The notes under the pieces: generated by a model
Database searches by the model: none
What the model was told of the DNA's origin: nothing
Seen by the model: the letters and a program-made list of their open reading frames with translations, nothing else
Translations under genes and position numbers: made by a program
Origin: Candidatus Kaiserbacteria bacterium
Lineage (GTDB): Bacteria; Patescibacteriota; Minisyncoccia; Phycocordibacterales; UBA2100
DNA length: 64,000 nt
Reading direction: 5' to 3'
Assembly: GCA_028286585.1 (NCBI GenBank)
Contig: JAQBRI010000009.1
Coordinates: 28,010 to 92,009 of the forward strand
In this document: piece after piece, positions 1 through 64,000 of the stretch
Layout: every line of letters starts with the position of its first letter
Numbering within the stretch: position 1 is the stretch's first letter

Positions 1-1
1 T

Positions 2-415
2 TCTGCACAAACAACAGCAGTTGTAACAGAGGCAACTACAACTTCGGGTACAATCGTTACACAACCACAAGGCACTTCTACTACTGGTAGTACTCCCCCT
101 ACTCCAACTCCGACCCCTAAGCCAGTTTCAATATATAAGGATGGTAGTTTTACGGGCGACAACGTTGACGCTGTGTACGGTCCAATGCAGGTAACTGCAG
201 TCATTTCGGGTGGCAAACTGACCGCAGTAACCATACTAAAAAAGCCAACTGGCCGAGGTGAGACAGATCAGATCAATGGAGCGGCATTGCCTACGCTTGT
301 TCAAGAATCAATTACTGCACAAAGTGCGAATGTTGACGGAGTTTCTGGCGCAACACAATCATCTGACGGTTTTAAAAGCTCTCTAACTTCTGCTCTTGTA
401 AAGGCAAAAGCATAA
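2..415 (+). CDS. FMN-binding (FMN_bind-type) domain protein, 5' end cut by window edge
   Basis: Frame 2 is open from the window edge to TAA 413-415. The visible N-terminal part is a Thr/Pro-rich linker (TTAVVTEATTTSGT...TPPTPTPTPKP). The C-terminal part '...VISGGKLTAVTILK...VDGVSGATQSSDGFKSSL' carries the D-x-x-S-G-A-T motif typical of ApbE-flavinylated FMN_bind domains. Confidence 0.7.
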   Translation, partial: SAQTTAVVTEATTTSGTIVTQPQGTSTTGSTPPTPTPTPKPVSIYKDGSFTGDNVDAVYGPMQVTAVISGGKLTAVTILKKPTGRGETDQINGAALPTLVQESITAQSANVDGVSGATQSSDGFKSSLTSALVKAKA

Positions 416-446
416 TAACTGCAAAAGTTTGAAACAATTTATCACC

Positions 447-1967
447 ATGTCTTATATCGATTTCTTTTTAAATAAGATAACGATGTACAGTCTGGTTTTG
501 TACTATCTGCTTACGCTTCTTGGTGTTGCAATAATCGAGAGTTTCTTACATATACTTTCGTATGATCCGCTCTACATTTTACTTTCTGCAATCTTTTTGA
601 GTGCAGTATGCTGGGGAACAAATCGCCTCTGCGCATACATCTGGAAGATTCCGGCAAACGCTGAGTCGTCGATCATCACGGCACTTATTATTGCGCTTAT
701 CGTAACGCCGGTTGCACCAATGATATCGTTTTTTCCGCTTCTTTGGATGGGAATATTGTCACAGGTAAGTAAATACATCCTTACGGTCCGCGGAAAGCAT
801 ATATTTAATCCGGTAGCTGTTGGAGTGGCACTGGTGGGCATATTGCTTGGCTCATACGCCTCATGGTGGGTTGGCGGGACAATCTATCTTATGCCGTTTG
901 TCATTATTGGCGGTCTGCTGATCGTTAGAAAAATTCATCGGTTTGATATGGTGCTGGTCTATATTGTTGTATCAATAGTCGTGGGACTTATTCCAACAAT
1001 TGTCCAAGCAGGTGACATTCCAAACATAGCGCTGCGTCTTGTAGAACACACGCCAATATTCTTTTTTGCCTTTATCATGCTCACTGAGCCGCTCACGACT
1101 CCGCCGCGAAGAGCTGCACGCATGACGTATGCAACAATTATTGCAGCACTTGCAGCACCATGGGTGCACTTTGGAGAGTTTATTTATTTCACTCCGGAAA
1201 CGGCACTCCTTGCCGGTAATGTTTTTTCATATTTTATGAGTTCCCCATTCAAAAAACTGGCAACTCTTACGCAAATCAACCAAATCTCACGCGGTACGTA
1301 CGAGTATGTATTTGATGCGCAGGCAAAATTTCTTCCTGGGCAATATGCAGAATGGACAATTCACACCAAACACGATGACTCACGCGGTAATCGACGATAC
1401 TTTACTATCGCATCCTCACCTGCCGAAGGCGATCTTCGTATTGGCGTCAAAGTCTACGACAAACCCAGCACCTACAAACAGTCGCTGATGCAGCTCAAAG
1501 TTGGTGACACGATTCTTGCTGGCAGTATCGCAGGAGATTTTACAATGCCGCATGATACAACTCAAAAAATAGCTTTCATTGCGGGCGGCATTGGCATCAC
1601 ACCATTTCGAAGTATGGTGCAGCATATGATTGATACGCAGCAAAAACGCGATGCAGTTCTTTTGTATTCAAATCGCTCGGAGGACGAAATTGCCTATTAC
1701 GACTTCTTTCAAAATGCCTCCAATGTCTTGTCTCCTTCGTTTCGAGTGATACATACGCTCACCGACCCAGGAATATCAAACACATGGAATGGTGAAAAAG
1801 GTTTTATCGATGGCGCATTTATCGAGCGCACCGTGCCAGACTACAAAGAAAGAAAGTTTTATATTTCGGGCCCGCAAGGAATGGTCTCGGCGTGTCTTTC
1901 GGCACTTCTTAAGTTAGGAGTACCTCGTACAAATATTCACACCGACTACTTTCCCGGCTTTGCATAA
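447..1967 (+). CDS. polytopic membrane protein fused to ferredoxin-NADP-reductase-like FAD/NAD(P)H-binding domain
   Basis: The ORF is 429..1967 (TTG at 429, first ATG at 447). The N-terminal ~270 aa is a series of hydrophobic helices including 'HIFNPVAVGVAL'. The C-terminal half has FNR-family motifs 'RRYFTIASSP' (R-x-Y-[ST] FAD site) and 'GGIGITPFRSM' (nucleotide-binding glycine motif). It starts a few nt after the FMN_bind gene. Confidence 0.8.
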   Translation: MSYIDFFLNKITMYSLVLYYLLTLLGVAIIESFLHILSYDPLYILLSAIFLSAVCWGTNRLCAYIWKIPANAESSIITALIIALIVTPVAPMISFFPLLWMGILSQVSKYILTVRGKHIFNPVAVGVALVGILLGSYASWWVGGTIYLMPFVIIGGLLIVRKIHRFDMVLVYIVVSIVVGLIPTIVQAGDIPNIALRLVEHTPIFFFAFIMLTEPLTTPPRRAARMTYATIIAALAAPWVHFGEFIYFTPETALLAGNVFSYFMSSPFKKLATLTQINQISRGTYEYVFDAQAKFLPGQYAEWTIHTKHDDSRGNRRYFTIASSPAEGDLRIGVKVYDKPSTYKQSLMQLKVGDTILAGSIAGDFTMPHDTTQKIAFIAGGIGITPFRSMVQHMIDTQQKRDAVLLYSNRSEDEIAYYDFFQNASNVLSPSFRVIHTLTDPGISNTWNGEKGFIDGAFIERTVPDYKERKFYISGPQGMVSACLSALLKLGVPRTNIHTDYFPGFA

Positions 1968-1985
1968 TACATTTGCTTAACTGTA

Positions 1986-2597
1986 TTAGTGAACCATTCC
2001 CGGCAGCATCATGCGCGGTATTACTCCTTGCGGCTGTCCTCCGTTTACACATTCTTGATTGATGAAATCACGAGTGAGCGGGCCCATAAATCCAGTTGGG
2101 GTCGTAATACCAAATTTTGCTTGGAATCGCATCACAGCACTCTTGGTAACAGGACCAAAGTAACCGGTAATGGCGCTTTTTGGAAATACTGGATCATTTT
2201 CAAAAATGATCTGTTGTAATCTTTTTATATCTTCTCCCTGCATTCCGATTCCTATGGCGCGATCAAATTGTTTGCATTGAAAAGCTGCCGGGACAACCGG
2301 AGGCATTGCGTCTGCGACAGCCGGGGTCGAAGTACCTATTCCGCCAAGCGCCATCACTTGCTGAACAAGAGCGGAAAGCTGTTTTTTAAGAATATCAATT
2401 TGAGAAAGGAGAACATTAATCTGCGTCGTTGTTGCGGAAACTGGAGTTGTCGAAGCGGTCGATGTTGCAAGCGTGAGCGTTGTCGAGGCCGTAATAGTGT
2501 CTGTCGCTACTGTTGTCTGTGCCCACGTGTGACCAGGTAGTACTATCGCAGAAATAATCACTAGTAAAGAAAGTGTTGCATGAATTTTGCTTTGCAT
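1986..2597 (-). CDS. secreted peptidoglycan-binding domain protein
   Basis: The ORF is 1986..2648; the likely start is the ATG at 2597 (MQSKIHATLSLLVIISAIVLPGHTWA looks like a signal peptide, with AGAGG ~13 nt upstream). It has a Thr/Ala-rich linker. The C-terminus 'ITGYFGPVTKSAVMRFQAKFGI' matches the PG_binding_1 signature. Confidence 0.75.
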   Translation of the reverse strand: MQSKIHATLSLLVIISAIVLPGHTWAQTTVATDTITASTTLTLATSTASTTPVSATTTQINVLLSQIDILKKQLSALVQQVMALGGIGTSTPAVADAMPPVVPAAFQCKQFDRAIGIGMQGEDIKRLQQIIFENDPVFPKSAITGYFGPVTKSAVMRFQAKFGITTPTGFMGPLTRDFINQECVNGGQPQGVIPRMMLPGMVH

Positions 2598-2664
2598 ATA
2601 CGTAAGTATACCTCTTGCCGCGCCATTTGGTATACTGATACATATCAATTAACCTTTTCTTTGT

Positions 2665-3432
2665 ATGATTTCAACACAAATTCTCCTGGGTATCGGTATT
2701 GTAGTCGTTTTGTATGCAATGAGCTGTATTCGAATTTTGCAGCAGTATCAGCGTGGCGTCATCTTTACGCTCGGTAAATTTACCGGAGTGCGAGATGCTG
2801 GGTTTCAATTACTTTTTACTCCATTCCAAACGATGACTCGTATATCGCTTCGCACCGTCACAATGCAAATTCCATCACAAAAAATAATTACAAAAGATAA
2901 CGTATCGATAGATATTGCAGCAGTCGCTTATTACAAAATTTCTGATCCAGAAAAGTCAGTTATAGCGATCGAAGACGTATACGGTGCAATCAATCAAATC
3001 AGTCAAACAACCGTTCGCAACGTAATTGGCCGATTCAGTCTTGATCAGCTGCTTGCAGAAACGGGCAAAATAAATGAACAGATCAAAACAGTTATCGATG
3101 TACATACCGAGGCGTGGGGCGTTTCGGTTACTGCGGTAGAAATAAAAGACATAACTCTTCCCGACAACATGCAGCGTGCCATGGCCAAAGAAGCCGAGGC
3201 AGAGCGTGAGCGCCGAGCAAAGATTGTTGCAGCCGAAGGAGAGTTTCAGGCTGCGAGTAAACTTGCCGATGCCGCAGACGTGATTAGTAAGCACCCTGTT
3301 GCACTGCAGCTGCGAACGCTCCAGACGATGGCAGAAATCGCAACAGAGAAAAATTCTACTATTATCTTCCCTGCTCAATTTATGAGTACGGTACAAGATG
3401 CATTTGCGACAATCGCAAAGGACCAAAAGTAG
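2665..3432 (+). CDS. SPFH/Band 7 (stomatin/HflK-C-like) membrane protein
   Basis: 255 aa with an N-terminal TM helix, then 'ILQQYQRGVIFTLGKF...TKDNVSIDIAAVAYYKI...RNVIG...AMAKEAEAERERRAKIVAAEGE', the canonical SPFH core plus a Glu/Ala-rich coiled coil. Confidence 0.9.
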   Translation: MISTQILLGIGIVVVLYAMSCIRILQQYQRGVIFTLGKFTGVRDAGFQLLFTPFQTMTRISLRTVTMQIPSQKIITKDNVSIDIAAVAYYKISDPEKSVIAIEDVYGAINQISQTTVRNVIGRFSLDQLLAETGKINEQIKTVIDVHTEAWGVSVTAVEIKDITLPDNMQRAMAKEAEAERERRAKIVAAEGEFQAASKLADAADVISKHPVALQLRTLQTMAEIATEKNSTIIFPAQFMSTVQDAFATIAKDQK

Positions 3433-3444
3433 TTGTCATTATCA

Positions 3445-3475
3445 AGCCCCGCACTTCGCGGGGCTTTTTGTTTTG
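3445..3475 (+). terminator. rho-independent terminator after SPFH gene
   Basis: agccccgc / gcggggct 8-bp GC-rich stem with a 5-nt loop, followed by tttttgtttt. Confidence 0.8.
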
Positions 3476-3535
3476 TAGACGCGTCATACAGAATGCGCTA
3501 GTATCAAAAGAGGAACTGTAAAGTGGAGTATATTC

Positions 3536-3931
3536 ATGCGTATCCGTGTAAACAAAGACCAAAGAGATGCGAGCAATATTTTGGCTCTCCGGCTTACCGA
3601 AATGGGATATTTAATATTCCCCGTCGCGCCGTGGTATCGCAGGCACCATCTCGATCGCATCGCTATTTCAAAGTCGCAACAGCAATTTTTCTTTGTCTTT
3701 CGTCCGATGCGAAACGGAACAATTACGGTACGGCCATATAGCTATCACGGCAACGCCCCAATCCGTGACATGGTAAAGTCGCTCGGTATGGAGCAAACGA
3801 TCCGCTGCTGGAATCGCGCCCTTCCCAAGCTGAAAGATGGTGAGACGTGGTCAACATATCTTTCAAAAAGCGATGTTGTTACGTACTCGAGAATCATGGG
3901 CATGAGTCCGAGTGTGCGCAAAGCTGCATAA
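3536..3931 (+). CDS. hypothetical protein
   Basis: 131-aa ORF bracketed by two clean terminators, with no family recognised by eye. It looks slightly more GC-rich than its neighbours (not computed). Confidence 0.5.
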   Translation: MRIRVNKDQRDASNILALRLTEMGYLIFPVAPWYRRHHLDRIAISKSQQQFFFVFRPMRNGTITVRPYSYHGNAPIRDMVKSLGMEQTIRCWNRALPKLKDGETWSTYLSKSDVVTYSRIMGMSPSVRKAA

Positions 3932-3937
3932 CTTACA

Positions 3938-3959
3938 AGCGGGAACCTTCCCGCTTTTT
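3938..3959 (+). terminator. rho-independent terminator
   Basis: agcggg-aacctt-cccgct hairpin followed by a tttt run, directly after the stop of 3536..3931. Confidence 0.7.
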
Positions 3960-3990
3960 GACTGTATTTCGAAATTACAAATGTAATACT

Positions 3991-4020
3991 TTGAATATGT
4001 ATCCGAAACGTAAATATGAT
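3991..4020 (+). promoter_or_regulatory. candidate sigma70-type promoter (TTGAAT-N18-TATGAT) for the DUF1993/ABC operon
   Basis: TTGAAT at 3991-3996 and TATGAT at 4015-4020 in an AT-rich gap ~45 nt upstream of ATG 4066. This is a sequence match only. Confidence 0.3.
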
Positions 4021-4065
4021 ATAATTACTTATAACAAGTTTTATTAGTTTCTAAATAATGTTTTT

Positions 4066-4608
4066 ATGTCACAAACGAACCTATACACCGTTACTATTCC
4101 GCCAATGATAAAAGGACTTACTGCCCTTTCAACCATTCTTGATAAAGCCGAAAGCTTTGCTGAGGCTCACAAGCTTAGCTGGATGTCATTTGACGAGGCA
4201 CTTCTGAATGATCGTATTGTATTTACTCAGTTTCCATTTGTACGCCAAGTACAGCTCGCATGTGATCATGCAAAGGGCGGTGCAGGACGGCTTGCACAAG
4301 TCGAGGTACCAAAGCATGAGGATACAGAAAAGACTTTTGCAGAACTAAAAGCTCGCATCGCAAAGACTCTCGAGTTTGTACAAAGCATCAAGCCAGAACA
4401 AGTAATTGGCAAAGAAGACATCAGCGTTACATTGGCATTTTTCCCAGACAAATACCTCACCGGTTTTGACTATGCTATCGAATACCTCATGCCAAACTTT
4501 ATGTTCCACCTTACTACTGCATACTCAATCCTCCGCAAAAATGGAATGGAGATTGGTAAAGTCGACTTTGTCGGTACAATGCCATTTAAAGAACTAGCAA
4601 AAGCATAA
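4066..4608 (+). CDS. DUF1993 family protein
   Basis: 180 aa. 'LYTVTIPPMIKGLTALSTILDKAESFAE...FPFVRQVQLACDHAKGGAGRLAQVEVPKHEDTEKTFAELKARIAKTLEFV...PNFMFHLTTAYSILRKNGMEIGKVDF' closely follows the DUF1993 pattern as I remember it. Confidence 0.7.
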   Translation: MSQTNLYTVTIPPMIKGLTALSTILDKAESFAEAHKLSWMSFDEALLNDRIVFTQFPFVRQVQLACDHAKGGAGRLAQVEVPKHEDTEKTFAELKARIAKTLEFVQSIKPEQVIGKEDISVTLAFFPDKYLTGFDYAIEYLMPNFMFHLTTAYSILRKNGMEIGKVDFVGTMPFKELAKA

Positions 4609-4610
4609 TC

Positions 4611-5360
4611 ATGGACGCACTCAAAATTCAAAACGTAACCAAGACCTATAACAACGGAGTTGTTGCTCTTAAAAACACAACCCTCACGATTCCAGCGGGT
4701 GACTTTTTTGCACTCCTTGGCCCAAACGGTGCTGGCAAAACCACGCTCATTGGTATCGCCTCTGGTCTCGTCAACAAAACAAGCGGCAGCGTCGAAGTGT
4801 TTGGCTACGATACAGACAAGCAAACAGAAATGGCAAAAACCCAAATCGGACTTGTAGGACAAGAAATAAACTTTAATCCATTTGAGAAACCAATCGATAT
4901 CGTTGTAAACCAGGGCGGCTATTATGGAATACCACGCGATGTTGCTATTCCTCGTGCAGAAACATTACTCAAAGACCTCGGACTTGGTGAAAAAATGAAC
5001 GATAAGGCAATGGCGCTCTCTGGAGGAATGAAGCGCCGACTCATGATCGCACGCGCATTGATTCACAAACCAAAATTTTTGATACTTGATGAACCTACAG
5101 CCGGAGTCGACGTTGAATTGCGTCGCGGCATGTGGGACTACCTCAAGCGTCTTACGACCGACGGCGTCACCATCCTTCTCACAACGCATTATCTCGAAGA
5201 AGCAGAGCAGCTTGCAAAGCATGTGGCTATCATTCGCAAGGGTGAGATTGTAGCCAACGGCACCATGGACGAAATTCTAGCGCTCGGCAAAGACACGTAT
5301 ACTGCAGGAGACTTTAATGGAGGACGCCTTGAGCAAGTCTTTATCGAACTAACCAAATAA
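4611..5360 (+). CDS. ABC transporter ATP-binding protein (ABC-2 exporter type)
   Basis: Walker A 'GPNGAGKTT', signature 'LSGGMKRRL', Walker B 'FLILDEPTAGVD' and an H-loop 'TTHYLEE'. It starts 3 nt after the previous gene. Confidence 0.95.
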   Translation: MDALKIQNVTKTYNNGVVALKNTTLTIPAGDFFALLGPNGAGKTTLIGIASGLVNKTSGSVEVFGYDTDKQTEMAKTQIGLVGQEINFNPFEKPIDIVVNQGGYYGIPRDVAIPRAETLLKDLGLGEKMNDKAMALSGGMKRRLMIARALIHKPKFLILDEPTAGVDVELRRGMWDYLKRLTTDGVTILLTTHYLEEAEQLAKHVAIIRKGEIVANGTMDEILALGKDTYTAGDFNGGRLEQVFIELTK

Positions 5361-5365
5361 GTATC

Positions 5366-6148
5366 ATGACACCATATCAACTCTGGACATCGTTCTATAC
5401 AATGCTTCGCAAAGATGTCGTCCGCATGTTTCGTATTTGGGTACAGACATTTTTGCCTTCTGTCATCACCTCGACACTCTACTTTGTCGTCTTTGGTACC
5501 GTTCTTGGATCACGCATTGGTACCATGGGCGGAGTAAAGTACATGGAATTTGTCGTGCCAGGACTTGTGATGCTCGCGATCGTTACGACGTCTTATGCAA
5601 ACACCTCATTCACATTTTTCTCCTCTAAATTCTTTGCTCGTTCAATCGACGAAATCCTCGTCTCACCTACCCCACCTTGGCTTATGATCGCTGGATTTGT
5701 AAGTGGCGGGATTGTCCGCGGCGTACTCGTTGGTTCGATCGTGCTCGCCGTATCGCTCTTTTTCACGGGGCTTGGAATTTCGATTCACAGTCTTTTGATT
5801 ATGCTTGGATTCGCCGTACTTACCTCGCTCGTGTTTGCACTTGCTGGACTGGTAAACGGAATTTACGCTAAATCAATTGATGGCATTAACATTGTTCCGA
5901 CATTTATTCTCACGCCGCTTGTATACCTTGGCGGAGTATTCTATTCGGTACATTCACTTCCAGCAGCATGGCAGCCGGTGGTCTATATAAACCCAATATT
6001 TTATCTCATCAATGGTTTTCGCTATGGCTTTATGGGTGTTGCAGATATTCCTATCGCTGTCTCACTTGCTGTTCTTGCGGCACTGGTTGTGTTACTGGTT
6101 GGAATCAACTGGTACCTTATTCGCACTGGCCTAGGACTAAAACAATAA
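5366..6148 (+). CDS. ABC-2 type transporter permease
   Basis: 260 aa with ~6 TM helices. It lies immediately downstream of the ATPase, as expected for an ABC-2 permease. Confidence 0.85.
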   Translation: MTPYQLWTSFYTMLRKDVVRMFRIWVQTFLPSVITSTLYFVVFGTVLGSRIGTMGGVKYMEFVVPGLVMLAIVTTSYANTSFTFFSSKFFARSIDEILVSPTPPWLMIAGFVSGGIVRGVLVGSIVLAVSLFFTGLGISIHSLLIMLGFAVLTSLVFALAGLVNGIYAKSIDGINIVPTFILTPLVYLGGVFYSVHSLPAAWQPVVYINPIFYLINGFRYGFMGVADIPIAVSLAVLAALVVLLVGINWYLIRTGLGLKQ

Positions 6149-6158
6149 CTCTACAAAT

Positions 6159-6482
6159 ATGCCCGAAAAACCAAAGATAATTCAATTTCCTACTGAGCGC
6201 ACAAAAGAAGGACGCGAAAAAACAGCTGCTCGAAAAGAGGCCGTGCAAAATATACTTCTTTCTATTTCACCAAGCGCAATGCAACAACAAATGATACCGG
6301 GTAGTGCCGAAATATACACGAGAGAATTCGCCCAAATGAGTGAAGCCGAACTAGAGCAGTGGGTCGACGAATATTGTATTGATAAACCACTCGACTCTGC
6401 TGGACGAACATTCGATGATCAGGCACGAATAATGATCGGCGCAACCGAATACTTGCTACGACAGGCACAGAAAAATCAATAG
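6159..6482 (+). CDS. hypothetical protein
   Basis: 107-aa ORF, charged and soluble, with no recognised motif. It packs tightly between the permease and folA. Confidence 0.45.
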   Translation: MPEKPKIIQFPTERTKEGREKTAARKEAVQNILLSISPSAMQQQMIPGSAEIYTREFAQMSEAELEQWVDEYCIDKPLDSAGRTFDDQARIMIGATEYLLRQAQKNQ

Positions 6483-6484
6483 GG

Positions 6485-6997
6485 CTACCTCTCCAGATCA
6501 ATCCAATGATACTTAAGCCCGTTCCATTCACGGTCTTCTTTGTTCACCACATGCGTAAATTGTTCCTCATATCGAGGAAAGAAAGAATCTCCTTCTTTAT
6601 CATCATCAATCAGTGTGAGATATAGCTTGTCGACAAGCGGCAATGCTTGCGCGTAGACCTGCCCACCACCGATAACGAATATTTCGCTGTTCTCCATAGT
6701 TTTTGCGAGCTCAATTCCCTCTTTTACAGAATGGACCACATGCACATCAGGGTACGACCATGCTGAGTCGCGAGTGATTACAATGTTCGGCCTGTCTGGC
6801 AATGCCTTATGAAGATAGCTAACGATCGAATCGAATGTTTTTCGTCCCATAATCACAGGGTGTCCTTTTGTTAGTTGTTTAAACCGCTTCAGATCATCTG
6901 GGATGTGCCACAAGAGCTGATTATCCTTTCCAAGCACATGATTATGCACGCGACCATTTCCCACTGCTACAACGATACTGATTTTTGGTTTGTTCAT
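6485..6997 (-). CDS. folA: dihydrofolate reductase
   Basis: 170 aa with 'ISIVVAV...GKDNQLLWHIPDDLKRFKQLTKGHPVIMGRKTFDSI...IVITRD...VIGGGQVY', the canonical DHFR motifs. Confidence 0.9.
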   Translation of the reverse strand: MNKPKISIVVAVGNGRVHNHVLGKDNQLLWHIPDDLKRFKQLTKGHPVIMGRKTFDSIVSYLHKALPDRPNIVITRDSAWSYPDVHVVHSVKEGIELAKTMENSEIFVIGGGQVYAQALPLVDKLYLTLIDDDKEGDSFFPRYEEQFTHVVNKEDREWNGLKYHWIDLER

Positions 6998-6999
6998 AT

Positions 7000-7707
7000 T
7001 TATTTTGTTTTTAACACGTGTTCAAACAAAGGAGCATATACATCCTCTGCAATATCAATCGCCAGTTCGCTTTTATCAACTGTATCAACATATTCAATCG
7101 TAGCACTTGTAATTATCGCAAGTGGCTGTTGCTCCTTCCCCTCTCCCATTTCAAGAACGGCAGCGGTTGCAAGTGCATCAGCTACATCGGTACGCGATAA
7201 TTTAAGAAGGCGACCAAATATATCCGGGGTTTCGCGGTAGTCGCGTACACCCTTAAACCCGGCATAACCAAGCGCAACTCCTACCACTCCGGCACGTAGA
7301 GGAAATAGTCGACTGTCAGTAATCAATATTCCCAAATTTTGAATGTTGTAATGTTTTTTTAATTCACTACGCAGGCCTTCTGCTGCAATGTAACTATCCT
7401 TAGGAAGTAAAATTAATTTGCCGTCTGCATTCGACTCGTCTACTCCGGCCGAGCACATAACCATTCCATCTTTAATGGTGAGCCACGTGTACTTGGTGCG
7501 CAAAACGAATTCACTCTCTTCTGCAATAATTGCTTCGCGCTCCTCTGGTGAACTACATTCTCGAACCCGCCCTTCGGCAAGAGCGACGATTTTTGAAGTG
7601 ACCACCACAATCGATCCATCTTCTAACTTTGGGATATATTCAGTAATAAACGAGAATAAATCTTCGGATTCCTTAAAAATACGTGTTTTAACAGGTTCTA
7701 TATTCAT
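7000..7707 (-). CDS. CofE-like (F420-0:gamma-glutamyl ligase family) protein
   Basis: 235 aa. 'VVVTSKIVALAEGR' and 'SAGVDESNA...LILLPKD' match the F420_ligase/CofE family core. Its stop lies 2 nt upstream of the folA start. Confidence 0.7.
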   Translation of the reverse strand: MNIEPVKTRIFKESEDLFSFITEYIPKLEDGSIVVVTSKIVALAEGRVRECSSPEEREAIIAEESEFVLRTKYTWLTIKDGMVMCSAGVDESNADGKLILLPKDSYIAAEGLRSELKKHYNIQNLGILITDSRLFPLRAGVVGVALGYAGFKGVRDYRETPDIFGRLLKLSRTDVADALATAAVLEMGEGKEQQPLAIITSATIEYVDTVDKSELAIDIAEDVYAPLFEHVLKTK

Positions 7708-7764
7708 AGTTTGGGCAAGTTTGCATAGTATATCATTTTGAAAATCTTACGATATAATTGCCTA

Positions 7765-8433
7765 ATGGGAATTAACGCCGGCATTTTTGGGGACAAAACA
7801 AGCCTAAAAGATAGATACATTCCGGATCACAAAAAGCTCGGTGAACTTGTAAAACATTGGAAAAAGTTGGGGCTCAAAATTGTGCTTACATCAGGTACCT
7901 ACGACCTCTTTCATGTGGGTCATGCCGAATATCTCGAGCGGGCAAAAGATCTTGGCGATCTCTTGATCGTGGGAGTTGATAGTGACGCAAAGGTACGAGA
8001 GCGTAAAGGTCCTCACAGGCCAGTTGTGCCCGAAGAAGAGCGCGTGCGAATACTTTCACACCTGCGCCATGTTGATGCGATCACGCTCAAACCCGCAAAG
8101 GCAAGACCAAATTCGCTTATACGACTCATCAAGCCCGACGTGCTCGTGCTCTCAAAAAGTACCAAACACGACCCAAAATACATTGCAGAAAAACAACAGT
8201 ATTGCGGATCGATTGTACTGCTGCCTCCGCAGGCAGAAACATCTACAAGTGCAAAGGTGCGTCTTTTGCACGTAAGCGGCGCAGACAAGTTTGCAAAAGA
8301 ACTCGTCCCAAAGCTCTCAACTCTTGTCGAACTCAAACTCATGGATGGATCTCAGTCGCTTGCTCGCGCTATCGCTGCTGACATGCCAAAAATAATGGAA
8401 GATATCTTGCATGAACTCAATAACAAAAAGTAA
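7765..8433 (+). CDS. cytidylyltransferase-family nucleotidyltransferase (RibL/TagD/RfaE-domain-II-like)
   Basis: The ORF starts at TTG 7738, with the first ATG at 7765. 'VLTSGTYDLFHVGHAEYLERAKDLGDLLIVGVDSDAKVRERKG...PVVPEEERV' contains the H-x-G-H nucleotidyltransferase motif. Confidence 0.8.
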   Translation: MGINAGIFGDKTSLKDRYIPDHKKLGELVKHWKKLGLKIVLTSGTYDLFHVGHAEYLERAKDLGDLLIVGVDSDAKVRERKGPHRPVVPEEERVRILSHLRHVDAITLKPAKARPNSLIRLIKPDVLVLSKSTKHDPKYIAEKQQYCGSIVLLPPQAETSTSAKVRLLHVSGADKFAKELVPKLSTLVELKLMDGSQSLARAIAADMPKIMEDILHELNNKK

Positions 8434-9265
8434 TGAAAGTGTAATCGTTGCGTACGTACCAGTACTCCACGAAGGGTACCTGCGCTTTTTTCAAAAAAAC
8501 CCGGGTGTAAAAAAAATCTACATTTTGGGTGAGGAAATCATTGCAGATTACAAACCGCTTACAAAAGATATCCGCCAAATTCCCCCAGCGACGATGCAGG
8601 GCCTTGTAACAGCGCTCGGTATCTTTGACTCTGTTGAAGTTTTAGACAAAGATATGGCGCGATCTTTTAATACAAGAGACTTCATCATAATACTTCCTGA
8701 CGAAGACGTAAGTCGCGATGTCGCAGCAGTCTATTTTCCAGACGCAAAAATTCAGTTTGATTCAATATTTTTAATGTGGGACAGGCACAACGCGCTTGCC
8801 GAAAGACCAGTCGTACCAGACGAGCAAATTACTCGAGATGCATTTCATAAACAAATCTTGGAGCAAGCCCAAACCGAGTCCGAAAAATCATCAGACATTT
8901 GGCGGCATGTTGGAGCGGCAATTGTAAAGAATGGAAAGCTTTTGCTCACCGGACACAACGAACACGTTCCTTCGGCACATTCTCAATATGCCCATGGTGA
9001 TCCTCGAAATAACTTTTCAAAAGGTGAATACATAGAATATTCAACAGCGCTTCATGCCGAAGCCGGACTCATTGCAACGGCAGCGAGCCAAGGTATCTCA
9101 CTTGAAGGATCTGACATGTACGTAACAGTATTTCCCTGCCCGCCGTGCGCAAAACTTATCGCGTATGCTGGTATAAAAACATTGTATTGCACGGGAGGAT
9201 ATGCGGTACTCGACGGACAAGATATTCTAAAAAGCCGTAATGTAAAAATAATTTTTGTAGAATAA
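8411..9265 (+). CDS. dCMP (deoxycytidylate) deaminase with ~150-aa N-terminal extension
   Basis: The C-terminal half 'HAEAGLIATAA...VTVFPCPPCAKLIAYAGI' is the H-A-E / P-C-x-x-C zinc site of the CDA/dCMP deaminase family. The N-terminal domain is unassigned (it contains 'VPVLHEGYLRF'). It overlaps the preceding gene by 23 nt. Confidence 0.8.
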   Translation: MNSITKSNESVIVAYVPVLHEGYLRFFQKNPGVKKIYILGEEIIADYKPLTKDIRQIPPATMQGLVTALGIFDSVEVLDKDMARSFNTRDFIIILPDEDVSRDVAAVYFPDAKIQFDSIFLMWDRHNALAERPVVPDEQITRDAFHKQILEQAQTESEKSSDIWRHVGAAIVKNGKLLLTGHNEHVPSAHSQYAHGDPRNNFSKGEYIEYSTALHAEAGLIATAASQGISLEGSDMYVTVFPCPPCAKLIAYAGIKTLYCTGGYAVLDGQDILKSRNVKIIFVE

Positions 9266-9266
9266 A

Positions 9267-9288
9267 AGCCGGCAATTGTGCCGGCTTT
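9267..9288. terminator. hairpin terminator between convergent genes
   Basis: agccggca-attg-tgccggct stem-loop followed by tt, between the dCMP deaminase gene (+) and the HIT-like gene (-). Confidence 0.6.
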
Positions 9289-9325
9289 CGTGTTGATGAT
9301 CAAAGATCAGAATTTGTGAGTATTG

Positions 9326-9934
9326 CTAGGCGCCGATTTCAGGGAAGAGAAAATCTTTTCCGCCGCGGCCGCGGAGTTCGTTGCGATGATCAAGAAGGCG
9401 TGCGTAATTCTTCTCGCGATCACTAGCGTCTTTCGCGAGTGGCACGCGGTACTCCGCGTCGCCATGTGGCTGAATGATATTGATGTGAATATGCGGAATC
9501 GTACCTGCGTGGTAAAGCGGATCACCGAAGCGCATGAGAATACCGCCGCCCCTCAAATCAAACTGTTTAACGGCACAAGAAAATAAAAATCCGATGCATA
9601 TCCAATCGCTGTCGGTGAGCTCCCCAACATCGGTGATGTGTTCGTCCGGGACGATCAGAAACATATGCCTTGTCTCCTTGGCGGGGAAATCATTCTTCCG
9701 AAGTTTCCAGTCCCCTGCGGCAAGTATGTCCGACCCTCCTTGTTTACAAAAAGGACAATGTCGTCTCGGATCGATGAGCGCCTTGATCGTCGAGCTGAAC
9801 TGGTCGAAGCTTCGACACCCCATAAGGTACTTCATGTTCGTGCTGAGACTCTGTATCCCAGCAAACTCGTTCGGCAAAGCAAAAAGTTCGGTAAATACTT
9901 CGCATGACATCTTACATCTCCATGACCATGTCAC
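9326..9934 (-). CDS. HIT-superfamily-like protein (degenerate H-x-H-x-N motif)
   Basis: 202 aa (alternative ATG at 9910). It has 'CPFCKQ' and 'MRFGDPLYHAGTIPHIHINIIQP', and is a paralog of the next gene. It looks more GC-rich than its neighbours by eye. Confidence 0.6.
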   Translation of the reverse strand: MTWSWRCKMSCEVFTELFALPNEFAGIQSLSTNMKYLMGCRSFDQFSSTIKALIDPRRHCPFCKQGGSDILAAGDWKLRKNDFPAKETRHMFLIVPDEHITDVGELTDSDWICIGFLFSCAVKQFDLRGGGILMRFGDPLYHAGTIPHIHINIIQPHGDAEYRVPLAKDASDREKNYARLLDHRNELRGRGGKDFLFPEIGA

Positions 9935-9981
9935 CCATCTGTGACTACGGCGATACTATCCCAAATCTGTCTTTTTCGCAA

Positions 9982-10440
9982 TTACTTCTTTGATTTTCCA
10001 ATCTTCACTCGTACTGGTTCATAATCAGGACTTTCTATATCCGGCTCGATAAGTTGTGCATGAAGATGTCTAACTGTTCCTCCCGATTTTTCTGGTTCTC
10101 CAAATCTCATCGCAATGCCTCCCCCTGTAATATTTCTCTCTTTTATCGCCCAGCGAAAATGCTCCATTAGTTCGGCATATGCTTCGGGAGATAGTTCATC
10201 GATCGCTTCGACATGATTTTTTGTGATAGCTAAAAGATGGTTTTTTGTATGCTCATATGGCCATTGATTATCTGTGAGTATCCAAAACTCTCCTTCTCTC
10301 AAAATAGGTTTTTTATGATAGCGAGCGAGATATTCCGGACAAAACGGACAAACTCCGTCTTCTACGATTATGTTCATAACCGCCCGCTGTTCATCCAGTC
10401 GTGCGTTATCCAAATTAACAAAAGCCTTTTCATTTGCCAT
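9982..10440 (-). CDS. HIT-superfamily protein, GalT/nucleotidyl-phosphorylase-branch-like (H-x-H-x-Q)
   Basis: 152 aa with 'CPFCPEY' and 'MRFGEPEKSGGTVRHLHAQLIEP'. H-x-H-x-Q is the GalT-branch variant of the histidine triad. Confidence 0.65.
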   Translation of the reverse strand: MANEKAFVNLDNARLDEQRAVMNIIVEDGVCPFCPEYLARYHKKPILREGEFWILTDNQWPYEHTKNHLLAITKNHVEAIDELSPEAYAELMEHFRWAIKERNITGGGIAMRFGEPEKSGGTVRHLHAQLIEPDIESPDYEPVRVKIGKSKK

Positions 10441-10442
10441 AC

Positions 10443-11327
10443 TTATACAGCGACCGGAATGTCTTTCATTCCAGGATGTGGTTCATAGTCACTCAATTCA
10501 AAATCTTCTGAACGATATGCAAAGATGTCATCTTTTTTGTTGATCATCGTAACAGTTGGCAGTCGCAAAGGGGCGCGAGTAAGGAGCTCCTCCACGTTTG
10601 GAATCTGGTCGACATAAATATGCGCATCCGAAAAACTATGTACAAATTCGTGCGGAATTGTGTTTGTTACGTGTGCTAACATCATCAAAAGCGCGCTGTA
10701 TTGGATCATGTTTGAAGGCACTCCCACCGGAAAGTCAGCCGAGCGCTGAAACATGTGGAGCGTCAGTTTATTGTCGATAATTCTAAAGTGCATCCATCCA
10801 TGGCACGGCGCCACAACCACCTTTTGCTGTTTGCCAGTGCCGCGAATAATGTACTGTGGAATCCATGGCGAAATAAAGTGCGTTCGCAAATGCGGAAATT
10901 CGATCATCTGCTCGATAATATTTTTGATTTGGTTATAACTTTCGCCTTCGGCTGTTGGAAAATCATGAAATGCCGCACCATACGATCCGGGTCCTAAGTC
11001 TCCTACCGCAAGTCCGCGTTTTGCAGCTTTTTCAGGTGTACCCCACGGAGTCCAAAATTTACATCCATATGACTCAAGCCCTTCGAGCGTGCGTTCACCA
11101 TTTATAAACGCGCAAATTTCTCCAATAGAGCCTTTCCAAAAACCTTTTACGCTTCGCTCGGTAATCATCGGAAATCCGTTCTCAAGCTTAAAATGCATCG
11201 GAGGAGGAGCAATAACAGTAAGCGCATCCACTCCTTGCTGACTCGAAACCCGTTCGCCATGTTTGAGAATATATTCCAAATTGTCGCGATACTGCGTGTC
11301 TGGTGTTCGCTCTTCAAATGGCTTCAT
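10443..11327 (-). CDS. thyA: thymidylate synthase (ThyA type, divergent)
   Basis: Catalytic 'APCHGWMHF', 'FQRSADFPVGVPSNMIQYSALL', 'GDLGPGSYGAAF', 'DAHIY' and C-terminal 'YEPHPGMKDIPVAV' align to E. coli ThyA motifs. I start it at ATG 11327 (MKPFEER...). The 381-aa ORF extension to 11588 overlaps dut and is rejected. Confidence 0.9.
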   Translation of the reverse strand: MKPFEERTPDTQYRDNLEYILKHGERVSSQQGVDALTVIAPPPMHFKLENGFPMITERSVKGFWKGSIGEICAFINGERTLEGLESYGCKFWTPWGTPEKAAKRGLAVGDLGPGSYGAAFHDFPTAEGESYNQIKNIIEQMIEFPHLRTHFISPWIPQYIIRGTGKQQKVVVAPCHGWMHFRIIDNKLTLHMFQRSADFPVGVPSNMIQYSALLMMLAHVTNTIPHEFVHSFSDAHIYVDQIPNVEELLTRAPLRLPTVTMINKKDDIFAYRSEDFELSDYEPHPGMKDIPVAV

Positions 11328-11390
11328 ACGAGCAGTATAACAGAGTGAATCTGCCGTGCCAGGGACTCCAGAAAATGATAGGATTCGGGT

Positions 11391-11819
11391 ATGAAGTTGC
11401 AAATCCGGCGCCTCGACAAAACGCTCCCACTTCCAGAATATAAAACCGAAGGCGCGGCGGGGATCGATTTGTATGTTCGCGAGAAAACGCAAATTCCCGC
11501 TCGCAGCATTGCAGTTGTACCACTTAATGTATCCATAAAGCCGCCAACAGAGCATTTTGTTCTTCTTGCGCCACGTTCCTCGCTTCACAAGCGTGGGCTT
11601 ATGTTTGCAAACAGCGTTGGCATCATGGACGAGGATTATTGCGGTGATGATGACGAGTATAGAGCTATTTTATATAACTTTACAGACTCGGATGTACTTG
11701 TTGCCCGAGGCGACAGAATTGCGCAGGCGGTCATACTTCCTCGCGAAAAGGTTGCTATCGAAGAAGTCGAATCTATGGAAAGTGTGAGTCGTGGCGGCAT
11801 TGGCTCAACGGGTATATAA
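11391..11819 (+). CDS. dut: dUTP diphosphatase (dUTPase)
   Basis: 142 aa with 'GAAGIDLY', 'GIMDEDYCGDDDE' and a C-terminal 'RGGIGSTG' flexible arm. It is divergent from thyA across 63 nt. Confidence 0.85.
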   Translation: MKLQIRRLDKTLPLPEYKTEGAAGIDLYVREKTQIPARSIAVVPLNVSIKPPTEHFVLLAPRSSLHKRGLMFANSVGIMDEDYCGDDDEYRAILYNFTDSDVLVARGDRIAQAVILPREKVAIEEVESMESVSRGGIGSTGI

Positions 11820-11926
11820 TCTAGCGTATGATTTAATTTCGCACATAGTGATTTCTTTTACTACTTTACAACTAGCGTCGCATTTTAAAGGACAGTTACG
11901 CGACGTGATTTTGTCAAAATCAACCT

Positions 11927-13195
11927 ATGAACGACTACTCACACATTCAAAAACAAGACGAAGAGGTATTTGCATCACTTTTGGGCGAAGAAACACGCGA
12001 GCGAGAAGGTATCGAATTAATCCCTTCAGAAAATTACGTTTCAAAAGCAGTGCGCGAAGCCAACAGTTCGATTTTTACTAACAAATATTCCGAAGGCTAT
12101 CCGGGCAAACGCTATTACGGTGGGCAATTCTATACTGACATCGTCGAAAATCTTGCGATCGATCGTGCCAAGCAACTTTTTGGTGCACAATTTGTAAACG
12201 TACAACCGCACTCGGGAGCAAACGCAAACATTGCGATGTATTTTGCTTTGCTTGAACCAGGTGACACCATCTTGGGAATGGATCTTTCGCATGGCGGGCA
12301 CCTTACACATGGTCATCCTGTCACCTATCTCACCAAGATTTTTAAATTCATCCGCTACAAAATGAAGGACGTAGAAACGGGTGAAATTGATTATGACGAA
12401 ATGCGAGCAACTGCACTCGAACATAAACCAAAGATTATTCTTGCTGGATATTCTGCATATCCGCGCGAACTCGATTATGCAAAAATAGCAGCTATCGCAC
12501 ACGAAGTCGGAGCATACGCAGTGATGGATATGGCACACATTGCTGGGCTTATTGCCGGTGGTGTGATGAAAAATCCATTTGATTATGGGTTTGATGTCAT
12601 GACTACAACTACACACAAAACCTTGCGAGGACCTCGCGGCGGCATGATCCTTACTTACAACAATCCCGAGATTGCCAAAAAAATAGATAAATCAGTTTTT
12701 CCAGGTCTCCAGGGAGGTCCGCTTATGAATACAATCGCTGCAAAGGCAGTGTGTTTTGGCGAAGCGCTCAAGCCGTCGTTCAAAACATATGCTGCTCGCA
12801 TTCTCGAAAACGCAAAAGCAATGGAGACAGTTTTCAAAGCAAAAAATATTCGCATGCTGACTGGTGGAACAAGTAGTCATCTTATTCTCGCAGACGTTTT
12901 TGGATCACTTCAAGTCACCGGCAAAGAAGCAGAGAACTTGCTGGATTCTGTCGGTATTACGCTCAACAAAAATGCAATTGCTGATGATGTTCGCGGGCCA
13001 ATGGATCCTTCGGGAATCCGTTTTGGTACTCCGGCAATTACTACGCGCGGATTTGGCACAAAGGAATGCGCGCGAGTAGCAGAACTCATGATCGACACTC
13101 TCACAAACCGCGAAGACAAGACCAAACTCGAAGAAATACACAGCGAAATAAAATCTCTCTGCGAAGCATTCCCTATTCCCGATTCGTTCACATAA
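11927..13195 (+). CDS. glyA: serine hydroxymethyltransferase
   Basis: 422 aa with 'LIPSENYVS', 'GYPGKRYYGG' and 'TTTTHKTLRGPRGG' (the PLP lysine motif). Confidence 0.95.
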   Translation: MNDYSHIQKQDEEVFASLLGEETREREGIELIPSENYVSKAVREANSSIFTNKYSEGYPGKRYYGGQFYTDIVENLAIDRAKQLFGAQFVNVQPHSGANANIAMYFALLEPGDTILGMDLSHGGHLTHGHPVTYLTKIFKFIRYKMKDVETGEIDYDEMRATALEHKPKIILAGYSAYPRELDYAKIAAIAHEVGAYAVMDMAHIAGLIAGGVMKNPFDYGFDVMTTTTHKTLRGPRGGMILTYNNPEIAKKIDKSVFPGLQGGPLMNTIAAKAVCFGEALKPSFKTYAARILENAKAMETVFKAKNIRMLTGGTSSHLILADVFGSLQVTGKEAENLLDSVGITLNKNAIADDVRGPMDPSGIRFGTPAITTRGFGTKECARVAELMIDTLTNREDKTKLEEIHSEIKSLCEAFPIPDSFT

Positions 13196-13228
13196 CCTTG
13201 GTTTGATTTATTGCCTCAACTGCTACCT

Positions 13229-13264
13229 CTGTACGCATTCTAACGACCGTTACAATGCGTACAG
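13229..13264 (+). terminator. hairpin after glyA (probable terminator)
   Basis: ctgtacgcatt / aatgcgtacag perfect 11-bp stem with a 14-nt loop, followed by a weak T-rich tract (attgtcattt). Confidence 0.5.
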
Positions 13265-13312
13265 ATTGTCATTTCATATGCGTGGCGAAGTAATCAGTAT
13301 TCAGCTATACTA

Positions 13313-13954
13313 ATGAACATGTTTACTACCGTTCTGTCGCTACTTCAAATCCCACACACTTCCCTAGCACATATCGTAACACTCATCGGTTATCCAGGTA
13401 TATTTGCTGCTATTTTTGCCGAAACAGGAGTCTTTTTTGGTTTTTTCTTGCCAGGATCTAGTCTTTTGTTTACGGCAGGTCTTCTTGCTTCGAAAGGAGT
13501 ATTTAATATTTGGGTCCTTTTTACTGTTGCATCTGTTGCAGCAATTTTGGGAGACAACGCAGGATACTGGTTTGGTTCAACTGTCGGTCACCAGCTGTAT
13601 AACCGTGCAGACTCGCGTTTTTTCAAAAAGAAATATTTGCTTGAAGCACATGCTTTTTATCAAAAATATGGATTACAAACTATTGTGCTTGCCCGCTTCA
13701 TTCCTGTAATTCGTACGTTTGTTCCGATCGTGGCAGGTATCGCAGAAATGGATTACAAACGATTCTTCTTGTACAACGTATTTGGTGGTTTTTTGTGGGC
13801 TGGTGGAATGTGTGTAGCCGGATATTATTTGGGCAAACATGTCCCATGGGTATCCACCTACCTTACTCCGATCATTTTGGTGATCATATTTATATCGATA
13901 CTTCCAGTTCTTGTGCAGTTTTACAAACAGTCTCGGACAAAATCACATTCTTAA
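13313..13954 (+). CDS. DedA family membrane protein
   Basis: 213 aa and multi-TM. 'LARFIPVIRTFVPIVAGIAEMDYKRF' is the DedA/SNARE-associated signature. Confidence 0.85.
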   Translation: MNMFTTVLSLLQIPHTSLAHIVTLIGYPGIFAAIFAETGVFFGFFLPGSSLLFTAGLLASKGVFNIWVLFTVASVAAILGDNAGYWFGSTVGHQLYNRADSRFFKKKYLLEAHAFYQKYGLQTIVLARFIPVIRTFVPIVAGIAEMDYKRFFLYNVFGGFLWAGGMCVAGYYLGKHVPWVSTYLTPIILVIIFISILPVLVQFYKQSRTKSHS

Positions 13955-14007
13955 AGATTTGGAATTTAAGTATCGAAGCTTTTTCGTAATGCACAAGAGA
14001 AAATTTG

Positions 14008-14817
14008 TTATTGCTCGAGAAGCGCCAGCCCTCCGTACAACCCCCCATCATCTTTGAGCTGTGAGTGTATGAGTCGCGGTATCGTTGGGAATTTATGCAT
14101 AAGTAGTTTTAAGTGTTCCGTTACACTCTCAACAGATATTCCAATTTCATTAAACATGGATCCACCCAAGACGATAGTGTCTGGAGACCACTCGAGTATC
14201 ATGTTGTGCACCCCAATCGCAGTAATGCGTGCAAGATCTTCCCATACTGGAGAATCTTTGCCCAGATCGCGCGGATGCATTCCATATTTTTTGTGAATAG
14301 CTGAGCCGGATACGAGTTCTTCAAATGTTTCAAGACTATCGCCATGCGAAAGATACTGACCGCCTATTTCAAATCCTTCAGTTGAGCGGTCGATATGTCC
14401 GTCAATAATTCGCACTCCATTTACTCCAGTCGAAATGGTAAGATACGCCATGATCGCACTTCCTACACCTGCTCCATATTTATTTTCACCAAGCCCAACC
14501 AGCGCCGTATCATTCTCAAGCGTGACCGTACACTCAAGCGCTTGCGCCAAATCATCTGCCAGCGGCTTACCGATCCATTCCATGAGATGCTCTGCTGTTG
14601 CAAGTGAGCGCTTATCATGAGAAAGCACACCAGGTACCCCCGCAACAAAGCGATCAATTGCTCCGCCTTCTGCAAGTTGTTTTGCCATTTGAACTATCAA
14701 TTCCAAACCCTGTTCATATTGCTGAGGTGTTTCAACATGCGTTGAACTGATCGATGTGTGCGCATTTGAAGCAACGCGCATTTTTGTTCCTCCAATATCA
14801 GCAAGGATTGCACGCAT
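14008..14817 (-). CDS. ROK-family sugar kinase (glucokinase-like)
   Basis: 269 aa with N-terminal 'LADIGGTKMRVA' (ATP phosphate-1 motif) and 'LENDTALVGLGE'. Confidence 0.75.
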   Translation of the reverse strand: MRAILADIGGTKMRVASNAHTSISSTHVETPQQYEQGLELIVQMAKQLAEGGAIDRFVAGVPGVLSHDKRSLATAEHLMEWIGKPLADDLAQALECTVTLENDTALVGLGENKYGAGVGSAIMAYLTISTGVNGVRIIDGHIDRSTEGFEIGGQYLSHGDSLETFEELVSGSAIHKKYGMHPRDLGKDSPVWEDLARITAIGVHNMILEWSPDTIVLGGSMFNEIGISVESVTEHLKLLMHKFPTIPRLIHSQLKDDGGLYGGLALLEQ

Positions 14818-14818
14818 A

Positions 14819-15799
14819 TTATTCGGACATACGTTTTTTAAACTCAGCTATAAGCGGCGTTTGAGGGAATGGTACTCCATAGCCTGTCGCAAGCTCTCGC
14901 GCAACTGCATCCCCCAGTAATATCGTTTTAAACGCCTTACTAAAGCCGGTATCCGATAACTCTACCGTATACACCCCGATACCTTTTTCGATGAGCATCT
15001 GGCTTGCAACCTGCATACGCTTTTGTATGCGCGGATTGTCATTTGGGTCCGCAAAAATGACAACGCCCATGGAATCTGTGATTTTACTCGTACTTTCTGT
15101 AACATCAAATCCGGATAAATCATTGTGACAAAGCTCTGGGCAGACATCAATAAATGCCGGTACCTTTGTTGTTTCATTAAAATGTACTTTCCAAATATAA
15201 GAGAGCGGCGTGTTTACGTTCGAAGCCCAAATAAGTGGTATTTTGTTTTTGAGAAAAAGTGCAATCGTATTTACTGTGTCTTGATGAGGAAAAAGATCTT
15301 CACGTACACCGGCAAGCAAAATTTCTTGTTGCAATGCATCATCTTCTAGTATCAATGCCAACGCCCGCATTCCAAAACCAATCGCAAGACGAGGCTCAAG
15401 TCCGATTTCTGGAAGAATAACGAGCGGTATGTTATGAGTGCGAGCAAAATCAGCCAACTCGCCACCTGTCGTGATAGCGGCAAGCGAGCATCCGCGTACC
15501 AAGGCCTCAGCAGCTGCATCCAAAATTTCTTCGGTATTACCAGAATACGAACTCAAAATAACTAATGTATCCTTGGGATCATATATTCCTGAGTCATACA
15601 TATACACTGGGAGTCCATAATCACGATGAATGCTCAGTTCGGGTTGATTATCAAAATTTTTGACAAGCCATGCCGGCAAATGCGACCCTCCCATACCGCA
15701 AACAATTGTATGTGGTTTATGCTGCAAAAAATGGCTTCTTTCAACCTTTAACTCAGTTGTGAATTGAGATTGAAATTGTATGTGTAAATCTTCATGCAT
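14819..15799 (-). CDS. bifunctional phosphoglucose/phosphomannose isomerase (SIS domain)
   Basis: 326 aa with 'VCGMGGSHLPAW' and 'ILSSYSGNTEEIL', matching the SIS-domain PGI/PMI family pattern. Confidence 0.8.
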   Translation of the reverse strand: MHEDLHIQFQSQFTTELKVERSHFLQHKPHTIVCGMGGSHLPAWLVKNFDNQPELSIHRDYGLPVYMYDSGIYDPKDTLVILSSYSGNTEEILDAAAEALVRGCSLAAITTGGELADFARTHNIPLVILPEIGLEPRLAIGFGMRALALILEDDALQQEILLAGVREDLFPHQDTVNTIALFLKNKIPLIWASNVNTPLSYIWKVHFNETTKVPAFIDVCPELCHNDLSGFDVTESTSKITDSMGVVIFADPNDNPRIQKRMQVASQMLIEKGIGVYTVELSDTGFSKAFKTILLGDAVARELATGYGVPFPQTPLIAEFKKRMSE

Positions 15800-15843
15800 T
15801 TAATAATTGTACCATATTTTAGTATTTCAAAAACAGCGCCGTA

Positions 15844-17802
15844 TTATTTTTTTAAGTGCAGCATGCATTCCAAATATGCTTGTACTGTAAGTACATATGC
15901 CGCATGTGTCCACGCGAGCGGCGTTGCTCCTACCTGTTCGCCAGTGTAGGGATTTAACTGTTCAGACAGCACTCCCGAAGGCTGCGCGTGCAATACAACC
16001 CAATCAAAAATATCAGTAGCCTTTTTCATGTCTGCAATATTTTCTGCACTACGAATGATATATTCTGCATACCACAAAGTGGTGAGTACCCATGGATTTC
16101 CTGGAGCTGTGCTATCGATACGAAAATATTCATCATTCTCAAATCGTGCAACGCCTCCTGCAAGAATATTTTTTGTAAGTATTTTGATAGAAGTATTCCA
16201 CGCTCGAATCATGCGATCATCATGTACATCAAGTACTTCAAATTTCATAAGTCCATACACGCTCGAAATATCAACGGTACGATCGTATTCCATTTTTTCA
16301 CCAGTGTGAGTAATCATATTTATGAACACACCCTTTTCCTCATCCCACAAGTGTTCAAGAATCGCCGCTCGTATTTCATGTGCGACCGTCAGATACTGTA
16401 CTTCCAAATCCGATTTACCCAATATTTTTGCCATTTCGCTTGCGGCAACGAGAGCGCCATACACACTTGCGCTCGTGTATGTACTAGTTCCTCGTTTGCG
16501 CTCCCATAAATCATATGAAGGAAATGGCAGGTGTGTTCTCCCATCACGATAATGGATCATAAATTCAGCGGGCTTTTTTACCAGCACATCAAACATTGCT
16601 TCCAAAAACTCCAAATCACGACTCTGTTGAAAGTGATTGTAGAGCGCGACGACAACAATCGCCGTTTCGTCCTCTTGTATCGGAAGCTGCGGATGTCCGT
16701 CTTTGATCCATGGGTGCCACGAAGAGCCAAACGATCCGTCTGCCCAAAACTTATGCAAAAAATATCCATCTGCCGATATTACGCGTGCACAAAATTTAAA
16801 GAATCGTTTTGCTGCACTGGTGTCACCTACAATATCCAGCATGGTTGCCGCATATGCTGCGTCACGCGGCCATACATATGCATATGTATCGTATCCCCAC
16901 TGCAGCATGTCGGAATCAAGCGAGGCGATGATTCCGCCCTGACCATCGAGATGGGCGCGAACATACATTAATGATTTGGTATAGAGTTGAGATTGTACAG
17001 AAGACAATTTTGAAAGATCGGTCGTGTATGTCTTGATCCATGCGCGCCAATATTCGCGCGTACTTAACACAATGTGTGAAGCAGTTTTTTGTCGCACACT
17101 ATGATCAAGCGCACGTGCCTCATGAATTGAGTGTGCTGCAAGAAGCCAGTAATGACATACTCGTGATTGCCCTACAGCATATTGACCATAAAATCCTATT
17201 ACAGAGTCCGCGGGTCCATGTTCAATAGCGTTTTGTGACAGCATGCCATCATCACAATCTCGGTGTGTACCTTCTTGATTGTTATATCCTGCGCGCCCTG
17301 TCGCATAATCCTGAAATTGTTCGCCGTCCAAATTACCTGACATTAAAAAAGCTCGTTTGTCTTTGTAGTGCACGATTGAATGCGATTCAGGATCAAAAAA
17401 GGCAGTATCTCCGCCATGAGCTTTGTATATTTCAAACTGCTGCCCAAAATACAATTTGATTTCGCGGATACGGTCTGCACCGTTCGTGACTCGTACGCGC
17501 CGTACAAACACCGGTTGTTCATTATAAATAATATCGGTAAATAATAGTTCTATTTGTAGGTTATTATTTCGGGCAATGATACTTGAAGCAAGTGCATTAT
17601 TTTCGCAGGTGACGACGACGCTCCAATCAGGGTCTGATATCCAACTCATCACTCCTTCAACCCATACACCAACGCGATGCAAATAATGTCCGCGTACATG
17701 ATCCTCTTGTCCCACATGCGGATAATAAATATCCCGCACCTGGCCGACACTATCAAGTGCGACGGCAAGTTCGCCATTGGAAAGTATCATAGAGCGAGAC
17801 AT
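15844..17802 (-). CDS. glycoside hydrolase family 15 (glucoamylase/glucodextranase-like)
   Basis: 652 aa. N-terminal 'MILSNGELAVALDSVGQVRDIYYPHVGQEDH' and a C-terminal (alpha/alpha)6-type region ('YAYVWPRDAAY', 'WHPWIKDG', 'LWERKRG', 'PLAWTHAAY') are typical of GH15. Confidence 0.85.
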   Translation of the reverse strand: MSRSMILSNGELAVALDSVGQVRDIYYPHVGQEDHVRGHYLHRVGVWVEGVMSWISDPDWSVVVTCENNALASSIIARNNNLQIELLFTDIIYNEQPVFVRRVRVTNGADRIREIKLYFGQQFEIYKAHGGDTAFFDPESHSIVHYKDKRAFLMSGNLDGEQFQDYATGRAGYNNQEGTHRDCDDGMLSQNAIEHGPADSVIGFYGQYAVGQSRVCHYWLLAAHSIHEARALDHSVRQKTASHIVLSTREYWRAWIKTYTTDLSKLSSVQSQLYTKSLMYVRAHLDGQGGIIASLDSDMLQWGYDTYAYVWPRDAAYAATMLDIVGDTSAAKRFFKFCARVISADGYFLHKFWADGSFGSSWHPWIKDGHPQLPIQEDETAIVVVALYNHFQQSRDLEFLEAMFDVLVKKPAEFMIHYRDGRTHLPFPSYDLWERKRGTSTYTSASVYGALVAASEMAKILGKSDLEVQYLTVAHEIRAAILEHLWDEEKGVFINMITHTGEKMEYDRTVDISSVYGLMKFEVLDVHDDRMIRAWNTSIKILTKNILAGGVARFENDEYFRIDSTAPGNPWVLTTLWYAEYIIRSAENIADMKKATDIFDWVVLHAQPSGVLSEQLNPYTGEQVGATPLAWTHAAYVLTVQAYLECMLHLKK

Positions 17803-17846
17803 AATATGATTATTGTAACATCATAAAATTACGATATAGTGTTCGT

Positions 17847-18335
17847 ATGAATACGCCTCCTTCGCATTACACAGATGATCATCGCATTACGAGCGAAGAC
17901 TTGTTTAACGCTAGCTCATACGAGGAATTAGCACAAATTGCACTGGGCGAACTCAAGTCTCTTGGAAATGCAGTCTCAATTGTCTGCGGACCAATAACGA
18001 CAGGCGGCCGCGGATCGATCAAGGACAACGTTGCGGTATTTGGAGCAACCATCAAAAAATTATCCGAAACGAATATATTGTTTAACCAGGTGCCCTACGA
18101 GGGCTCAATCGCACGCCTACGGCAAATATGGCACAACGAAGGCAACACCGGATACTGTATGCCAATACTTGATGTGTTTTATGCCCAACTCTTTGAGAGC
18201 GGCAATATTACCAAAGCATATTTTATTCCAGGCTGGGAATCATCATTTGGTGCACGTTGGGAACATAACGAAATGAAATTACATGGAGTAGAAATCGTGT
18301 ACCTTACCGACGAATGGATCGATAGTATTATATAA
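17847..18335 (+). CDS. hypothetical protein, DUF4406 / nucleoside 2-deoxyribosyltransferase-fold-like
   Basis: 162 aa. 'VCGPITTGG' and 'IPGWESSFGARWEHNEMKLHGVEI' resemble the P-G-W-E-x-S-x-G-A motif I associate with DUF4406. The assignment is weak. Confidence 0.4.
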   Translation: MNTPPSHYTDDHRITSEDLFNASSYEELAQIALGELKSLGNAVSIVCGPITTGGRGSIKDNVAVFGATIKKLSETNILFNQVPYEGSIARLRQIWHNEGNTGYCMPILDVFYAQLFESGNITKAYFIPGWESSFGARWEHNEMKLHGVEIVYLTDEWIDSII

Positions 18336-18342
18336 AAACTAT

Positions 18343-19536
18343 TTATTTTGCCCGCTCAACACGAAGCCTGAGATCCGAGAGTGCATTCATGTACGCAATG
18401 TATGCGTCATATGGTGATTCATAGGGAGAAAAATATGCGTGCACATCGCCGTCATTCGCATATTTGGTACACATATAGTAAAAGTGATCCGACGTCTGCA
18501 TTCGGCGCCAATCTTCGAGGATGCGACCGTCGTTTGCCAAGAGTACACCATCTTCAAGTGCATACACCGCATCAATTGCCGCACGCTGTAGCGGATTTCC
18601 TGTCCACGCAGACAAATCGCGGTCGGTGTCTGCCCACGTCACGATGTCTGGCATATCGATTTCATCTTTTGTATCAAAACTGCGCGAAACTTCGGATGGA
18701 GTCATAAATGTAATTCCTGGATTTTTGGCAACCTCTTGCGGCAGTGCCTCCAAAAAGTGAAAGATGCCAGTGTCCTCCCACTGGTGCTCACCAAACGTCT
18801 CATAGTCCATAAACAAATTTACAGTGTCTCCCGGCGCTTCACCAAGCCAAGCACCAAATTTTTCACTCGTGAGCGGCCATTCAGCCCAGTCTTGTGATGA
18901 AAAACGAAATGCGACATCATCAGAAAGTTTATAATTTTTAAGCAGTAGCTTTATCCGATTTGCTCCGACCGGTTTATATACATAATTTGGACTGCGCCAT
19001 CCCAAAACTGGATCCCATCCTTCTGCAAGAATAGTTTCATACCCGTTCTTGTCGGCCCAATGTGCCAAATCATTGCGATATGACAGTTCAGTGTTACGAA
19101 ATGTTCGTGGCCATACGCCAAAAAGTCGGCGTACAAGCTCGCGGTGCTTTGCTACCTGACGCTCAAACTCGGGCTGTGAATAAAAGAAGGAGAGCGAATG
19201 GTAATATGTCTCGCCAAGTACTTCGACTTGTCCTGTATCAATGACGCGCTTAAACAAATCAAGCGCTTCAGGGACATATTGCTCCAGCTGCTCGAGCGCA
19301 ATGCCAGAAAAAGAAAATGACACGTGCATTTCCGGATGCCGCTGCAAGAGCTTGAGCAATAACGACGTCGCAGGAATGTATGATTTGCGGGCAACTTTTT
19401 CGACAATACGTCGATTGTTCAAATCGGTCTCACTTCGATCATTAAAATACTCAGTATCGTGCCCAATATCAAATACTCGGTACTTTTTTACACGATAGGG
19501 TTGGTGAACTTGAAAATAAAAACAAAGTGCCTTCAT
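18343..19536 (-). CDS. glycoside hydrolase family 57 (alpha-amylase / alpha-glucan-active)
   Basis: 397 aa with N-terminal 'FYFQVHQPYRVKKY' and 'METFGEHQWE'-type motifs characteristic of GH57. Confidence 0.85.
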   Translation of the reverse strand: MKALCFYFQVHQPYRVKKYRVFDIGHDTEYFNDRSETDLNNRRIVEKVARKSYIPATSLLLKLLQRHPEMHVSFSFSGIALEQLEQYVPEALDLFKRVIDTGQVEVLGETYYHSLSFFYSQPEFERQVAKHRELVRRLFGVWPRTFRNTELSYRNDLAHWADKNGYETILAEGWDPVLGWRSPNYVYKPVGANRIKLLLKNYKLSDDVAFRFSSQDWAEWPLTSEKFGAWLGEAPGDTVNLFMDYETFGEHQWEDTGIFHFLEALPQEVAKNPGITFMTPSEVSRSFDTKDEIDMPDIVTWADTDRDLSAWTGNPLQRAAIDAVYALEDGVLLANDGRILEDWRRMQTSDHFYYMCTKYANDGDVHAYFSPYESPYDAYIAYMNALSDLRLRVERAK

Positions 19537-19542
19537 GTCCGC

Positions 19543-20802
19543 TTATTGTACACCACTCTCACTTACTTCACGTATGATTCTATCCACATTTTGTGCCGCA
19601 CGATCCCATGTAATGCTTAATGCTTCGTTTTGTGCATAATCACTCAGCGTAGCGTGGAGCATCGGGTGCTCAATTACTGCCAAAATCTTGTTTGCCATCT
19701 CATCCGTGTCCCAAAAGTCTACTTTAAGTGCATGAAAGACGACTTCCGAGACGCCAGACTGCTTGGAAATAAGAACAGGGGTCCCCAATCGCATTGCCTC
19801 AAGCGGAGTGATTCCAAATGGCTCGGAAACAGATGGCATAACAAATAAATCGGCGACAGCGTATGCCATAGTCCGATCATCCCCTTGCAAAAAACCTGTA
19901 AACAGAACATTTTGCCCAATACCGAGCGCCGCAGACATTTCCATAACAGACCGATCCATATCACCCGAGCCAGAAATAACAAAAATAACCTTTTTGTTTT
20001 GCTGCAGTACTCGGGCAGCAGCCTTAAGAAAGTAGTCTGGGCCTTTTTGAAGCGTAATGCGTCCCAAAAACAGCACGATCGAATAGCCCGACGCCTTGAG
20101 TGCGCGCAAGCTTGCAATACCAGGTAGTGCCTTTGGCATTGTTGTTTCGTCGATTCCGTTATGTACAACCACTATTTTGTTTGGATCGATTCCGTAGTAT
20201 TTGACGATAATATCTTTGGTCAGTTGTGATACCGCTATTACCCTATCTGCTGTTTGCATACCGAGTTTCTCAAGTTCAAATACAACCGGGTTAACACCAT
20301 CAATACCACCACACCTGTCTACTTCTGTTGCATGCACGTGCGCAATGAGTGGACGCCCGGTAATACGTTTTGCCTCGATTCCTGCACCAAACGAAAGCCA
20401 ATCATGTGCATATATGACATCACATTCCTCAGATTTTGCGATTTCTCCCGCCTGCAATGAATAGCGCAATACTTGTCCCAACAAATCCTCACCATAGATA
20501 TTTGCATCAACGACAGTGCCGTTACTCAATGTTACCTTCCCCGATCGCGAGGTGTACGGAGTAATGGTCGAAGATATACCGATAGTCCTGATACTTTTGC
20601 CGCTTATTTCTTCTACTGAGTATTCGACACTGTCGGCAAAAAGTATTTTTGCAAAAGCAGATTCAACAGGCAGTTTTTTTGGCATGACAAACGTAACATC
20701 CATTCCTCGCGATGTAAGAGCCCGAGTCAGTCCCAAGCATGCGACGCCTAATCCTCCGCTATTAAACGGAGGAAATTCCCAGCCAAACATTAGTATGCGC
20801 AT
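19543..20802 (-). CDS. glycogen-synthase-like glycosyltransferase (GT-B, GT4/GT5)
   Basis: The ORF extends to 20841; the likely start is ATG 20802 ('MRILMFGWEFPPFNSGGLGVACLGLTRAL'). The C-terminal 'PSVSEPFGITPLEAM' is the GT-B E-x7-E region. Confidence 0.8.
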   Translation of the reverse strand: MRILMFGWEFPPFNSGGLGVACLGLTRALTSRGMDVTFVMPKKLPVESAFAKILFADSVEYSVEEISGKSIRTIGISSTITPYTSRSGKVTLSNGTVVDANIYGEDLLGQVLRYSLQAGEIAKSEECDVIYAHDWLSFGAGIEAKRITGRPLIAHVHATEVDRCGGIDGVNPVVFELEKLGMQTADRVIAVSQLTKDIIVKYYGIDPNKIVVVHNGIDETTMPKALPGIASLRALKASGYSIVLFLGRITLQKGPDYFLKAAARVLQQNKKVIFVISGSGDMDRSVMEMSAALGIGQNVLFTGFLQGDDRTMAYAVADLFVMPSVSEPFGITPLEAMRLGTPVLISKQSGVSEVVFHALKVDFWDTDEMANKILAVIEHPMLHATLSDYAQNEALSITWDRAAQNVDRIIREVSESGVQ

Positions 20803-20888
20803 AGTAGTAGTGATAGGTAATCCCCAACCCGATTTTACCATGTATCTGCATCGCGCTGTCTATCCTATCCACTCTTTTCAGACTATTA

Positions 20889-21389
20889 TTATCGAGTGAC
20901 GCAAATCGGCGTCGGACTAGCCGAAACAGCAGTCTCACTCGCCGCTCCAGGCGCACAAACAGTAACTCGACCATTTGTGTCTACAGAAACCGTATAGCCC
21001 GTGCTTGGTGTAGTAGGCGCCGACGGATCGACTGGCAGCGTTGGAATGTATGTTGGTACCAAACAGTTGGTAGCAAGATCGGTATGTCCTGAAACTGTTG
21101 TTCCACCCGCATCTATGACAGATGCTGTGGCTCCAAGCGCTGGACATCCTCCAGTTGAAGCAAAAATACCTTTATTATCTGCTATTCGCTGCCCAATCGC
21201 GTTCAAAATTGCATTTACACTACTGGTTCTGTCTGTATTACGAGCCTGTGCAAATTGTCGCGCCGGATTAATCGCAATAATTACTATTGTTGCCAATATC
21301 GCAATGATGCCAATAACAACTAAAATTTCTATTAAAGTAAAACCACTCTGCGCTTGCGCGCTTTTAAACCGTTTTGTAACGGACCCCAT
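20889..21389 (-). CDS. type IV pilin (major pilin candidate), prepilin-type N-terminus
   Basis: 166 aa. 'KSAQAQSG|FTLIEILVVIGIIAILATIVIIAINP' is a class III signal with Phe+1/Glu+5. It has its own upstream terminator/promoter gap. Confidence 0.9.
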   Translation of the reverse strand: MGSVTKRFKSAQAQSGFTLIEILVVIGIIAILATIVIIAINPARQFAQARNTDRTSSVNAILNAIGQRIADNKGIFASTGGCPALGATASVIDAGGTTVSGHTDLATNCLVPTYIPTLPVDPSAPTTPSTGYTVSVDTNGRVTVCAPGAASETAVSASPTPICVTR

Positions 21390-21480
21390 ATTTTTATATC
21401 GTTACTAATAATATCTATAGTGTAGCAGTCGCTTCAAAATATTTGTGAGGTGACTTACACATGTGTTAATAACTTATAAA

Positions 21481-21516
21481 CAAAAGCCCACTAGAGCGAG
21501 CTTTCGCCATAGTGGG
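21481..21516 (-). terminator. rho-independent terminator (minus strand) between pilus accessory genes and the major pilin gene
   Basis: cccacta / tagtggg stem. On the minus strand the hairpin is followed by cttttgttt. Confidence 0.55.
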
Positions 21517-21526
21517 TAAATCAAAT

Positions 21527-22015
21527 CTATAAAATGTGAGTCCATAATTCCTCGGATTCGTCGTTACTTACAACACGCTTGAGCAGCGTCGGTTTTTTAC
21601 CGTCGAGACATGCACGAAACACATCATCTCCCGATTTGAACCGTATCTCGGCCGGATCCAAATTAACCTTCTCGACATAGTGCAAACTGAGGCAAATTTT
21701 CCTTCCATCATCGACCGCAAGCACAACGCCCGTACCGTTGGCCTCGACTGAAACTTTAAATCGAGTGGCGACGTACGAAAGCAGCGCAAAACCCATCGAG
21801 TAATCATTCGTTTTTCGCAAACCCAGAATCGTCATTCCCATGTTTGCAATCGTGCGCGATGGAAAGTCGGTCAGCGGACAAAAAGGAGCGACTTCATCCT
21901 TTTCGATAACAGCCTGATCAACTATTCTGCATACGTACACGCCGCCACTATAGTACGTATAATTGGTGCAATCCTTGCATGCAGATACAAGTCCGACAAT
22001 CTTTGGCGTCGACAT
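21527..22015 (-). CDS. hypothetical Cys-containing protein inside the pilus locus
   Basis: 162 aa with no pilin leader. The N-terminal 'CKDC...VCRIV...PFCP' is a possible Zn-ribbon-like cluster. Confidence 0.5.
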   Translation of the reverse strand: MSTPKIVGLVSACKDCTNYTYYSGGVYVCRIVDQAVIEKDEVAPFCPLTDFPSRTIANMGMTILGLRKTNDYSMGFALLSYVATRFKVSVEANGTGVVLAVDDGRKICLSLHYVEKVNLDPAEIRFKSGDDVFRACLDGKKPTLLKRVVSNDESEELWTHIL

Positions 22016-22126
22016 AATGGTATCTCTCTGTTGGCCCTACCAGACACGAATGTGGGCTAGTAACACATGTCCTACCGAGACAGTACACAACCAGTACCAA
22101 ATAGTCAACGATTATATGTCTTTGGT

Positions 22127-22525
22127 TTAAAATGCCGCAGTGTTCAGAATTTGCATATGCAGGGTAAGCGTCACGTAAGATTTTCTATGACTAATTGCAT
22201 TTCCCTCTTTTGCCATAGTGATAATAATAATCTTGTTACCCTCGTGAACAATTGAAACGATGGTACAGGCGTGATTACTGTTTAGAATTACATTTTGATT
22301 ATGTACTGTATATGTTGATGGGTCTGCTGCTGTTGCGATGATTCTTAGTGCAATATCTATGCATCCTTGTGATTCCATTTGTGCATCACGATACTGTTCA
22401 CTTGTCAGTACATCGGCCCTGGCAAACCAGCCTGAAAATCCCACGGTAACCATAAGCGTAAGCAATATCGCACTGATAATTAGAACTGATATGAGTGCAA
22501 TAAAACCTCTATTTTCTTTTTTCAT
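22127..22525 (-). CDS. pilus-associated membrane-anchored protein (PilX-like / pseudopilin-like N-terminus)
   Basis: 132 aa. 'MKKENRGFIALISVLIISAILLTLMV' is a pilin-like hydrophobic N-terminus lacking Glu+5. Confidence 0.55.
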   Translation of the reverse strand: MKKENRGFIALISVLIISAILLTLMVTVGFSGWFARADVLTSEQYRDAQMESQGCIDIALRIIATAADPSTYTVHNQNVILNSNHACTIVSIVHEGNKIIIITMAKEGNAISHRKSYVTLTLHMQILNTAAF

Positions 22526-22526
22526 A

Positions 22527-23009
22527 TTATTGATTCAATATGGAATGAAGATAAAATAATCGAGATACCATATGTCCATCACTAGTGGTCGCACTGGCGA
22601 CAAACTCTCCATCGAGGACGTCGAACGATTCATCTGAATTTGAAATTTTTGCATGCGTAAATGTAAGATCTTGCACAGAGATAGTGTCTGCATTAAGAAT
22701 GTGTGGATCATTACCGCCATCGATGATCAGATTTCCACCGGTACTATATATATTTGTTTCCGTTCCGGCGTCATCAACAACATTCAATGAAGCGCCCTGT
22801 GTCTGGGGAGCCGAAATAATTGATGATGATTGTACGATATAGGTTATTTTTGAAACAATAAAATCGCCTTCTTCCACTAAAAGAGCGATACTCTGATTGC
22901 GTACTTGTGATTCAAATAGTGAATAGAGCGCAACAATTACACCTCCCATAAGTATCGAATAAAGTGCTAAATACATAACAACTTCTATCAAGGTAAATCC
23001 CCGCCTCAT
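22527..23009 (-). CDS. minor pilin (prepilin-type N-terminal cleavage/methylation domain)
   Basis: 160 aa with 'MRRG|FTLIEVVMYLALYSILMGG'. Confidence 0.8.
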   Translation of the reverse strand: MRRGFTLIEVVMYLALYSILMGGVIVALYSLFESQVRNQSIALLVEEGDFIVSKITYIVQSSSIISAPQTQGASLNVVDDAGTETNIYSTGGNLIIDGGNDPHILNADTISVQDLTFTHAKISNSDESFDVLDGEFVASATTSDGHMVSRLFYLHSILNQ

Positions 23010-24526
23010 AATCCGGCATGTATATCGCTGATAAATCCCCCACTTGCACTCGATCCGACATAGAGCGTGTTTTGTTCACAATCAATAGCGCGACCGTTTC
23101 CAGGTAAAGCGATGGTAGCAACACGATGTGGAGCGATTTGTAGTAAATCACTATCCACTTGTAACGATTGTCCCGTAGTGGTAAGTAAAAAAGCGTATTG
23201 TGGACGAACGATCATACCGATAATACTGCTGCTTGCTGTGGCAGTTGATATAACCATTGGCGTGCTGCGATCAATGGTGTTAAGAGTGTACAAATCCGGT
23301 GCTCCTGCAGCAAAAGTGAGTCCAAGGTATGTGGTAGTTCCAATTACGTTCACGCTGCTGCCGTTTCCCCAACCCTTGTTGTCATACACATTGTACTGAC
23401 TCACAAGCGTAGGATTAGTTGGATCATTAACATCAAGAATCAACAATTCGTGCGTCGAACTGTCTGTTGCTATATAGGCATAGCCGCGGCGTACATCAAT
23501 GTCACTTACTCCGGCACCGACAACATATCCACCCACCCATCTTGGATGCAGCGGATCGTGCACGTCTATAATATTAAACTCGGGACCGCCTGCAGATTTT
23601 GTAAGACCGAGATACACATAGCCACCAATCAAAATAATAGTTTTTCCAACTGCCTGGCCGCCGCTACCGTTGAGAAATGGAGTGCTACTGGTAGGTATTG
23701 TGAAATTGGCTACCACTGTAGGATTTACGGGATTTGTAATTGCTAGTACCTGCAACTGGGCGCAGCTGGCTGACGTATGACATGTTTTAAAGTTTGCCGC
23801 GTGACCATTCGCTGCAAACACATACGAACCATTTGAGGCGATATTTTCGAGTCCATCAATACTGGAAGAATTTGTGTCAATTCCGCCTTTGTAAATCCAA
23901 TTATTTGGATCTTGCACGTCAACGACAAAGAATGAATCGTTAAGCTTGTTGCTAGTCGTTCCTACCGCGATAGACATGATGCCTCGATAGACATCCACAC
24001 TGGTTACTGGATTCGATGTTGAATACGTATGTCCCGCCGGTTGCGTTGGGGGCAGCAGGTCACCAATACTTATTTTATGATTATTAATGCTTGCATGTGC
24101 CCAGTTTCCGCCAAGCGCTCCACAAGTATCATATGACAGAGCATTCATGTAGTCGGTAAGGGCAGATACCATGGTAACTGTCTGCAAAGCCCCACCACGA
24201 TCACTCCACGACACCTTTGTGGTCGCCAAGCGCACTGCGTATGGATCATACGATGAATCTCCAATTGTAAGAGTAGAGGTAAATACTCCATCGGAGGATG
24301 TTGCGAGATTAGCAAGAGATCTTTCATCTGCATGCGCAGCAACTTGTGCATTTTCAAGCATTGTTTCAGCGTGCACAATAGCTTGGTTGTGCATAGTACC
24401 TGATAACAGTATCGATTGTCCTTCGTACGATATCAAAGCCATTGAACCTACCGTGCATGAAATTATTGCAAGCGCTATGACTATCTCGATTGTGGAAAAT
24501 GCCCTCGAATAGACTAGCGACTCCAT
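23006..24526 (-). CDS. pilin-like N-terminus fused to LVIVD-repeat beta-propeller (candidate pilus tip adhesin)
   Basis: 506 aa with 'RA|FSTIEIVIALAIISCTVG'. It then has repeated L-x-[VI]-x-D-V-x-D-P-x-x-P motifs ('FFVVDVQDPNNW', 'LQVLAITNPVNPTVV', 'FNIIDVHDPLHPRWV', 'LLILDVNDPTNPTLV'), as in LVIVD repeats. It has 4-nt (ATGA) and 13-nt overlaps with its neighbours. Confidence 0.7.
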   Translation of the reverse strand: MESLVYSRAFSTIEIVIALAIISCTVGSMALISYEGQSILLSGTMHNQAIVHAETMLENAQVAAHADERSLANLATSSDGVFTSTLTIGDSSYDPYAVRLATTKVSWSDRGGALQTVTMVSALTDYMNALSYDTCGALGGNWAHASINNHKISIGDLLPPTQPAGHTYSTSNPVTSVDVYRGIMSIAVGTTSNKLNDSFFVVDVQDPNNWIYKGGIDTNSSSIDGLENIASNGSYVFAANGHAANFKTCHTSASCAQLQVLAITNPVNPTVVANFTIPTSSTPFLNGSGGQAVGKTIILIGGYVYLGLTKSAGGPEFNIIDVHDPLHPRWVGGYVVGAGVSDIDVRRGYAYIATDSSTHELLILDVNDPTNPTLVSQYNVYDNKGWGNGSSVNVIGTTTYLGLTFAAGAPDLYTLNTIDRSTPMVISTATASSSIIGMIVRPQYAFLLTTTGQSLQVDSDLLQIAPHRVATIALPGNGRAIDCEQNTLYVGSSASGGFISDIHAGL

Positions 24527-24966
24527 AGTATTCGTCCAATGCTGCTAATTGTAATAGTAGCTGTCTTTCCAAATGAATCAGTAAGTAAAAAATTGCCCGA
24601 TGTTGCGACTGATCCGGAAAGAGAGGCGAATACCACTTCTGACAAACCTGTATATGTGGTGTGTTCACTCTTTTCAAAAGAAACCGAATATGATCCATCA
24701 CTATCTGCATATGAATTACCTTGAAAAACTACAATTTGATTTTGTGTGACGGCTACGCCATGAGCAGGAGAAATGTCGCAAGCACCGCTACAGACTCCCT
24801 GCATTGAAAGAGCACGCGCATGTTCGAAAAGAGTCACAAGCCTTTCCCTATCAGAGCGCAATTCTACACTTCGATATTCTCCAATGGAGGCTGCTATTGT
24901 TAGCCCGCCAATGATGAGTAACAAGGCTATTACAATAATAATTTCAATGATAGAAAAACCCCGCAT
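24514..24966 (-). CDS. minor pilin (prepilin-type N-terminus)
   Basis: 150 aa with 'MRG|FSIIEIIIVIALLLIIGGLTIA'. Confidence 0.8.
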   Translation of the reverse strand: MRGFSIIEIIIVIALLLIIGGLTIAASIGEYRSVELRSDRERLVTLFEHARALSMQGVCSGACDISPAHGVAVTQNQIVVFQGNSYADSDGSYSVSFEKSEHTTYTGLSEVVFASLSGSVATSGNFLLTDSFGKTATITISSIGRILWSR

Positions 24967-24967
24967 A

Positions 24968-26035
24968 TTAATGATTGCTAATGCTTTGTGTCAGCTGATA
25001 AATGGGAGTAATTATCGAAAGTGCAATAAACTCGACAATACTTCCCATCACAAGCATGAGGAGCGGCTCGATAAGCGTAGTAAGATTTTTGGTCATCTCT
25101 TTTACTTCTTGTTCATAATTTTCTGATATGTAACCAAAACTTTCTTGGAGTCGCCCTGTCATTTCACCAGAATGGATAATATGTACAAACATTGATGGGA
25201 ACAACCGAGGATGATGCGAAAGAGCATCTGCAACAGTGCTGCCCTCTTCTACACCAACTGCGATGAATGAAATAACATGCCTATACTGTGCAGATCCTGT
25301 CGTCGTACTAATAAGTTTTAAAACAGCTGCAGCTTGTATGCCGCTTAATAATAATGCACTGCCAGTGCGCGCAATTAGAGATAATTCGTAGCTTTGTAAT
25401 AGACCACCAATTATTGGTACGCGAAAAAGTATCCGTTCAAACAAATGTCTAAAAAATGGGACTCTTATGCACATTCCAAATACAACTAAACAGACAACTG
25501 CACCAAAAATTGCAATGTACCAATCGTGGATCAAAAAATCTGATACTCCTATTAAAATGCGGGTGGAAAGCGGCAATACGGTGTGAACACTTTTAAATAT
25601 CGGTGTAAGTTTTGGGAAAAGATAGACTGCCAAAAATAGGGATATGCACATCGTTGCGAGAATAATGATGATTGGATAGATAAGTGCGGCAATTACAGTA
25701 TTACGTAATTCTGCACGTTTTTTAAGCTCATCGGACACATATATAAGCGACTGATGCAGCGAACCTGACTCCTCTCCTATCTTCACCAGATTGATCGTCA
25801 GTGGAATAAATACTTTTGGAAACTTTTGCAAAGCCTGGGAAAATCGTATGCCATGCTGCACTTCGTGGAGGAGTGTTGTAATAATATATTTTGTATTTTT
25901 TGAGCTCTCCGAAAAACCTATCATCTTTAAAACTTCTCCTAATGGAATTCCAGCACGTAACATCATTGCAATACGTTTAAAAAGTACAACTTGCTGCTTG
26001 TTAGACAAACGCAGCATGTATGGCTTATCATTCAT
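24968..26035 (-). CDS. pilC: type IV pilus assembly platform protein PilC (GspF family)
   Basis: 355 aa with two GspF-type repeats, 3 TM segments and 'EESGSL'/'GEMTGRL' motifs. It overlaps pilB by 8 nt. Confidence 0.9.
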   Translation of the reverse strand: MNDKPYMLRLSNKQQVVLFKRIAMMLRAGIPLGEVLKMIGFSESSKNTKYIITTLLHEVQHGIRFSQALQKFPKVFIPLTINLVKIGEESGSLHQSLIYVSDELKKRAELRNTVIAALIYPIIIILATMCISLFLAVYLFPKLTPIFKSVHTVLPLSTRILIGVSDFLIHDWYIAIFGAVVCLVVFGMCIRVPFFRHLFERILFRVPIIGGLLQSYELSLIARTGSALLLSGIQAAAVLKLISTTTGSAQYRHVISFIAVGVEEGSTVADALSHHPRLFPSMFVHIIHSGEMTGRLQESFGYISENYEQEVKEMTKNLTTLIEPLLMLVMGSIVEFIALSIITPIYQLTQSISNH

Positions 26036-27359
26036 GCGTAAGTCGAAGCGTTTCTTCGAGCGTGGTAATTCCCTGTCGTGCTTTGAGGAGTGCGTCAGTA
26101 ATCATAATTTCCATTCCTTGCTTACATGCTTGGATACGTATTTCATCAGCGCTCGCGCGCATAACAATGCGCTCCCGAATTACTTCATCGATCTGCAATA
26201 ATTCATATACGCCAATGCGCCCTCTGTATCCAGTTCCAATACATTCTCCACAGCCACGTCCCCGATAAAACTGGGGATTGGTGTGCAATAACGAAAGTGG
26301 AGTAAGTTTTGAGACTTGTAATAATTCTGAATCCGTCAATGCTATTTTTTCACGGCAACCAATACAAATTTTTCGTACCAGTCGCTGTCCTATGACGAGG
26401 GTAACTGTAGACGCAATCAAATATGGCTCTACGTCCATATCAAGAAGACGCACGATGGTTGCCGCCGCATCGTTCGTATGAATACTCGACAAGACAAGGT
26501 GCCCAGTGAGCGCAGTATTTACAGCAAGCCGTGCGGTCTCTGTATCACGCACTTCTCCAACCATTACAATATCCGGATCTTGCCGCACGACTGCACGGAG
26601 TCCAGTTCCAAAAGTGAAGCCAATGGCGGGATTTACTTGGATTTGCCGAACTCCATGTATTGAATATTCTATCGGATCTTCAAGTGTAATAATTGATACA
26701 TCAGGCGTATTCAGTTGTGAAATCAAGGTGTACAACGTTGTCGTTTTGCCCGAACCTGTAGGACCTGTCGCAAGTATCATGCCATGTGTACGAGCGAGTG
26801 CGCGCTGTATTATTTGCTGCTGCAGATTACTAAAACCCAATTCGGGAAGACCATTAGCATTATTCATATTAGTGAGTAATCGCAATACAGCATTTTCGCC
26901 ACAATAGGTGGGTGTAATCGATACTCGCACGTCTACAATTATCGGTAGGGTTGTAGATTGTTTTATGTGAATAATTTCAGAGCGAAATCGCCCATCATGC
27001 GGCATGTAATGCTCATCGATGCGCAAACCTGCCATAACCTTTATGCGCGATATCACTTCGGAGTGTAATCCGATTGGTATGGTGTAGACATCTTGCAGTA
27101 TTCCATCGATACGCATGCGCACCATGACTATTCCATCACGCGGATCAATATGTACGTCGGACACCTTTGCAAAATATCCGTGAGATATCAATGCATCAAT
27201 AATTTTGATTGCTGAATTACCTATAATTTTTGTTATGTCCACGGGTCCGCTCTCTCGCGTAGGAATTTGCGTCGTATCAAAACAAAAAACACCCTCGGTA
27301 GGTGTTTCAGACGTGCTTTTTGCACGCGTAACAAACGCATGGAGACCCCGAATATCCAT
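26028..27359 (-). CDS. pilB: type IV pilus assembly ATPase PilB (GspE family)
   Basis: 443 aa with Walker A 'GPTGSGKTTTLY', 'EDPIEY', 'VGEVRD', a tetracysteine 'CIGC...CGEC' and a TGA stop. Confidence 0.95.
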   Translation of the reverse strand: MDIRGLHAFVTRAKSTSETPTEGVFCFDTTQIPTRESGPVDITKIIGNSAIKIIDALISHGYFAKVSDVHIDPRDGIVMVRMRIDGILQDVYTIPIGLHSEVISRIKVMAGLRIDEHYMPHDGRFRSEIIHIKQSTTLPIIVDVRVSITPTYCGENAVLRLLTNMNNANGLPELGFSNLQQQIIQRALARTHGMILATGPTGSGKTTTLYTLISQLNTPDVSIITLEDPIEYSIHGVRQIQVNPAIGFTFGTGLRAVVRQDPDIVMVGEVRDTETARLAVNTALTGHLVLSSIHTNDAAATIVRLLDMDVEPYLIASTVTLVIGQRLVRKICIGCREKIALTDSELLQVSKLTPLSLLHTNPQFYRGRGCGECIGTGYRGRIGVYELLQIDEVIRERIVMRASADEIRIQACKQGMEIMITDALLKARQGITTLEETLRLTHE

Positions 27360-27405
27360 GGGTTAATTTTAGCTCACACTGACGACCCGTAAAGTTTTTC
27401 AAGTG

Positions 27406-27425
27406 GATAACTATTGATAACTATT
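27406..27425. repeat. tandem direct repeat 2 x 10 nt (gataactatt gataactatt)
   Basis: Read directly from the sequence. It lies in the divergent pilB / FAD-oxidase intergenic region. Confidence 0.9.
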
Positions 27426-27441
27426 ACTAGATATTCAATCC

Positions 27442-27475
27442 GTACCTAACCTTCGCGGTCGCGAAGGTTAGGTAC
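27442..27475. promoter_or_regulatory. perfect 15-bp inverted repeat (gtacctaaccttcgc-ggtc-gcgaaggttaggtac)
   Basis: Read directly from the sequence. No gene ends here, so it is not a terminator for either flanking gene. Confidence 0.85.
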
Positions 27476-27480
27476 ATAGC

Positions 27481-27508
27481 ATACACATTCACGATTGTGA
27501 ATGTGTAT
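27481..27508. promoter_or_regulatory. perfect 12-bp inverted repeat (atacacattcac-gatt-gtgaatgtgtat)
   Basis: Read directly from the sequence, 5 nt after the first palindrome. Confidence 0.85.
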
Positions 27509-27520
27509 CGAATGAATTTA

Positions 27521-27541
27521 TTAATCAACTATATTGATTAA
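27521..27541. promoter_or_regulatory. 8-bp inverted repeat (ttaatcaa-ctata-ttgattaa)
   Basis: Read directly from the sequence. It is AT-only and therefore weaker. Confidence 0.6.
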
Positions 27542-27574
27542 TTGATTTGCGTTAATTATTGTTATACTTGGAGT

Positions 27575-29224
27575 ATGTTATTGAAAGAAGCTTTGCAAAA
27601 AATAATTCAGGGAGATGTTGTTGATGATCAAGAGTCAATAAAAAAGTACAGTCGTGACACCAGTATCTTCGAGAGAAGTCCAAAAGTTGTCGTGTTTCCA
27701 AAAAAAGCTGCTGATGTTCAGGCAGTTGTTGCGTATGTGCACGAAGCAAAACAGCGTGGAGAAGATATTTCTCTTGCCGGAAGGTCCGCTGGCACCGACA
27801 TGACAGGAGGCCCGCTCACAAAAGATATTGCACTGGTCTTTACAAAATACATGAATACTATTGGTACGATCGGGCTAAATACTGCAACAGCAGAGCCTGG
27901 TGTGTATTATCGCGATTACGAAAAGGCTACGCTTGCGGCAACAGGAATGATTACACCTTCTTACCCTGCCTCGCGCGAACTCTGTGCTATTGGTGGAATG
28001 GTTTCGAACAACTCAGGAGGTGAACTTACACTCAAATATGGCAAAACCAACAAATACGTTCGCTCATTAAATGTAGTACTTTCCGACGGAAGCAAAACTA
28101 CCATCAAGCCCCTCAGTCGCGTTGAGCTGTCCCAGCGGAAAGCACGGCAAGATCTGGAAGGTTCTATATATAGAGAGATCTCGGACCTATTGGATGCAAA
28201 CCGAACAGAAATTGAAGCGGCACGTCCTACAGTGAGCAAAAACTCTGCCGGGTACGCGTTGTGGAATGTTATAGACTCACAAAACGAAACGTTTGACCTC
28301 ACACAGCTTGTTGTAGGTTCACAAGGCACGCTCGCAATGGTAACCGAGGCAACACTTGGTCTTGTTAAAACAGCTGATCATCGGGCAATGTTGATTGTAT
28401 TTTTGTCAGACATTGCACTTTTGCCAGAAATCGTTGGGCGCGTTCTTAAGTACAATCCAGAATCATTTGAGTCCTATGACGACCAAACATTCAAACTTGC
28501 CGTGCGGTTTATTCCACAAATCGTTGGGCATTTTGGCTTACTACAAATGATTAAACTTGGATTCGCATTTATTCCCGAGGCCTGGATGGCGCTTACAGGA
28601 GGAGTGCCCAAGCTCGTTTTGATGGCAGAATTTGCAGAAAGCACTGCAGCGGAAGCTCTTGCAAAAGCAGTTGCTGCTCGCGCTGCACTCCACAACCTAT
28701 CTCTTAAAACCAAGATCGCACGATCGGAAACTGAAACCGCAAAGTATTGGACCATCCGACGAGAAAGCTTTGCACTTTTGCGAAAGAATTTGCACGGACT
28801 GTACGCGGCACCGTTTATTGACGATATTGTGGTACATCCTGCCGACTACCCTACTTTTTTGCCCGAACTTAATCTTATACTCGATCAACATAAACTTCTT
28901 TATACAATTGCGGGGCATATTGGAGATGGAAACTTTCATATCATTCCGCTTATGGATTTATCAAAAGAATCTCAGCGAAATGAAATAATCGAACTGCAGC
29001 CAAAGGTGTACGAACTTGTTGCCAAATACAAAGGCTCTACAACGGGCGAACATAATGACGGTATTATTCGGACTCCTTACCTTAAGTATATGTTTACACC
29101 AGCGATGCTCGATTTGTTTACACAAGTAAAAAAGATATTTGATCCACTTAATATATTTAATCCTGGGAAAAAAGTGGGCGGGACCATCGAGGACATTAAG
29201 TCGTCGATGATAACTCATACATAG
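27575..29224 (+). CDS. FAD-linked oxidase (GlcD / D-lactate dehydrogenase family)
   Basis: The ORF starts at 27542, with the first ATG at 27575 (MLLKEALQ...). 'VVFPKKAADVQAVV', 'GRSAGTDMTGG' and the C-terminal 'GSTTGEHNDGIIR...FDPLNIFNPGK' fit the FAD_binding_4 + FAD-oxidase_C pattern. Confidence 0.8.
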   Translation: MLLKEALQKIIQGDVVDDQESIKKYSRDTSIFERSPKVVVFPKKAADVQAVVAYVHEAKQRGEDISLAGRSAGTDMTGGPLTKDIALVFTKYMNTIGTIGLNTATAEPGVYYRDYEKATLAATGMITPSYPASRELCAIGGMVSNNSGGELTLKYGKTNKYVRSLNVVLSDGSKTTIKPLSRVELSQRKARQDLEGSIYREISDLLDANRTEIEAARPTVSKNSAGYALWNVIDSQNETFDLTQLVVGSQGTLAMVTEATLGLVKTADHRAMLIVFLSDIALLPEIVGRVLKYNPESFESYDDQTFKLAVRFIPQIVGHFGLLQMIKLGFAFIPEAWMALTGGVPKLVLMAEFAESTAAEALAKAVAARAALHNLSLKTKIARSETETAKYWTIRRESFALLRKNLHGLYAAPFIDDIVVHPADYPTFLPELNLILDQHKLLYTIAGHIGDGNFHIIPLMDLSKESQRNEIIELQPKVYELVAKYKGSTTGEHNDGIIRTPYLKYMFTPAMLDLFTQVKKIFDPLNIFNPGKKVGGTIEDIKSSMITHT

Positions 29225-29286
29225 TCGAAAAAGGAGTGTTCACAACTCTCCTTTCAAAAGTTGACAAATAAGCTATACTGGGTTGT

Positions 29287-29793
29287 ATGGAAATGATATC
29301 AACATCAACTACTCGGGAAGAACCAATCAATACAGACTTTTTACTGAAAGTTGTACAGCCGGCACTCACCGGCCTTATTGATGGCTCTGTTTCGACGCTT
29401 GCGCCTATTTTTGCCGCAGCATACGCAACACACAACCCGCATACGGCGTTCATTATTGGTGTATCTGCAGGCGTTGGAGCTGGTATTAGTATGGCTTTTG
29501 CAGAAGCACTTTCTGATACAGGCAAAGAAACGGGTCGCGGCCACCCAGTAATTCGCGGTGCAATCGTTGGTGTAATGACACTAATTGGTGGCATCCTGCA
29601 CACGCTTCCCTTTTTGATTCCACATATTACGACCGCGCTCTATGTTGCCTTTGCCGTTGTCGGAGTTGAACTTATCGCAATTGCATACCTCCGTTATCAC
29701 TTCTTTAAACTGAGTTTTTGGTCTTCGGTTGTACAAGTTGTACTAGGAGGAGGATTGGTACTTGCTGCCGGACTTCTTATCGGAAGCGCATAA
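29287..29793 (+). CDS. VIT1/CCC1-family (iron/manganese transporter-like) membrane protein
   Basis: 168 aa. 'GLIDGSVSTLAPIFA', 'GAGISMAFAEALSD' and 'TLIGGILHTLPFLI' follow the VIT family motif order. Confidence 0.6.
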   Translation: MEMISTSTTREEPINTDFLLKVVQPALTGLIDGSVSTLAPIFAAAYATHNPHTAFIIGVSAGVGAGISMAFAEALSDTGKETGRGHPVIRGAIVGVMTLIGGILHTLPFLIPHITTALYVAFAVVGVELIAIAYLRYHFFKLSFWSSVVQVVLGGGLVLAAGLLIGSA

Positions 29794-29854
29794 CCATTGA
29801 CATATCTAGTGCGAAGACTATCCTGAATAAGGACTACTAAATCGAGGGGCAATA

Positions 29855-30319
29855 ATGAAACAGGCCACAATGGTTCTCGTTTTTAACGAAGATAGAAGCC
29901 ATGTTCTTTTGGGCTACAAGAAAACGGGGGAAATCGGGCAATGCACGATCAATGGCCCTGGCGGCAAAAACGAACCGGGCGAAACAGCAGAAGACTGTAT
30001 TGTGCGCGAGACCCGCGAGGAAATTGGAATTCACCTAGACAAGCAGACGCTTGTTCGCGTTGGTACTGTCATTTCGTTTGTGGCAGATATTCCAGATTTC
30101 GAAGTCACGATCTTTCATGCCGGCAAGTACGAAGGTACGCCCCAAGAAACAGATGAGATGATCCCCGAGTGGCACGACGTGTGTAAAGTTCCATTCGATC
30201 GCATGCTCGAAGGCGACCGTGACTGGTTTCCGAGAGCAATGCAAGGAGAACCATTTCGCGCGCATGTCTATTACAAAGAACGTGTGCGATTCCACCAAAG
30301 AACTGAATTTGCTACATAA
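29855..30319 (+). CDS. NUDIX hydrolase (MutT-like)
   Basis: The Nudix box 'GPGGKNEPGETAEDCIVRETREEIGI' matches G-x5-E-x7-R-E-x2-E-E-x-G. Confidence 0.9.
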   Translation: MKQATMVLVFNEDRSHVLLGYKKTGEIGQCTINGPGGKNEPGETAEDCIVRETREEIGIHLDKQTLVRVGTVISFVADIPDFEVTIFHAGKYEGTPQETDEMIPEWHDVCKVPFDRMLEGDRDWFPRAMQGEPFRAHVYYKERVRFHQRTEFAT

Positions 30320-30320
30320 C

Positions 30321-30346
30321 AAAAAAGGCCCGCACACGTGCGGGCC
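30321..30346 (-). terminator. GC-rich hairpin terminator (T-run on minus strand; serves the SET gene, probably also stops NUDIX transcription)
   Basis: ggcccgcac / gtgcgggcc stem at 30327-30346, preceded on the + strand by aaaaaa (a T-run for the minus strand). Confidence 0.75.
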
Positions 30347-30373
30347 CAATTCATAATTGGCTTTTTATACTTT

Positions 30374-30796
30374 TTACACCGGACCTCCCTGGTGTTTTTT
30401 TGCCTTGCATCTACACCCTGCATCTTTGAGAAACTGATCAAAATATTCCTCGCCATAATCATAACCAAGCTCATCCCCTGCTTTTATATTTTTGATGGCA
30501 TGAATAATGATCCGATCTTTTTCGTCGATCTCCGTTTCGCAATTTGGATCGCAGGAGTGATTGATATATCGGGCAAGGTTGCCGCGCTTTGAACCATCGA
30601 TTGTCCACTTTTCATCTATCTCAAATAAATACCGAGTTGAGAGTTTATTCGCCTGGGGTGTAGGAATCTTGTCTCCCGTATATTCAATAACAAAGTCCCC
30701 TTTCTTAAATGGAACCAATGTAAACAACCCTAGACCTGCGCCGGGTGCCGAGCGTTTTACCTCAAACTTATCTGATAGTTTATTTTTTGATGACAT
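30374..30796 (-). CDS. SET-domain protein (lysine methyltransferase-like) with post-SET Cys cluster
   Basis: 140 aa with 'FVIEYTGDKI', 'ARYINHSCDPNCE', 'GDELGYDYG' and 'DAGCRCKAKKHQG'. Confidence 0.85.
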   Translation of the reverse strand: MSSKNKLSDKFEVKRSAPGAGLGLFTLVPFKKGDFVIEYTGDKIPTPQANKLSTRYLFEIDEKWTIDGSKRGNLARYINHSCDPNCETEIDEKDRIIIHAIKNIKAGDELGYDYGEEYFDQFLKDAGCRCKAKKHQGGPV

Positions 30797-30841
30797 TGCG
30801 GAGTACTATATCATAAAGCTTTTATATGGCATACTGGCGAT

Positions 30842-32095
30842 ATGAAGAAAGTATCCACCGAAAGCTACAAGGGCGTACGTGACTTTTATCCAGAAGATCA
30901 GTTTATCCAGAGATACCTTTTTGAGCATATGGAGCGTGTGTGTGAGCTCTTTGGCTACGAGGAATACAATGCCTCGATCCTTGAACCCACCGAGATGTAT
31001 CGTGCAAAAACGAGTGAAGAAATTATTAACGAAGAGACATACTCGTTTATAGATCGTGGAGATCGTGAGGTAACCCTGCGACCCGAAATGACCCCAACGG
31101 TCGCACGTATGATTGCGGGTAAATCACGCGAGATTCCATTCCCTGCACGATGGTATTCGATACAGAACTTTTTTCGATATCAAAAGCCCCAGCACGGCCG
31201 TTTGCGCGAATTTTGGCAGCTTAATGCCGATCTTATTGGAGTATCAGGAGTAGAAGCTGATGCTGAAATAATTGCCGTGGCGCACGACTTGGTACGAAGC
31301 TTTGGTGCAGAAGAGCGAGACTTTGAAATCCGCGTATCCGACCGAAGACTTGTTGATTCAATTTTTGAAGCTGCAGGGGTTACACCAGAGTTGCGTGCAC
31401 CAATCACCCGTCTTTTGGACAGACGCGCTAAACTAGAAAACTTTGCCGATGAATTAACTACGCTCGTTGGCGACAAGGGGCTAGCACTTACTCTAATTGA
31501 CCAGATCGACAGAACCACCTCGAGCGCATACCTGGAAGAATTGCGACTATTACTTGCGCAAATGGGAGTTGGTAACATGATCGTAGACACCAAGATCACT
31601 CGCGGATTCGACTATTATACGGGCATGGTGTTTGAGGTATTCGATACCGATCCTGCTAACCGCCGTTCAATGATGGGTGGCGGACGCTATGATAATCTTT
31701 TGAGCATGTTTGGCGGAGAATCCATTCCTGCTGTGGGATTTGCCATGGGCGATGTTGTTGCAAAAGACTTTTTGGAAGCACACAATCTGCTACCAGCATA
31801 TGCTCCAGCAACTGAAGTTATGCTCGCTGTTGTCGAGAAGGACTCGCTTAGTCATGCACTTCGTCTTGCTCACGATCTTCGCCGCGAAGATGTCTGTGTA
31901 TCAGTCAACTTTTCAGGTAAGCGTGTAGGTGATCAAATCCGTCATGCCGATAAAATGAAAATCCCATTTGTAATCGCAGTTGGAACAGAAGAGCGAACAA
32001 CCGGCAGATATACACTCAAAACACTTTCTACTGGTGTAGAAATTACATTGCCAGCAGACAGAATAGCGGAGCACTTGTTTGGAGCTCTTGGATAA
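30842..32095 (+). CDS. hisS: histidine--tRNA ligase
   Basis: 417 aa with class II motifs 'LRPEMTPTVARM', 'RYQKPQHGRLREFWQ', 'RGFDYYTG' and 'GGGRYDNL'. Confidence 0.95.
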   Translation: MKKVSTESYKGVRDFYPEDQFIQRYLFEHMERVCELFGYEEYNASILEPTEMYRAKTSEEIINEETYSFIDRGDREVTLRPEMTPTVARMIAGKSREIPFPARWYSIQNFFRYQKPQHGRLREFWQLNADLIGVSGVEADAEIIAVAHDLVRSFGAEERDFEIRVSDRRLVDSIFEAAGVTPELRAPITRLLDRRAKLENFADELTTLVGDKGLALTLIDQIDRTTSSAYLEELRLLLAQMGVGNMIVDTKITRGFDYYTGMVFEVFDTDPANRRSMMGGGRYDNLLSMFGGESIPAVGFAMGDVVAKDFLEAHNLLPAYAPATEVMLAVVEKDSLSHALRLAHDLRREDVCVSVNFSGKRVGDQIRHADKMKIPFVIAVGTEERTTGRYTLKTLSTGVEITLPADRIAEHLFGALG

Positions 32096-32130
32096 ATAAA
32101 ACCAATGTTGTTGGTTTTAAAAAAATAATT

Positions 32131-32709
32131 ATGCGAATCATAACTTTCGACATCGAAACGGCTAATTTCTTTTCCGACGTAAACTCAAACGATCCGGCTG
32201 ATCTTACGCTAGCTATCATTTGTATTCACGATTCAGAAACTGATTCATATTCAAGTTACCTAGAATCAGAATTGCCGCAGCTGTGGCCTATTCTTGAACG
32301 CGCTGACTTGCTGGTTGGATACAACTCGGATCATTTTGATATTCCCCTTTTAAATAAATATTACCCAGGGGACTTAACCCGAATGAAAAGTATCGATATT
32401 ATGAAAGAAATGCAAATGGTTACGGGCCGCAGATATAGACTTGATGCGGTCGCCGAAGGCACGTTGGGCAAAAAGAAAACTGCCGGAAAAGGCGGACAAT
32501 CGGTCATCTGGTGGCGCGAGGGCAAAATAAATGAAGTACGTGATTACTGCCTCAAAGACGTTGAACTGACAAAAAAACTATTTGACTATGCACTAGAAAA
32601 AGGCTCGCTTAAATATAAGGAGCTTGGCAAGTCGCACGAGGTAAAACTTGATATCAGTAAATGGCTTGCTCCGAAATCGAGCGCGATGACCTTCACACTT
32701 GGGTTTTAA
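32131..32709 (+). CDS. RNase H-fold 3'-5' exonuclease-like protein
   Basis: 192 aa. 'ITFDIET' (Exo I D-x-E), 'GYNSDHFDIPLL' (Exo II) and 'YCLKDVELT' (Exo III Y-x3-D) give a DEDDy-like order. Confidence 0.7.
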   Translation: MRIITFDIETANFFSDVNSNDPADLTLAIICIHDSETDSYSSYLESELPQLWPILERADLLVGYNSDHFDIPLLNKYYPGDLTRMKSIDIMKEMQMVTGRRYRLDAVAEGTLGKKKTAGKGGQSVIWWREGKINEVRDYCLKDVELTKKLFDYALEKGSLKYKELGKSHEVKLDISKWLAPKSSAMTFTLGF

Positions 32710-32828
32710 AATTCTCGAGACATAGTGTTTACAAAGACTCTCGGAGCACGACGGTGCGAGAGGGAGCTGATTTTTCAGCAGAAAAATACAGCGTTCTTTG
32801 GAAACAGTATGTTGAGAGAATTAACGTC

Positions 32829-32904
32829 TGGTGCTTGGGGCCGGGGTCGAACCGGCGACCCTTCCCTCTTCAGGGGAATGCTCTACCAACTGAGCTACCC
32901 AAGC
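32829..32904 (-). tRNA. tRNA-Phe (GAA), CCA encoded
   Basis: Manual cloverleaf on the minus strand: GCTTGGG TA GCTC AGTTGGTA GAGC A TTCCC CTGAAGA GGGAA GGGTC GCCGG TTCGACC CCGGC CCCAAGC A CCA. All stems pair and the anticodon loop is C-U-GAA-G-A. Confidence 0.95.
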
Positions 32905-32939
32905 ATGTGAGGCATTCTATCACAGCGAGATTATTATTT

Positions 32940-33344
32940 CTATCTAACCGAGCTGGTTCCATTTTCGGAACTGGTTGCAAGCTTCTGTGCTGCCGTATGC
33001 AGTACCGATTGCATTTGTTTGACCATATCCTCAAAGCCTGTGAATTTACTTTGGGTTTGCGTGTTTAGGGTCTTGGCTTGCTGGTACATCGTAATCATAC
33101 CGTCGACGGTACCGCTAAAATACGTTAAATAAATCCAAATCGGAGCGCCGAGAAAAATAATATACATGATTACTTTGAGTACACCGCCTATAAACGATGC
33201 ACGGCGCATCGAATGAAGTAGTTGATTGTTCTCCTTGGTTAGGCGATCAATATCGCGCAGCATGTCATATTGGCCGGGCTCTGTGAGGATTACCATACAC
33301 TCAAGTATACTCGCTTTATGCACGCGCACACCAGCCTTATCCAC
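32940..33344 (-). CDS. hypothetical membrane protein
   Basis: 134-aa ORF between the two tRNAs, with a central hydrophobic pair of helices ('FIGGVLKVIMYIIFLGAPIWIYLTYF'). The start is uncertain. Confidence 0.5.
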   Translation of the reverse strand: MDKAGVRVHKASILECMVILTEPGQYDMLRDIDRLTKENNQLLHSMRRASFIGGVLKVIMYIIFLGAPIWIYLTYFSGTVDGMITMYQQAKTLNTQTQSKFTGFEDMVKQMQSVLHTAAQKLATSSENGTSSVR

Positions 33345-33366
33345 GGCTCGTGCCGACCATATTAAT

Positions 33367-33441
33367 TGGTGCCCTTGGCGGGAATCGAACCTACATCTAC
33401 CCCTTAGGACGGGGCTGTTCTATCCATTGAACTACAAGGGC
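33367..33441 (-). tRNA. tRNA-Arg (CCT), CCA encoded
   Basis: Manual cloverleaf: GCCCTTG TA GTTC AATGGATA GAAC A GCCCC GTCCTAA GGGGT AGAT GTAGG TTCGATT CCCGC CAAGGGC A CCA. The anticodon is CCT with U33 and A37. There is one A-C mismatch in the T stem. Confidence 0.85.
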
Positions 33442-33452
33442 GAGAGCAGCAC

Positions 33453-33692
33453 CTAGAGGTGCAAAAGCTCTTTAATTTTTTCCTGATCGTAGCCAACGAT
33501 GATTTCATCATCGATACAAATGACAGGAACACCCATTTGGCTGCTCTTATCGATCATTTCTTTCCTTTTTTCGAGATTGGTGGACACATTGTAGTCCTCG
33601 TACGCAATGTTATTTTCGGTAAAATATTCCTTTGCCATATGACAAAAATGGCATGTTGGCGTTGAATAAATGGTGACGGTAGGTTGTGACAT
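33453..33692 (-). CDS. glutaredoxin/NrdH-like thiol-disulfide protein
   Basis: 79 aa with 'VTIYSTPTCHFCHMAKEYF' (C-x-x-C) and 'GVPVICIDDEIIVGYD'. Confidence 0.85.
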   Translation of the reverse strand: MSQPTVTIYSTPTCHFCHMAKEYFTENNIAYEDYNVSTNLEKRKEMIDKSSQMGVPVICIDDEIIVGYDQEKIKELLHL

Positions 33693-33753
33693 ACGATCAA
33701 TAGATAATTAATAAGTCTGTATAGTGTAGCACAAAGGCACCGAGGTTTTCAAT

Positions 33754-33789
33754 GCAAAACAAGTCTCCATATTCGGAGACTTGTTTTGC
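33754..33789. terminator. strong hairpin terminator (15-bp stem)
   Basis: gcaaaacaagtctcc-atattc-ggagacttgttttgc. A/T runs inside both arms allow bidirectional use. It lies just downstream of the minus-strand gene 33810..34454. Confidence 0.75.
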
Positions 33790-33809
33790 AACCCACTATT
33801 ATCCAACAA

Positions 33810-34454
33810 TTATTGTGTTTTGAAGGATGTTGGCCATGTCACTTGGACATTGCCGTTTGCGTCTCTTGTGTAGATCACATAATAGTATGTGGTATTTGAG
33901 GCCAAGTTCGAAATGGTAACGTCTTGTACGTTTTTGAGTGATGTGTCGGTGCTTGCTGCGCTGCCGTTGACGGTAACATCATTTGAGTTCTCGGTCATAA
34001 CGAGAGGTGAAGTACTGTAATAAACGGTTCCCTGCGCTGGCTTGTTGGTCTGCCAATGAATAATCGCATATCCCTGTCCTGTAGTGCTTACAGTAGCATT
34101 AGAGATAATAGGAGCACTTGTGATATTGGTAGTGCCTCCCATCTGCGTGTTAATTAGGCCGAGGGTAAGCGGGCCAACCCGACCTACTGCAGGAAGTCCA
34201 TTTCGCGTTTGAAAACGAGAAACTGCCGAAGCCGTTAAAGATCCAAAATAACCGGTAACCAACCCTTGTGGGTAAAGTGACGAATCTGCTGCGAGAAATG
34301 TCTGGAGTGAAGAAACATCACTACCACTCATTCCAACATCCAGCTGGCGAGTGAGCGTATCAGCATATGCATACGACGATAGAGCAACTATCATTGCTAC
34401 TCCGAACAAGGTCGAGAGTATTGTGGTTCGTTGAGAAATACTGTTTGTTTTCAT
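33810..34454 (-). CDS. secreted peptidoglycan-binding domain protein with C-terminal beta-sandwich (FN3/Ig-like) domain
   Basis: 214 aa with a signal peptide. 'VTGYFGSLTASAVSRFQTRNGL' is PG_binding_1-like, and 'YAIIHWQTNKPAQGTVYY...NTTYYYVIYTRD' is FN3-like. Confidence 0.7.
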   Translation of the reverse strand: MKTNSISQRTTILSTLFGVAMIVALSSYAYADTLTRQLDVGMSGSDVSSLQTFLAADSSLYPQGLVTGYFGSLTASAVSRFQTRNGLPAVGRVGPLTLGLINTQMGGTTNITSAPIISNATVSTTGQGYAIIHWQTNKPAQGTVYYSTSPLVMTENSNDVTVNGSAASTDTSLKNVQDVTISNLASNTTYYYVIYTRDANGNVQVTWPTSFKTQ

Positions 34455-34741
34455 ATTATTATATTAATTGAATAAATTACAAGACGTATGGAACATGTTG
34501 TGTTTCATCGGTCTCATATTGTGAAGACGGCCGAGATACGTTCTCATGACAACCATTTACATTTACTGTATCAATTGCACTACAACTGCAATAAGGACAA
34601 GGATCAAAAGTAAATGGATGAGGTTGCCACCCACATGGAACCCAAAGCCCAAGAGCCAAAGAACTAAAAGTACAACCGCTATAGTCCAAAGCATAAAAGT
34701 ATATGATTAATTAATAATATGAACGGATTGAAGTATTAAAT

Positions 34742-35293
34742 CTATTTTCCCAGAATCAGATCGAGCGCCTTGCTTGGCACGGTGTTGTATCCCATATAAA
34801 AGATTACGAGGTTATCTTTGGTATAAATATGGACCATCGATCCCCATGCATTTTGCTGGGAGTTCTTGCTATACATCGCGCGAAGCTTAAGAGCATCTGC
34901 CGAGGCAAGAGAATTATTTGGATACTCAAAGATTTGGATATTATCACCATGAACAGTAAAGAGTGTTCCTGGTACAGAAAGATTGGTTTTGTGAACCGTC
35001 ATAACTGGATTGAGATTCAAACCGTTTTGCTGCAACTGTGTCAGTAATGCTTGTGTTCCTGGTCCAACAACAACTTGCTGTTTTTGAGTACTTTCTACAG
35101 ACTGCACTCCTAGCGGGTTTGCGACGATGTTTAATACAAGCACTATGGCGGAGACCGCGATTACAAGACTCACCAATGCTGCATACAGAATAATGTTTCG
35201 TCGTACAAGTATCGATTCTCTGAATTGACCAAAAAAGGTATCCCGCCGACCTATCGCAAGAGTGGATAGTTTGATTGGTAGTGCTTTTGCCAT
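34742..35293 (-). CDS. hypothetical single-pass membrane protein
   Basis: The ORF extends to 35380; the likely start is ATG 35293 (MAKALPIK...). It has one TM helix ('IILYAALVSLVIAVSAIVLVLNIV') followed by an extracytoplasmic domain. Confidence 0.55.
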   Translation of the reverse strand: MAKALPIKLSTLAIGRRDTFFGQFRESILVRRNIILYAALVSLVIAVSAIVLVLNIVANPLGVQSVESTQKQQVVVGPGTQALLTQLQQNGLNLNPVMTVHKTNLSVPGTLFTVHGDNIQIFEYPNNSLASADALKLRAMYSKNSQQNAWGSMVHIYTKDNLVIFYMGYNTVPSKALDLILGK

Positions 35294-35482
35294 AAGAATT
35301 AAATATAGAGTTGGAAGATTTTGCCAATAACGACAGTCGACCTCTATCTGTAACCTATGTCGGATCAAACACAAATACATTACAAGATGATTCTTGGTTA
35401 ACTTGCATATCTTATTTATTTCGGTACTCTCACACTCAGTCTTGGTATGAATTTAGGTCTTTGGCACATAGGGAGCCTACAC

Positions 35483-36067
35483 ATGGGGAAAGACAAGAAA
35501 GCTGAGCAGCGGAGGCTCGCGATCATTGGAGCTCGAAAACAGCTCGCTGAAGGTACATGGCCAAAGGTAATGACCGTATTTGAGTATTTGAACCCAAAAG
35601 CACCGCGAACGCCTGCCGAGGAATTCGCGCGACTCAAGTCATTCTACGAACATGCAGCTTTGCCAAATATGACTGTCTTCGTCGACCTGCTAAGCTTTGC
35701 GGAAAAAGAGCATAACGTGACGATATCGTACAACCTGAGTATGTGCTGGCGTCACCTTCCCGAGAATGCGCCGCCAGAATCTATTACTACAGAAGAGGCA
35801 ATGGCGTTTTTGTCCTGTCCAGATGTTTTGGTAGGAACTCGCAATGGAAGTGAAGGCGCGGCAGTTTGGCTCAGGCATTTCTCTGAAGCAATCCCTAAGA
35901 TAGCGCCGGAGCCTATCCAGGTATGGGATAAAATTTTCGGCGAGGCCGTTGAACTTCTCAAAAAGCAGCCACGTAAAGTAAGCATTGAAGATATTGTCAA
36001 TGCGGTGTTTTTAGGTGAGGACGAGGATTTAAATTTCCTTAAGTCCTCCAAGCCCACGATACAATAA
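35483..36067 (+). CDS. hypothetical protein
   Basis: The ORF starts at 35447. ATG 35483 is preceded by GGGAG 8 nt upstream. It is followed by a terminator, and no family was recognised. Confidence 0.55.
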   Translation: MGKDKKAEQRRLAIIGARKQLAEGTWPKVMTVFEYLNPKAPRTPAEEFARLKSFYEHAALPNMTVFVDLLSFAEKEHNVTISYNLSMCWRHLPENAPPESITTEEAMAFLSCPDVLVGTRNGSEGAAVWLRHFSEAIPKIAPEPIQVWDKIFGEAVELLKKQPRKVSIEDIVNAVFLGEDEDLNFLKSSKPTIQ

Positions 36068-36071
36068 AACA

Positions 36072-36107
36072 CGCCGCCAACTCCGAGGAGCTGGCGGCGC
36101 ATTTTTA
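36072..36107 (+). terminator. rho-independent terminator
   Basis: gccgccaactcc / ggagctggcggc stem with one mismatch, followed by gcattttta. Confidence 0.7.
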
Positions 36108-36145
36108 TGTAACATTGATTACTTAAAACAAATTCTTTTTGGAAC

Positions 36146-36562
36146 TTAGAACATGCTCATTACCGCTGCAAGAATCATCAAACATCCGAGTGATCCTACA
36201 GCCATAATTCCAAATTTTGTAACGATCCACTTTGGCTCAGTGCCTCCAAAAAGAATTGCACTTACCTGTGTTGGTACAACAAAACCTAACCAGAAAAATC
36301 CTGCGAGTCCATAGATATTCCAGTCGGTTGGAAATCCGGTAAGCAAAATTGCGAATACCGTTGATGTCACTATAGTTACAAGAAACTGGCCCACAAGCAG
36401 CTTCCACATTCCCTTCATCATTTCCTTTTGCTCTTCTGGCGTATGCTTTTCAAACCCATGCATGGTTCCCCACATCTTGCCAAATATCGGACCATACCAA
36501 ATTGCTCCAAAAATAAACTGCAGCACTGTTGCGATAAGAATCGCCATATATGGTAAAGCCAT
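36146..36562 (-). CDS. DUF1761 family membrane protein
   Basis: 138 aa with 4 TM segments. The N-terminus 'AILIATVLQFIFGAIWYGPIFGKMWGTMHGF' matches the DUF1761 pattern as I remember it. Confidence 0.6.
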   Translation of the reverse strand: MALPYMAILIATVLQFIFGAIWYGPIFGKMWGTMHGFEKHTPEEQKEMMKGMWKLLVGQFLVTIVTSTVFAILLTGFPTDWNIYGLAGFFWLGFVVPTQVSAILFGGTEPKWIVTKFGIMAVGSLGCLMILAAVMSMF

Positions 36563-36618
36563 AATTTACAATTATATTATTTCCCTTATTAGTATGCCCT
36601 CAGTATATACCACAAATA

Positions 36619-38118
36619 TTAGCCCTCAGAATCAACATCTTTGATTGTTTGGTCGATATAGGTCTGTGCATGTATCAGACGTTCCTGCACCTTTTTTATA
36701 TATGCAGCATCCTCTGGAGCAAGCGTAGTCGCAGCATTACTCTTTTCGAGATCATTCTTTTGCTGTTCCAGTCCCTGTTTAATATTCAAGAGCTTTTCGT
36801 GCGTATCATTTTTAACTTTTTTTACTTCTTCGCTCATGTCTTTGCTGCGTAGTTTTTCGGAGCGACGTAAACGATTCCAGAGGACGAAGTTCATCAACAA
36901 GGAGAGAAGCGAGAGGAGTAATGCTGCCGGTAGTTCGAGTGATCCGTAATTAAATGTCCGAACTTGATCGAAGAAATTCGACTGTGCCGTATGCGCTATC
37001 GGCACCACAAAAGATAATTGATCGGAATCTGCGTAATTACCCGCATTATCAAACACTCGAAGGACTGCGGTATGCGTGCCGACCGACGATGTAACTGGAA
37101 TTCGGACAAAACCGCTTGCAAACTGTGCCTGAGATAATGTGTCAGTTGTCGTACCATCAATCAGCACCTGGTAGGTATTGATACCAGCATATGCATCCTC
37201 TGCGCTTGCCTGAATAAAGAGCGCACTACTTGTTGCATCATACGTAATGAGGGAATTAAGTACTGGAGCAGATGTGTCGATTTGGAGACGATATGACTTG
37301 ACACTACTCCAGCCGGCAGGCGTATGTGCACGAATATTAAAATACCAAACACCATCATTCACTGGATCAAATGTTTTTATTGAAATAGGCGAGTGATACA
37401 CCGCGGTTGGAATTTTACCGCTAGTTTGACTTAATTCTGCCTGCACTGAATCGATGTCACTTGAGACGGTCCATGATATTGCTGGAGACGCATTTGCATA
37501 CCAAACGCTTTCAGATGGATGCGTTGGTGATGAAATATCAATTGTTGTCGTCTCAGCTGCTGGCTTTACTGTACTTTTGACCGGTAGAACCGTTGGCTTA
37601 ACAACAGGAGAAGCAGGCGCCTTGGTTGCTGCTTCAGAAATACTAATGGTCGAGCTTTGTGATGAGCGAAGCACGTCGGTACCAAGACCATCGTTTGCGC
37701 GGACAGCACCGCCCACAACTGACACCGCAGCGCTACCGGCAGATTTTGCACGCAGCGTGACATTGAAAAGCCGTCCGTTTGTACCCTGATAACCCGGTGA
37801 TGGCACGCCGCCGTTAAACGTCACGCCGCCGTTACCGTCGGATGCTGGAGCGTCAATCCAAAGCGTGAACAAAGAAACATCTTTATTTATTGAAACAAGA
37901 TCGAACTTATCTCGTGGATATATAAGTGTGCCTTCTCCGCTATTTATTGCAACTCCTTCGCTATTAACGACAATACCCAAAGTCACAGTTGAACCAATAG
38001 TGATCGAACTTGCGCTAGGGACTATTGAGAGAATCGCAGCATACGACTGTGATGTACCGAGTACAGATAGTAGCAATACAAAAAATAAAATGCGTCCTGA
38101 AATATTAAAGCGTTGCAT
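36619..38118 (-). CDS. membrane-anchored cohesin-like domain protein (long form, cytoplasmic coiled-coil tail)
   Basis: The ORF extends to 38154; the likely start is ATG 38118 (MQRFNISGRILFFVLLLSVLGTSQSYA looks like a signal peptide). The cohesin-like module is 'ILSIVPSASSITIGSTVTLGIVVNSEGVAINSGEGTLIYPRDKFDLVSINKDVSLFTLWIDAP...GGVTFNGGVPSPGYQGTNGRLFNVTLRAKSAGSAAVSVVGGAVRANDG'. After it come a Pro/Thr linker, two Ig-like modules, a TM helix ('LELPAALLLSLLSLLMNFVLW') and an ~95-aa K/E-rich tail. It overlaps the upstream gene by 14 nt. Confidence 0.65.
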   Translation of the reverse strand: MQRFNISGRILFFVLLLSVLGTSQSYAAILSIVPSASSITIGSTVTLGIVVNSEGVAINSGEGTLIYPRDKFDLVSINKDVSLFTLWIDAPASDGNGGVTFNGGVPSPGYQGTNGRLFNVTLRAKSAGSAAVSVVGGAVRANDGLGTDVLRSSQSSTISISEAATKAPASPVVKPTVLPVKSTVKPAAETTTIDISSPTHPSESVWYANASPAISWTVSSDIDSVQAELSQTSGKIPTAVYHSPISIKTFDPVNDGVWYFNIRAHTPAGWSSVKSYRLQIDTSAPVLNSLITYDATSSALFIQASAEDAYAGINTYQVLIDGTTTDTLSQAQFASGFVRIPVTSSVGTHTAVLRVFDNAGNYADSDQLSFVVPIAHTAQSNFFDQVRTFNYGSLELPAALLLSLLSLLMNFVLWNRLRRSEKLRSKDMSEEVKKVKNDTHEKLLNIKQGLEQQKNDLEKSNAATTLAPEDAAYIKKVQERLIHAQTYIDQTIKDVDSEG

Positions 38119-38974
38119 ATTTTTTGCGGCGATATTGTAGCCAGATAAAAACAATCACCAACAAAATGAGTATAACACCTCCAATCAATACAAATTGCGT
38201 AGAAGATTGGGGAGAATATATTATTTTTACAACACTGTTTCCCGCGACATCAGTGGCGCGTACTCGTAACTCCGACATTCGTGTCTGATCAAGGAGCACG
38301 TAGTAACGGTCTGCGCGCACATACTCGTTTGAACCTTCTTGCACTTCATAGTACGCAATACCGCTACCACTATCTTGTGCAAAAAACGTCAGGAAATACT
38401 GATTGTTAAATAATGAAGGATCACGTCCTACTTCCACCGTAACAAACTCAGGTGGTGTCGTATCACTGAGTACGGACGATGTTGCGGTCGTGCTACTTTC
38501 AATACTAATACTTTGTGTAAATGGTTGTACTGCTACAGGTGTTCCTGAGCCATTGTCACTATATGCAACAACTTTGTTTGCAGAAAGTGTAATGTTTCCA
38601 GACGCCGCAACATGAGCAGTAAACGAAAAAAGAATTTTATCTTGATGAGCGGCAATACCTGTCTGCACACCTCCCAAAAAGTCGATAGTATGCGTATTAA
38701 CAACAAAATGCGGTGTGTCCGGCCACAGTGTCATAACAGACCCTCCGGTAGTTACAGAGTCAACTGATACATTCTGCGGAATCGAAAGAGAGCCTTCTAT
38801 TGCATTGATTGCATCATTATCGGTCGCAATATGAACCTCCGCTGTAAATTTCTGTCCGATGGCAGGAACTGATGGATTGAGCATTACCGTGAGATGCGCA
38901 GCATACGCGCTTGTTGGCAGCCGAAAGCTTAAGAATAAAAGAGCGAGAAATAGAGAGGTTAGATATTTTTTCAT
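38105..38974 (-). CDS. membrane-anchored cohesin-like domain protein (short form)
   Basis: 289 aa with a signal peptide (MKKYLTSLFLALLFLSFRLPTSAYA). The cohesin-like module is 'LTVMLNPSVPAIGQKFTAEVHIATDNDAINAIEGSLSIPQNVSVDSVTTGGSVMTLWPDTP...IDFLGGVQTGIAAHQDKILFSFTAHVAASGNITL'. After it come an Ig-like module and a C-terminal TM ('FVLIGGVILILLVIVFIWLQYRRKK'). It starts 18 nt after the giant gene's stop. Confidence 0.65.
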   Translation of the reverse strand: MKKYLTSLFLALLFLSFRLPTSAYAAHLTVMLNPSVPAIGQKFTAEVHIATDNDAINAIEGSLSIPQNVSVDSVTTGGSVMTLWPDTPHFVVNTHTIDFLGGVQTGIAAHQDKILFSFTAHVAASGNITLSANKVVAYSDNGSGTPVAVQPFTQSISIESSTTATSSVLSDTTPPEFVTVEVGRDPSLFNNQYFLTFFAQDSGSGIAYYEVQEGSNEYVRADRYYVLLDQTRMSELRVRATDVAGNSVVKIIYSPQSSTQFVLIGGVILILLVIVFIWLQYRRKKYATL

Positions 38975-38992
38975 AGTGATAGTAAGTCGGAA

Positions 38993-41900
38993 TTATTTCT
39001 TCCAATGATACAGCAATATTGAGAAGTCGACTGAATCTACCTTTCCGTCGTGATTGAGGTCGACTTTATTATTTTTAAAAGGTGGCTTCGTCTTCCAATA
39101 TGCGAGAAGTATTGAGAAATCGATTCCATTCACTTTTCCATCTCCGTTGATATCGCCAATCACTTCAGTTGTAGCTGCTGGGGTAGCCACAGGTGGAGAA
39201 TTATCTCCTCCGCCTCCCCCACCTCCTCCACCTCCGCCACCGCCACCTCCATTACCTGGGTTTTGTACGGGAGCAGCAATTGCAGTAAATGACTGACTTG
39301 CACTTGATGATGCTGATCCATATTGTACTGCTACATGGAACCAATACGTTCCAATAACGGGAACAGTTGAAGAAAGTGTTGTATCAAAGTTCGCACCAGG
39401 CTGAATCAGTTTTGCTGCAGTTGAACTAAAAATATCATCACCACCTCCACAAGAATTGGTTGCAGAGTCGGTAACACACCACGTGTATTGATATTCGTAT
39501 GCTATAGAACCTTCGTTTGTTATACGCACTGCTGTGGCAATGCTTGGTACCGTCAATCCACTAAAACTCTGGATCAGAACTTGTGCTGGCGCTCCCGGTG
39601 TTGCACTCACAGGAATTGTTGTCGTGCCTCGTCCAACAAGATTTTTTGCTGATATACGGAAATCATATGAATTATTGTTGGATAGACTAGTTACCATGGT
39701 TGTTGGTGTCGTACTAATACCGTCAGAAAATATAGACCATGTTCCGCCCGAAGAAAGTTTGTATTCAACTACGTAATCAGTCACAGGTGAACCACCGTTT
39801 GATATTGGCGCCGACCATGAAAGGTTGATACTGCTGTCTTGTACAATTGCGGCGAGGTTTATTGGGGCACCGGGCACACTTGCTGGCGTCGCAGCATTAC
39901 TTGTACCGGAGCTGGTACTCGTGCCAACTGCGTTTGTTGCAGTGACAGTAAATGTGTATGTTGTTCCGTTTGTGAGGCCTTGTATAGTAGCTGAAGTTCC
40001 ATTTGTTGTAGTACTAAATACTCCACCATTTGAAGTGACGGTATAGCTTGTTATAGGAGATCCTCCATTAAAACCGGGCGCAGACCACGTAAGATTTACA
40101 CTACTGTCTGCAATTGCTGCAGCAAGATTTGTTGGCGCGTCAGGAACTGTAGCTGGGGTGACCGAATTCGTTGCGGCTGATGAAATACTTGTTCCAATTG
40201 CGTTGGTTGCCGTCACTGTAAACGTGTAGGCTGTTCCGTTTGTTAAACCAGTTACCGTTATTGGTGAACTTCCGCCAGTTGCGGTGAAGTTGCCGATATT
40301 TGAAGTAACGGTATAAGACGTAATTGCAGAGCCACCGGTAAATGATGGTGGGCTAAATGTAATAGTCGCAGTACCGTCACCGCCAACTGCCGCTACGCTC
40401 GTTGGTGCACTTGGCCCACCTGCAGGTACAACCGAATTACTTGTTCCAGAACTAGTACTTGTTCCAACATTGTTTGTTGCAGTTACTGTAAAGGTGTACG
40501 TTGTTCCATTCACGAGTCCAGTAATAGTGATCGGTGAACTTCCACCTGTTGCAGTAAATCCTCCTGTATTTGATGACACGGTGTAGTTAGTTATTGCAGC
40601 ACCGCCGTTACTAACGGGCGGTGTAAAGGAAACAGTTGCTTGGCCGTTTCCAGCAACTGCAGAAATCGAAGTGGGTGCATCAGGTACTGTGGCAGGAGTA
40701 ACGGAGTTACTTGTACCCGATGAAGTACTCGTTCCAATACTATTTGTTGCAGTGACAGTAAATGTGTATGTCGTGCCATTTGTGAGACCAGTAATTGTAA
40801 TTGGTGAAGAGCCACCTGTTGCCGTAAATCCTCCTGTATTTGATGACACGGTATAGTTTGTTATTGCAGCGCCGCCGTTACTTACAGGCGGAGTAAATGT
40901 AATTGTTGCTTGGCCGTTACCACCAACGGCAGAAATACCAGTCGGAGAATTAGGAACAGTTCCTGGTATTACTGAATTACTTGCGGATGATGCGGTACTT
41001 GTTCCTGCAGCATTCGTAGCAGTGACTGTAAATGTGTACGTAGTTCCGTTGGTAAGACCGGTCACAGTGATCGGAGAAGAACCACCTGTTGCGGTAAGGC
41101 CGCCACTACTTGATGTGACAGTGTAACTCGTAACGGCAGCTCCTCCATTATTTACTGGTGGAGTAAATGTAATTGTTGCCTGACCATTACCGCTAACTGC
41201 GGTCACGCTTGTCGGCGCGTTTGGCGTCGTCGCGGGAACAACGGTGTTACTTGTGCCCGATGGCGTACTGGTTCCAACTGCATTTGTGGCAGTCACAGTA
41301 AATGTGTAGGTTGTTCCATTTGTAAGACCGGTAATTGTAATTGGTGAAGATCCGCCGCTCGCGGTGAAGCCGCCGGTGTTTGATGACACGGTGTAGTTAG
41401 TTATTGCAGAACCGTTGTTACTTCCCGGTGTAAAGGAAACCGTAGCTTGACCATTACCGCTTACTGCCGTGACAGCAGTAGGTGCATTAGGAACAGTAAC
41501 AGGAGTAACTGAGTTACTTGCGGACGACGCAGTACTGGTTCCAACATTGTTTGATGCTGTTACGGTAAATGTGTAGGTTGTACCGTTAGTAAGGCCAGTA
41601 ATTGTAATTGGGGAGCCGCCGCCTGTTGCAGTAAAGCCGCCGGTGTTTGATGACACGGTGTAGTTAGTTATTGCAGATCCCCCGTTACTGACTGGCGGAG
41701 TAAATGTGATTGTTGCTTGGCCGTTTCCAGCAACTGCAGAAACGCTTGTTGGGGCACCCGGTGCAGTCGCAGGTGTCACAGAATTGCTTAGTGTCGAGGA
41801 GGTACTTGTGCCAACGCCATTAGTTGCAGTAACGGTAAATGTGTATGCGGTGCCATTGGTAAGACCGGTCACAGTGATTGGTGAGCCACTTCCGCTTGCT

Positions 41901-44900
41901 GTAAACCCGCCTGAGTTTGATGTCACCGTGTACGTTGTGATTGCAGCACCACCGTTACTAACAGGCGGAGTAAATGTAATTGTTGCTTGGCCGTTACCTG
42001 CTGTAGCGACTGCTCCCGTAGGTGCATTTGGAACAGTTGCTGGTGTCACAGAATTGCTTAGTGTCGAGGAGGTACTTGTGCCAACGCCATTAGTTGCAGT
42101 AACGGTAAATGTGTATGCGGTGCCATTGGTAAGACCGGTCACAGTAAGTGGAGAACTGATACCAGTGACATTAAAGCCGCCAATGTTTGATGTGACCGTG
42201 TAGTTTGTAATCGCAGAACCGTTGTTACTTCCTGGTGTAAAGGTAATTGTTGCCTGACCATTTCCACCAACTGCAGTAACGCTTGTTGGAGCACTCGGGA
42301 CACCTGCCGGCGTGATTGAATTGCTTATTCCCGAAGATGTACTTGTTCCTGCAGAATTATTTGCAGTTACAGTAAACGCATAGACTACTCCGTTTGAGAG
42401 ACCGGTCACTGTGATTGGTGAAGAACCACCTGTTGCAGTAAAGCCTCCAACATTTGAAGTAACAGTGTACGTTGTGATTGCAGCACCGCCATTACTTACG
42501 GGTGGAGTAAACGAAATTGTTGCCTGCGTATCCCCTCGCACTGCTGTCACACTTGTCGGAGCATCTGGAATTGTTGCTGGAGTGACCGATGCGCTCGCAC
42601 TCGAACTAGCACTCGTTCCAACTGAGTTAGTAGCAGTTACTGTAAATGTATATGCCGTTCCGTTTGTTAAACCAGTTACCGTGATTGGTGAAGATCCGCC
42701 GGTTGCAGTAAAGCCACCTGTGTTTGAAGACACTGTATATGTTGTGATTGCAGCGCCACCGTTACTTACAGGCGGAGTAAAGGTTACGGTCACTTCTCCA
42801 TTGCCTCTCGTGACGGTTCCTATTGTCGGCGCGTTCGGAGTAGTAGCAGGAACAACCGTGTTACTCGTTGCCGATGCGGTACTTGTTCCTGCTGAGTTAG
42901 TTCCCGTTACGGTAAAGGTGTACGTTGTTCCATTTGTGAGACCAGTAATTGTAATTGGCGAAGATCCGCCGGTTGCAGTAAAGCCACCTGTGTTTGATGA
43001 GACCGTGTACGTTGTGATTGCAGATCCCCCATTACTTACAGGTGGTGTAAAGGAAACAGTTGCTTGACCATTTCCAGCGACTGCAGAAACGCTAGTTGGG
43101 GCACCCGGTGCAGTCGCCGGAGTTATTGTATTACTGGTGCCAGAATTTGTACTCGTACCGATTGCGTTTGTTTCGGTGACAGTAAATGTGTATGCCGTTC
43201 CGTTTGTTAAACCTGTTACAGTTATTGGTGAAGAGCCACCAGTTGCAGTGAAGCCGCCGGTGTTTGATGAGACTGTATAGATCGAAATACTTGAACCATT
43301 GTTATTGCCAGGTGTAAACGAAATTGTTGCTTGGCCATTTCCGGCAACTGCGGTTACGCTTGTTGGAGCACTCGGGACTCCCGCAGGTGTGATAGCATTA
43401 CTCGTACCAGAGGCGGTACTTGTTCCCGCCGAGTTAGTAGCAGTTACTGTAAAAGTATAAATCGTACCGTTGGTAAGACCGGTTATTGTAATCGGTGAAG
43501 ATCCACCAGTTGCTGTGAGGCCTCCCACATTTGATGAGACTGTGTATGTTGTTACAGCAGAGCCGCCGTTATTCACTGGCGGAGTAAACGATATGGTAGC
43601 CTGCGTGTCGCCGCGAACTGCGCTAACACTTGTCGGCGCGTCCGGTACTGTAGCTGGTGTCACCGAACTACTAGCACTCGAACTTGCGCTCGTTCCAACC
43701 GCATTTGTTGCGGTTACTGTAAACGTGTACGCTGTGCCATTCGTTAGACCTATTAGTGTTATTGGTGAAGAGCCGCCAGATGTTGTAAAGCCGCCTGTGT
43801 TTGATGAGACGGTGTAAAGAGTAATTGGTGAACCGCCTGTATTTCCTGGTGTAAAAGAAATGGTTACCTGCCCATTACCCGCCGTCCCTATTACACTAGT
43901 AGGTGCATCAGGAATTGTCGCCGGTGTCGCAGAATTTGTTGCGTTCGAGGCCGTACTCGTACCAACTGAGTTAGTAGCAGTTACTGTAAATGTGTATGCC
44001 GTTCCGTTTGTTAAACCTGTTACAGTTATTGGTGAACTACCACCTGTTGCAGTGAATCCTCCTGTGTTTGATGTAACGGTGTAGCCAGTTATTGCAGAAC
44101 CTCCGTTACTTACGGGTGGTGTAAATGTAATTGTTGCCTGAGTGTTACCACGTGTCGCGGTTCCTATAGTTGGTGCGTCTGGCACAGTTGCAGGAACCAC
44201 ACTATTACTTGTACTTGATGGAGTACTCGTTCCCAACGCACTACTTGCCGTCACTGTAAACGTGTACGTTGTTCCGTTCACAAGTCCAGTTATTGTAATT
44301 GGTGAAGAGCCACCTGTTGCAGTGAATCCCCCAGTGTTTGATGAGACCGTGTACGTTGTGATTGCAGATCCCCCATTACTTACTGGTGGTGTAAACGTAA
44401 TTGTTGCTTGGCCATTACCGCCGGTTGCAGTGACACTAGTTGGGGCACCCGGTGCAGTCGCCGGTATCACACTGTTACTAGCAATTGACGCAGTGCTTGT
44501 ACCAACGGCGTTCGTTGCCGTAACTGTAAACGAATAGGAAATTCCATTGGTAAGGCCGGTCACAACAATTGGTGAGCCACTTCCCGTTCCAGTAAAGCCG
44601 CCAACGTTTGAAGTAACCGTGTACGTTGTGATAGCAGAGCCGCCGTTATTCACTGGCGGAGTAAACGATACAGTAGCTTGAGTATCACCGCGAACTGCAC
44701 TCACGCCGGTTGGCGCACCTGGCACTGTTGCAGGAACAACACTATTACTCGTTCCCGAAGGAGAGCTTGTACCAGCGGAATTAGTAGCAGTTACCGTGAA
44801 TGTGTACGTTGTGCCATTAACAAGTCCGGTAATCGTAATCGGAGAACTTCCGCCGGTTGCGGTAAAACCGCCGGTGTTTGAAGACACTGTATATGTTGTG

Positions 44901-47900
44901 ATTGCAGTGCCACCATTACTGACTGGAGGAGTAAATGTGATTGTTGCTTGGCCGTTACCACGTGTTGCCGTTCCTATAGTTGGTGCACCAGGCGCTGTAG
45001 CTGGTGTTACTGCATTACTAGTACCCGAAGAAATACTGGTACCTGACGCGTTCGTTGCCGTTACTGTAAATGTGTACGTTGTTCCATTTGTGAGACCAGT
45101 AATTGTGATTGGTGAGCTGCCGCCGGTTGCGGTAAAACCGCCGGTGTTTGATGAGACAGTATAATTTGTAATTGGTGAGCCTCCCGAATTTACTGGAGGT
45201 GCAAAAGTAATAGTTGCTTGTCCATTTCCGGGAACTGCCGTAACACTCGTCGGCGCATTTGGTACCGTTTGATAATTTAAATATGCATAAGTAGTTCCCG
45301 GCGTAATCGCCCAAACTGGCGAAACAAAATCCCAGTTTGTATATGTCGCCTGGGTCTTCAATGCAGTAGTAGTTGTACCTGTCATTCCTGCCGGATCGGC
45401 ACCATTACCAACACCATTACTTTTGCCAGATGTAACGTTGTCCCAATAATCAGATACGTAAGATCCACCGATTGGATTTCCAACAATGCCTCCCACATAT
45501 TGAAGTGCCGCAGCACCAGTTGCTCCTGAGGCGCCCGCGGCGCCTCCTGTTCCTCCTGTTCCTGCAGCGCCTCCTGTTCCACCTGTTGCACCACTCGTTT
45601 TGGTGCCTGTCGGCACACCTGTTGCGTATGTATTTGTAATCACCGCATTATTACTTCCAAACAATCCTCCAGCATACGCGTTTCCGCCAGCACCTCCGGC
45701 GCCGCCTGTTGCACCCGTACCATTTACACCAGCCACTCCGCCTCCTGCTGCTCCGGCGTTTCCGCCAGCACCTCCTATCGCACCGGTTCCCGGAGTTCCG
45801 GCCGTAATAGTGACGTTTCCACGTGCGTAAGTATTTGTTATAACTCCCGTGTTCTGACCAACAAGTCCTCCGCCTGTCACATCACCTCCAACACCTCCTG
45901 TGCCGCCAGTTCCTCCAGTGGCTCCTGCACCACCGTTTCCAGATCCACCCGATCCACCAACGCCTCCGTTTCCGCCCTTTCCGCCGACCGCACCATTGCC
46001 TCCGTTGCCTCCTGTTATGCTTACGTTTCCGGATGAATAACTCGTATTAAAAGTTCCGGTCGCAAGATCTGCTCCCATAAGCCCGCCCGCAAATGATGCG
46101 CCGCCGGCACCACCATTTCCTCCTGCTACAGAAGCACCACCTGCGCCACCGGCAAGTGTTCCGCCTGCGCCACCTGTACTAACGGTACCCGAGAGTCCTG
46201 CGGAGGCACCAGCGCCACCAACAAGTGAGACATTTCCTGATGACCACGAAGAGAGCACAGTACTTCCCGAAGCGTTTTGTCCGACAAGTCCGCCAGCATA
46301 TGCTGCGCCTCCGGCGCCTCCCGCCGCAGTTGCACCCATTGCTCCGCCTATACCACCTGCGCCGGTTGGACCACCCGCGCCGCCGTTTCCTCCGACACCA
46401 CCTGCACCACCTACGCCGCCAGCAGAGCCGTTTACGTTCACGGCTCCAGTTCCATATGAAGTAGAAATCGTTCCGCCATTATTTTGTCCAACAAAACCAC
46501 CGCCATACGCGATACCTCCAACACCTCCTGCAGTACGTGCGCCAGCAATGCCGCCAGTTCCGCCAGTTCCCGCAACAATTCCTGCGCCGCCCGCCGCACC
46601 ATTTCCTCCCAATCCGCCAACGCCTCCTGCGCCGCCGGTTACCGTAACAGAACTGTTTGCATATGAATCTTTAATCGTTCGCCCAGTATTGTTATATCCA
46701 TTAAATCCACCCGCGTATGCAATACCTCCAACACCAGCCGCGCCCGCTGAACCGCCCGCGCCGCCTGTCGCACCATTTGCAGCCGTTGCGATTCCGCCGG
46801 CAACTCCAGCGCCGCCAGTTCCTCCAACACCTCCTGCACCAGCCGAACCCAAAACTGTTGTTGACGCGTAGGACCCCGAAAGCACGGTTCCATCATTAAA
46901 GCCAATGAGTCCGCCCGTATAAAGAACTCCTCCAGAAACTGCTGCGCCGCCTGCACCACCTGCACCACCAACTCCGGCTGCTCCAGGTAATCCTCCTATG
47001 CCTCCTGTACCACCGGACCCGCCGACTCCACTCGTGCCAGTAACAGATGCGCCAATTGCATAACTTGTTGCAATAGTATTAAGCGCATTCACGTTGTTAC
47101 CAATGAGTCCGCCCGAGTAGGACGCGCCACCAATTCCTCCAGCACCTCCTGTTCCGCCAGTGCCTCCAACATGTGCACTTGTTCCGAGACTTCCATCGCC
47201 GCCCGCGCCGCCTGTCGCACCAGTTGCACCGTTTTTAGCAATCGAAACAACACTACCTAATGCAAACGAATTTAAAACAACTCCGATTGCGGTATTGTGT
47301 GCAATGAGTCCTCCAACATATGCTGCACCTCCTGCTCCTCCTGCTCCTCCTGCTCCACCCGAGGCGGCAGTACTACCCGATACACTTCCAGAAGCACCTC
47401 CCGCAGCTCCCGCTCCCGGTGTTCCTGCAGTGCCACTCGTTGAAGTAGCATTTCCTGTCGCGTATGAATTTCCTTGAATCGTACCAAAGTTAAAAGCGAC
47501 AAGTCCGCCGGCATATGCTGCACCGCCCACGCCGGTAGCGCCACCCAAGCCGCCGGTTCCTCCGATTGATCCAGATCCACCGGCGCCACCAATCACTCCC
47601 GCCGCGCCATTACCGCTGGTGCCGCCATTTGCAATAACATTGTCAGTTGAATAACTTGAAGTAATGATGAGGTTGTTACTCGCGGTAGCACTGGTGCGCC
47701 CTACCAACCCACCGGCATATGCAGCACCGCCAGCTCCCGACGTACCTCCACCGCCCGTTGCAGCACCAACTGCCGCGGATCCGCTGGTGCCAGAGGCTCC
47801 TGCGCTTCCTCCATTTCCTCCTGTGCCACTTGTCGAGGTTACAATATTGCCTGTTGCATATGAAGTAAGAACGTTATTGGCCCCGGTTGTCGCACCAGTA

Positions 47901-50900
47901 AATCCAGCTAATCCTCCTGCGTTACCGTCGCCTCCTGCTCCGCCAATTCCGCCGGCACCTCCCGCGCCGCCAACAGAACTTGCTGCACCATTTGCACCAA
48001 CTCCTCCTGTGTTTCCAGTGCTTCCAATACCACCCGTTGCGGAAACTGCTCCCGTTGCATAACTATTCACTATATCGCTTTGTCCCCCTGTTGTAACAAA
48101 ATTCAATCCAATCAAGCCGCCGGCAAAACCCGAACCGCCGGCTGCAGCAAGCACAGCGCCACCGCCAGCACCTCCTGCAACTGTTGTTCTAGATGCGCCA
48201 CCATTTCCGGACGTTCCTGCTGTTCCCGCATTTCCGCCGGTTGAAGAAGCATTCCCAGTAGCATAATCAAAACTATAATTTACGATTCCAGAAGTAACAT
48301 TAGTGTACCCAACCAAACCACCTGCGTTACCATCGCCTCCGATACCTGCCGAACCGCCAAGTGCTCCTGCCGAACCTGCATGAGTTACGGTTCCGGTTGA
48401 ACCATCACCTCCCACACCACCTGCTCCACCAGTGCCTCCAGTTCCGCCGGTGACCGTAGCATTTCCCGTTGCATATGAATTAAGTATTTGTAATGTTTGT
48501 GTAGTTGCATTTATACGTCCAACGAGTCCTCCGCCATACGTCACACCACCTGCACCACCGGCACCTCCTGCACCACCTGCAGCTGCAATACCACTTGCAA
48601 TTGTGCTACCACTCGTGCCTCCTGCTCCTCCCACTCCTCCCGTTCCTCCAGTACCTCCCGTGACTGAAAAAGAAATCGAGGAGTACGAATTATTCTGAAT
48701 TGTTCCAAGGTTATCACCAACAAGTCCACCATAACTACGAGCGCTTCCGGCGCCTCCTGCACCTCCTGCAGTTCCTGTACCTCCGGCAAAGGCGCCTACT
48801 CCAGTTCCGCCCGCACCGCCAATTCCGCCGGTTCCTGCCGTTTGCTCAGTTCCCGAAATCGCGATCGTATCAGAATACGATGTTGTAATAATTCCGGCAG
48901 CACTATTAAATCCCGCAAGACCTCCAACAAATGTACCGCCGCCCGCGCCTCCTACGCCTCCAACTCCGCCGGCACCTCCTGCACTTCCAGCTGCAAGTCC
49001 CGAGCCTCCAGCACCGCCATTTGCACCATTTCCCATTGCACCGCCCGCGACACTAATATTTCCTTTTCCAGATCCGGCATCAACACTTGCATACGACGCA
49101 ATAATTTCGGATGCGTTATTTCCTACAAGTCCACCGACATGAATCAAACTGGACGCGCCACCGGCTCCGCCTGCTGATCCCGCTGCACCACCACCCGCCG
49201 CTCCGCTTCTTCCAGCGGTTCCGTTTTGTCCTGCACCCCCAGTCACATTGAGTGCAGTCTTTGAATACGAAGTCTGAATAACTCCGATCGAATATCCCAC
49301 AAGACCACCGACATATACGCCGCCGCCAGCACCTCCTGCACCACCTGCGCCTGCAATACCATAAAGCGCTGTTCCTGTTCCAACTCCGCCCGCGCCGCCC
49401 TGCGCGCTTGCTCCGCCGGCACTCCCTGTCACGGTAACGGTTCCCGTTTGTGAGTATGAATTAGTAATTGTTCCAACAAAGTTTTGTCCAACGAGTCCGC
49501 CGGCCTGCAGTGCACCAGCAACGAGTCCGCCGCCAGCACCTCCGGCACCGCCCACTCCGCCAGTACCACCTAAGTGGTTGGTCGCGAGTGTTCCATCGCC
49601 GCCCGCACCACCGACACCTCCTGCACCACCTGACCCACCAGTTGCATTCACATCGGATGTTGCATATGAATTATTTATAATTCCAGCAACGGTATTGTTT
49701 CTTCCTACCAAACCGCCTACGTTAACTGCTCCGGCCACACCGCCAGAAGCACCTGCGCCGCCCGCTGCTGCTGTGCCAGCTGAAATATTTCCCGAAGCTC
49801 CTGCAGTACCTCCAGCGCCCGCGGCACCACCGGCACCAGAAAAAGCACTTACTGCTCCTGTTGTATGAAAACTGCTTTGAATTGTGGTTGGACTGTCTCC
49901 CACCAAACCTCCCGTATAGTTAACTCCTCCACCTCCACCGACTGCTCCATTACCACCAGCACCCCCAAGAGACGCGGACCCTCCTGCACCACCGGCACCA
50001 CCAGAGCCCGATGCTCCACCTGCTCCCGATGTTCCTCGGATAATTCCTGTTGAACTTGATGTCGCAATATTTCCTCCAGAAGCTGCTGCTGCTGCGACAA
50101 GGCCACCTGCGTAGGATGCGCCGCCCAATCCAGCAGCTCCACCAGTTGCACCCGCTCCTCCCGCCGAGGCTGTACCGCCAGCACCTCCGGCGCCGCCATT
50201 TCCTGCAGCACCGCCCACTCCGGCAAGGACAGTCACGTTACCTGATGTAAATGAATTTCCAATAAAAACGTTTGTGTTTGTAAATCCAAGGAGTCCACCT
50301 CCGTTTGCAAATCCTCCTGCGCCTCCAATTCCTCCTACTGCTCCCGCGCCGCCCGTTATAGAATTTGTTACCCCGCTTCCGCCCGCGCCACCTACTGCAC
50401 CTGCACCGCCCGCTCCGCCCGTTACTGTTATGTTTCCTGAAGCGCGAGAATTATTTATCGACTGTCCAGTTCCCGAGTTAAATCCTTCGAGTCCGCCTGC
50501 GTATGCACCAAAGTTAAGTGCTCCGCCGCCTCCGCCCGCGCCACCAGTTCCACCGACTGCTCCATTTGTACCGGCAACTGCCGCACCGCCCGCACCACCG
50601 CTGCCTTCTGTAATAGTGACATCGTCGGATGATGACAATGATTCAATAATCACATCTGCAAGCGAATTGAGTCCGATAGCTCCGCCACTATAGATTGGTC
50701 CGGCAACACCACCCGCGCCTCCGGTTCCACCAGTTCCATTTCTTCCACTTCCCGATCCGCCCGCGCCGCCAGTTCCGCCAGTTCCCCCAACACCACCCGA
50801 ACCGCCAAGAGTTACAGTAATTGTTCCTCCACTACTTGAAGAGGAGGCAATATTTCCATTACCTTGTCCTGCGAGACCGCCAATATATACCACGCCACCT

Positions 50901-53900
50901 CCGCCGCCGGTACCTCCAGTTCCTGCTACTCCGCCTGCATGCCCTCCTGTTCCCAATGTTCCGTCTCCGCCATTTCCACCTGCGCCTCCCGTTCCGCCAC
51001 TTCTTCCGCTTGCGGTAAGACTACCAATAACGATGTCATTAATAAGGACTCCTGAGTTATCGCCAACAAGTCCACCGATGTATTCGGCACCGCCAACTCC
51101 ACCGATACCTCCGGTCCCTCCCGTTGCACCGGTGCCTCCGGCAATATTTCCCGAAGCACCAGCGGCACCTCCCGCTCCCGCGCCACCCGCGGCTCCTCCC
51201 ACAACACTAATAGAAGTAATTGTGTATGTTACGTCTCGAATGATTCCAGTATTGAAACCCATGATGCCTCCGCCCGCAGCAAGTCCGCCGGTACCACCGG
51301 CACCTCCTGCGCCGCCCGCTCCACCAATTGCTCCGGCTGTACTGCCGCCGGCACCACCCACTCCACCTGTGACGCCAGTACCTCCGGCACCTCCCGTTGA
51401 AGAAATAGTTCCAGTAGTATTTGGAAGACTGATTGTTGTTCCTAGGACACTATCGTTACCAATCACTCCTCCTGCGTATGACGCACCACCGACTCCTCCT
51501 GCACCTGATGTAATTCCCGCAGCTCCTGCAACACCAGCGCCCGATGTTCCAGGAGTTCCGGCAAGTCCACCATTTCCCGCAGCTCCGCCAAGAGCAACAG
51601 CATTGCCCGCAGCATATGAATCAGGACTTACGACCGCTGCATTAAATCCAACAAGGCCGCCCGCAGCGGCAAGTCCTCCGGCTTCGCCACTCAATCCGGC
51701 GACACCTCCCGTTGTACCAGCCGATCCGCCGGCAAACGCACCCGAAGAATTTCCTCCGTTTCCGGTTGTCGCTCCCGCCGCTCCTACTCCACCGGTTGCA
51801 AGTGCGTTACCTGATGCGTGCGAACCATTTTGAATTATTCCGTTTGTCGTATTAAAACCGACGAGTCCGCCCGCGTACGCAAGACCTGCGGCGTTTGATG
51901 CTGCAGCACTAGCCGAAGTATTTCCTCCAGCGCCGCCTGTTGTACCAGCTCCACCATTTCCTCCGCTGCCGCCGGCACCTCCCGCCCCGCCCGTCGCTGA
52001 GGCATTGCCTGTTGCGTACGAACCATTAATTACTCCACTACTATTTCCCGCGAGTCCTCCTGCGTACGCTGCCTTACCCAAAGCAACAGCAGCGCCTGCG
52101 CCGCCCGCAGCACCAGTGCCTCCGACACCTCCGTTACCACCGCTTCCAGTTACACCCGCGGTTGAAGTTGCGTTAATAGTCGCGTGTGATCCCAAAATGA
52201 CACCGCTTGTTGAATTGTTTGCGACGAGTCCGCCGGCGTATGCAAACCCGCCAAGCGAAACACTTGTTCCGCCAACTCCACCAACTCCGCCCAAAGCACC
52301 ACTTCCACCTGTGCCCCCTGCTCCACCATTTGCGCCTATTCCACTTGCTCCACCTTGTGAGATTACAGAACCGGATTCTATATATGCATTTATTATTGTC
52401 GAAGTATTCAAGCCGACGAGACCACCAGCAAACGAGTCCCCACCCGCGCCAGCAGTTCCCCCTGTTGCACCCACCGCACCAACATGTGATGACCCTCCTG
52501 CTGATCCGTTTCCAGCAACACCCGCTGCTCCACCATTTTTTCCAGTTGATCCGGTTGCAACAATACTTCCGGACGCGTATGAATTTATTATTTCGTTTAA
52601 GTTGTTACCCACGAGTCCGCCCGCGTATGCAATAGCACCAGCGCCACCGTTTCCGCCAAGTCCACCTGCTGCTGCAGTACCCGAGTTAAACGTTGCAGTT
52701 GTAGCGCCTCCCGCACCACCTGCACCAGCATTTCCTGGCGTGCCTCCTACAGATGTGACATTGCCCGTTGAGTATGAAGTGGTTCGAATGATACCGCCGT
52801 TTTGTCCGACAAGACCTCCAGCCGTACTGATACCACCCGCGCCACCGTTGCCTCCGGTCGCTCCAACTCCACCAATCGCATTTGTTCCGCCGGTGCCTCC
52901 TGCACCACCCACTCCGCCAATGCCACCAGTTCCTCCGGTTACTGTCGTGCTACCGACCGCATAACTTGTAGTGACTGTTCCCAATGAAATGATACCAACG
53001 AGTCCTCCACCAAATGCGGCACCTCCTGCACCTCCCGTTCCACCCAATGCTCCAGCTCCACCTGTTGTACTTGCTGCTCCAGTTCCACCGGCACCTCCTG
53101 CACCTCCAATTCCGCCCGTGCCTCCAAGAGAATTAACGGTGCCCGTTGCGTAGGAAGTTAAAATTTCTCCAGTCGTCAAAAATCCAACCAAGCCTCCAAC
53201 ATACGCAATACCTCCGACAGCTCCTGTTCCTCCGGTAATGCCGGCCAAACTTGTACCACCCGCGCCACCTGCTGCTGCAGCACCGCCCGCGCCTGCTGTG
53301 CCGCTCACGTTCCCTGTTGAAAAATCATTGGTCAATGTTGATCCAGTGTTGTTTCCTACAAATCCGCCCGCATACACAATACCCCCCGCTGTTGCGGTAC
53401 CCGCAGCTCCGGCAAGTGCACCGGTGCCGCCCGCACCCCCTGCTCCTGCTGCACCTCCTGCGCCCGCAACACCTGTAACTGATCCAATAGTGTAATTACT
53501 ATCAGTAATTGTGAGTGCATTATTTCCAGCAAGTCCTCCAACATACAGAATTGCACCTGCTCCTCCAATACCACCCGCAAGACCGGCGAGTCCGGTGAGT
53601 CCTGTAACTCCGTTTGCTCCGGCACCTCCTGCGCCGCCGGTTCCATTTACAATATTTTGTGCACTCGATGTTTGAATGATTCCTGTATTACTTCCCACGA
53701 GTCCGCCGGCATATGTTGAAAGCACGTTTGCAGATCCGCCGGTGCCCGATGCACCGCCCGCACCTGACGTTCCACTTGAACCTTTGGTACCGCCCGCGCC
53801 TCCCGTGCCGCCAACTCCACCCGTGCCGCCAACAACAGTCACTAATCCAGTATTTGAAAAAGATGAAATAATTATTCCCGAGTTAAGACCAACAAGTCCT

Positions 53901-56818
53901 CCCGAATATGCTGCGCCTCCTGCGCCGCCTGCTGCTCCTCCTCCGCCTGTTCCTCCTATGTGTGCAGTTCCAAGAGATGCGTCACCTCCAGTTCCACCAA
54001 CTTGTCCAACTTTTCCCGTTGACCCAGTTGCAGTAACGGCGCCTGTCGCAAAGACCGCTGTTGTCGTACCAGTAATAATACCGCCAAGGTTATTTTGTCC
54101 AACGAGTCCGCCCGCATATGCTATAGCACCTGCTCCACCTACTCCGCCTGCACCACCAGTTGCTGCAGTGAGCGTAGTTGCAACAGCAGAAGCGCCGGCA
54201 GTTGCGCCAGCCGAACCATTGCCCGGTGTTCCTCCGGTTGATTGCACGACGCCTGTTGCGTTACTGCCCGTTTGAATTATTCCCAAGTTGTTTCCGACAA
54301 GTCCTCCGACATACGAAACACCGCCGGCTCCACCTGTGCCGCCGGCGCCTCCTGCTCCACCAATTGCAGCACCGCCTCCAGCACCACCTACGCCCGCAGT
54401 GCCGGCTGCTCCGCCCAATCCGCCGGTTCCGGTTACTGTTCCTGTTGCGGTAACAGAAGTCAGGATTCCTGCATTCACCCATCCGGCAAGGCCACCAACA
54501 TAATCAATACCTCCCGCTGCTGCAAGACCAACAGCTCCGCCTGCGCCTCCAATACCTGTTCCAGCATTAGCACCTCCGGCACCACTATTTCCAGAAGCAC
54601 CTCCTGCGCCTCCCGTTCCTATAACATTTACACCACTCGTTGCAGCTGTAATATTTCCTTGTTGAGAATAACCAACGACTCCACCAACGTAGACTGTTCC
54701 TCCCAATGCTGCCGCATTCGAAACACTTGCTCCGCCCGCGCCTGCCGTAGTCGCGCCGCTCGTTGTGTTTCCGCCTGCTGCCGCATTACCTGCTGCGCCT
54801 CCTGCACCTCCTACACCTGTTACATTTCCAGAAACACTTACGTTTGAAATCGTACCAATGTTGTATCCGACCAGTCCTCCCACATACATAGTTGCTGCAG
54901 CAGTTCCTGCCGTACCGGTTCCTCCAGCAGTTGGTGTCGTACCTGCAGTTCCAGCAGTTCCAGCGGTACCGGCAACACCCGCCGTACTTGTTGCACTAAT
55001 CAACTCGCCCGAGAGAATAACGTTTTTGATAGTGTTGTTAGAAAAACCAAAAAGACCAACATAGTTGAGCGTTGTCGTACTTATAAAAAGATTACTGATG
55101 GTAAAGTTTGCACCATCAAAGATTCCACTAAAGTTGGTTGTGTTATCGCCTATCGGCACAAAGCCTGCACCCAAGTTCCATCCCGATGTTACCGTCGCAT
55201 TAATATTATTATTAAGTTTGTATGAGTTGGTAAGTCCGGTTCGAATACCCTGCAAACCATATACGTCGTACGTAATAAAAGGATCGGTACTCACGCCAAT
55301 GCCGGTATATCGTCTAAAGGTTCCCGCTGTTACCGAAAAGTTTCCCGTCGCAGCAAATGTATTGGTGCCGGGATTGTTTGCAACAAAAGTTGCGGCTGAT
55401 GATTGCACATAATTTCCCGACAAACCTCCAGCGTTCGAAATCGTAAGACTCGCATTTTGTGTAATGGTACCAGTGTAGCCGGCGATCGTGAGCGATCCAA
55501 TAGTAAAAGCAGTATCAATGTTTGATGCGTTTGATCCTGTATCAAATATCACATCGGTGTTTACATCAGGAGTAGAAGCACCGGACGCGCCGTTAGATGT
55601 TGCCGACCAGCTTCCGGTCGAGCTCCACAAAGCGCCCGAAGCACCAACCCAGTATCGTGTCGTCGGGTCGACGACATAATCAATATCAACATTTCCAATA
55701 ATCTTAAGATCAAACTCGTCGGTCGGAGTTTGAAGATTGGTCAAAAGAATACGGTACTTTCCATCATGATCAATTGCATCAAACGTGCCGACAAGTACAC
55801 CATCAAGTGTGTACACTTCTACGCGCACCGATGCACCATCGTGTGACCGAGCATACAACGTAATGTCTTTTGTATTGTCGAGCAGCTGTGCAAACGTAAC
55901 GCGCACAAACTGTCCGTCAGAAATATTTGCATACTGCTGGTCTTGCGATTGCAAGAGTGGATACACATCGCCAATTGTATTTTTGTTTGCATCAAGTTGC
56001 AGTGCCTTCGAAATATAAATAATGGTAAATGTCTGAGTCGACAAGTGCGGCACGATCCACGCAACATGATCTATGTATCCGTTACCATCGTCATCAAACG
56101 ATTGAAACTCCATAACTTGATTTGCATTGTTCTGCCAATTTATTTTTATCTGATCTTCTTGACCAACCTTAAATATTTCTGGAATAGCAGTTCGCACCGG
56201 TACGTTCAAGATTGGTGTTATTTCATTTTCAAGATCCGCGACAGATACGACAACTGTCTTGCCATTGTCGTTTGTGTGTTCGGTGATCGTAGGCACCTGC
56301 ACCAGAATCGGTAACGCAAGATCCGAAGTCGATGCAGTATTTTGTGAATTTAAAAAAGTATCAGTCGACGTTGCTGTCAAAATTGCAGCACCACCTGAAC
56401 TAGTAAAAATATTTTGCACAGAACTCGATGCGCTGGTGTTATCAGAAATTATTTCTGTCGAAGATGCTTGAGTAAATGAAGTATCAGTTGAAGTTGCAAT
56501 ACTACTGCTCGCATTAATTACTTCACTTTGTAAACTATCGGTAGAAGTCGTTGCGGGGGGCTGTATTTTAGCATCACCCGAATCCTGTGAAACTTGGCTT
56601 CCCTGCCCAACCTGGTCGTCGGAGCTGGTAGCGACTGGCGCAGGAGTAGTCGCATCCTCTGTTGAAGTTACGATTACAGTATTTGTATCAGTGACAATTG
56701 GCGTTGCATCATCAGCATGCGTCGATACAACGTTTCCAAATAATATTCCAAGTACAAAAAAAACCCCTACAACAATTTGTAGCGGTAATCGGAATATTCT
56801 AAAAAATGGCTCAATCAC
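38993..56818 (-). CDS. giant (5,941 aa) secreted/surface fibre protein: signal-anchor, S/T-rich stalk, beta-helix-like head, ~50 GLUG-like Gly/Ala-rich repeats, 21 FN3 repeats, Ig-like module, poly-Gly linker, C-terminal dockerin-like module
   Basis: A single uninterrupted 17,826-nt ORF with a GTG start at 56818, the only start-type codon that retains the hydrophobic N-terminus 'FRLPLQIVVGVFFVLGILFGNVVSTHA'. The domain layout was read from the translation (see the sub-features). Confidence 0.9.
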   Translation of the reverse strand: MIEPFFRIFRLPLQIVVGVFFVLGILFGNVVSTHADDATPIVTDTNTVIVTSTEDATTPAPVATSSDDQVGQGSQVSQDSGDAKIQPPATTSTDSLQSEVINASSSIATSTDTSFTQASSTEIISDNTSASSSVQNIFTSSGGAAILTATSTDTFLNSQNTASTSDLALPILVQVPTITEHTNDNGKTVVVSVADLENEITPILNVPVRTAIPEIFKVGQEDQIKINWQNNANQVMEFQSFDDDGNGYIDHVAWIVPHLSTQTFTIIYISKALQLDANKNTIGDVYPLLQSQDQQYANISDGQFVRVTFAQLLDNTKDITLYARSHDGASVRVEVYTLDGVLVGTFDAIDHDGKYRILLTNLQTPTDEFDLKIIGNVDIDYVVDPTTRYWVGASGALWSSTGSWSATSNGASGASTPDVNTDVIFDTGSNASNIDTAFTIGSLTIAGYTGTITQNASLTISNAGGLSGNYVQSSAATFVANNPGTNTFAATGNFSVTAGTFRRYTGIGVSTDPFITYDVYGLQGIRTGLTNSYKLNNNINATVTSGWNLGAGFVPIGDNTTNFSGIFDGANFTISNLFISTTTLNYVGLFGFSNNTIKNVILSGELISATSTAGVAGTAGTAGTAGTTPTAGGTGTAGTAAATMYVGGLVGYNIGTISNVSVSGNVTGVGGAGGAAGNAAAGGNTTSGATTAGAGGASVSNAAALGGTVYVGGVVGYSQQGNITAATSGVNVIGTGGAGGASGNSGAGGANAGTGIGGAGGAVGLAAAGGIDYVGGLAGWVNAGILTSVTATGTVTGTGGLGGAAGTAGVGGAGGGAAIGGAGGAGGTGGAGGVSYVGGLVGNNLGIIQTGSNATGVVQSTGGTPGNGSAGATAGASAVATTLTAATGGAGGVGGAGAIAYAGGLVGQNNLGGIITGTTTAVFATGAVTATGSTGKVGQVGGTGGDASLGTAHIGGTGGGGAAGGAGGAAYSGGLVGLNSGIIISSFSNTGLVTVVGGTGGVGGTGGAGGTKGSSGTSGAGGASGTGGSANVLSTYAGGLVGSNTGIIQTSSAQNIVNGTGGAGGAGANGVTGLTGLAGLAGGIGGAGAILYVGGLAGNNALTITDSNYTIGSVTGVAGAGGAAGAGGAGGTGALAGAAGTATAGGIVYAGGFVGNNTGSTLTNDFSTGNVSGTAGAGGAAAAGGAGGTSLAGITGGTGAVGGIAYVGGLVGFLTTGEILTSYATGTVNSLGGTGGIGGAGGAGGTGAASTTGGAGALGGTGGAGGAAFGGGLVGIISLGTVTTSYAVGSTTVTGGTGGIGGVGGAGGTGGTNAIGGVGATGGNGGAGGISTAGGLVGQNGGIIRTTSYSTGNVTSVGGTPGNAGAGGAGGATTATFNSGTAAAGGLGGNGGAGAIAYAGGLVGNNLNEIINSYASGSIVATGSTGKNGGAAGVAGNGSAGGSSHVGAVGATGGTAGAGGDSFAGGLVGLNTSTIINAYIESGSVISQGGASGIGANGGAGGTGGSGALGGVGGVGGTSVSLGGFAYAGGLVANNSTSGVILGSHATINATSTAGVTGSGGNGGVGGTGAAGGAGAAVALGKAAYAGGLAGNSSGVINGSYATGNASATGGAGGAGGSGGNGGAGTTGGAGGNTSASAAASNAAGLAYAGGLVGFNTTNGIIQNGSHASGNALATGGVGAAGATTGNGGNSSGAFAGGSAGTTGGVAGLSGEAGGLAAAGGLVGFNAAVVSPDSYAAGNAVALGGAAGNGGLAGTPGTSGAGVAGAAGITSGAGGVGGASYAGGVIGNDSVLGTTISLPNTTGTISSTGGAGGTGVTGGVGGAGGSTAGAIGGAGGAGGAGGTGGLAAGGGIMGFNTGIIRDVTYTITSISVVGGAAGGAGAGGAAGASGNIAGGTGATGGTGGIGGVGGAEYIGGLVGDNSGVLINDIVIGSLTASGRSGGTGGAGGNGGDGTLGTGGHAGGVAGTGGTGGGGGVVYIGGLAGQGNGNIASSSSSGGTITVTLGGSGGVGGTGGTGGAGGSGSGRNGTGGTGGAGGVAGPIYSGGAIGLNSLADVIIESLSSSDDVTITEGSGGAGGAAVAGTNGAVGGTGGAGGGGGALNFGAYAGGLEGFNSGTGQSINNSRASGNITVTGGAGGAGAVGGAGGSGVTNSITGGAGAVGGIGGAGGFANGGGLLGFTNTNVFIGNSFTSGNVTVLAGVGGAAGNGGAGGAGGTASAGGAGATGGAAGLGGASYAGGLVAAAAASGGNIATSSSTGIIRGTSGAGGASGSGGAGGAGGSASLGGAGGNGAVGGGGGVNYTGGLVGDSPTTIQSSFHTTGAVSAFSGAGGAAGAGGTAGASGNISAGTAAAGGAGASGGVAGAVNVGGLVGRNNTVAGIINNSYATSDVNATGGSGGAGGVGGAGGDGTLATNHLGGTGGVGGAGGAGGGLVAGALQAGGLVGQNFVGTITNSYSQTGTVTVTGSAGGASAQGGAGGVGTGTALYGIAGAGGAGGAGGGVYVGGLVGYSIGVIQTSYSKTALNVTGGAGQNGTAGRSGAAGGGAAGSAGGAGGASSLIHVGGLVGNNASEIIASYASVDAGSGKGNISVAGGAMGNGANGGAGGSGLAAGSAGGAGGVGGVGGAGGGTFVGGLAGFNSAAGIITTSYSDTIAISGTEQTAGTGGIGGAGGTGVGAFAGGTGTAGGAGGAGSARSYGGLVGDNLGTIQNNSYSSISFSVTGGTGGTGGVGGAGGTSGSTIASGIAAAGGAGGAGGAGGVTYGGGLVGRINATTQTLQILNSYATGNATVTGGTGGTGGAGGVGGDGSTGTVTHAGSAGALGGSAGIGGDGNAGGLVGYTNVTSGIVNYSFDYATGNASSTGGNAGTAGTSGNGGASRTTVAGGAGGGAVLAAAGGSGFAGGLIGLNFVTTGGQSDIVNSYATGAVSATGGIGSTGNTGGVGANGAASSVGGAGGAGGIGGAGGDGNAGGLAGFTGATTGANNVLTSYATGNIVTSTSGTGGNGGSAGASGTSGSAAVGAATGGGGTSGAGGAAYAGGLVGRTSATASNNLIITSSYSTDNVIANGGTSGNGAAGVIGGAGGSGSIGGTGGLGGATGVGGAAYAGGLVAFNFGTIQGNSYATGNATSTSGTAGTPGAGAAGGASGSVSGSTAASGGAGGAGGAGGAAYVGGLIAHNTAIGVVLNSFALGSVVSIAKNGATGATGGAGGDGSLGTSAHVGGTGGTGGAGGIGGASYSGGLIGNNVNALNTIATSYAIGASVTGTSGVGGSGGTGGIGGLPGAAGVGGAGGAGGAAVSGGVLYTGGLIGFNDGTVLSGSYASTTVLGSAGAGGVGGTGGAGVAGGIATAANGATGGAGGSAGAAGVGGIAYAGGFNGYNNTGRTIKDSYANSSVTVTGGAGGVGGLGGNGAAGGAGIVAGTGGTGGIAGARTAGGVGGIAYGGGFVGQNNGGTISTSYGTGAVNVNGSAGGVGGAGGVGGNGGAGGPTGAGGIGGAMGATAAGGAGGAAYAGGLVGQNASGSTVLSSWSSGNVSLVGGAGASAGLSGTVSTGGAGGTLAGGAGGASVAGGNGGAGGASFAGGLMGADLATGTFNTSYSSGNVSITGGNGGNGAVGGKGGNGGVGGSGGSGNGGAGATGGTGGTGGVGGDVTGGGLVGQNTGVITNTYARGNVTITAGTPGTGAIGGAGGNAGAAGGGVAGVNGTGATGGAGGAGGNAYAGGLFGSNNAVITNTYATGVPTGTKTSGATGGTGGAAGTGGTGGAAGASGATGAAALQYVGGIVGNPIGGSYVSDYWDNVTSGKSNGVGNGADPAGMTGTTTTALKTQATYTNWDFVSPVWAITPGTTYAYLNYQTVPNAPTSVTAVPGNGQATITFAPPVNSGGSPITNYTVSSNTGGFTATGGSSPITITGLTNGTTYTFTVTATNASGTSISSGTSNAVTPATAPGAPTIGTATRGNGQATITFTPPVSNGGTAITTYTVSSNTGGFTATGGSSPITITGLVNGTTYTFTVTATNSAGTSSPSGTSNSVVPATVPGAPTGVSAVRGDTQATVSFTPPVNNGGSAITTYTVTSNVGGFTGTGSGSPIVVTGLTNGISYSFTVTATNAVGTSTASIASNSVIPATAPGAPTSVTATGGNGQATITFTPPVSNGGSAITTYTVSSNTGGFTATGGSSPITITGLVNGTTYTFTVTASSALGTSTPSSTSNSVVPATVPDAPTIGTATRGNTQATITFTPPVSNGGSAITGYTVTSNTGGFTATGGSSPITVTGLTNGTAYTFTVTATNSVGTSTASNATNSATPATIPDAPTSVIGTAGNGQVTISFTPGNTGGSPITLYTVSSNTGGFTTSGGSSPITLIGLTNGTAYTFTVTATNAVGTSASSSASSSVTPATVPDAPTSVSAVRGDTQATISFTPPVNNGGSAVTTYTVSSNVGGLTATGGSSPITITGLTNGTIYTFTVTATNSAGTSTASGTSNAITPAGVPSAPTSVTAVAGNGQATISFTPGNNNGSSISIYTVSSNTGGFTATGGSSPITVTGLTNGTAYTFTVTETNAIGTSTNSGTSNTITPATAPGAPTSVSAVAGNGQATVSFTPPVSNGGSAITTYTVSSNTGGFTATGGSSPITITGLTNGTTYTFTVTGTNSAGTSTASATSNTVVPATTPNAPTIGTVTRGNGEVTVTFTPPVSNGGAAITTYTVSSNTGGFTATGGSSPITVTGLTNGTAYTFTVTATNSVGTSASSSASASVTPATIPDAPTSVTAVRGDTQATISFTPPVSNGGAAITTYTVTSNVGGFTATGGSSPITVTGLSNGVVYAFTVTANNSAGTSTSSGISNSITPAGVPSAPTSVTAVGGNGQATITFTPGSNNGSAITNYTVTSNIGGFNVTGISSPLTVTGLTNGTAYTFTVTATNGVGTSTSSTLSNSVTPATVPNAPTGAVATAGNGQATITFTPPVSNGGAAITTYTVTSNSGGFTASGSGSPITVTGLTNGTAYTFTVTATNGVGTSTSSTLSNSVTPATAPGAPTSVSAVAGNGQATITFTPPVSNGGSAITNYTVSSNTGGFTATGGGSPITITGLTNGTTYTFTVTASNNVGTSTASSASNSVTPVTVPNAPTAVTAVSGNGQATVSFTPGSNNGSAITNYTVSSNTGGFTASGGSSPITITGLTNGTTYTFTVTATNAVGTSTPSGTSNTVVPATTPNAPTSVTAVSGNGQATITFTPPVNNGGAAVTSYTVTSSSGGLTATGGSSPITVTGLTNGTTYTFTVTATNAAGTSTASSASNSVIPGTVPNSPTGISAVGGNGQATITFTPPVSNGGAAITNYTVSSNTGGFTATGGSSPITITGLTNGTTYTFTVTATNSIGTSTSSGTSNSVTPATVPDAPTSISAVAGNGQATVSFTPPVSNGGAAITNYTVSSNTGGFTATGGSSPITITGLVNGTTYTFTVTATNNVGTSTSSGTSNSVVPAGGPSAPTSVAAVGGDGTATITFSPPSFTGGSAITSYTVTSNIGNFTATGGSSPITVTGLTNGTAYTFTVTATNAIGTSISSAATNSVTPATVPDAPTNLAAAIADSSVNLTWSAPGFNGGSPITSYTVTSNGGVFSTTTNGTSATIQGLTNGTTYTFTVTATNAVGTSTSSGTSNAATPASVPGAPINLAAIVQDSSINLSWSAPISNGGSPVTDYVVEYKLSSGGTWSIFSDGISTTPTTMVTSLSNNNSYDFRISAKNLVGRGTTTIPVSATPGAPAQVLIQSFSGLTVPSIATAVRITNEGSIAYEYQYTWCVTDSATNSCGGGDDIFSSTAAKLIQPGANFDTTLSSTVPVIGTYWFHVAVQYGSASSSASQSFTAIAAPVQNPGNGGGGGGGGGGGGGGGDNSPPVATPAATTEVIGDINGDGKVNGIDFSILLAYWKTKPPFKNNKVDLNHDGKVDSVDFSILLYHWKK
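38996..39160 (-). other. dockerin-like module (two F-hand Ca-binding segments) at the C-terminus of the giant protein
   Basis: 'GDINGDGKVNGIDFSILLAYW' and 'VDLNHDGKVDSVDFSILLYHW' each fit D-x-N-x-D-G-x-[VI]-[ND]-x-x-D followed by an amphipathic helix, the duplicated dockerin signature. Confidence 0.7.
39206..39250 (-). repeat. 15-residue poly-glycine linker coding tract
   Basis: The + strand reads tcc tcc gcc tcc ccc acc tcc tcc acc tcc gcc acc gcc acc tcc, which is 15 consecutive Gly codons (GGA/GGC/GGG/GGT mixed) on the minus strand. The context is P-G-N-G15-D-N-S-P. Confidence 0.95.
39590..45265 (-). repeat. array of 21 tandem FN3-like repeats (~90 aa / 270 nt each)
   Basis: Counted from the translation. 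The consensus is 'P[GDN]APT.V.A..GNGQATI.FTPP..NGG.AIT.YTV.SNTGGFTATGGSSPIT[IV]TGL.NGT.YTFTVTATN..GTS..S..SN.V.PA'. The last two or three units are more divergent ('LSWSAP...YDFRISAKN'). Confidence 0.9.
41772..42145 (-). repeat. 104-nt perfect direct repeat pair (41772-41875 and 42042-42145), exactly one FN3 unit (270 nt) apart
   Basis: Checked base by base: ggtgtcacagaattgcttagtgtcgaggaggtacttgtgccaacgccattagttgcagtaacggtaaatgtgtatgcggtgccattggtaagaccggtcacagt occurs twice. Confidence 0.95.
45440..55066 (-). repeat. array of ~49-50 GLUG-motif-like repeats (~65 aa) with Gly/Ala-rich spacers
   Basis: I counted recurring units of the form '[AVS]Y[VA]GGLVG.N.G.I..SY[AS]TG.V...GG.GG' followed by spacers such as 'AGGAGGTGGAGG'. 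The first is 'NYVGLFGFSNNTIKN' and the last is 'QYVGGIVGNPIGGSYVSDYW'. Confidence 0.7.
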
Positions 56819-56824
56819 TGGGTA

Positions 56825-56830
56825 ATTATA
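56825..56830 (-). promoter_or_regulatory. consensus -10 hexamer TATAAT (minus strand) 6 nt upstream of the giant gene's GTG
   Basis: The minus strand reads catagTATAATtacccaGTG. There is no Shine-Dalgarno-like purine run and I found no TTGACA-like -35. Confidence 0.25.
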
Positions 56831-56953
56831 CTATGTACCCTGCCCTAGATAGGGGGTCAAATGTTGATAAGTGTATAAGTCCTAATGCACCTTCTCTACG
56901 CCTTTTTGTATTCGTTCCAAACAGTAGTTGTTGGGCTTGTCTAACTAGTCGGA

Positions 56954-57439
56954 TCAATCAACCTCCTCATTGTCGAGCGACAAATCTTTGCTGTTTTCAG
57001 AAATTTGAGCCGATGTTCGTAGGTACCCGATAAGGTCTCGAGTCGCTACATTTGCGATTAGCGGCTTCATTGCGAGCTTCATTAACTTTTCGATTCTAAA
57101 GATGCCATCTTCTCCTTTTTCGGTAAGAGCAAGTACCCGCTCACGCCGGTCTTCACCCTGAGAAACTTTTATCCATTTGTTTTTCTCCATCGAAATAATC
57201 GCTCTACTTACTAGTGATGGCTGTACTCCAAGCGCTGCTGCAACTTCGCTCGCGCGCATACTTGTGTGTGAGTGCGAAAGAATACCAAGGATGGCCCATT
57301 CCAAATTCGTAAGACCTTGCGGCTTGAGGACCTCGGCACTCACCTGCTTGAACACTCGATACCCTTTCGCCTGGATAAGACCAATGTCGTACGTTGTGTG
57401 ATCTTTAAACAAAAGTGCGATATCAGAAAATATACCCAT
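56954..57439 (-). CDS. MarR-family winged-helix transcriptional regulator
   Basis: 161 aa. 'LTNLEWAILGILSHSHTSMRASEVAAALGVQPSLVSRAIISMEKNKWIKVSQGEDRRERVLALTEKG' is the canonical MarR wHTH. It lies 135 nt upstream of the giant gene and is co-directional with it. Confidence 0.85.
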   Translation of the reverse strand: MGIFSDIALLFKDHTTYDIGLIQAKGYRVFKQVSAEVLKPQGLTNLEWAILGILSHSHTSMRASEVAAALGVQPSLVSRAIISMEKNKWIKVSQGEDRRERVLALTEKGEDGIFRIEKLMKLAMKPLIANVATRDLIGYLRTSAQISENSKDLSLDNEEVD

Positions 57440-57483
57440 AGAAATTTATTATACAGCATGTGCGTGAGTAATCTTTTTAATAC

Positions 57484-57519
57484 AAAAACCCACAAGACCA
57501 GCCAAAGGCGATCTTGTGG
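57484..57519 (-). terminator. hairpin terminator after small membrane-protein gene
   Basis: ccacaaga / tcttgtgg stem with a 14-nt loop, with A/T runs on both sides (aaaaa ... ttttt). Confidence 0.55.
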
Positions 57520-57549
57520 ATTTTTCTGCAAAAGAGAATATCAAAAACG

Positions 57550-57738
57550 TTAATGTCCAACCGAGAAGGCGAATGCAATCGCAAAAATTACGACGAACAC
57601 TGCAATTTCAACAAGTATAGCTACTATAATCAATCGCCAATACATTGCCCACATCATACCGATGAGAGTTTTGTTTGGATACTTTTCGACAAACTCTTTA
57701 AACGAAGGATTCAAACCGCCCAGATTCCACCAAGTCAT
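57550..57738 (-). CDS. small hypothetical membrane protein (62 aa)
   Basis: The C-terminal half is one or two hydrophobic helices ('RLIIVAILVEIAVFVVIFAIAFAF'). It is followed by a terminator hairpin. Confidence 0.45.
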   Translation of the reverse strand: MTWWNLGGLNPSFKEFVEKYPNKTLIGMMWAMYWRLIIVAILVEIAVFVVIFAIAFAFSVGH

Positions 57739-57877
57739 ACTGTATATATATTATGTTTCTAAATAAGAGCTAAACCAAAGTGCGTGAGCCATGCGACTCA
57801 CGTACGTATTGTGACATGTGTTTAGCGGATTGATTATATTTGTCCCCTATCTTATATGACAAATATATTTTTACACA

Positions 57878-58477
57878 CTATTTGACTGCCTGCTTTTTTA
57901 TTACGTACCTGCCAAAAAAAGCCAATGTACCTGTAAGTCCATTTACTAAAAGTAGATAGATAGGAAAAATAAGATTTGCCGGATCAAAAATTGTAGTCGA
58001 TATAACAGCAAGTCCAGATGCAAAAGCAATCAGCAGCCATTGAGTAGGTGCTTCCGACCAAGGATCCTTAAAAGCTTTTATAACAGTCGGGACCGCGGCC
58101 ATTGCATCTGCCAAGACTGCGAACAAAATTGCCAAAATCGGCTGCTGCGTTAGTAGCCAAGAAAACATCGCCAGTACTGCCAGAGCGGTGCATATCCATT
58201 CAAGCCGACCATATTTACCATATCCATAACCAAACAGACAAAGAATAACTACCGAACATGTACCGATAAAATCCCCTATCAAAAGTGCCAATGACCATGA
58301 TGCTCCAGAACTAAATTGAGCCAGGATGGAAATAAAAAGCAAAAGTGCCCACAGTGAAAATGAGAAAAAATTGGGACGAGTAGTGCCGTGCAAAATATCC
58401 TTAATGTATGGAATCACGGCCAACATTGCGATGAGACCTGCGACACTTCCAACTATTACATGCCAGTCGAAAATCAT
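57878..58477 (-). CDS. hypothetical polytopic membrane protein
   Basis: 199 aa with ~6-7 TM helices. The N-terminal 'VIPYIKDILHGTTRPN' is faintly PQ-loop-like. No firm family was assigned. Confidence 0.6.
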   Translation of the reverse strand: MIFDWHVIVGSVAGLIAMLAVIPYIKDILHGTTRPNFFSFSLWALLLFISILAQFSSGASWSLALLIGDFIGTCSVVILCLFGYGYGKYGRLEWICTALAVLAMFSWLLTQQPILAILFAVLADAMAAVPTVIKAFKDPWSEAPTQWLLIAFASGLAVISTTIFDPANLIFPIYLLLVNGLTGTLAFFGRYVIKKQAVK

Positions 58478-58479
58478 AT

Positions 58480-58800
58480 TTATTCAACAACCTCTATCGG
58501 GTACACATCGGTTGCGGGCTCTTCGTATGGATGAACTTCTTTAATTGCCTTTAAGATGCCCTTTAGCTTTTCCTCCGAGCACACTGTCTCGATGCGCTCC
58601 TCTGCCGTTTTTTCAAGCTTTCCTACTTCGCCAACGGTTGGATTACTTCCTTCCCCTGGCATAAATTGGCCCGTACCTTTGATGGTGAACATGCAGTGCG
58701 TATAGTTGCCTATAACGCCGGCCCCCGCATTCCCCATCGCCTCTCGCAACTTGTCTGCATGCGATTCTGGAACATATACGACGATCTTAAACTTTTTCAT
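58480..58800 (-). CDS. small NIF3/YqfO-related PII-fold-like protein
   Basis: 106 aa. 'FKIVVYVPESHADKLREAMGNAGAGVIGNYTHCMFTIKGTGQFMPGEGSNPTVGEVGKLEKTAEERIE...HPYEEPATDVYPI' follows the ~100-aa stand-alone NIF3-related family pattern as I remember it. Confidence 0.6.
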   Translation of the reverse strand: MKKFKIVVYVPESHADKLREAMGNAGAGVIGNYTHCMFTIKGTGQFMPGEGSNPTVGEVGKLEKTAEERIETVCSEEKLKGILKAIKEVHPYEEPATDVYPIEVVE

Positions 58801-58920
58801 ATATCTCCATAGTAGCGCTTTTATCTGGATGTGGAAATGCCATTTTTAAAAAGTAGACAAGGGTGTCATCTAGGAGTACTGTTTTCTTAGGAATAAGTTC
58901 CTAACAGAAAGGCAATAGCA

Positions 58921-59655
58921 ATGAGTGACCTGGATCTCTCTGCCGAGCTGAACGCCTTCATTGAGAAGGTAGGTGTCAAAAACGGTTTCGAGCTCAGTAA
59001 CCTGCCCGAGAACGCGCTGTTCGAAATTCATACGCGGAACAGCGTGTACACCATCGTCGTCCTCGATCCTCAAAACGGCGCCATCGCGCTTATGGGCTCA
59101 CGGCCTGATTACAAGGAACCCGACATCTTTGCCTTTTTCGGTTCATCCTTTGGGATGAGCACGTCGGTAACCAGAGTCGGCTGGGTTGGCATCGGTCTTC
59201 ATTTCCGTATGCGATCACTGGATGGTGGACTTTTCACGACCACCGAGGTCAAGCATTTCGTAATGCTCAATGATCCAAGCAAGGCGCTCAGTATCAGAAA
59301 GAGGGCGGAAGCGAAACGTCCTGACGCCCTGATACCTGAGACCGAAGATGAACTAGCTCTGTGGCAAAAGAATTTCGATAAAGAGATCGAGTCCAACTTC
59401 GCAGGAGAATATCTTCCAATCGTGCAGAAGTGGCTTGCCAAGTTCTGCATAAATGGCAAATGCAGGGCGGCGACATTCTTCTTTGCAGCCAAAAGCGCCG
59501 GCAGGCTCAAAGAGGCACTTCTTCTTATGCCTCGTCACTACAAAGAGCATTGGATGTACAAGCATCCAGATATTTGCGGTGACTTGATAACACCATCGGA
59601 CACCTACCAGTGGGAAAAGGCTTACAAGGAAGCGGGCATTCCAGCTCCCTCGTAA
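58921..59655 (+). CDS. hypothetical protein (compositionally GC-richer than surroundings by eye)
   Basis: 244-aa ORF with a clean terminator downstream. No motif was recognised. Confidence 0.6.
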   Translation: MSDLDLSAELNAFIEKVGVKNGFELSNLPENALFEIHTRNSVYTIVVLDPQNGAIALMGSRPDYKEPDIFAFFGSSFGMSTSVTRVGWVGIGLHFRMRSLDGGLFTTTEVKHFVMLNDPSKALSIRKRAEAKRPDALIPETEDELALWQKNFDKEIESNFAGEYLPIVQKWLAKFCINGKCRAATFFFAAKSAGRLKEALLLMPRHYKEHWMYKHPDICGDLITPSDTYQWEKAYKEAGIPAPS

Positions 59656-59681
59656 CTTCAAACCCTGAATTGTGAACCTAG

Positions 59682-59714
59682 AATCCGCGCAAGAAATTGC
59701 GCGGATTATTTTTG
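59682..59714 (+). terminator. rho-independent terminator
   Basis: aatccgcgcaa-gaaa-ttgcgcggatt 11-bp stem followed by attttttg. Confidence 0.85.
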
Positions 59715-59728
59715 TAATTATATGTAAC

Positions 59729-59949
59729 TTGACAAGTGTTATACATATGTCATTATGAAATATATGAATCACTTAATGCGCAGAATTATTACATGTAATT
59801 CCACCTACTCCAGTGGGTTGTCTTTTGCTATGCAGAATGACAAAAACACCATGTTTATATTCAGCCGTGATTTCTCTACTCAATCGTAAAGCAAGACGAT
59901 ACCAAAATTAGAAAGACCTCGGCTGAATAAAAGCCGAGGTCTTTTATTT
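59729..59949 (+). ncRNA. candidate orphan transcription unit (small RNA or <45-aa ORF): TTGACA box ... terminator
   Basis: TTGACA lies at 59729-59734, with CATTAT 16 nt downstream. About 160 nt of sequence follows with no ORF in the track. A strong terminator at 59914-59949 reads agacctcggct-gaataaa-agccgaggtct + tttattt. The only short frame (ATG 59755/59764 to TAA, ~41-44 codons) has no visible SD. Confidence 0.3.
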
Positions 59950-59989
59950 AGCAGAACAAAAATGCTCTTTCATATAAGGATATTCAAAG

Positions 59990-60571
59990 ATGAGCGACAT
60001 CGTATTTAGACAAGGTAAGCGTGTATTGCTTCGCCCATTGGAGCGAGCAGACATCCCTACCCTTCGGCGGTGGATGAATGATCCCGAGATAACCCAGTTC
60101 CTGATGCGAGCCTTTCCACTCATGGAAAAAGAGGAGGAGGAATGGATCGAGAACAAGCACATGAACCAGAATGATGTTGCTTTGGGAATCGTTACGGTTG
60201 AGAATAAGAAACTCATCGGCTCGATAGGACTCCACGGTATCAACTGGCAACATCGCACAGCAACAACTGGCACTGTACTTGGCGAAAAGGAATGTTGGGG
60301 AAAGGGTTACGGAACTGAAGCAAAAATGCTTCTGCTTGATTTTGCCTTCAATACCCTCGACCTGTACGGTGTTGTCTCTCGTGTTCTCTCCCACAACGGG
60401 CGCAGTCTCGCATATGGAAAAAAGTGCGGATACGAAGAAGTCGGCCGATTACCGCAATGGATACGCAGACAAAACGGTGAGCGGTGCGACGAAGTACTAC
60501 TCATCGTTACGCAAGAAAAGTGGGGGCCATTGTGGCAGGAATATCTAAAAAATAGAAAAGCTGCCGAATAA
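59990..60571 (+). CDS. GNAT-family N-acetyltransferase (RimJ/RimL-like)
   Basis: 193 aa with 'LLRPLERADIPTLRRWMNDPEITQFL' and 'WGKGYGTEA...LDFAFNTLDLYGV', the acetyl-CoA motif A region. Confidence 0.85.
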   Translation: MSDIVFRQGKRVLLRPLERADIPTLRRWMNDPEITQFLMRAFPLMEKEEEEWIENKHMNQNDVALGIVTVENKKLIGSIGLHGINWQHRTATTGTVLGEKECWGKGYGTEAKMLLLDFAFNTLDLYGVVSRVLSHNGRSLAYGKKCGYEEVGRLPQWIRRQNGERCDEVLLIVTQEKWGPLWQEYLKNRKAAE

Positions 60572-60577
60572 GTACTT

Positions 60578-60605
60578 AGGGACGGTCACCACCGTCCCTT
60601 TTTTA
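60578..60605. terminator. hairpin terminator between convergent genes
   Basis: agggacggt-cacc-accgtccct stem followed by ttttttatt. Confidence 0.8.
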
Positions 60606-60628
60606 TTTCTTAATATTATATTTGGCAA

Positions 60629-62635
60629 TTACTCTAAAACTTCTTGAACGATTCCTTGTACAGAATCACCTTCTTCAGGAATTATAGGTTGATGACTTTT
60701 GTTGGTACTTTTTGGTAACAAAATTCTGCGTCCATCTTTTTTGTCATACATTTTAATAGTCACGTTATCACCAAGCAATGCAACTACCCTATCACCAGTT
60801 TCTCCTTTTTCCGCAAATCTACACAGAACCAGATCTCCATCATTTATGCCTGCCAAGTCCATAGAATCCCCGTTCGCACGCAGTATAAAGTAAGTGGCAC
60901 CTGCCCTAAGTTTCGACTTTGGAACCATTATTTCATCTTCAATATTTTCTTCTCCGAGCAAGGGACTTCCGCACGGTGCCGAACCCACGATCGGCACTTG
61001 AACCATTGCAACCGTAATTGGAGATTTTATAGGTTGATACTCGTTATCTGATAAAACCGCCTGCTTATCGGAAAACATTGACGAAAAATATTTTCTTAAT
61101 TCCTCATCCACAACATAAACAAATGTGCCTTTTATTCCTCGTGTTAACAATGTCTTATAGATATTTGTAATATATCCCTTGAGTTCTTCAGGGTCCGATA
61201 TTGATCTCTTCCCGTTAATATCTTTGTATTTCTTTTCATCAATAATAATGCGTTTTGCTATTGGATCATATGAAAATTCAGGTCCTATGATTACGCCGGT
61301 GTAATTTAGATCATATCCCTGTACAGTGTGAATACATCCAACTTCATTTAGAGAGTTTTTTGAATTAACCCAATCTATATTCGTGCTATTCCAGGTAAGT
61401 TGTAAGCCATCAATCTCGATATCATGACCCGGTTTGTTTCCTTTTGTTTTCCACGACCAGGCATATCCTGCAACGAGACGCGCTAATTTATGCTCTGCGT
61501 CCTTGGTTTTGATATCTTCAACCATATCGCGAATTGAGTCGTACATTTTAAATTCATAGTTTGAAAATCGAGGCTGTTCTACATGACGGCCTTCAAGTAA
61601 ATTGTCTACGAATCGCAAATAATCTTCACCTGCATTGATACGCATCTGGCTTACCAATTCAAACTCTTTTGCATCAAGTTTAGAAAAATCTGTAGCTTGT
61701 ACGTCTCCCGGGACGACATTTTGTTTTTTGTCGTAGAAGAATATTTGTTTTTTAGAGCACTTCATTACCCAATCAAGCTGTGTACCTTCCTTTGCCAGGC
61801 CTAACGCACGATTCGTTTGATCATAGGAGCCAAAGTTTGCTAGATTTACTCTTCGTCGAAGCCTATGTGCTTCATCAACAATAAGTAAATCATATTCTTT
61901 TTTCACAACATCACTCGGTCCAATCACCATTTCGACCCCAAGACCTGGAACTCTTTTTACTACTCTTTGTAGTGTTGCTCGTAAACCTGTCATTGGAACA
62001 ACAAGGGCAATCTTAAGATGACTTGTTTCCGAGGTTTCCTTAAGATGTTTGAGCAAATACATTGCGAGTATCGATTTACCAGTACCCGGATTACCATGGA
62101 CGATATGGGTCGAAACTTTATTTGCTTTTATACTTTCCTCGAGTGCTGTTGCAACTTCAAGCTGATCTTCTGTAAGTGCTTTATATGGAGAGTACTTAAA
62201 AAACTCACTGTTTTTTATCGAATGTAAATCTTCTTTAACGAGCCCGAGTTCTTGTAGTTTTGGCCATATAACATCCAATTTGGCTTGATATTTTTCCTTT
62301 TCGAAATAGTTATGATTTATTAAACCACCATTCCCATTTTGCAGTTTAAATACACCATCAGCAGAAACATATTGGATAAGTAAGGATTCGAAATCAAAGG
62401 CAGAGGAAAGATTAAATTCTTCATCTGTAAGTACGTGGATTCTTTTTAAGCGACGTCTATTCTCATTAAGGTCGTAATGTTGTTTACTTCTTGAGTAAAG
62501 AGTGGTCGTCTGTCCAATATACATCTCACTACCATTTTCTTGGATGTATACGACTGGCCAATTTAGGCCATAGTGAAAATCTCTGAGTTTATCAAAGTCT
62601 TTGCGATCAAAGGGGAAAGTTTTGATCTCTACCAT
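60629..62635 (-). CDS. three-domain fusion: GIY-YIG-like nuclease + DUF2075/Schlafen-like P-loop ATPase(helicase) + LexA/UmuD-type S24 peptidase domain
   Basis: 668 aa. The N-terminus 'WPVVYIQENGSEMYIGQTTTLYSRSKQH' is GIY-YIG-like. It has Walker A 'HGNPGTGKSILAMYL' and Walker B-like 'YDLLIVDEAHRL'. The C-terminus 'VPIVGSAPCGSPLLGEE...ILRANGDSMDLAGINDGDLVLCRF...VTIKMY' aligns with LexA/UmuD, with the GDSM Ser and the Lys 37 residues apart. Confidence 0.75.
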   Translation of the reverse strand: MVEIKTFPFDRKDFDKLRDFHYGLNWPVVYIQENGSEMYIGQTTTLYSRSKQHYDLNENRRRLKRIHVLTDEEFNLSSAFDFESLLIQYVSADGVFKLQNGNGGLINHNYFEKEKYQAKLDVIWPKLQELGLVKEDLHSIKNSEFFKYSPYKALTEDQLEVATALEESIKANKVSTHIVHGNPGTGKSILAMYLLKHLKETSETSHLKIALVVPMTGLRATLQRVVKRVPGLGVEMVIGPSDVVKKEYDLLIVDEAHRLRRRVNLANFGSYDQTNRALGLAKEGTQLDWVMKCSKKQIFFYDKKQNVVPGDVQATDFSKLDAKEFELVSQMRINAGEDYLRFVDNLLEGRHVEQPRFSNYEFKMYDSIRDMVEDIKTKDAEHKLARLVAGYAWSWKTKGNKPGHDIEIDGLQLTWNSTNIDWVNSKNSLNEVGCIHTVQGYDLNYTGVIIGPEFSYDPIAKRIIIDEKKYKDINGKRSISDPEELKGYITNIYKTLLTRGIKGTFVYVVDEELRKYFSSMFSDKQAVLSDNEYQPIKSPITVAMVQVPIVGSAPCGSPLLGEENIEDEIMVPKSKLRAGATYFILRANGDSMDLAGINDGDLVLCRFAEKGETGDRVVALLGDNVTIKMYDKKDGRRILLPKSTNKSHQPIIPEEGDSVQGIVQEVLE

Positions 62636-62637
62636 AT

Positions 62638-63003
62638 CTACAACTGTGTATACTTTGTGTGCCGCCCTTTGGCCTTTGCTACCGGGTATTTCTCACCATT
62701 TTTCTTCATCTTTTTTTCAAGTGCATCAGAAATATCAATTTTAAGATCATTACACATTAGCAGTACCCAATAGAATACATCGGCTAACTCTTCGGCAACA
62801 TCTTCTTTATTTGTCTTTATGTGTGCCTCCATTTCTTCTTTATTTTTCCATTGAAAATGTTCCATGACTTCGGCAGCCTCTAAAACCAAGGAAATGGCTG
62901 TGTCTTTTGGGTTATGAAATTGTTTCCAATCACGAGCGTCACGAAATGAGACCACGAGCTTTTTGAGCTCCGCAAGGCTCTTTTGGGTCTTTTTTGTCGT
63001 CAT
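62638..63003 (-). CDS. MazG-like nucleotide pyrophosphohydrolase (dCTPase/DCTPP1-like small all-alpha type)
   Basis: 121 aa. 'RDWKQFHNPKDTAISLVLEAAEVMEHFQWK' and 'EELADVFYWVLLMCNDLKIDISDALEKKMKKNGEKYP' give the E-x2-E ... E-x2-D metal motif. Its stop is 2 nt upstream of the fusion gene's start. Confidence 0.8.
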   Translation of the reverse strand: MTTKKTQKSLAELKKLVVSFRDARDWKQFHNPKDTAISLVLEAAEVMEHFQWKNKEEMEAHIKTNKEDVAEELADVFYWVLLMCNDLKIDISDALEKKMKKNGEKYPVAKAKGRHTKYTQL

Positions 63004-63076
63004 AGATAGTCAAATAATACTCTTTTTATGAGATAAAGCTAAAGTGTATTCATAATGATGACTGACCCTATTTCTC

Positions 63077-64000
63077 CTAGTATTTCGTACCGATATATAT
63101 ACCGTAGGTACCATAGCATTGATATCCGCCCTTGCCTTTGTGGGGGCGCATGGACGAGTCATGATTATTTCGAGTGAAGCGTTTACCACAAACACCGCAC
63201 TTAAAGATATACTTTAACCCTCCAGAAAAACGTTGCCCTTGTGGACGAAGTGTACGGACAGTCTGCATACGGGGCGCTCTCGGGGCTTTCTCCGGTTTGT
63301 TTGGATCAAACAAGTATCGATCTTCCGGTATTTCACCCGACTTCGACAGTTCAATCGGATACTGCGGTATAAATTTCACATCTGTATTTTCCAGCGTTTC
63401 CACCTTGTCGGAAATGAAGCTACGCATCCCAGGTGGATTGGTGCCTCCACTTTTGTTGTACGCAAAAAAATACTCACGTTCGCTCCCGTCCCTCTTCTGC
63501 ATGTACTTGAGCGAGTACGGCTCCACAGTGCGGTCCGCACCGTTATAGCGGAAGCGCAGAAGCGTTTGGGTACGTGCTGCGTGCATAATAGTAGCGCGAT
63601 GATCAGCATTGAAATAGGCGAATTGGGCGAAGCCGCTGTCAGAATATCCTGCGAACAGCAGTTCTAGATCTGTGGTAAATGCGATGATTGCATCCTCGAC
63701 ACCAATTAAGAATTCCTTGGCACACACCACAGACTTTGCCCATTCCTGCCGATAGTAGTCAAAACCGGTTTTCAACAGGATGCTTTTGAGTACAAAAGGA
63801 TTTCGAGAGAAGATTGTTTTTTGTATTAGCGTGCGCATCACTTCTCCCCTGTCGAGGCTGCCACCCAACTTCTGAATGGAGTAAGCATAGTCAAAAAGAT
63901 CTGGCGCGTGCTGGCGCTGCATCATACATTTCAGCTTTGTGGCGATAATCTCTTCGAGCTTCATACAGCGAATAGTGCATGCCACCTCTTCCGCATCCGA
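63077..64000 (-). CDS. AbiEii/DUF1814-like nucleotidyltransferase C-terminal region + WYL-like domain + C-terminal Zn-ribbon; 5' end beyond the window
   Basis: The frame stays open to position 64000. 'KLEEIIATKLKCMMQRQHAPDLFDYAY' resembles the conserved C-terminal helix of AbiEii-type NTases. 'LLRFRYNGADRTVEPYSLKY...REYFFAYN' is WYL-like. The tail is 'CGVCGKRFTRNNHDSSMRPHKGKGGYQCYG'. Confidence 0.5.
   Translation of the reverse strand, partial: SDAEEVACTIRCMKLEEIIATKLKCMMQRQHAPDLFDYAYSIQKLGGSLDRGEVMRTLIQKTIFSRNPFVLKSILLKTGFDYYRQEWAKSVVCAKEFLIGVEDAIIAFTTDLELLFAGYSDSGFAQFAYFNADHRATIMHAARTQTLLRFRYNGADRTVEPYSLKYMQKRDGSEREYFFAYNKSGGTNPPGMRSFISDKVETLENTDVKFIPQYPIELSKSGEIPEDRYLFDPNKPEKAPRAPRMQTVRTLRPQGQRFSGGLKYIFKCGVCGKRFTRNNHDSSMRPHKGKGGYQCYGTYGIYIGTKY

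Follow-up and report, generated by a model that had tools for sequence, protein, structure and literature searches.

What fold and what role can be assigned to a block of some 3,200 residues in which GLUG-like repeats alternate with Gly/Ala-rich spacers? The question is raised by a giant open reading frame in the window, i.e., the whole 64,000-nt stretch of DNA analyzed here. This ORF is present in NCBI nr, within a MAG labelled Candidatus Kaiserbacteria where the adjoining genes carry JWO50_7xx locus tags. We consider that the block is probably a hyper-expanded GLUG helix of 50 rungs with a polyglycine-II fin, and that it would serve as the outer blade in an adhesin of the fibrillar surface type.

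Domain organization of the giant protein

The features of the giant gene are collected in Table 1. The FN3 array matches Pfam fn3 at 8.4e-179 in 21 stretches, and appears in Tandem Repeats Finder as a 270-nt repeat of 17.5 copies. The dockerin matches PF00404 at 8.2e-11 (42.4 bits against a cutoff of 22.9), and none of the 10 neighboring ORFs scanned encodes a cohesin partner. The N-terminal region (aa 197-510) has no family match in Pfam or NCBIfam, and the Pfam scan gave none for the C-terminal region; aa 381-510 are modelled by AlphaFold2 (AF2) with low confidence. Comparison with an ortholog (L002, 62% identity) showed that its N-terminus is the equivalent of the putative signal peptide, and that the Thr/Ser-rich linker is fast-evolving, with 29% identity and 16% gap columns.

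Table 1. Features of the giant gene, with positions in the protein and in the window
Feature	Protein (aa)	Window	Strand	Remarks
Giant ORF		38993..56818	(-)	5,941 aa, GTG start
Putative Sec-type signal peptide	1-35	56714..56818	(-)	Hydrophobic helix, then STHA-DD, seen in translation
Thr/Ser-rich low-complexity linker	36-196	56231..56713	(-)	
N-terminal region	197-510	55289..56230	(-)	64% identity with ortholog
GLUG N-cap	511-586	55061..55288	(-)	...YDVYGLQ...YKLNNNINA...W..GAGFVPIG...F.G.FDG....ISNL...
50 GLUG rungs	587-3800	45419..55060	(-)	Core of ~28 aa, arm 1, turn, arm 2
Atypical first spacer		54891..54972	(-)	AGVAGTAGTAGTAGTTPTAGG...; tandem repeat (27 nt, x3) in place of a GGX tract
Example unit	1206-1268	53015..53203	(-)	YVGGLVGFLTTGEILTSYATGTVNSL, then GGTGGIGGAGGAGGTG-AASTT-GGAGALGGTGGAGGAA; opens AF2 model 1
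GLUG C-cap	3801-3850	45269..45418	(-)	...TTTALKTQATYTNWDFVSPVWAITPGTTYAYLNYQ
FN3 array	3851-5740	39599..45268	(-)	~21 domains of 89-90 aa
C-terminal region	5741-5862	39233..39598	(-)	Leads into 15-Gly tract
15-Gly tract	5857-5871	39206-39250	(-)	
Type I dockerin	5888-5935	39014..39157	(-)	DINGDGKVN...DLNHDGKVD

Anatomy of the repeat units

Using [YF]xGGLVG as an anchor, we counted 50 units with a period of 56-72 aa (median 65), in agreement with the ~49-50 units of the first-pass annotation. The consensus of the 50 cores, GxxYxGGLVGxNxxGxIxxSYAxGxVxxTGG, contains both the aromatic-G-G-L-V-G strand and the 'N.G.I..SY[AS]TG.V' strand pair described there, and the spacer quoted as an example, GGAGGAAGNAAAGGNTTSGATTAGAGG, is located in unit 1. 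The interval originally assigned to the repeats, 45440-55066 (aa 585-3793), holds for the repeat block itself, but the structural limits of the module are slightly wider, with the N-cap starting at ~aa 511 (window 55288) and the C-cap ending at ~aa 3850 (window 45269).

Each rung carries a GGX hairpin of 30-44 aa placed at the same turn, and this spacer consists of two arms, the first of (GGX)5-6 and the second of (GGX)5, with a variable turn of 0-13 aa between them. The register of arm 1 is GG-x repeated five or six times, counting forward from the end of the core, and that of arm 2 is GG-x repeated five times, counting backwards from the following core. In the arms, Gly reaches a frequency of 0.6-1.0 at G positions and stays at or below ~0.1 at most X positions. 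In two adjacent arms per unit, Gly recurs at each third residue through several turns in a row, which is the sequence pattern of polyglycine-II. The block as a whole is 35% Gly and 17% Ala, its Gly autocorrelation has a period of 3 (0.33 at lag 3, 0.28 at lag 6 and 0.27 at lag 9), and we counted in it 171 GGxGG motifs as well as 44 runs of three or more GGX triplets, i.e., triplet tracts of the PGRS type, with X positions occupied mainly by Ala (67), Thr (36) and Val (25).

At the nucleotide level the units are ~61% identical on average (70% at most) and the block is invisible to Tandem Repeats Finder, which does detect the FN3 array, so that the divergence of these repeats, unlike FN3, is as first described. 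Two further early observations were reproduced: the ORFs on the opposite strand are Pro-rich (34-36% Pro), and GC content is raised, at 56.5% in the block vs 43.7% outside the gene. A multi-unit super-repeat is unsupported, the unit-similarity profile giving weak bumps at lags 1, 8, 19 and 23. The suggestion that the block might bind Ca did not hold for RTX-type sites, as the block has only 7 GGxGxD motifs over 3,129 aa; given this count and the 31 Asp in the block, we rejected an RTX-type Ca-binding roll. A collagen-like triple helix was likewise rejected, since the GGX tracts are of 15-17 residues, lie between beta strands and do not form a long uninterrupted Gly-X-Y run.

GLUG identity and limits of the module

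The GLUG-like identity proposed from the sequence was borne out by the HMM search: isolated cores score 27.5 and 25.8 bits against PF07581 (Glug), where the gathering cutoff is 20.5, and 18 of the 50 cores match this family at E<=0.01 (best, 2e-7), with no second family matched. The whole 3,209-aa block gave no match in one Pfam scan, probably because of composition-bias filters, and three segments compared with NCBIfam (the N-terminal region, four units of the block and the C-cap region) were equally without a match. A homology search with 407 aa of the block, in which Gly-rich candidates predominated, yielded only 3 fragments. The N-cap shares 38% identity with GLUG modules of Margulisiibacteriota (L003; E 3e-31) and also matches proteins bearing PF07581, and the motif of the C-cap closes every canonical module in L003 and P0021-P0029. 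Since these standard caps flank all 50 turns, the GLUG block is one single module. When PDB sequences were searched, the concatenated cores gave no match, the N-cap gave a chance match only, and the core profile matched the IgA1 protease alone, marginally (E ~0.7).

Conservation across orthologs

The ortholog contains the same 50 units, which correspond one-to-one with those of the giant protein, consistent with the first-pass view of an old and selectively maintained array. Unit lengths are correlated between the two proteins (r=0.89), and 25 of 49 are the same. Spacer identity is 0.64, the same as that of the cores and the N-terminal domain, and far from the 0.29 of the T/S linker. Identity is inflated in Gly/Ala-rich sequence because of composition, an effect addressed by a control with non-orthologous pairs, where the spacer score is 0.441 vs 0.625 for orthologous spacers. 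Within the arms, 85-92% of Gly residues are kept and 40-44% of X positions are identical, and gaps make up 0.1-0.4% of the arms vs 2.2% of the turn. Together, these sequence comparisons show purifying selection on both the glycines and the length of the spacers. A third, colinear homologue retains the ~195-nt period; unit numbers across the orthologs so far are 50, 50 and ~62. Synteny between the window and the locus of the ortholog is essentially absent beyond the giant gene; a metagenome scan returned one short irrelevant locus, and a viral scan returned no match.

Predicted structure of rungs and spacers

Structure prediction, proposed at the outset as a test for a beta-solenoid, gave two confident AF2 models, with pLDDT of 93 in one and 85-98 over the ordered part of the other, the alignment behind model 1 being built largely from the protein's own paralogous units. 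The modelled fold is a right-handed beta-helix that can be superposed on solved GLUG domains, and the N-cap, modelled at pLDDT 89-98, aligns with 3n6z. The cap and all cores can be fitted rigidly onto a structure with consecutive rungs, which implies that the cores stack consecutively and that the spacers are excursions from the helix. For example, in the unit at aa 1206-1268 the core is modelled as 4 short strands, and the spacer has pLDDT values of 96-98, with 86 at the turn. Spacers are modelled at 96-98 in both models, dipping only at the mid-spacer turn, and DSSP assigns them neither helix nor strand class, i.e., they are predicted as ordered, non-alpha/non-beta segments; in model 2, some core strands continue beyond the core into the first residues of the spacer. 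The models confidently predict an uninterrupted beta-helix whose spacers are ordered rather than disordered.

The best Foldseek PDB matches of the spacers are 7jjv (prob 0.98, E 5e-3), 3bog and 2pne, all of them polyproline-II (PPII) bundles of springtail antifreeze proteins, and all weak, with TM of 0.2-0.45. From these matches, the DSSP strings and the pLDDT profile, we infer that the arms would adopt polyglycine-II geometry; the same model features suggest that arms may pack against one another into a continuous fin.

Proposed architecture and alternative readings

In the architecture that we favor, the block would be a single right-handed parallel beta-helix of 50 rungs, held between a standard GLUG N-cap and C-cap, with the ~28-aa cores stacked directly as in solved GLUG domains. 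Such a rod would be ~24 nm long, because each rung adds 4.8 A. At the same turn of each rung the chain would leave the helix, run outwards as (GGX)5-6, pass through a short variable loop and return as (GGX)5. The two arms may be polyglycine-II helices of ~15-17 residues (~5 nm), and 49 successive hairpins packed side by side could build an unbroken polyglycine-II sheet of two layers, a 'fin' running the length of the rod, with glycines facing inward, Ala, Thr and Val on the faces and ~49 variable loops along the outer edge. The protein would then consist of a signal peptide, a T/S linker, the N-terminal region, the finned rod, 21 FN3 domains, poly-Gly and a dockerin. In this layout the dockerin would anchor the protein at its cell-proximal end, with the FN3 array as the stalk and the finned rod as the distal, rigid, multivalent binding blade of a surface adhesin of the CPR (Patescibacteria); both the orientation on the cell and adhesion by the finned rod are presumed from this order of domains. 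More tentatively, and with somewhat less confidence than doubt, we suggest a composite solenoid in which the 24-nm GLUG helix would template, one rung after another, an unbroken two-layer polyglycine-II sheet of ~98 helices, ~24 x 5 nm in size; the solenoid would be the blade with which the surface fibre of a CPR episymbiont contacts its host.

The same repeats could also be read as cores, in a GLUG helix or as separate beta units, joined by spacers that are disordered loops or 'entropic bristles', which might provide modification sites or a brush with a steric or anti-adhesive effect, in which case AF2 would have hallucinated the order in the spacers. Their low complexity and 35% Gly would suit this reading, Gly-rich tracts being commonly taken as disordered, as would the weakness of the Foldseek matches to PPII bundles and the fact that the polyglycine-II sandwiches predicted by AF2 for PGRS domains are without experimental structures (PMC9436101). 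However, the spacers evolve like the folded parts of the protein and unlike the T/S linker, their arms are nearly without indels and unit lengths are conserved, Gly is kept in triplets that stay strictly in phase with the flanking strands, and pLDDT is high in two independent models, so that we regard disorder as quite unlikely. An ordered spacer of another kind, i.e., extra irregular solenoid coils or a silk-like cross-beta layer within a wider or multi-coil solenoid, we hold to be unlikely; it would be in keeping with the proposal that Gly/Ala-rich repeats of the fibroin heavy chain form beta-solenoids (PMC11217467), and with the core strands, some of which extend into the spacer start in model 2.

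The remaining readings concern function. Beta-helices can be catalytic, as in pectate-lyase-fold proteins and tailspikes, and the block might be a polysaccharide lyase, hydrolase or depolymerase, or might belong to a protease, on the model of IgA1 proteases. This is very unlikely, since no peptidase, lyase or glycoside hydrolase family was detected across the 5,941 aa (by Pfam, and by NCBIfam on parts), the near-uniform rungs are without the irregular loops and acidic clusters of active-site grooves, and acidic residues are few in the block (31 Asp, 10 Glu over 3,129 aa). An IgA-protease-like enzyme was rejected because the peptidase domain is absent, and the GLUG helix of IgA1 proteases is not known to be the catalytic domain. 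Ice binding is the reading to which we give least weight, as highly improbable: here, Ala/Thr-decorated polyglycine-II faces would bind ice or another periodic surface, making the protein an ice-binding adhesin akin to MpIBP in logic and to springtail antifreeze proteins in fold. The best structural matches of the spacers and the predominance of Ala and Thr at X positions fit this idea, but the match concerns fold type only, and both PGRS domains and phage gp38 use GGX with small X residues and have no link to ice.

Rarity and significance

To place the finned helix among GLUG proteins, we compared rung lengths across high-scoring GLUG proteins and found 25-34 aa in 144 of 153, vs a median of 65 aa here. 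Among the best 150 matches from 1.84 billion representative proteins, rungs of ~65 aa with GGX throughout occur only in this lineage, which agrees with the initial assessment of the combination and copy number as extreme. We found no description in the literature of a GLUG helix with an ordered Gly-rich hairpin on every turn.

Polyglycine-II bundles are a rare and lately recognised architecture, and the large PE_PGRS domains have proved hard to study by experiment. With dozens of GGX hairpins fixed in register, a soluble beta-helix could offer a natural and tractable scaffold on which to study or engineer polyglycine-II sheets, and a finned helix would widen the repertoire of solenoid folds. 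If the composite solenoid is real, it would far exceed every known polyglycine-II assembly in size, and ~49 variable loops would line its free edge. The giant gene spans ~18 kb, a large share of a CPR genome of an assumed ~1 Mb, and the fact that it is conserved unit for unit speaks for its importance, plausibly in host-cell attachment. Since a whole-protein Pfam scan is blank over 3,200 residues, such proteins are invisible to routine annotation.

Comparison with known systems

Canonical GLUG modules (PF07581), e.g., the N-terminal helix of streptococcal and Gemella IgA1 proteases (7uvk, 7jgj) and BACOVA_03286 (3n6z), comprise ~4-10 rungs, each 25-34 aa long, and the whole module often recurs within a protein, whereas the giant protein has a single module of 50 rungs with a GGX hairpin inserted in every rung.

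The PGRS domains of PE_PGRS proteins are predicted polyglycine-II sandwiches with up to 54 helices in Wag22 (PMC9436101). Like the GLUG block, they combine GGA/GGX tracts, predicted two-layer polyglycine-II 'sails' with regular and irregular loop edges, GC-rich coding bias and surface exposure. As a description, the term 'PGRS-style' used in the first-pass annotation thus suits these GGX spacers, which are predicted to be ordered and polyglycine-II-like, but it does not extend to family membership: the giant protein has no PE domain (no Pfam match in aa 1-584) and no ESX secretion context, and PGRS proteins are absent from the significant matches listed in protein searches limited by composition filters and candidate caps. 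In addition, PGRS sandwiches stand alone, while each hairpin of the giant protein would be rooted in a beta-helix rung, and the register of the ~98 helices would therefore be fixed.

A beta-helix and a polyglycine-II sandwich are also found in one protein in the T4/S16-type phage tail-fibre adhesin gp38 (PDB 6F45), where conserved Gly-rich motifs alternate with variable loops at the edge of the sandwich, and these loops bind receptors (PMC12032242). However, gp38 is small, with helix and sandwich as separate consecutive domains and 4 loops, whereas in the giant protein every rung would contribute to both, over 3,200 aa and with ~49 loops; homology was not detected. Springtail antifreeze proteins (sfAFP 2pne/3bog, GrAFP 7jjv) are compact two-layer Gly-rich PPII bundles, like the predicted spacers, and this likeness is of fold type only: they are small, free-standing and eukaryotic, with 6-13 helices of ~9-10 residues vs ~15-17 in the arms described here.

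In overall layout, the giant protein resembles the fibrillar surface adhesins of Gram-positive bacteria and the giant surface proteins of CPR and Omnitrophota, which likewise have a signal peptide, a stalk of Ig/FN3-type domains, a distal functional region and an anchor, and are encoded by very large genes in small genomes. It differs in its anchor, which is a type I dockerin where fibrillar adhesins have an LPXTG motif or a transmembrane segment, and in its distal region, which would be the finned GLUG helix.

A single GLUG module of 50 rungs

Using the [YF]xGGLVG motif as an anchor, we counted 50 units in the giant protein, extending from aa 587 to aa 3800 with a period of 56-72 aa (median 65). 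This agrees with the ~49-50 units claimed by the first-pass annotation, whose interval translates to aa 585-3793. The core consensus derived from all 50 units, GxxYxGGLVGxNxxGxIxxSYAxGxVxxTGG, contains both the aromatic-GGLVG and the SYATG-type strands described there, and the remainder of each unit is rich in Gly/Ala/Thr, as also described: Gly makes up 35% and Ala 17% of the block, which contains 171 GGxGG motifs and has a Gly autocorrelation of period 3 (0.33, 0.28, 0.27 and 0.16 at lags 3, 6, 9 and 12). The units were said to be diverged in nucleotides, unlike part of the FN3 block, and they are (mean identity 61%, maximum 70%); Tandem Repeats Finder does not pick up the block but does detect the FN3 array (270 nt x 17.5 copies, 69% matches). 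The higher GC content (56.5% in the block vs 43.7% outside the giant gene) and the Pro-rich opposite-strand ORFs were likewise confirmed, these ORFs being 199-319 aa long, with three of the four containing 34-36% Pro and the fourth Ser/Cys-rich.

With positions numbered backwards from the next core's aromatic residue, arm 2 of the spacer has Gly at a frequency of 0.58-0.83 at positions -16/-15, -13/-12, -10/-9, -7/-6 and -4/-3, and Ala, Thr or Val (Gly 0.08-0.19) at -14, -11, -8 and -5. Arm 1, numbered forward from the core end, follows that GG-x register over five to six triplets, and the turn between the arms is variable (about 0-13 aa). These position-specific registers demonstrate that each spacer consists of two 15-17-residue GGX tracts, with the register fixed to the adjoining beta strand. 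At the level of sequence, two such tracts and a turn are the signature of a polyglycine-II helix hairpin. The first spacer is a (G/A)-T-A type tract, not GGX, and its coding sequence is a tandem repeat (27 nt x3). A check for calcium-binding motifs, as proposed in the first-pass annotation, was negative for the RTX type: GGxGxD occurs just 7 times in the block, excluding an RTX-type calcium roll.

Scanned against Pfam in one piece, the 3,209-aa block gave no match, which is probably a filter artefact of extreme composition, because isolated pieces and cores do match. Short pieces score 27.5 and 25.8 bits against PF07581 (Glug; gathering score 20.5), and 18 of the 50 cores, scanned singly, match Glug at E<=0.01 (best 2e-7) and no other family, bearing out the proposed GLUG identity. 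When genomes were scanned with the N-terminal part of the giant protein, one of the two relatives recovered was L003, from Margulisiibacteriota (38% identity, E 3e-31, across 223 aa), which shows the canonical GLUG design several times over, i.e., an N-cap (FRRYTG...YDIYGLQ...YKLNNNI...W...GF.PIG...F.G.F.GN...I.NL...IGLFG), then four to six rungs, each about 25-35 aa long, then a C-cap (...tF.gWDF..iW.I.e..sYPyl.W). Both caps recur in the giant protein, the N-cap at aa about 511-586 and the C-cap at aa 3801-3850, and N-cap homologues in the protein database bear PF07581. With a single pair of caps enclosing all 50 rungs, the block reads as one GLUG module, not fifty. It belongs to the GLUG family by profile, fold and caps, and departs from it in rung length only, which is the novelty. 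In the Margulisiibacteriota protein, the GLUG modules are separated by W..G..NW...W segments like those of aa 381-510.

Features of the giant protein and its neighbouring genes
Feature	Nucleotides	Strand	Order in giant protein	Remarks
Giant ORF, 5,941 aa	38993..56818	minus		contains whole block
Signal peptide (...STHA/DD)			1	aa 1-35
T/S-rich linker			2	after signal peptide
N-terminal region			3	without known family
Segment WVGASGALWSSTGSWS...	55289-55678	minus		aa 381-510, directly before N-cap
GLUG rod with proposed fin			4
First spacer	54891-54972	minus
FN3 domains, about 21			5	Pfam 8.4e-179
Region of about 120 aa			6	without assignment
15-Gly tract	39206-39250	minus	7	aa 5857-5871, directly before dockerin
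Type I dockerin			8	C-terminal; 8.2e-11
Gene with weak Ig-like matches	38105-38974	minus		directly downstream of giant gene
Gene with weak Ig-like matches	36619-38154	minus		directly downstream; 50-nt mutual overlap
MarR-family winged-helix regulator	56954-57439	minus		immediately upstream of giant gene
Helicase-peptidase fusion, 668 aa	60629-62635	minus
AbiEii-like nucleotidyltransferase part	63077-63985	minus		next gene after fusion

Predicted structure of rungs and spacers

An AlphaFold2 model of four units and a terminal core (model 1, aa 1206-1489), built on a 14-row alignment (A3) that combines two metagenomic fragments with paralogous windows free of overlap, has a mean pLDDT of 93.1 and a pTM of 0.86. 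The five cores of 28 aa (140 residues) form four short strands each. The spacers contain no DSSP helix or strand and are nevertheless ordered (pLDDT 96-98), with dips to 66-87 only mid-spacer, coinciding with the variable turn. The beta-solenoid for which a test was suggested earlier is supported by prediction. A Foldseek search ranks springtail antifreeze proteins first, i.e., 7jjv (prob 0.98, E 5e-3), 3bog and 2pne, which are bundles of Gly-rich polyproline-II helices. An independent model of the N-cap and units 0-4 (model 2, aa 381-862; a different alignment, A4, of 28 rows) has pLDDT 85-98 from aa 511 on and <50 for aa 381-510. The first, non-GGX spacer is still modelled at pLDDT >90. The cap and all five cores fit rigidly on a crystal structure with consecutive rungs, which means that core follows directly on core in the stack and that the helix is continuous, with the spacers necessarily leaving it as excursions. 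In our view the block is very likely a GLUG beta-helix whose insertions are ordered and conserved, and from the models we infer that these insertions adopt a polyglycine-II geometry.

Conservation of the array in homologues

The same genome scan identified an ortholog (L002; 62% identity) in a MAG bearing the label Candidatus Saccharibacteria. Over the 3,954 aa up to the end of the locus, its 50 units correspond one-to-one, in order, to those of the giant protein. Unit lengths are correlated (r=0.89), identical in 25 of 49 cases and different by 1.06 aa on average. Identity is 0.625 in cores, 0.640 in spacers, 0.636 in the N-terminal domain and 0.287 in the Thr/Ser-rich linker. Orthologous pairs are more similar than non-orthologous ones (0.625 vs 0.441 for spacers, 0.615 vs 0.393 for cores), and the positional ortholog is the best match for 32 of 48 spacers and 31 of 48 cores. 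Arm glycines are retained at 85-92%, identity is 40-44% at the X positions of the arms and 54% at non-Gly core positions, and gapped positions make up 0.1-0.4% of the arms and 2.2% of the turn. Read from this alignment, arm length and glycines are constrained and the outward-facing residues vary, a pattern predicted by a packed polyglycine-II sheet and not by a disordered linker.

A third colinear homologue (L005; GCA_037975565.1, JBBCBH010003404.1, 2820-21176) keeps the ~195-nt period over about 62 units, and frequent frame changes break its gene into >30 small ORFs as called, reflecting either a pseudogene or long-read assembly error. Unit comparison along the array showed no clear super-repeat, which together with the colinear homologues argues that the array is old and not homogenised, in line with the earlier suggestion that it is old and maintained. 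The MAG labels of the window (Candidatus Kaiserbacteria, NCBI) and of its unit-for-unit ortholog differ, and synteny around the giant gene is essentially absent between the two.

Rarity among GLUG proteins

A four-unit profile searched against 1.84 billion representative proteins gave 8,914 matches at E<=1e-3, of which 81 reach E<=1e-30, the top matches being giant proteins built of many canonical GLUG modules. We screened rung spacing in the best 150 of these 8,914 matches and 20 earlier ones; 153 had at least 5 anchors, and 144 of these, of various lengths, have a spacing of 25-34 aa. Dense GGxGG with long rungs was found in the giant protein (64.5 aa), its ortholog (65 aa, in the 3,954 aa read), and two fragments, P0002 (308 aa; 57 aa) and P0003 (307 aa; 63 aa). 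Among the best 150 of 8,914 matches, the all-rung, 50-fold version thus appears confined to the lineage of the giant protein, consistent with the claim that combination and copy number are extreme. Two further proteins carry sporadic inserts at the same rung turn, of about 34 aa (GGX) in three consecutive rungs of P0041 (aa ~600-800) and of 20-25 aa (Gly/Tyr/Asp) in about eight rungs of P0042 (aa ~1450-1950). This site is therefore a recurrent insertion hot spot, which suggests a possible route to the all-rung version.

Neighbouring genes and proposed role

Neighbouring proteins in NCBI nr carry JWO50 locus tags and lie on a 95-kb contig of a MAG labelled Candidatus Kaiserbacteria (CPR/Patescibacteria). 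The two genes downstream of the giant gene have weak Ig-like matches (Big_13, DUF7743), no cohesin was detected in either, and they may encode co-expressed surface partners. The MarR-family protein is a possible regulator of the giant gene. The fusion joins a Schlafen-group-3-like helicase (PF09848, 4e-67) to a C-terminal S24 LexA-like peptidase (PF00717, 4e-20), and with the AbiEii-like gene looks like a defence or toxin-antitoxin-type pair.

Family-profile scans detected no catalytic domain in the giant protein. In sfAFP-type bundles the distance between packed polyglycine-II helices is about 4.5-5 A, and since the rung rise of 4.8 A is close to it, successive hairpins could form a continuous two-layer polyglycine-II sheet, or fin. 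The 15-Gly tract is presumably a flexible hinge. By analogy with fibrillar adhesins, we propose that the dockerin serves as the anchor at the cell and the 21 FN3 domains as a stalk, which at an assumed length of about 3.5 nm per domain would measure about 70 nm; binding would be the task of the rod and its fin at the distal end. We consider this specific fin, together with the adhesin reading, somewhat probable.

Comparison with known systems

The reviews of Gly-rich PPII bundles that were consulted contain no example interleaved with a beta-helix, and a full-text phrase search for "GLUG motif" gave just two mentions, both in passing. By composition and by predicted fold, PGRS domains come nearest (PMC9436101, PMC13243192); the likeness is one of mechanism and fold type, and the block is not a PE_PGRS member. 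The nearest experimentally supported logic is that of phage gp38, which has a polyglycine-II sandwich after its beta-helix; in this sandwich, hypervariable loops that bind the receptor are held by conserved Gly-rich motifs (PMC12032242).

Follow-up and report, generated by a model that had tools for sequence, protein, structure and literature searches.

A MazG-like pyrophosphohydrolase paired with an S24-tailed nuclease-helicase in Candidatus Kaiserbacteria, a candidate self-cleavage-gated defence operon

Three minus-strand genes from defence-associated families stand in a row at the end of a 64,000-nucleotide stretch of Candidatus Kaiserbacteria DNA (the window), raising the question of which of them belong together and what they may do as a unit. 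An earlier note had read all three as a single sensor/effector/modifier module. Its layout, co-directional genes separated by gaps of 73 nt and 2 nt, agrees with the coordinates derived from the open reading frames:

60578-60599, no strand assigned: hairpin with a perfect, G+C-rich stem of 9 bp, lying between the nuclease-helicase gene and the convergent GNAT gene
60629-62635, minus strand: nuclease-helicase-S24 fusion gene, 668 aa (ORF)
62636-62637: gap of 2 nt
62638-63003, minus strand: MazG-like gene, 121 aa (ORF)
63004-63076: gap of 73 nt, 29% GC
63014-63019, minus strand: -10-like hexamer TATTAT within this gap, 10 nt ahead of the MazG start codon
63077 to past 64000, minus strand: AbiEii-WYL-Zn-ribbon gene, 307 codons visible, the 3' two-thirds of a 472-aa gene

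Among related loci, mostly from Patescibacteria/CPR, the nuclease-helicase gene is immediately preceded by a MazG gene in 94 of the 96 that were evaluable, comprising 20/20 genome loci (gaps of about 0-8 nt) and 74/76 metagenome loci; two loci have a nuclease-helicase without MazG. In Bacillus cereus-group megaplasmids, a GIY-YIG-DUF2075 gene (product 34% identical) is preceded at a distance of ~250 nt by a MazG gene (product 46-50% identical) in 11 of the 13 records present in both the MazG and the nuclease-helicase match lists, and a second GIY-YIG gene stands between the two in the remaining records; this arrangement corresponds to the core pair without S24. One gut contig carries both genes, with identities of 37% and 39%. 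No third gene was conserved beside the pair among the related loci compared, and gene order shows MazG and the nuclease-helicase (60629-63003) to be a conserved two-gene unit. The MazG gene ends 2 nt before the next ATG and the two genes are therefore probably translationally coupled. The TATTAT hexamer is likely the promoter of this operon, which would give a near-leaderless mRNA: a TAnAAT-like box was observed 8-15 nt ahead of the MazG start in about a dozen of 20 related loci, whose upstream genes are unrelated. The hexamer was not called in a consensus promoter scan.

Base composition also sets the pair apart: the nuclease-helicase gene has a GC content of 0.379 and MazG one of 0.396, 8-10 points under both flanks (0.485 for the GNAT gene and 0.481 for the AbiEii-WYL gene). 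The region had been described as AT-rich relative to the GNAT cassette, which holds for the two genes of the pair but not for the AbiEii-WYL gene. The hairpin at 60578-60599 had been taken for a bidirectional terminator. Its stem forms on both strands (-15.7 kcal/mol, z = -4.7 on the plus strand; -17.6 kcal/mol, z = -3.9 on the minus strand), but a T-run follows on the plus strand only, i.e. for the convergent GNAT gene, and the element is a terminator for the plus-strand transcript and a hairpin without a U-tract on the minus strand.

The domain assignments of all three genes were borne out. For the third gene, the AbiEii match was 6.5e-6 on the truncated protein and 1.8e-23 (Pfam) on the full-length 472-aa protein P0121, with a PADLOC match of 4.6e-46 and a GGNAL...DLD motif in the nucleotidyltransferase domain; the WYL (0.0098) and Zn-ribbon (0.04) matches were below threshold, and the PADLOC WYL model matched at 3e-6. 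This nucleotidyltransferase domain is shared with the AbiE (AbiEi/AbiEii) type IV toxin-antitoxin/abortive infection system; unlike in AbiE, it continues into C-terminal WYL-like and Zn-ribbon regions of the same protein. An AbiEi partner was not recognisable upstream of two AbiEii-WYL relatives, the upstream region of the gene itself lying outside the window. That this protein joins MazG and the nuclease-helicase in one sensor/effector module, as its co-directional position only 73 nt away and the defence-associated families of all three genes might suggest, is now exceedingly improbable. The gene was found beside the pair in 0/101 related loci with a nuclease-helicase gene, and so fails the co-occurrence test that the note itself had proposed; its relatives (85% and 67% identity) occur in unrelated contexts with neither MazG nor DUF2075 neighbours. 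Because of this lack of co-occurrence, the different GC content (0.48 versus 0.38-0.40) and the separate promoter-like box before MazG, a conserved three-gene system was rejected and the AbiEii-WYL gene is regarded, on these comparisons, as a neighbour outside the conserved module. Of the two sensors that had been proposed, S24 lies within the conserved unit and WYL outside it.

The 668-aa protein, 100% identical to the Candidatus Kaiserbacteria protein P0001, is, as judged from its domain matches, a fusion of a GIY-YIG nuclease, a DUF2075 (Schlafen group-3 type) SF1 helicase and an S24 autoprotease, with the following parts:

62216-62635, minus strand: N-terminal GIY-YIG nuclease domain, residues 1 to about 140
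61070-62188, minus strand: SF1 helicase core, residues about 150-522
60632-60994, minus strand: C-terminal LexA/UmuD-type S24 peptidase domain, residues 548-668
60968-60973, minus strand: codons of the predicted self-cleavage bond Cys555-Gly556, by alignment to UmuD and LexA
60863-60865, minus strand: codon of catalytic Ser591 (GDSM) of the S24 dyad
60752-60754, minus strand: codon of catalytic Lys628 (TIKMY) of the S24 dyad

The GIY-YIG Pfam match (1e-3, 19.6 bits) falls below the cut-off of 22.6 bits, and profile matches to the UvrC GIY-YIG domain (1ycz) and T4 endonuclease II reach only E = 0.08-0.13. Nevertheless, Y30, Y39-x-G41, R49, H53, E83 and N100 are invariant across 32 homologues, and in the AF2 model a beta-hairpin (27-33/37-42) leads into a helix (46-56), the arrangement seen in GIY-YIG folds. 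The helicase core was matched by SLFN-g3_helicase/DUF2075 (PF09848) at 4e-67 over residues 177-510, and its Walker A (G181-x-P-G-T-G-K187-S) and Walker B (D254-E-A-H257) motifs are invariant among homologues. The core was modelled by AF2 with pLDDT mostly >85, and a Foldseek search with it returned the human SLFN11 helicase as the best hit (7zel, 5.5e-11), followed by RecD2, Dna2, RecD and Upf1. The PADLOC models for Nhi (1.5e-13) and AbiO (5e-12) each cover only part of the helicase.

The S24 tail was matched by Peptidase_S24 (PF00717) at 4e-20 over residues 548-656 and, against structures, by LexA (1e-11) and UmuD (3e-6). The Ser591/Lys628 dyad is invariant among the aligned S24-bearing homologues, as is G556, position 555 being mostly C, with A in a single sequence; Cys555-Gly556 aligns with UmuD Cys24-Gly25 and LexA Ala84-Gly85. 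The whole S24 domain, including its dyad and Cys/Ala-Gly scissile bond, can be aligned residue for residue with LexA, UmuD and phage CI. In contrast to these proteins, the fusion has no HTH DNA-binding domain, and its predicted cargo is a 555-aa nuclease-helicase rather than a repressor domain or the short UmuD N-terminal arm. The S24 part was poorly modelled by AF2 (pLDDT 30-60), and the model is silent on S24-helicase contacts. Twenty orthologues (55-59% identity, 516-533 aa) end directly after the helicase, and the S24 cassette recurs at 74-81% identity in another nuclease-helicase lineage, whose N-terminus is PD-(D/E)XK-like and whose helicase cores are only 27-33% identical; these alignments show the tail to be modular, a removable add-on. 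In the literature, no paper was found that describes a fusion of S24 with a DUF2075 nuclease-helicase or with another defence effector.

The 121-aa partner matches MazG-like PF12643 at 8e-19 and, among structures, the archaeal PDB 4qgp at 7e-21 and DCTPP1 at 1e-17. Across 93 sequences, its residues E42, E45, E48, E72 and D75 each show at least 98% conservation, and the protein shares the EXXE...EXXD metal motif of the all-alpha MazG fold family to which DCTPP1/RS21-C6 and 4qgp belong, consistent with an all-alpha (d)NTP pyrophosphohydrolase of DCTPP1/RS21-C6 type. It differs from DCTPP1 in being near-obligately paired with a nuclease-helicase.

The combination had been described as matching no named system, which is correct, yet the core pair is already a tested candidate: an untitled "Pyrophosphatase" + DUF2075 system, SG192 (B. 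firmus) and SG193 (B. thuringiensis), was chosen as a defence-island candidate by Millman et al. (2022). In that study SG192 did not protect against the phages tried and SG193 failed cloning, and this kind of system is therefore an unvalidated candidate. The two-gene logic is the same, a MazG-like pyrophosphatase adjoining a nuclease-DUF2075 protein; the MazG of the window is 51% and 45% identical to those of SG192 and SG193, and over 400 aa the SG192 helicase shares 50% identity with S24-bearing PD-(D/E)XK-like variants (L016, L017). However, the Bacillus proteins carry no S24 domain, and the SG192 N-terminus is PD-(D/E)XK-like rather than GIY-YIG. An N-terminal nuclease and a DUF2075 (PF09848) SF1 helicase are likewise joined in one chain in Nhi, the S. 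epidermidis nuclease-helicase immunity protein with a reported trigger of phage SSB/replication complexes, i.e. ssDNA-related cues, and in Nhi-like (PADLOC PDC-S41; SG141), which has been verified (Millman et al., 2022). Sequence similarity to both is limited to the helicase N-lobe; the nuclease of SG141 carries an RRPD...ECK motif, read as PD-(D/E)XK, as opposed to GIY-YIG here. Nhi and Nhi-like are single genes, whereas the present nuclease-helicase is almost always paired with MazG, and no S24 domain has been described in either. Human SLFN11 (Schlafen group III), whose helicase domain binds ssDNA and thereby activates the nuclease, resembles the logic proposed below in coupling an ssDNA cue to a nuclease, but the present fusion lacks the Schlafen/AlbA_2 RNase core, has a GIY-YIG DNase-type domain instead, and would sense through its S24 autoprotease and not through helicase-ssDNA binding.

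We consider the chances about even that the pair is a horizontally mobile operon encoding a defence-type nuclease-helicase, gated post-translationally by RecA*/ssDNA-stimulated self-cleavage, and a dNTP-hydrolysing partner; its trigger, switch direction, MazG substrate and anti-phage role are those that we infer. In unstressed cells, the S24 domain would keep the nuclease-helicase restrained, dimeric or auto-inhibited. Phage or plasmid replication or DNA damage would give rise to RecA-ssDNA filaments, stimulating self-cleavage at Cys555-Gly556 and freeing a fragment of ~555 aa, equivalent to the natural S24-less orthologues, that could unwind and cut replicating DNA. The co-translated MazG product, hydrolysing dCTP, modified dCTP or other (d)NTPs, would lower or sanitise the dNTP pool so that DNA synthesis could not outrun degradation. 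A defence-like reading of these genes, already put forward in the earlier note, is reasonable. It is favoured by the Nhi/Nhi-like architecture, the low GC of the pair, its varied genomic contexts, the choice of the homologous pair as a candidate by Millman et al. (2022) and its neighbours, which elsewhere include Fic, HTH/M78, SocA, DUF3800, HNH and zeta toxin. Against it stand the lack of protection by SG192, the only tested homologous pair, and the incomplete PADLOC coverage, which has no model for the MazG partner; the loci with a nuclease-helicase but no MazG count against the full mechanism. A search of IMG/VR viral contigs found no relatives, which speaks neither for nor against a defence role.

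The 60-74% identity of the nuclease-helicase across several CPR lineages and the copies beside the ribosomal operon/secY (L001) and rpoD (L038) would also fit a cellular function. Such a function could be SOS-like repair, in which RecA* cleavage activates the enzyme as in UmuD to UmuD', the UvrC-like GIY-YIG nuclease-helicase treats stalled forks or lesions and MazG rids the pool of dNTPs that are damaged or modified. The SOS proteins LexA and UmuD share the S24 chemistry, DCTPP1-type MazG enzymes, to which this MazG is homologous, are classically house-cleaning, and Y-family polymerase genes neighbour the pair in 2/20 loci. We nonetheless hold a repair role to be unlikely: contexts vary with no conserved synteny with repair genes, the GC of the pair lies under both flanks, the Bacillus megaplasmid relatives adjoin HNH and zeta-toxin genes, Nhi-like/PDC-S41 paralogues stand directly downstream of the pair in 2/20 loci, and the DUF2075 nuclease-helicase architecture is so far known from defence proteins (Nhi, Nhi-like, AbiO).

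Within the defence reading, the switch could instead run in the opposite direction, host damage leading to RecA* cleavage that inactivates the nuclease-helicase, by loss of a dimerisation domain or by exposure of a degron as with LexA fragments, and so spares host repair intermediates from attack. In LexA and phage CI, an N-terminal functional domain precedes a C-terminal S24 domain, as here, and cleavage inactivates the protein; SLFN11, the closest structural relative, was solved as a dimer according to the title of entry 7zel. Such a safety off-switch appears distinctly unlikely, as the natural S24-less orthologues correspond in essence to what cleavage is predicted to yield and are presumably active, so that removal of S24 should not itself abolish activity. 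We give still less credence to a toxin-antidote pair that persists by addiction and not by defence, with the nuclease-helicase as toxin and MazG mainly as antidote, e.g. by removing an activating nucleotide. The tight coupling with the small gene first, the failed cloning of a homologous pair and of an Nhi-like gene, which may reflect toxicity, and a MazE/AbrB-like gene upstream of the pair in L001 would suit it, but the invariant MazG catalytic motif points to an enzyme and not a mere binder, the MazG-less loci retain the supposed toxin, and SG192 was clonable.

In addition, contig L023, which carries the 85%-identical AbiEii-WYL relative, has a umuD-like S24 gene and a Y-family polymerase gene, an observation that argues for RecA/S24 biology in these organisms.

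The final 3.4 kb of the window contains three co-directional open reading frames (ORFs), which are arranged as follows:

60629-62635, minus strand: nuclease-helicase ORF, 668 aa
62638-63003, minus strand: MazG-like ORF, 121 aa
63077 to beyond 64000, minus strand: AbiEii-WYL ORF, 307 codons within the window

The gaps between them, 2 nt (MazG/nuclease-helicase) and 73 nt (AbiEii-WYL/MazG), were borne out by the ORF coordinates. All three genes had been read in the earlier note as one defence module combining sensor, effector and nucleotide-pool modifier. The genes and domains are as described there, but a single three-gene system was rejected on co-occurrence: no match to the AbiEii-WYL protein was found in the loci carrying the nuclease-helicase (0/101), and the conserved unit consists of the MazG-like and nuclease-helicase genes.

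Conservation was assessed in a scan of GTDB species genomes, which yielded 21 related loci from Adler-, Kaiser-, Sacchari-, Pacei- and Moranbacteria and one Gastranaerophilales, and in 80 further metagenome loci out of at least 561 matches. Where the 5' flank was present, a MazG-like gene lay directly upstream of the nuclease-helicase in 20/20 genome and 74/76 metagenome loci (94/96). The two exceptions, metagenome loci L038 and L047, both encode S24-bearing nuclease-helicases; the gene comes straight after rpoD in L038 (2564-5998) and after a tRNA-Ser gene that may have served for integration in L047 (423-2655). No third conserved gene emerged when the neighbours in the 21 genome loci were clustered all against all, nor from Pfam annotation of 109 neighbours, which gave a varied set (Fic four times, HTH_3, IMS polymerase, DUF3800, NYN, M78, SocA and Bro-N). 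Conversely, AbiEii-WYL relatives at 85% and 67% identity had no MazG or DUF2075 neighbours. The two-gene operon is mobile, low in GC and without linkage to the AbiEii gene. No viral relatives were found in the IMG/VR scan, and INPHARED gave phage-repressor matches confined to S24 plus one unverified gut "Bacteriophage sp." contig with both genes (37% and 39% identical). A JGI contig (L001, 5472-5997) provides a single case of a 57-aa MazE/AbrB-type gene directly upstream of the MazG-like gene, an arrangement recalling the E. coli gene order mazE-mazF-mazG. Two further loci, L008 (6051-8027) and L012 (5813-7786), carry a full-length PDC-S41/Nhi-like gene directly downstream of the pair, placing two DUF2075 nuclease-helicases in tandem; this downstream gene matches the PADLOC PDC-S41 model at 1e-290 and is 28% identical to the verified system SG141.

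A TAnAAT-like box was found 8-15 nt before the MazG ATG in the window and in about a dozen of the 20 genome loci. Because the box recurs whatever gene lies upstream, the 73-nt gap is best read as the promoter region of the operon itself. The region had also been described as AT-rich, which holds for the nuclease-helicase (GC 0.379) and MazG (0.396) genes but not for the AbiEii-WYL gene (0.481), which matches the GNAT gene (0.485); together, the promoter-like box and this step in GC set the AbiEii gene apart from the two-gene cassette. Inspection by eye of 21 upstream regions identified no shared operator, SOS box or common palindrome upstream of MazG, the -10-like box alone recurring. Given the short distance of this box from the MazG start and no clear Shine-Dalgarno sequence (window 63004-63019 and the MazG upstream regions of genome loci L005-L020), transcripts of the operon may have little or no leader. 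At the 3' end, the proposed bidirectional terminator (60578-60599) forms a strong hairpin on either strand, but a T-run follows the hairpin on the plus strand only.

The AbiEii-WYL protein is cut by the window edge, and an identical full-length form (P0121, 472 aa, from a Candidatus Kaiserbacteria metagenome-assembled genome, MAG) was used alongside the truncated one, on which Pfam placed the following domains:

Residues 5-68: AbiEii, 6.5e-6
Residues 136-170: WYL, 0.0098, below threshold
Residues 264-297: Zn ribbon, 0.04, below threshold

On P0121 the AbiEii domain is secure (Pfam 1.8e-23, PADLOC 4.6e-46). Of the other two domains named in the earlier note, WYL was matched by a PADLOC model (3e-6) and fell below the Pfam threshold on the truncated protein, as did the Zn ribbon. 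Fusions of this AbiEii/WYL-like/Zn-ribbon type, about 470 aa long, form a large and well-conserved family: more than 120 clusters share 56-85% identity, and those with a named source are mostly CPR/Patescibacteria. No AbiEi antitoxin gene was matched among the genes upstream of two relatives (L023, 5001-6404; L024, 5001-6416), the upstream region of the window copy lying beyond 64000, and in these fusions the WYL/Zn-ribbon part might stand in for the AbiEi antitoxin or a regulator. Adjoining the 85%-identical relative in L023 (6494-8367) is a umuDC-like pair comprising a 187-aa S24 peptidase and a Y-family polymerase (IMS), which indicates that additional self-cleaving S24 proteins, presumably dependent on RecA, exist in these organisms.

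For the nuclease-helicase, of which an identical copy (P0001) was found in a Candidatus Kaiserbacteria MAG, Pfam gave the following domains:

Residues 32-63: GIY-YIG (PF01541), 1e-3, 19.6 bits against a cut-off of 22.6
Residues 177-510: SLFN-g3_helicase/DUF2075 (PF09848), 4e-67
Residues 548-656: Peptidase_S24, 4e-20

The domain calls made from the sequence were upheld, with DUF2075 and S24 above threshold and GIY-YIG below the Pfam cut-off with its motifs invariant. Some homologues carry a precomputed PF01541 match, and Y30, Y39-x-G41, R49, H53, E83 and N100 are invariant among 32 homologues. A profile of the N-terminal domain searched against the PDB matched best, though weakly (E ~0.1), the GIY-YIG domain of UvrC (0.08) and T4 endonuclease II. 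The AF2 model, which is confident for residues 1-522 and poor for the S24 part (pLDDT 30-60), places strands at 27-33 and 37-42 and helices at 46-56 and 76-93 in the nuclease part; judged by motif and model, the invariant residues are the GIY-YIG catalytic set, in the expected hairpin-helix topology. [quoted passage not shown] Pfam and the structural match placed only the group-3 helicase domain in the protein, a Schlafen core (AlbA_2-type) RNase domain being absent.

The MazG assignment of the 121-aa protein was confirmed by the following match:

Residues 37-121: MazG-like (PF12643), 8e-19, 68 bits against a cut-off of 27

Among solved structures it comes nearest to 4qgp, an archaeal pyrophosphatase (7e-21), and to mammalian dCTP pyrophosphatase 1 (DCTPP1, 1e-17). 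The EXXE...EXXD metal-binding motif is retained, with E42, E45, E48, E72 and D75 each kept in at least 98% of 93 sequences, by which the protein is predicted to be an enzyme and no degenerate binder. Judged by their motifs, the MazG, GIY-YIG, SF1 helicase and S24 modules are all catalytically intact.

The S24 tail aligns residue for residue with UmuD and LexA. The dyad Ser591 (GDS591M) and Lys628 (TIK628), which aligns with S60/K97 of UmuD and S119/K156 of LexA, is invariant in sets of 32 and of 20 sequences, and the predicted scissile bond APC555-G556 aligns with Cys24-Gly25 of UmuD and Ala84-Gly85 of LexA. This site is kept across the family, G556 being invariant and position 555 being C in most sequences and A in one. 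The S24 domain is a detachable cassette. Twenty S24-less orthologues (55-59% identity, 516-533 aa) end within ~10 residues of the helicase C-terminus and keep MazG upstream, and S24-bearing forms are a minority among 460 strong relatives in a 50%-identity representative library. The same tail is carried by a second MazG-linked DUF2075 lineage (L016, 7305-9611; L017, 7305-9614; L018, 1060-3405; L020, 7284-9593), whose N-terminus reads, from its motifs, as a PD-(D/E)XK nuclease instead of GIY-YIG. Compared with the window protein, the S24 tails of this lineage are 74-81% identical and the helicase cores only 27-33%, which points to module shuffling or to an unusually strong constraint on the cassette. 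One second-lineage example comes from Gastranaerophilales, outside CPR.

Comparison with known systems was made using PADLOC and published candidates. The PADLOC Nhi, AbiO and PDC-S41 models each match parts only of the 668-aa protein, and there is no PADLOC model for the MazG partner. Like Nhi and Nhi-like proteins, the window protein joins an N-terminal nuclease and a DUF2075 (PF09848) helicase in one polypeptide; however, Nhi (1.5e-13) spans residues 146-379 only and PDC-S41 (4e-8) residues 288-508 only, the latter score contrasting with that of the true PDC-S41 member, the L008 paralogue. Furthermore, one gene suffices for defence in Nhi/Nhi-like systems, whereas the window family is almost always paired with MazG. 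A single-gene Nhi-like nuclease-DUF2075 protein, related to S. epidermidis Nhi, has been verified as defence (Millman et al., 2022), and the trigger reported for Nhi is phage SSB/replication complexes. The supplementary table of that study lists a candidate named "Pyrophosphatase", represented by SG192 (B. firmus; a 98-aa pyrophosphatase with a 643-aa DUF2075 protein) and SG193 (B. thuringiensis; marked 'Cloning failed') (Millman et al., 2022). SG192 was read as giving no defence because it is marked 'x' where verified systems bear 'v'. The window shares with both a MazG-like pyrophosphatase adjoining a nuclease-DUF2075 gene; its MazG is 45-51% identical to the two pyrophosphatases, and over 400 aa the SG192 helicase shares 50% identity with the second-lineage proteins of L016 and L017. 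The two-gene module is a putatively S24-gated form of this already known, unvalidated pyrophosphatase and DUF2075 kind. Megaplasmids of the Bacillus cereus group carry a related arrangement: in 11 of the 13 records common to both hit lists, a GIY-YIG-DUF2075 gene (34% identical, without S24) is preceded at ~250 nt by a MazG-like gene (46-50%), the other two having a second GIY-YIG gene in between; HNH and zeta-toxin genes occur near the pair. Plasmid p1 of Bacillus sp. PGP15 (L026) encodes MazG, a 686-aa GIY-YIG protein and a DUF2075 protein, in that order. Unlike LexA repressors, the window protein has no HTH domain in the Pfam scan, its N-terminus consisting of GIY-YIG and helicase. Within the literature library searched, no paper mentioned DUF2075 and MazG together, none combined Peptidase_S24 with 'defense systems', and nothing relevant on S24/LexA-like effector fusions was found.

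Taken together, we infer, with confidence evenly balanced, that the operon encodes an Nhi-type defence nuclease-helicase whose activity is freed by self-cleavage and helped by dNTP hydrolysis. The S24 domain would keep the Schlafen-type nuclease-helicase inactive beforehand, RecA-ssDNA filaments (RecA*) or ssDNA would stimulate the predicted LexA-like cleavage and set it free, and the MazG partner would hydrolyse dNTPs in its support. The predicted product, residues 1-555, is the counterpart of a natural stand-alone enzyme, given the S24-less orthologues and the modularity of the tail. A rival reading of the same cleavage is that it serves as an off-switch and not as an on-switch. Confidence was held back by the negative result for SG192 and by contexts that in some loci look conserved and "housekeeping-like", and an SOS-type repair role for the operon is a competing explanation, as is a toxin-antidote relationship between the nuclease-helicase and MazG.

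Release of a defence nuclease-helicase by cleavage would carry a further and more doubtful claim, made tentatively here: that among immune or stress effectors the module would be the first described whose gating by RecA-ssDNA is direct and post-translational, an S24-restrained Schlafen-type nuclease-helicase acting with a MazG that collapses or filters the dNTP pool. Where DNA damage or ssDNA is known to be linked to bacterial immunity, the link is mostly transcriptional (LexA boxes, CapH/CapP, and the WYL regulators DriD and BrxR, among others), and an S24 autoprotease fused straight to a nuclease-helicase would switch faster, at the level of the protein. If true, this would be a bacterial counterpart of SLFN11 logic, in which ssDNA from replication stress leads to a lethal nuclease, with a portable S24 cassette spread, chiefly within CPR bacteria, over two nuclease-helicase lineages that diverged deeply. 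The gating hypothesis is sharp and cheaply testable, hence its relevance to phage-defence and SOS-response specialists. The analysis defines a robust pair of MazG-type pyrophosphatase and nuclease-DUF2075 helicase across CPR, Bacillus megaplasmids and a gut contig; its sole published test was negative or failed, and the present loci justify another look and are better material to start from. The pair also offers a lead on the bacterial role of DUF2075 helicases without a Schlafen core and a widespread candidate system for CPR bacteria, whose genomes are small and whose immunity is poorly known.

Elsewhere in the window, a single ORF of 5,941 aa (38993-56818, minus strand) contains long Gly/Ala/Thr-rich repeat blocks, with dozens of ~90-aa repeats that are Fn3-like in look and a C-terminal part that is dockerin-like in look. 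Its GC content is 0.52, locally up to 0.60, and that of the window remainder 0.44; the probable product is a giant protein on the surface of the CPR cell.
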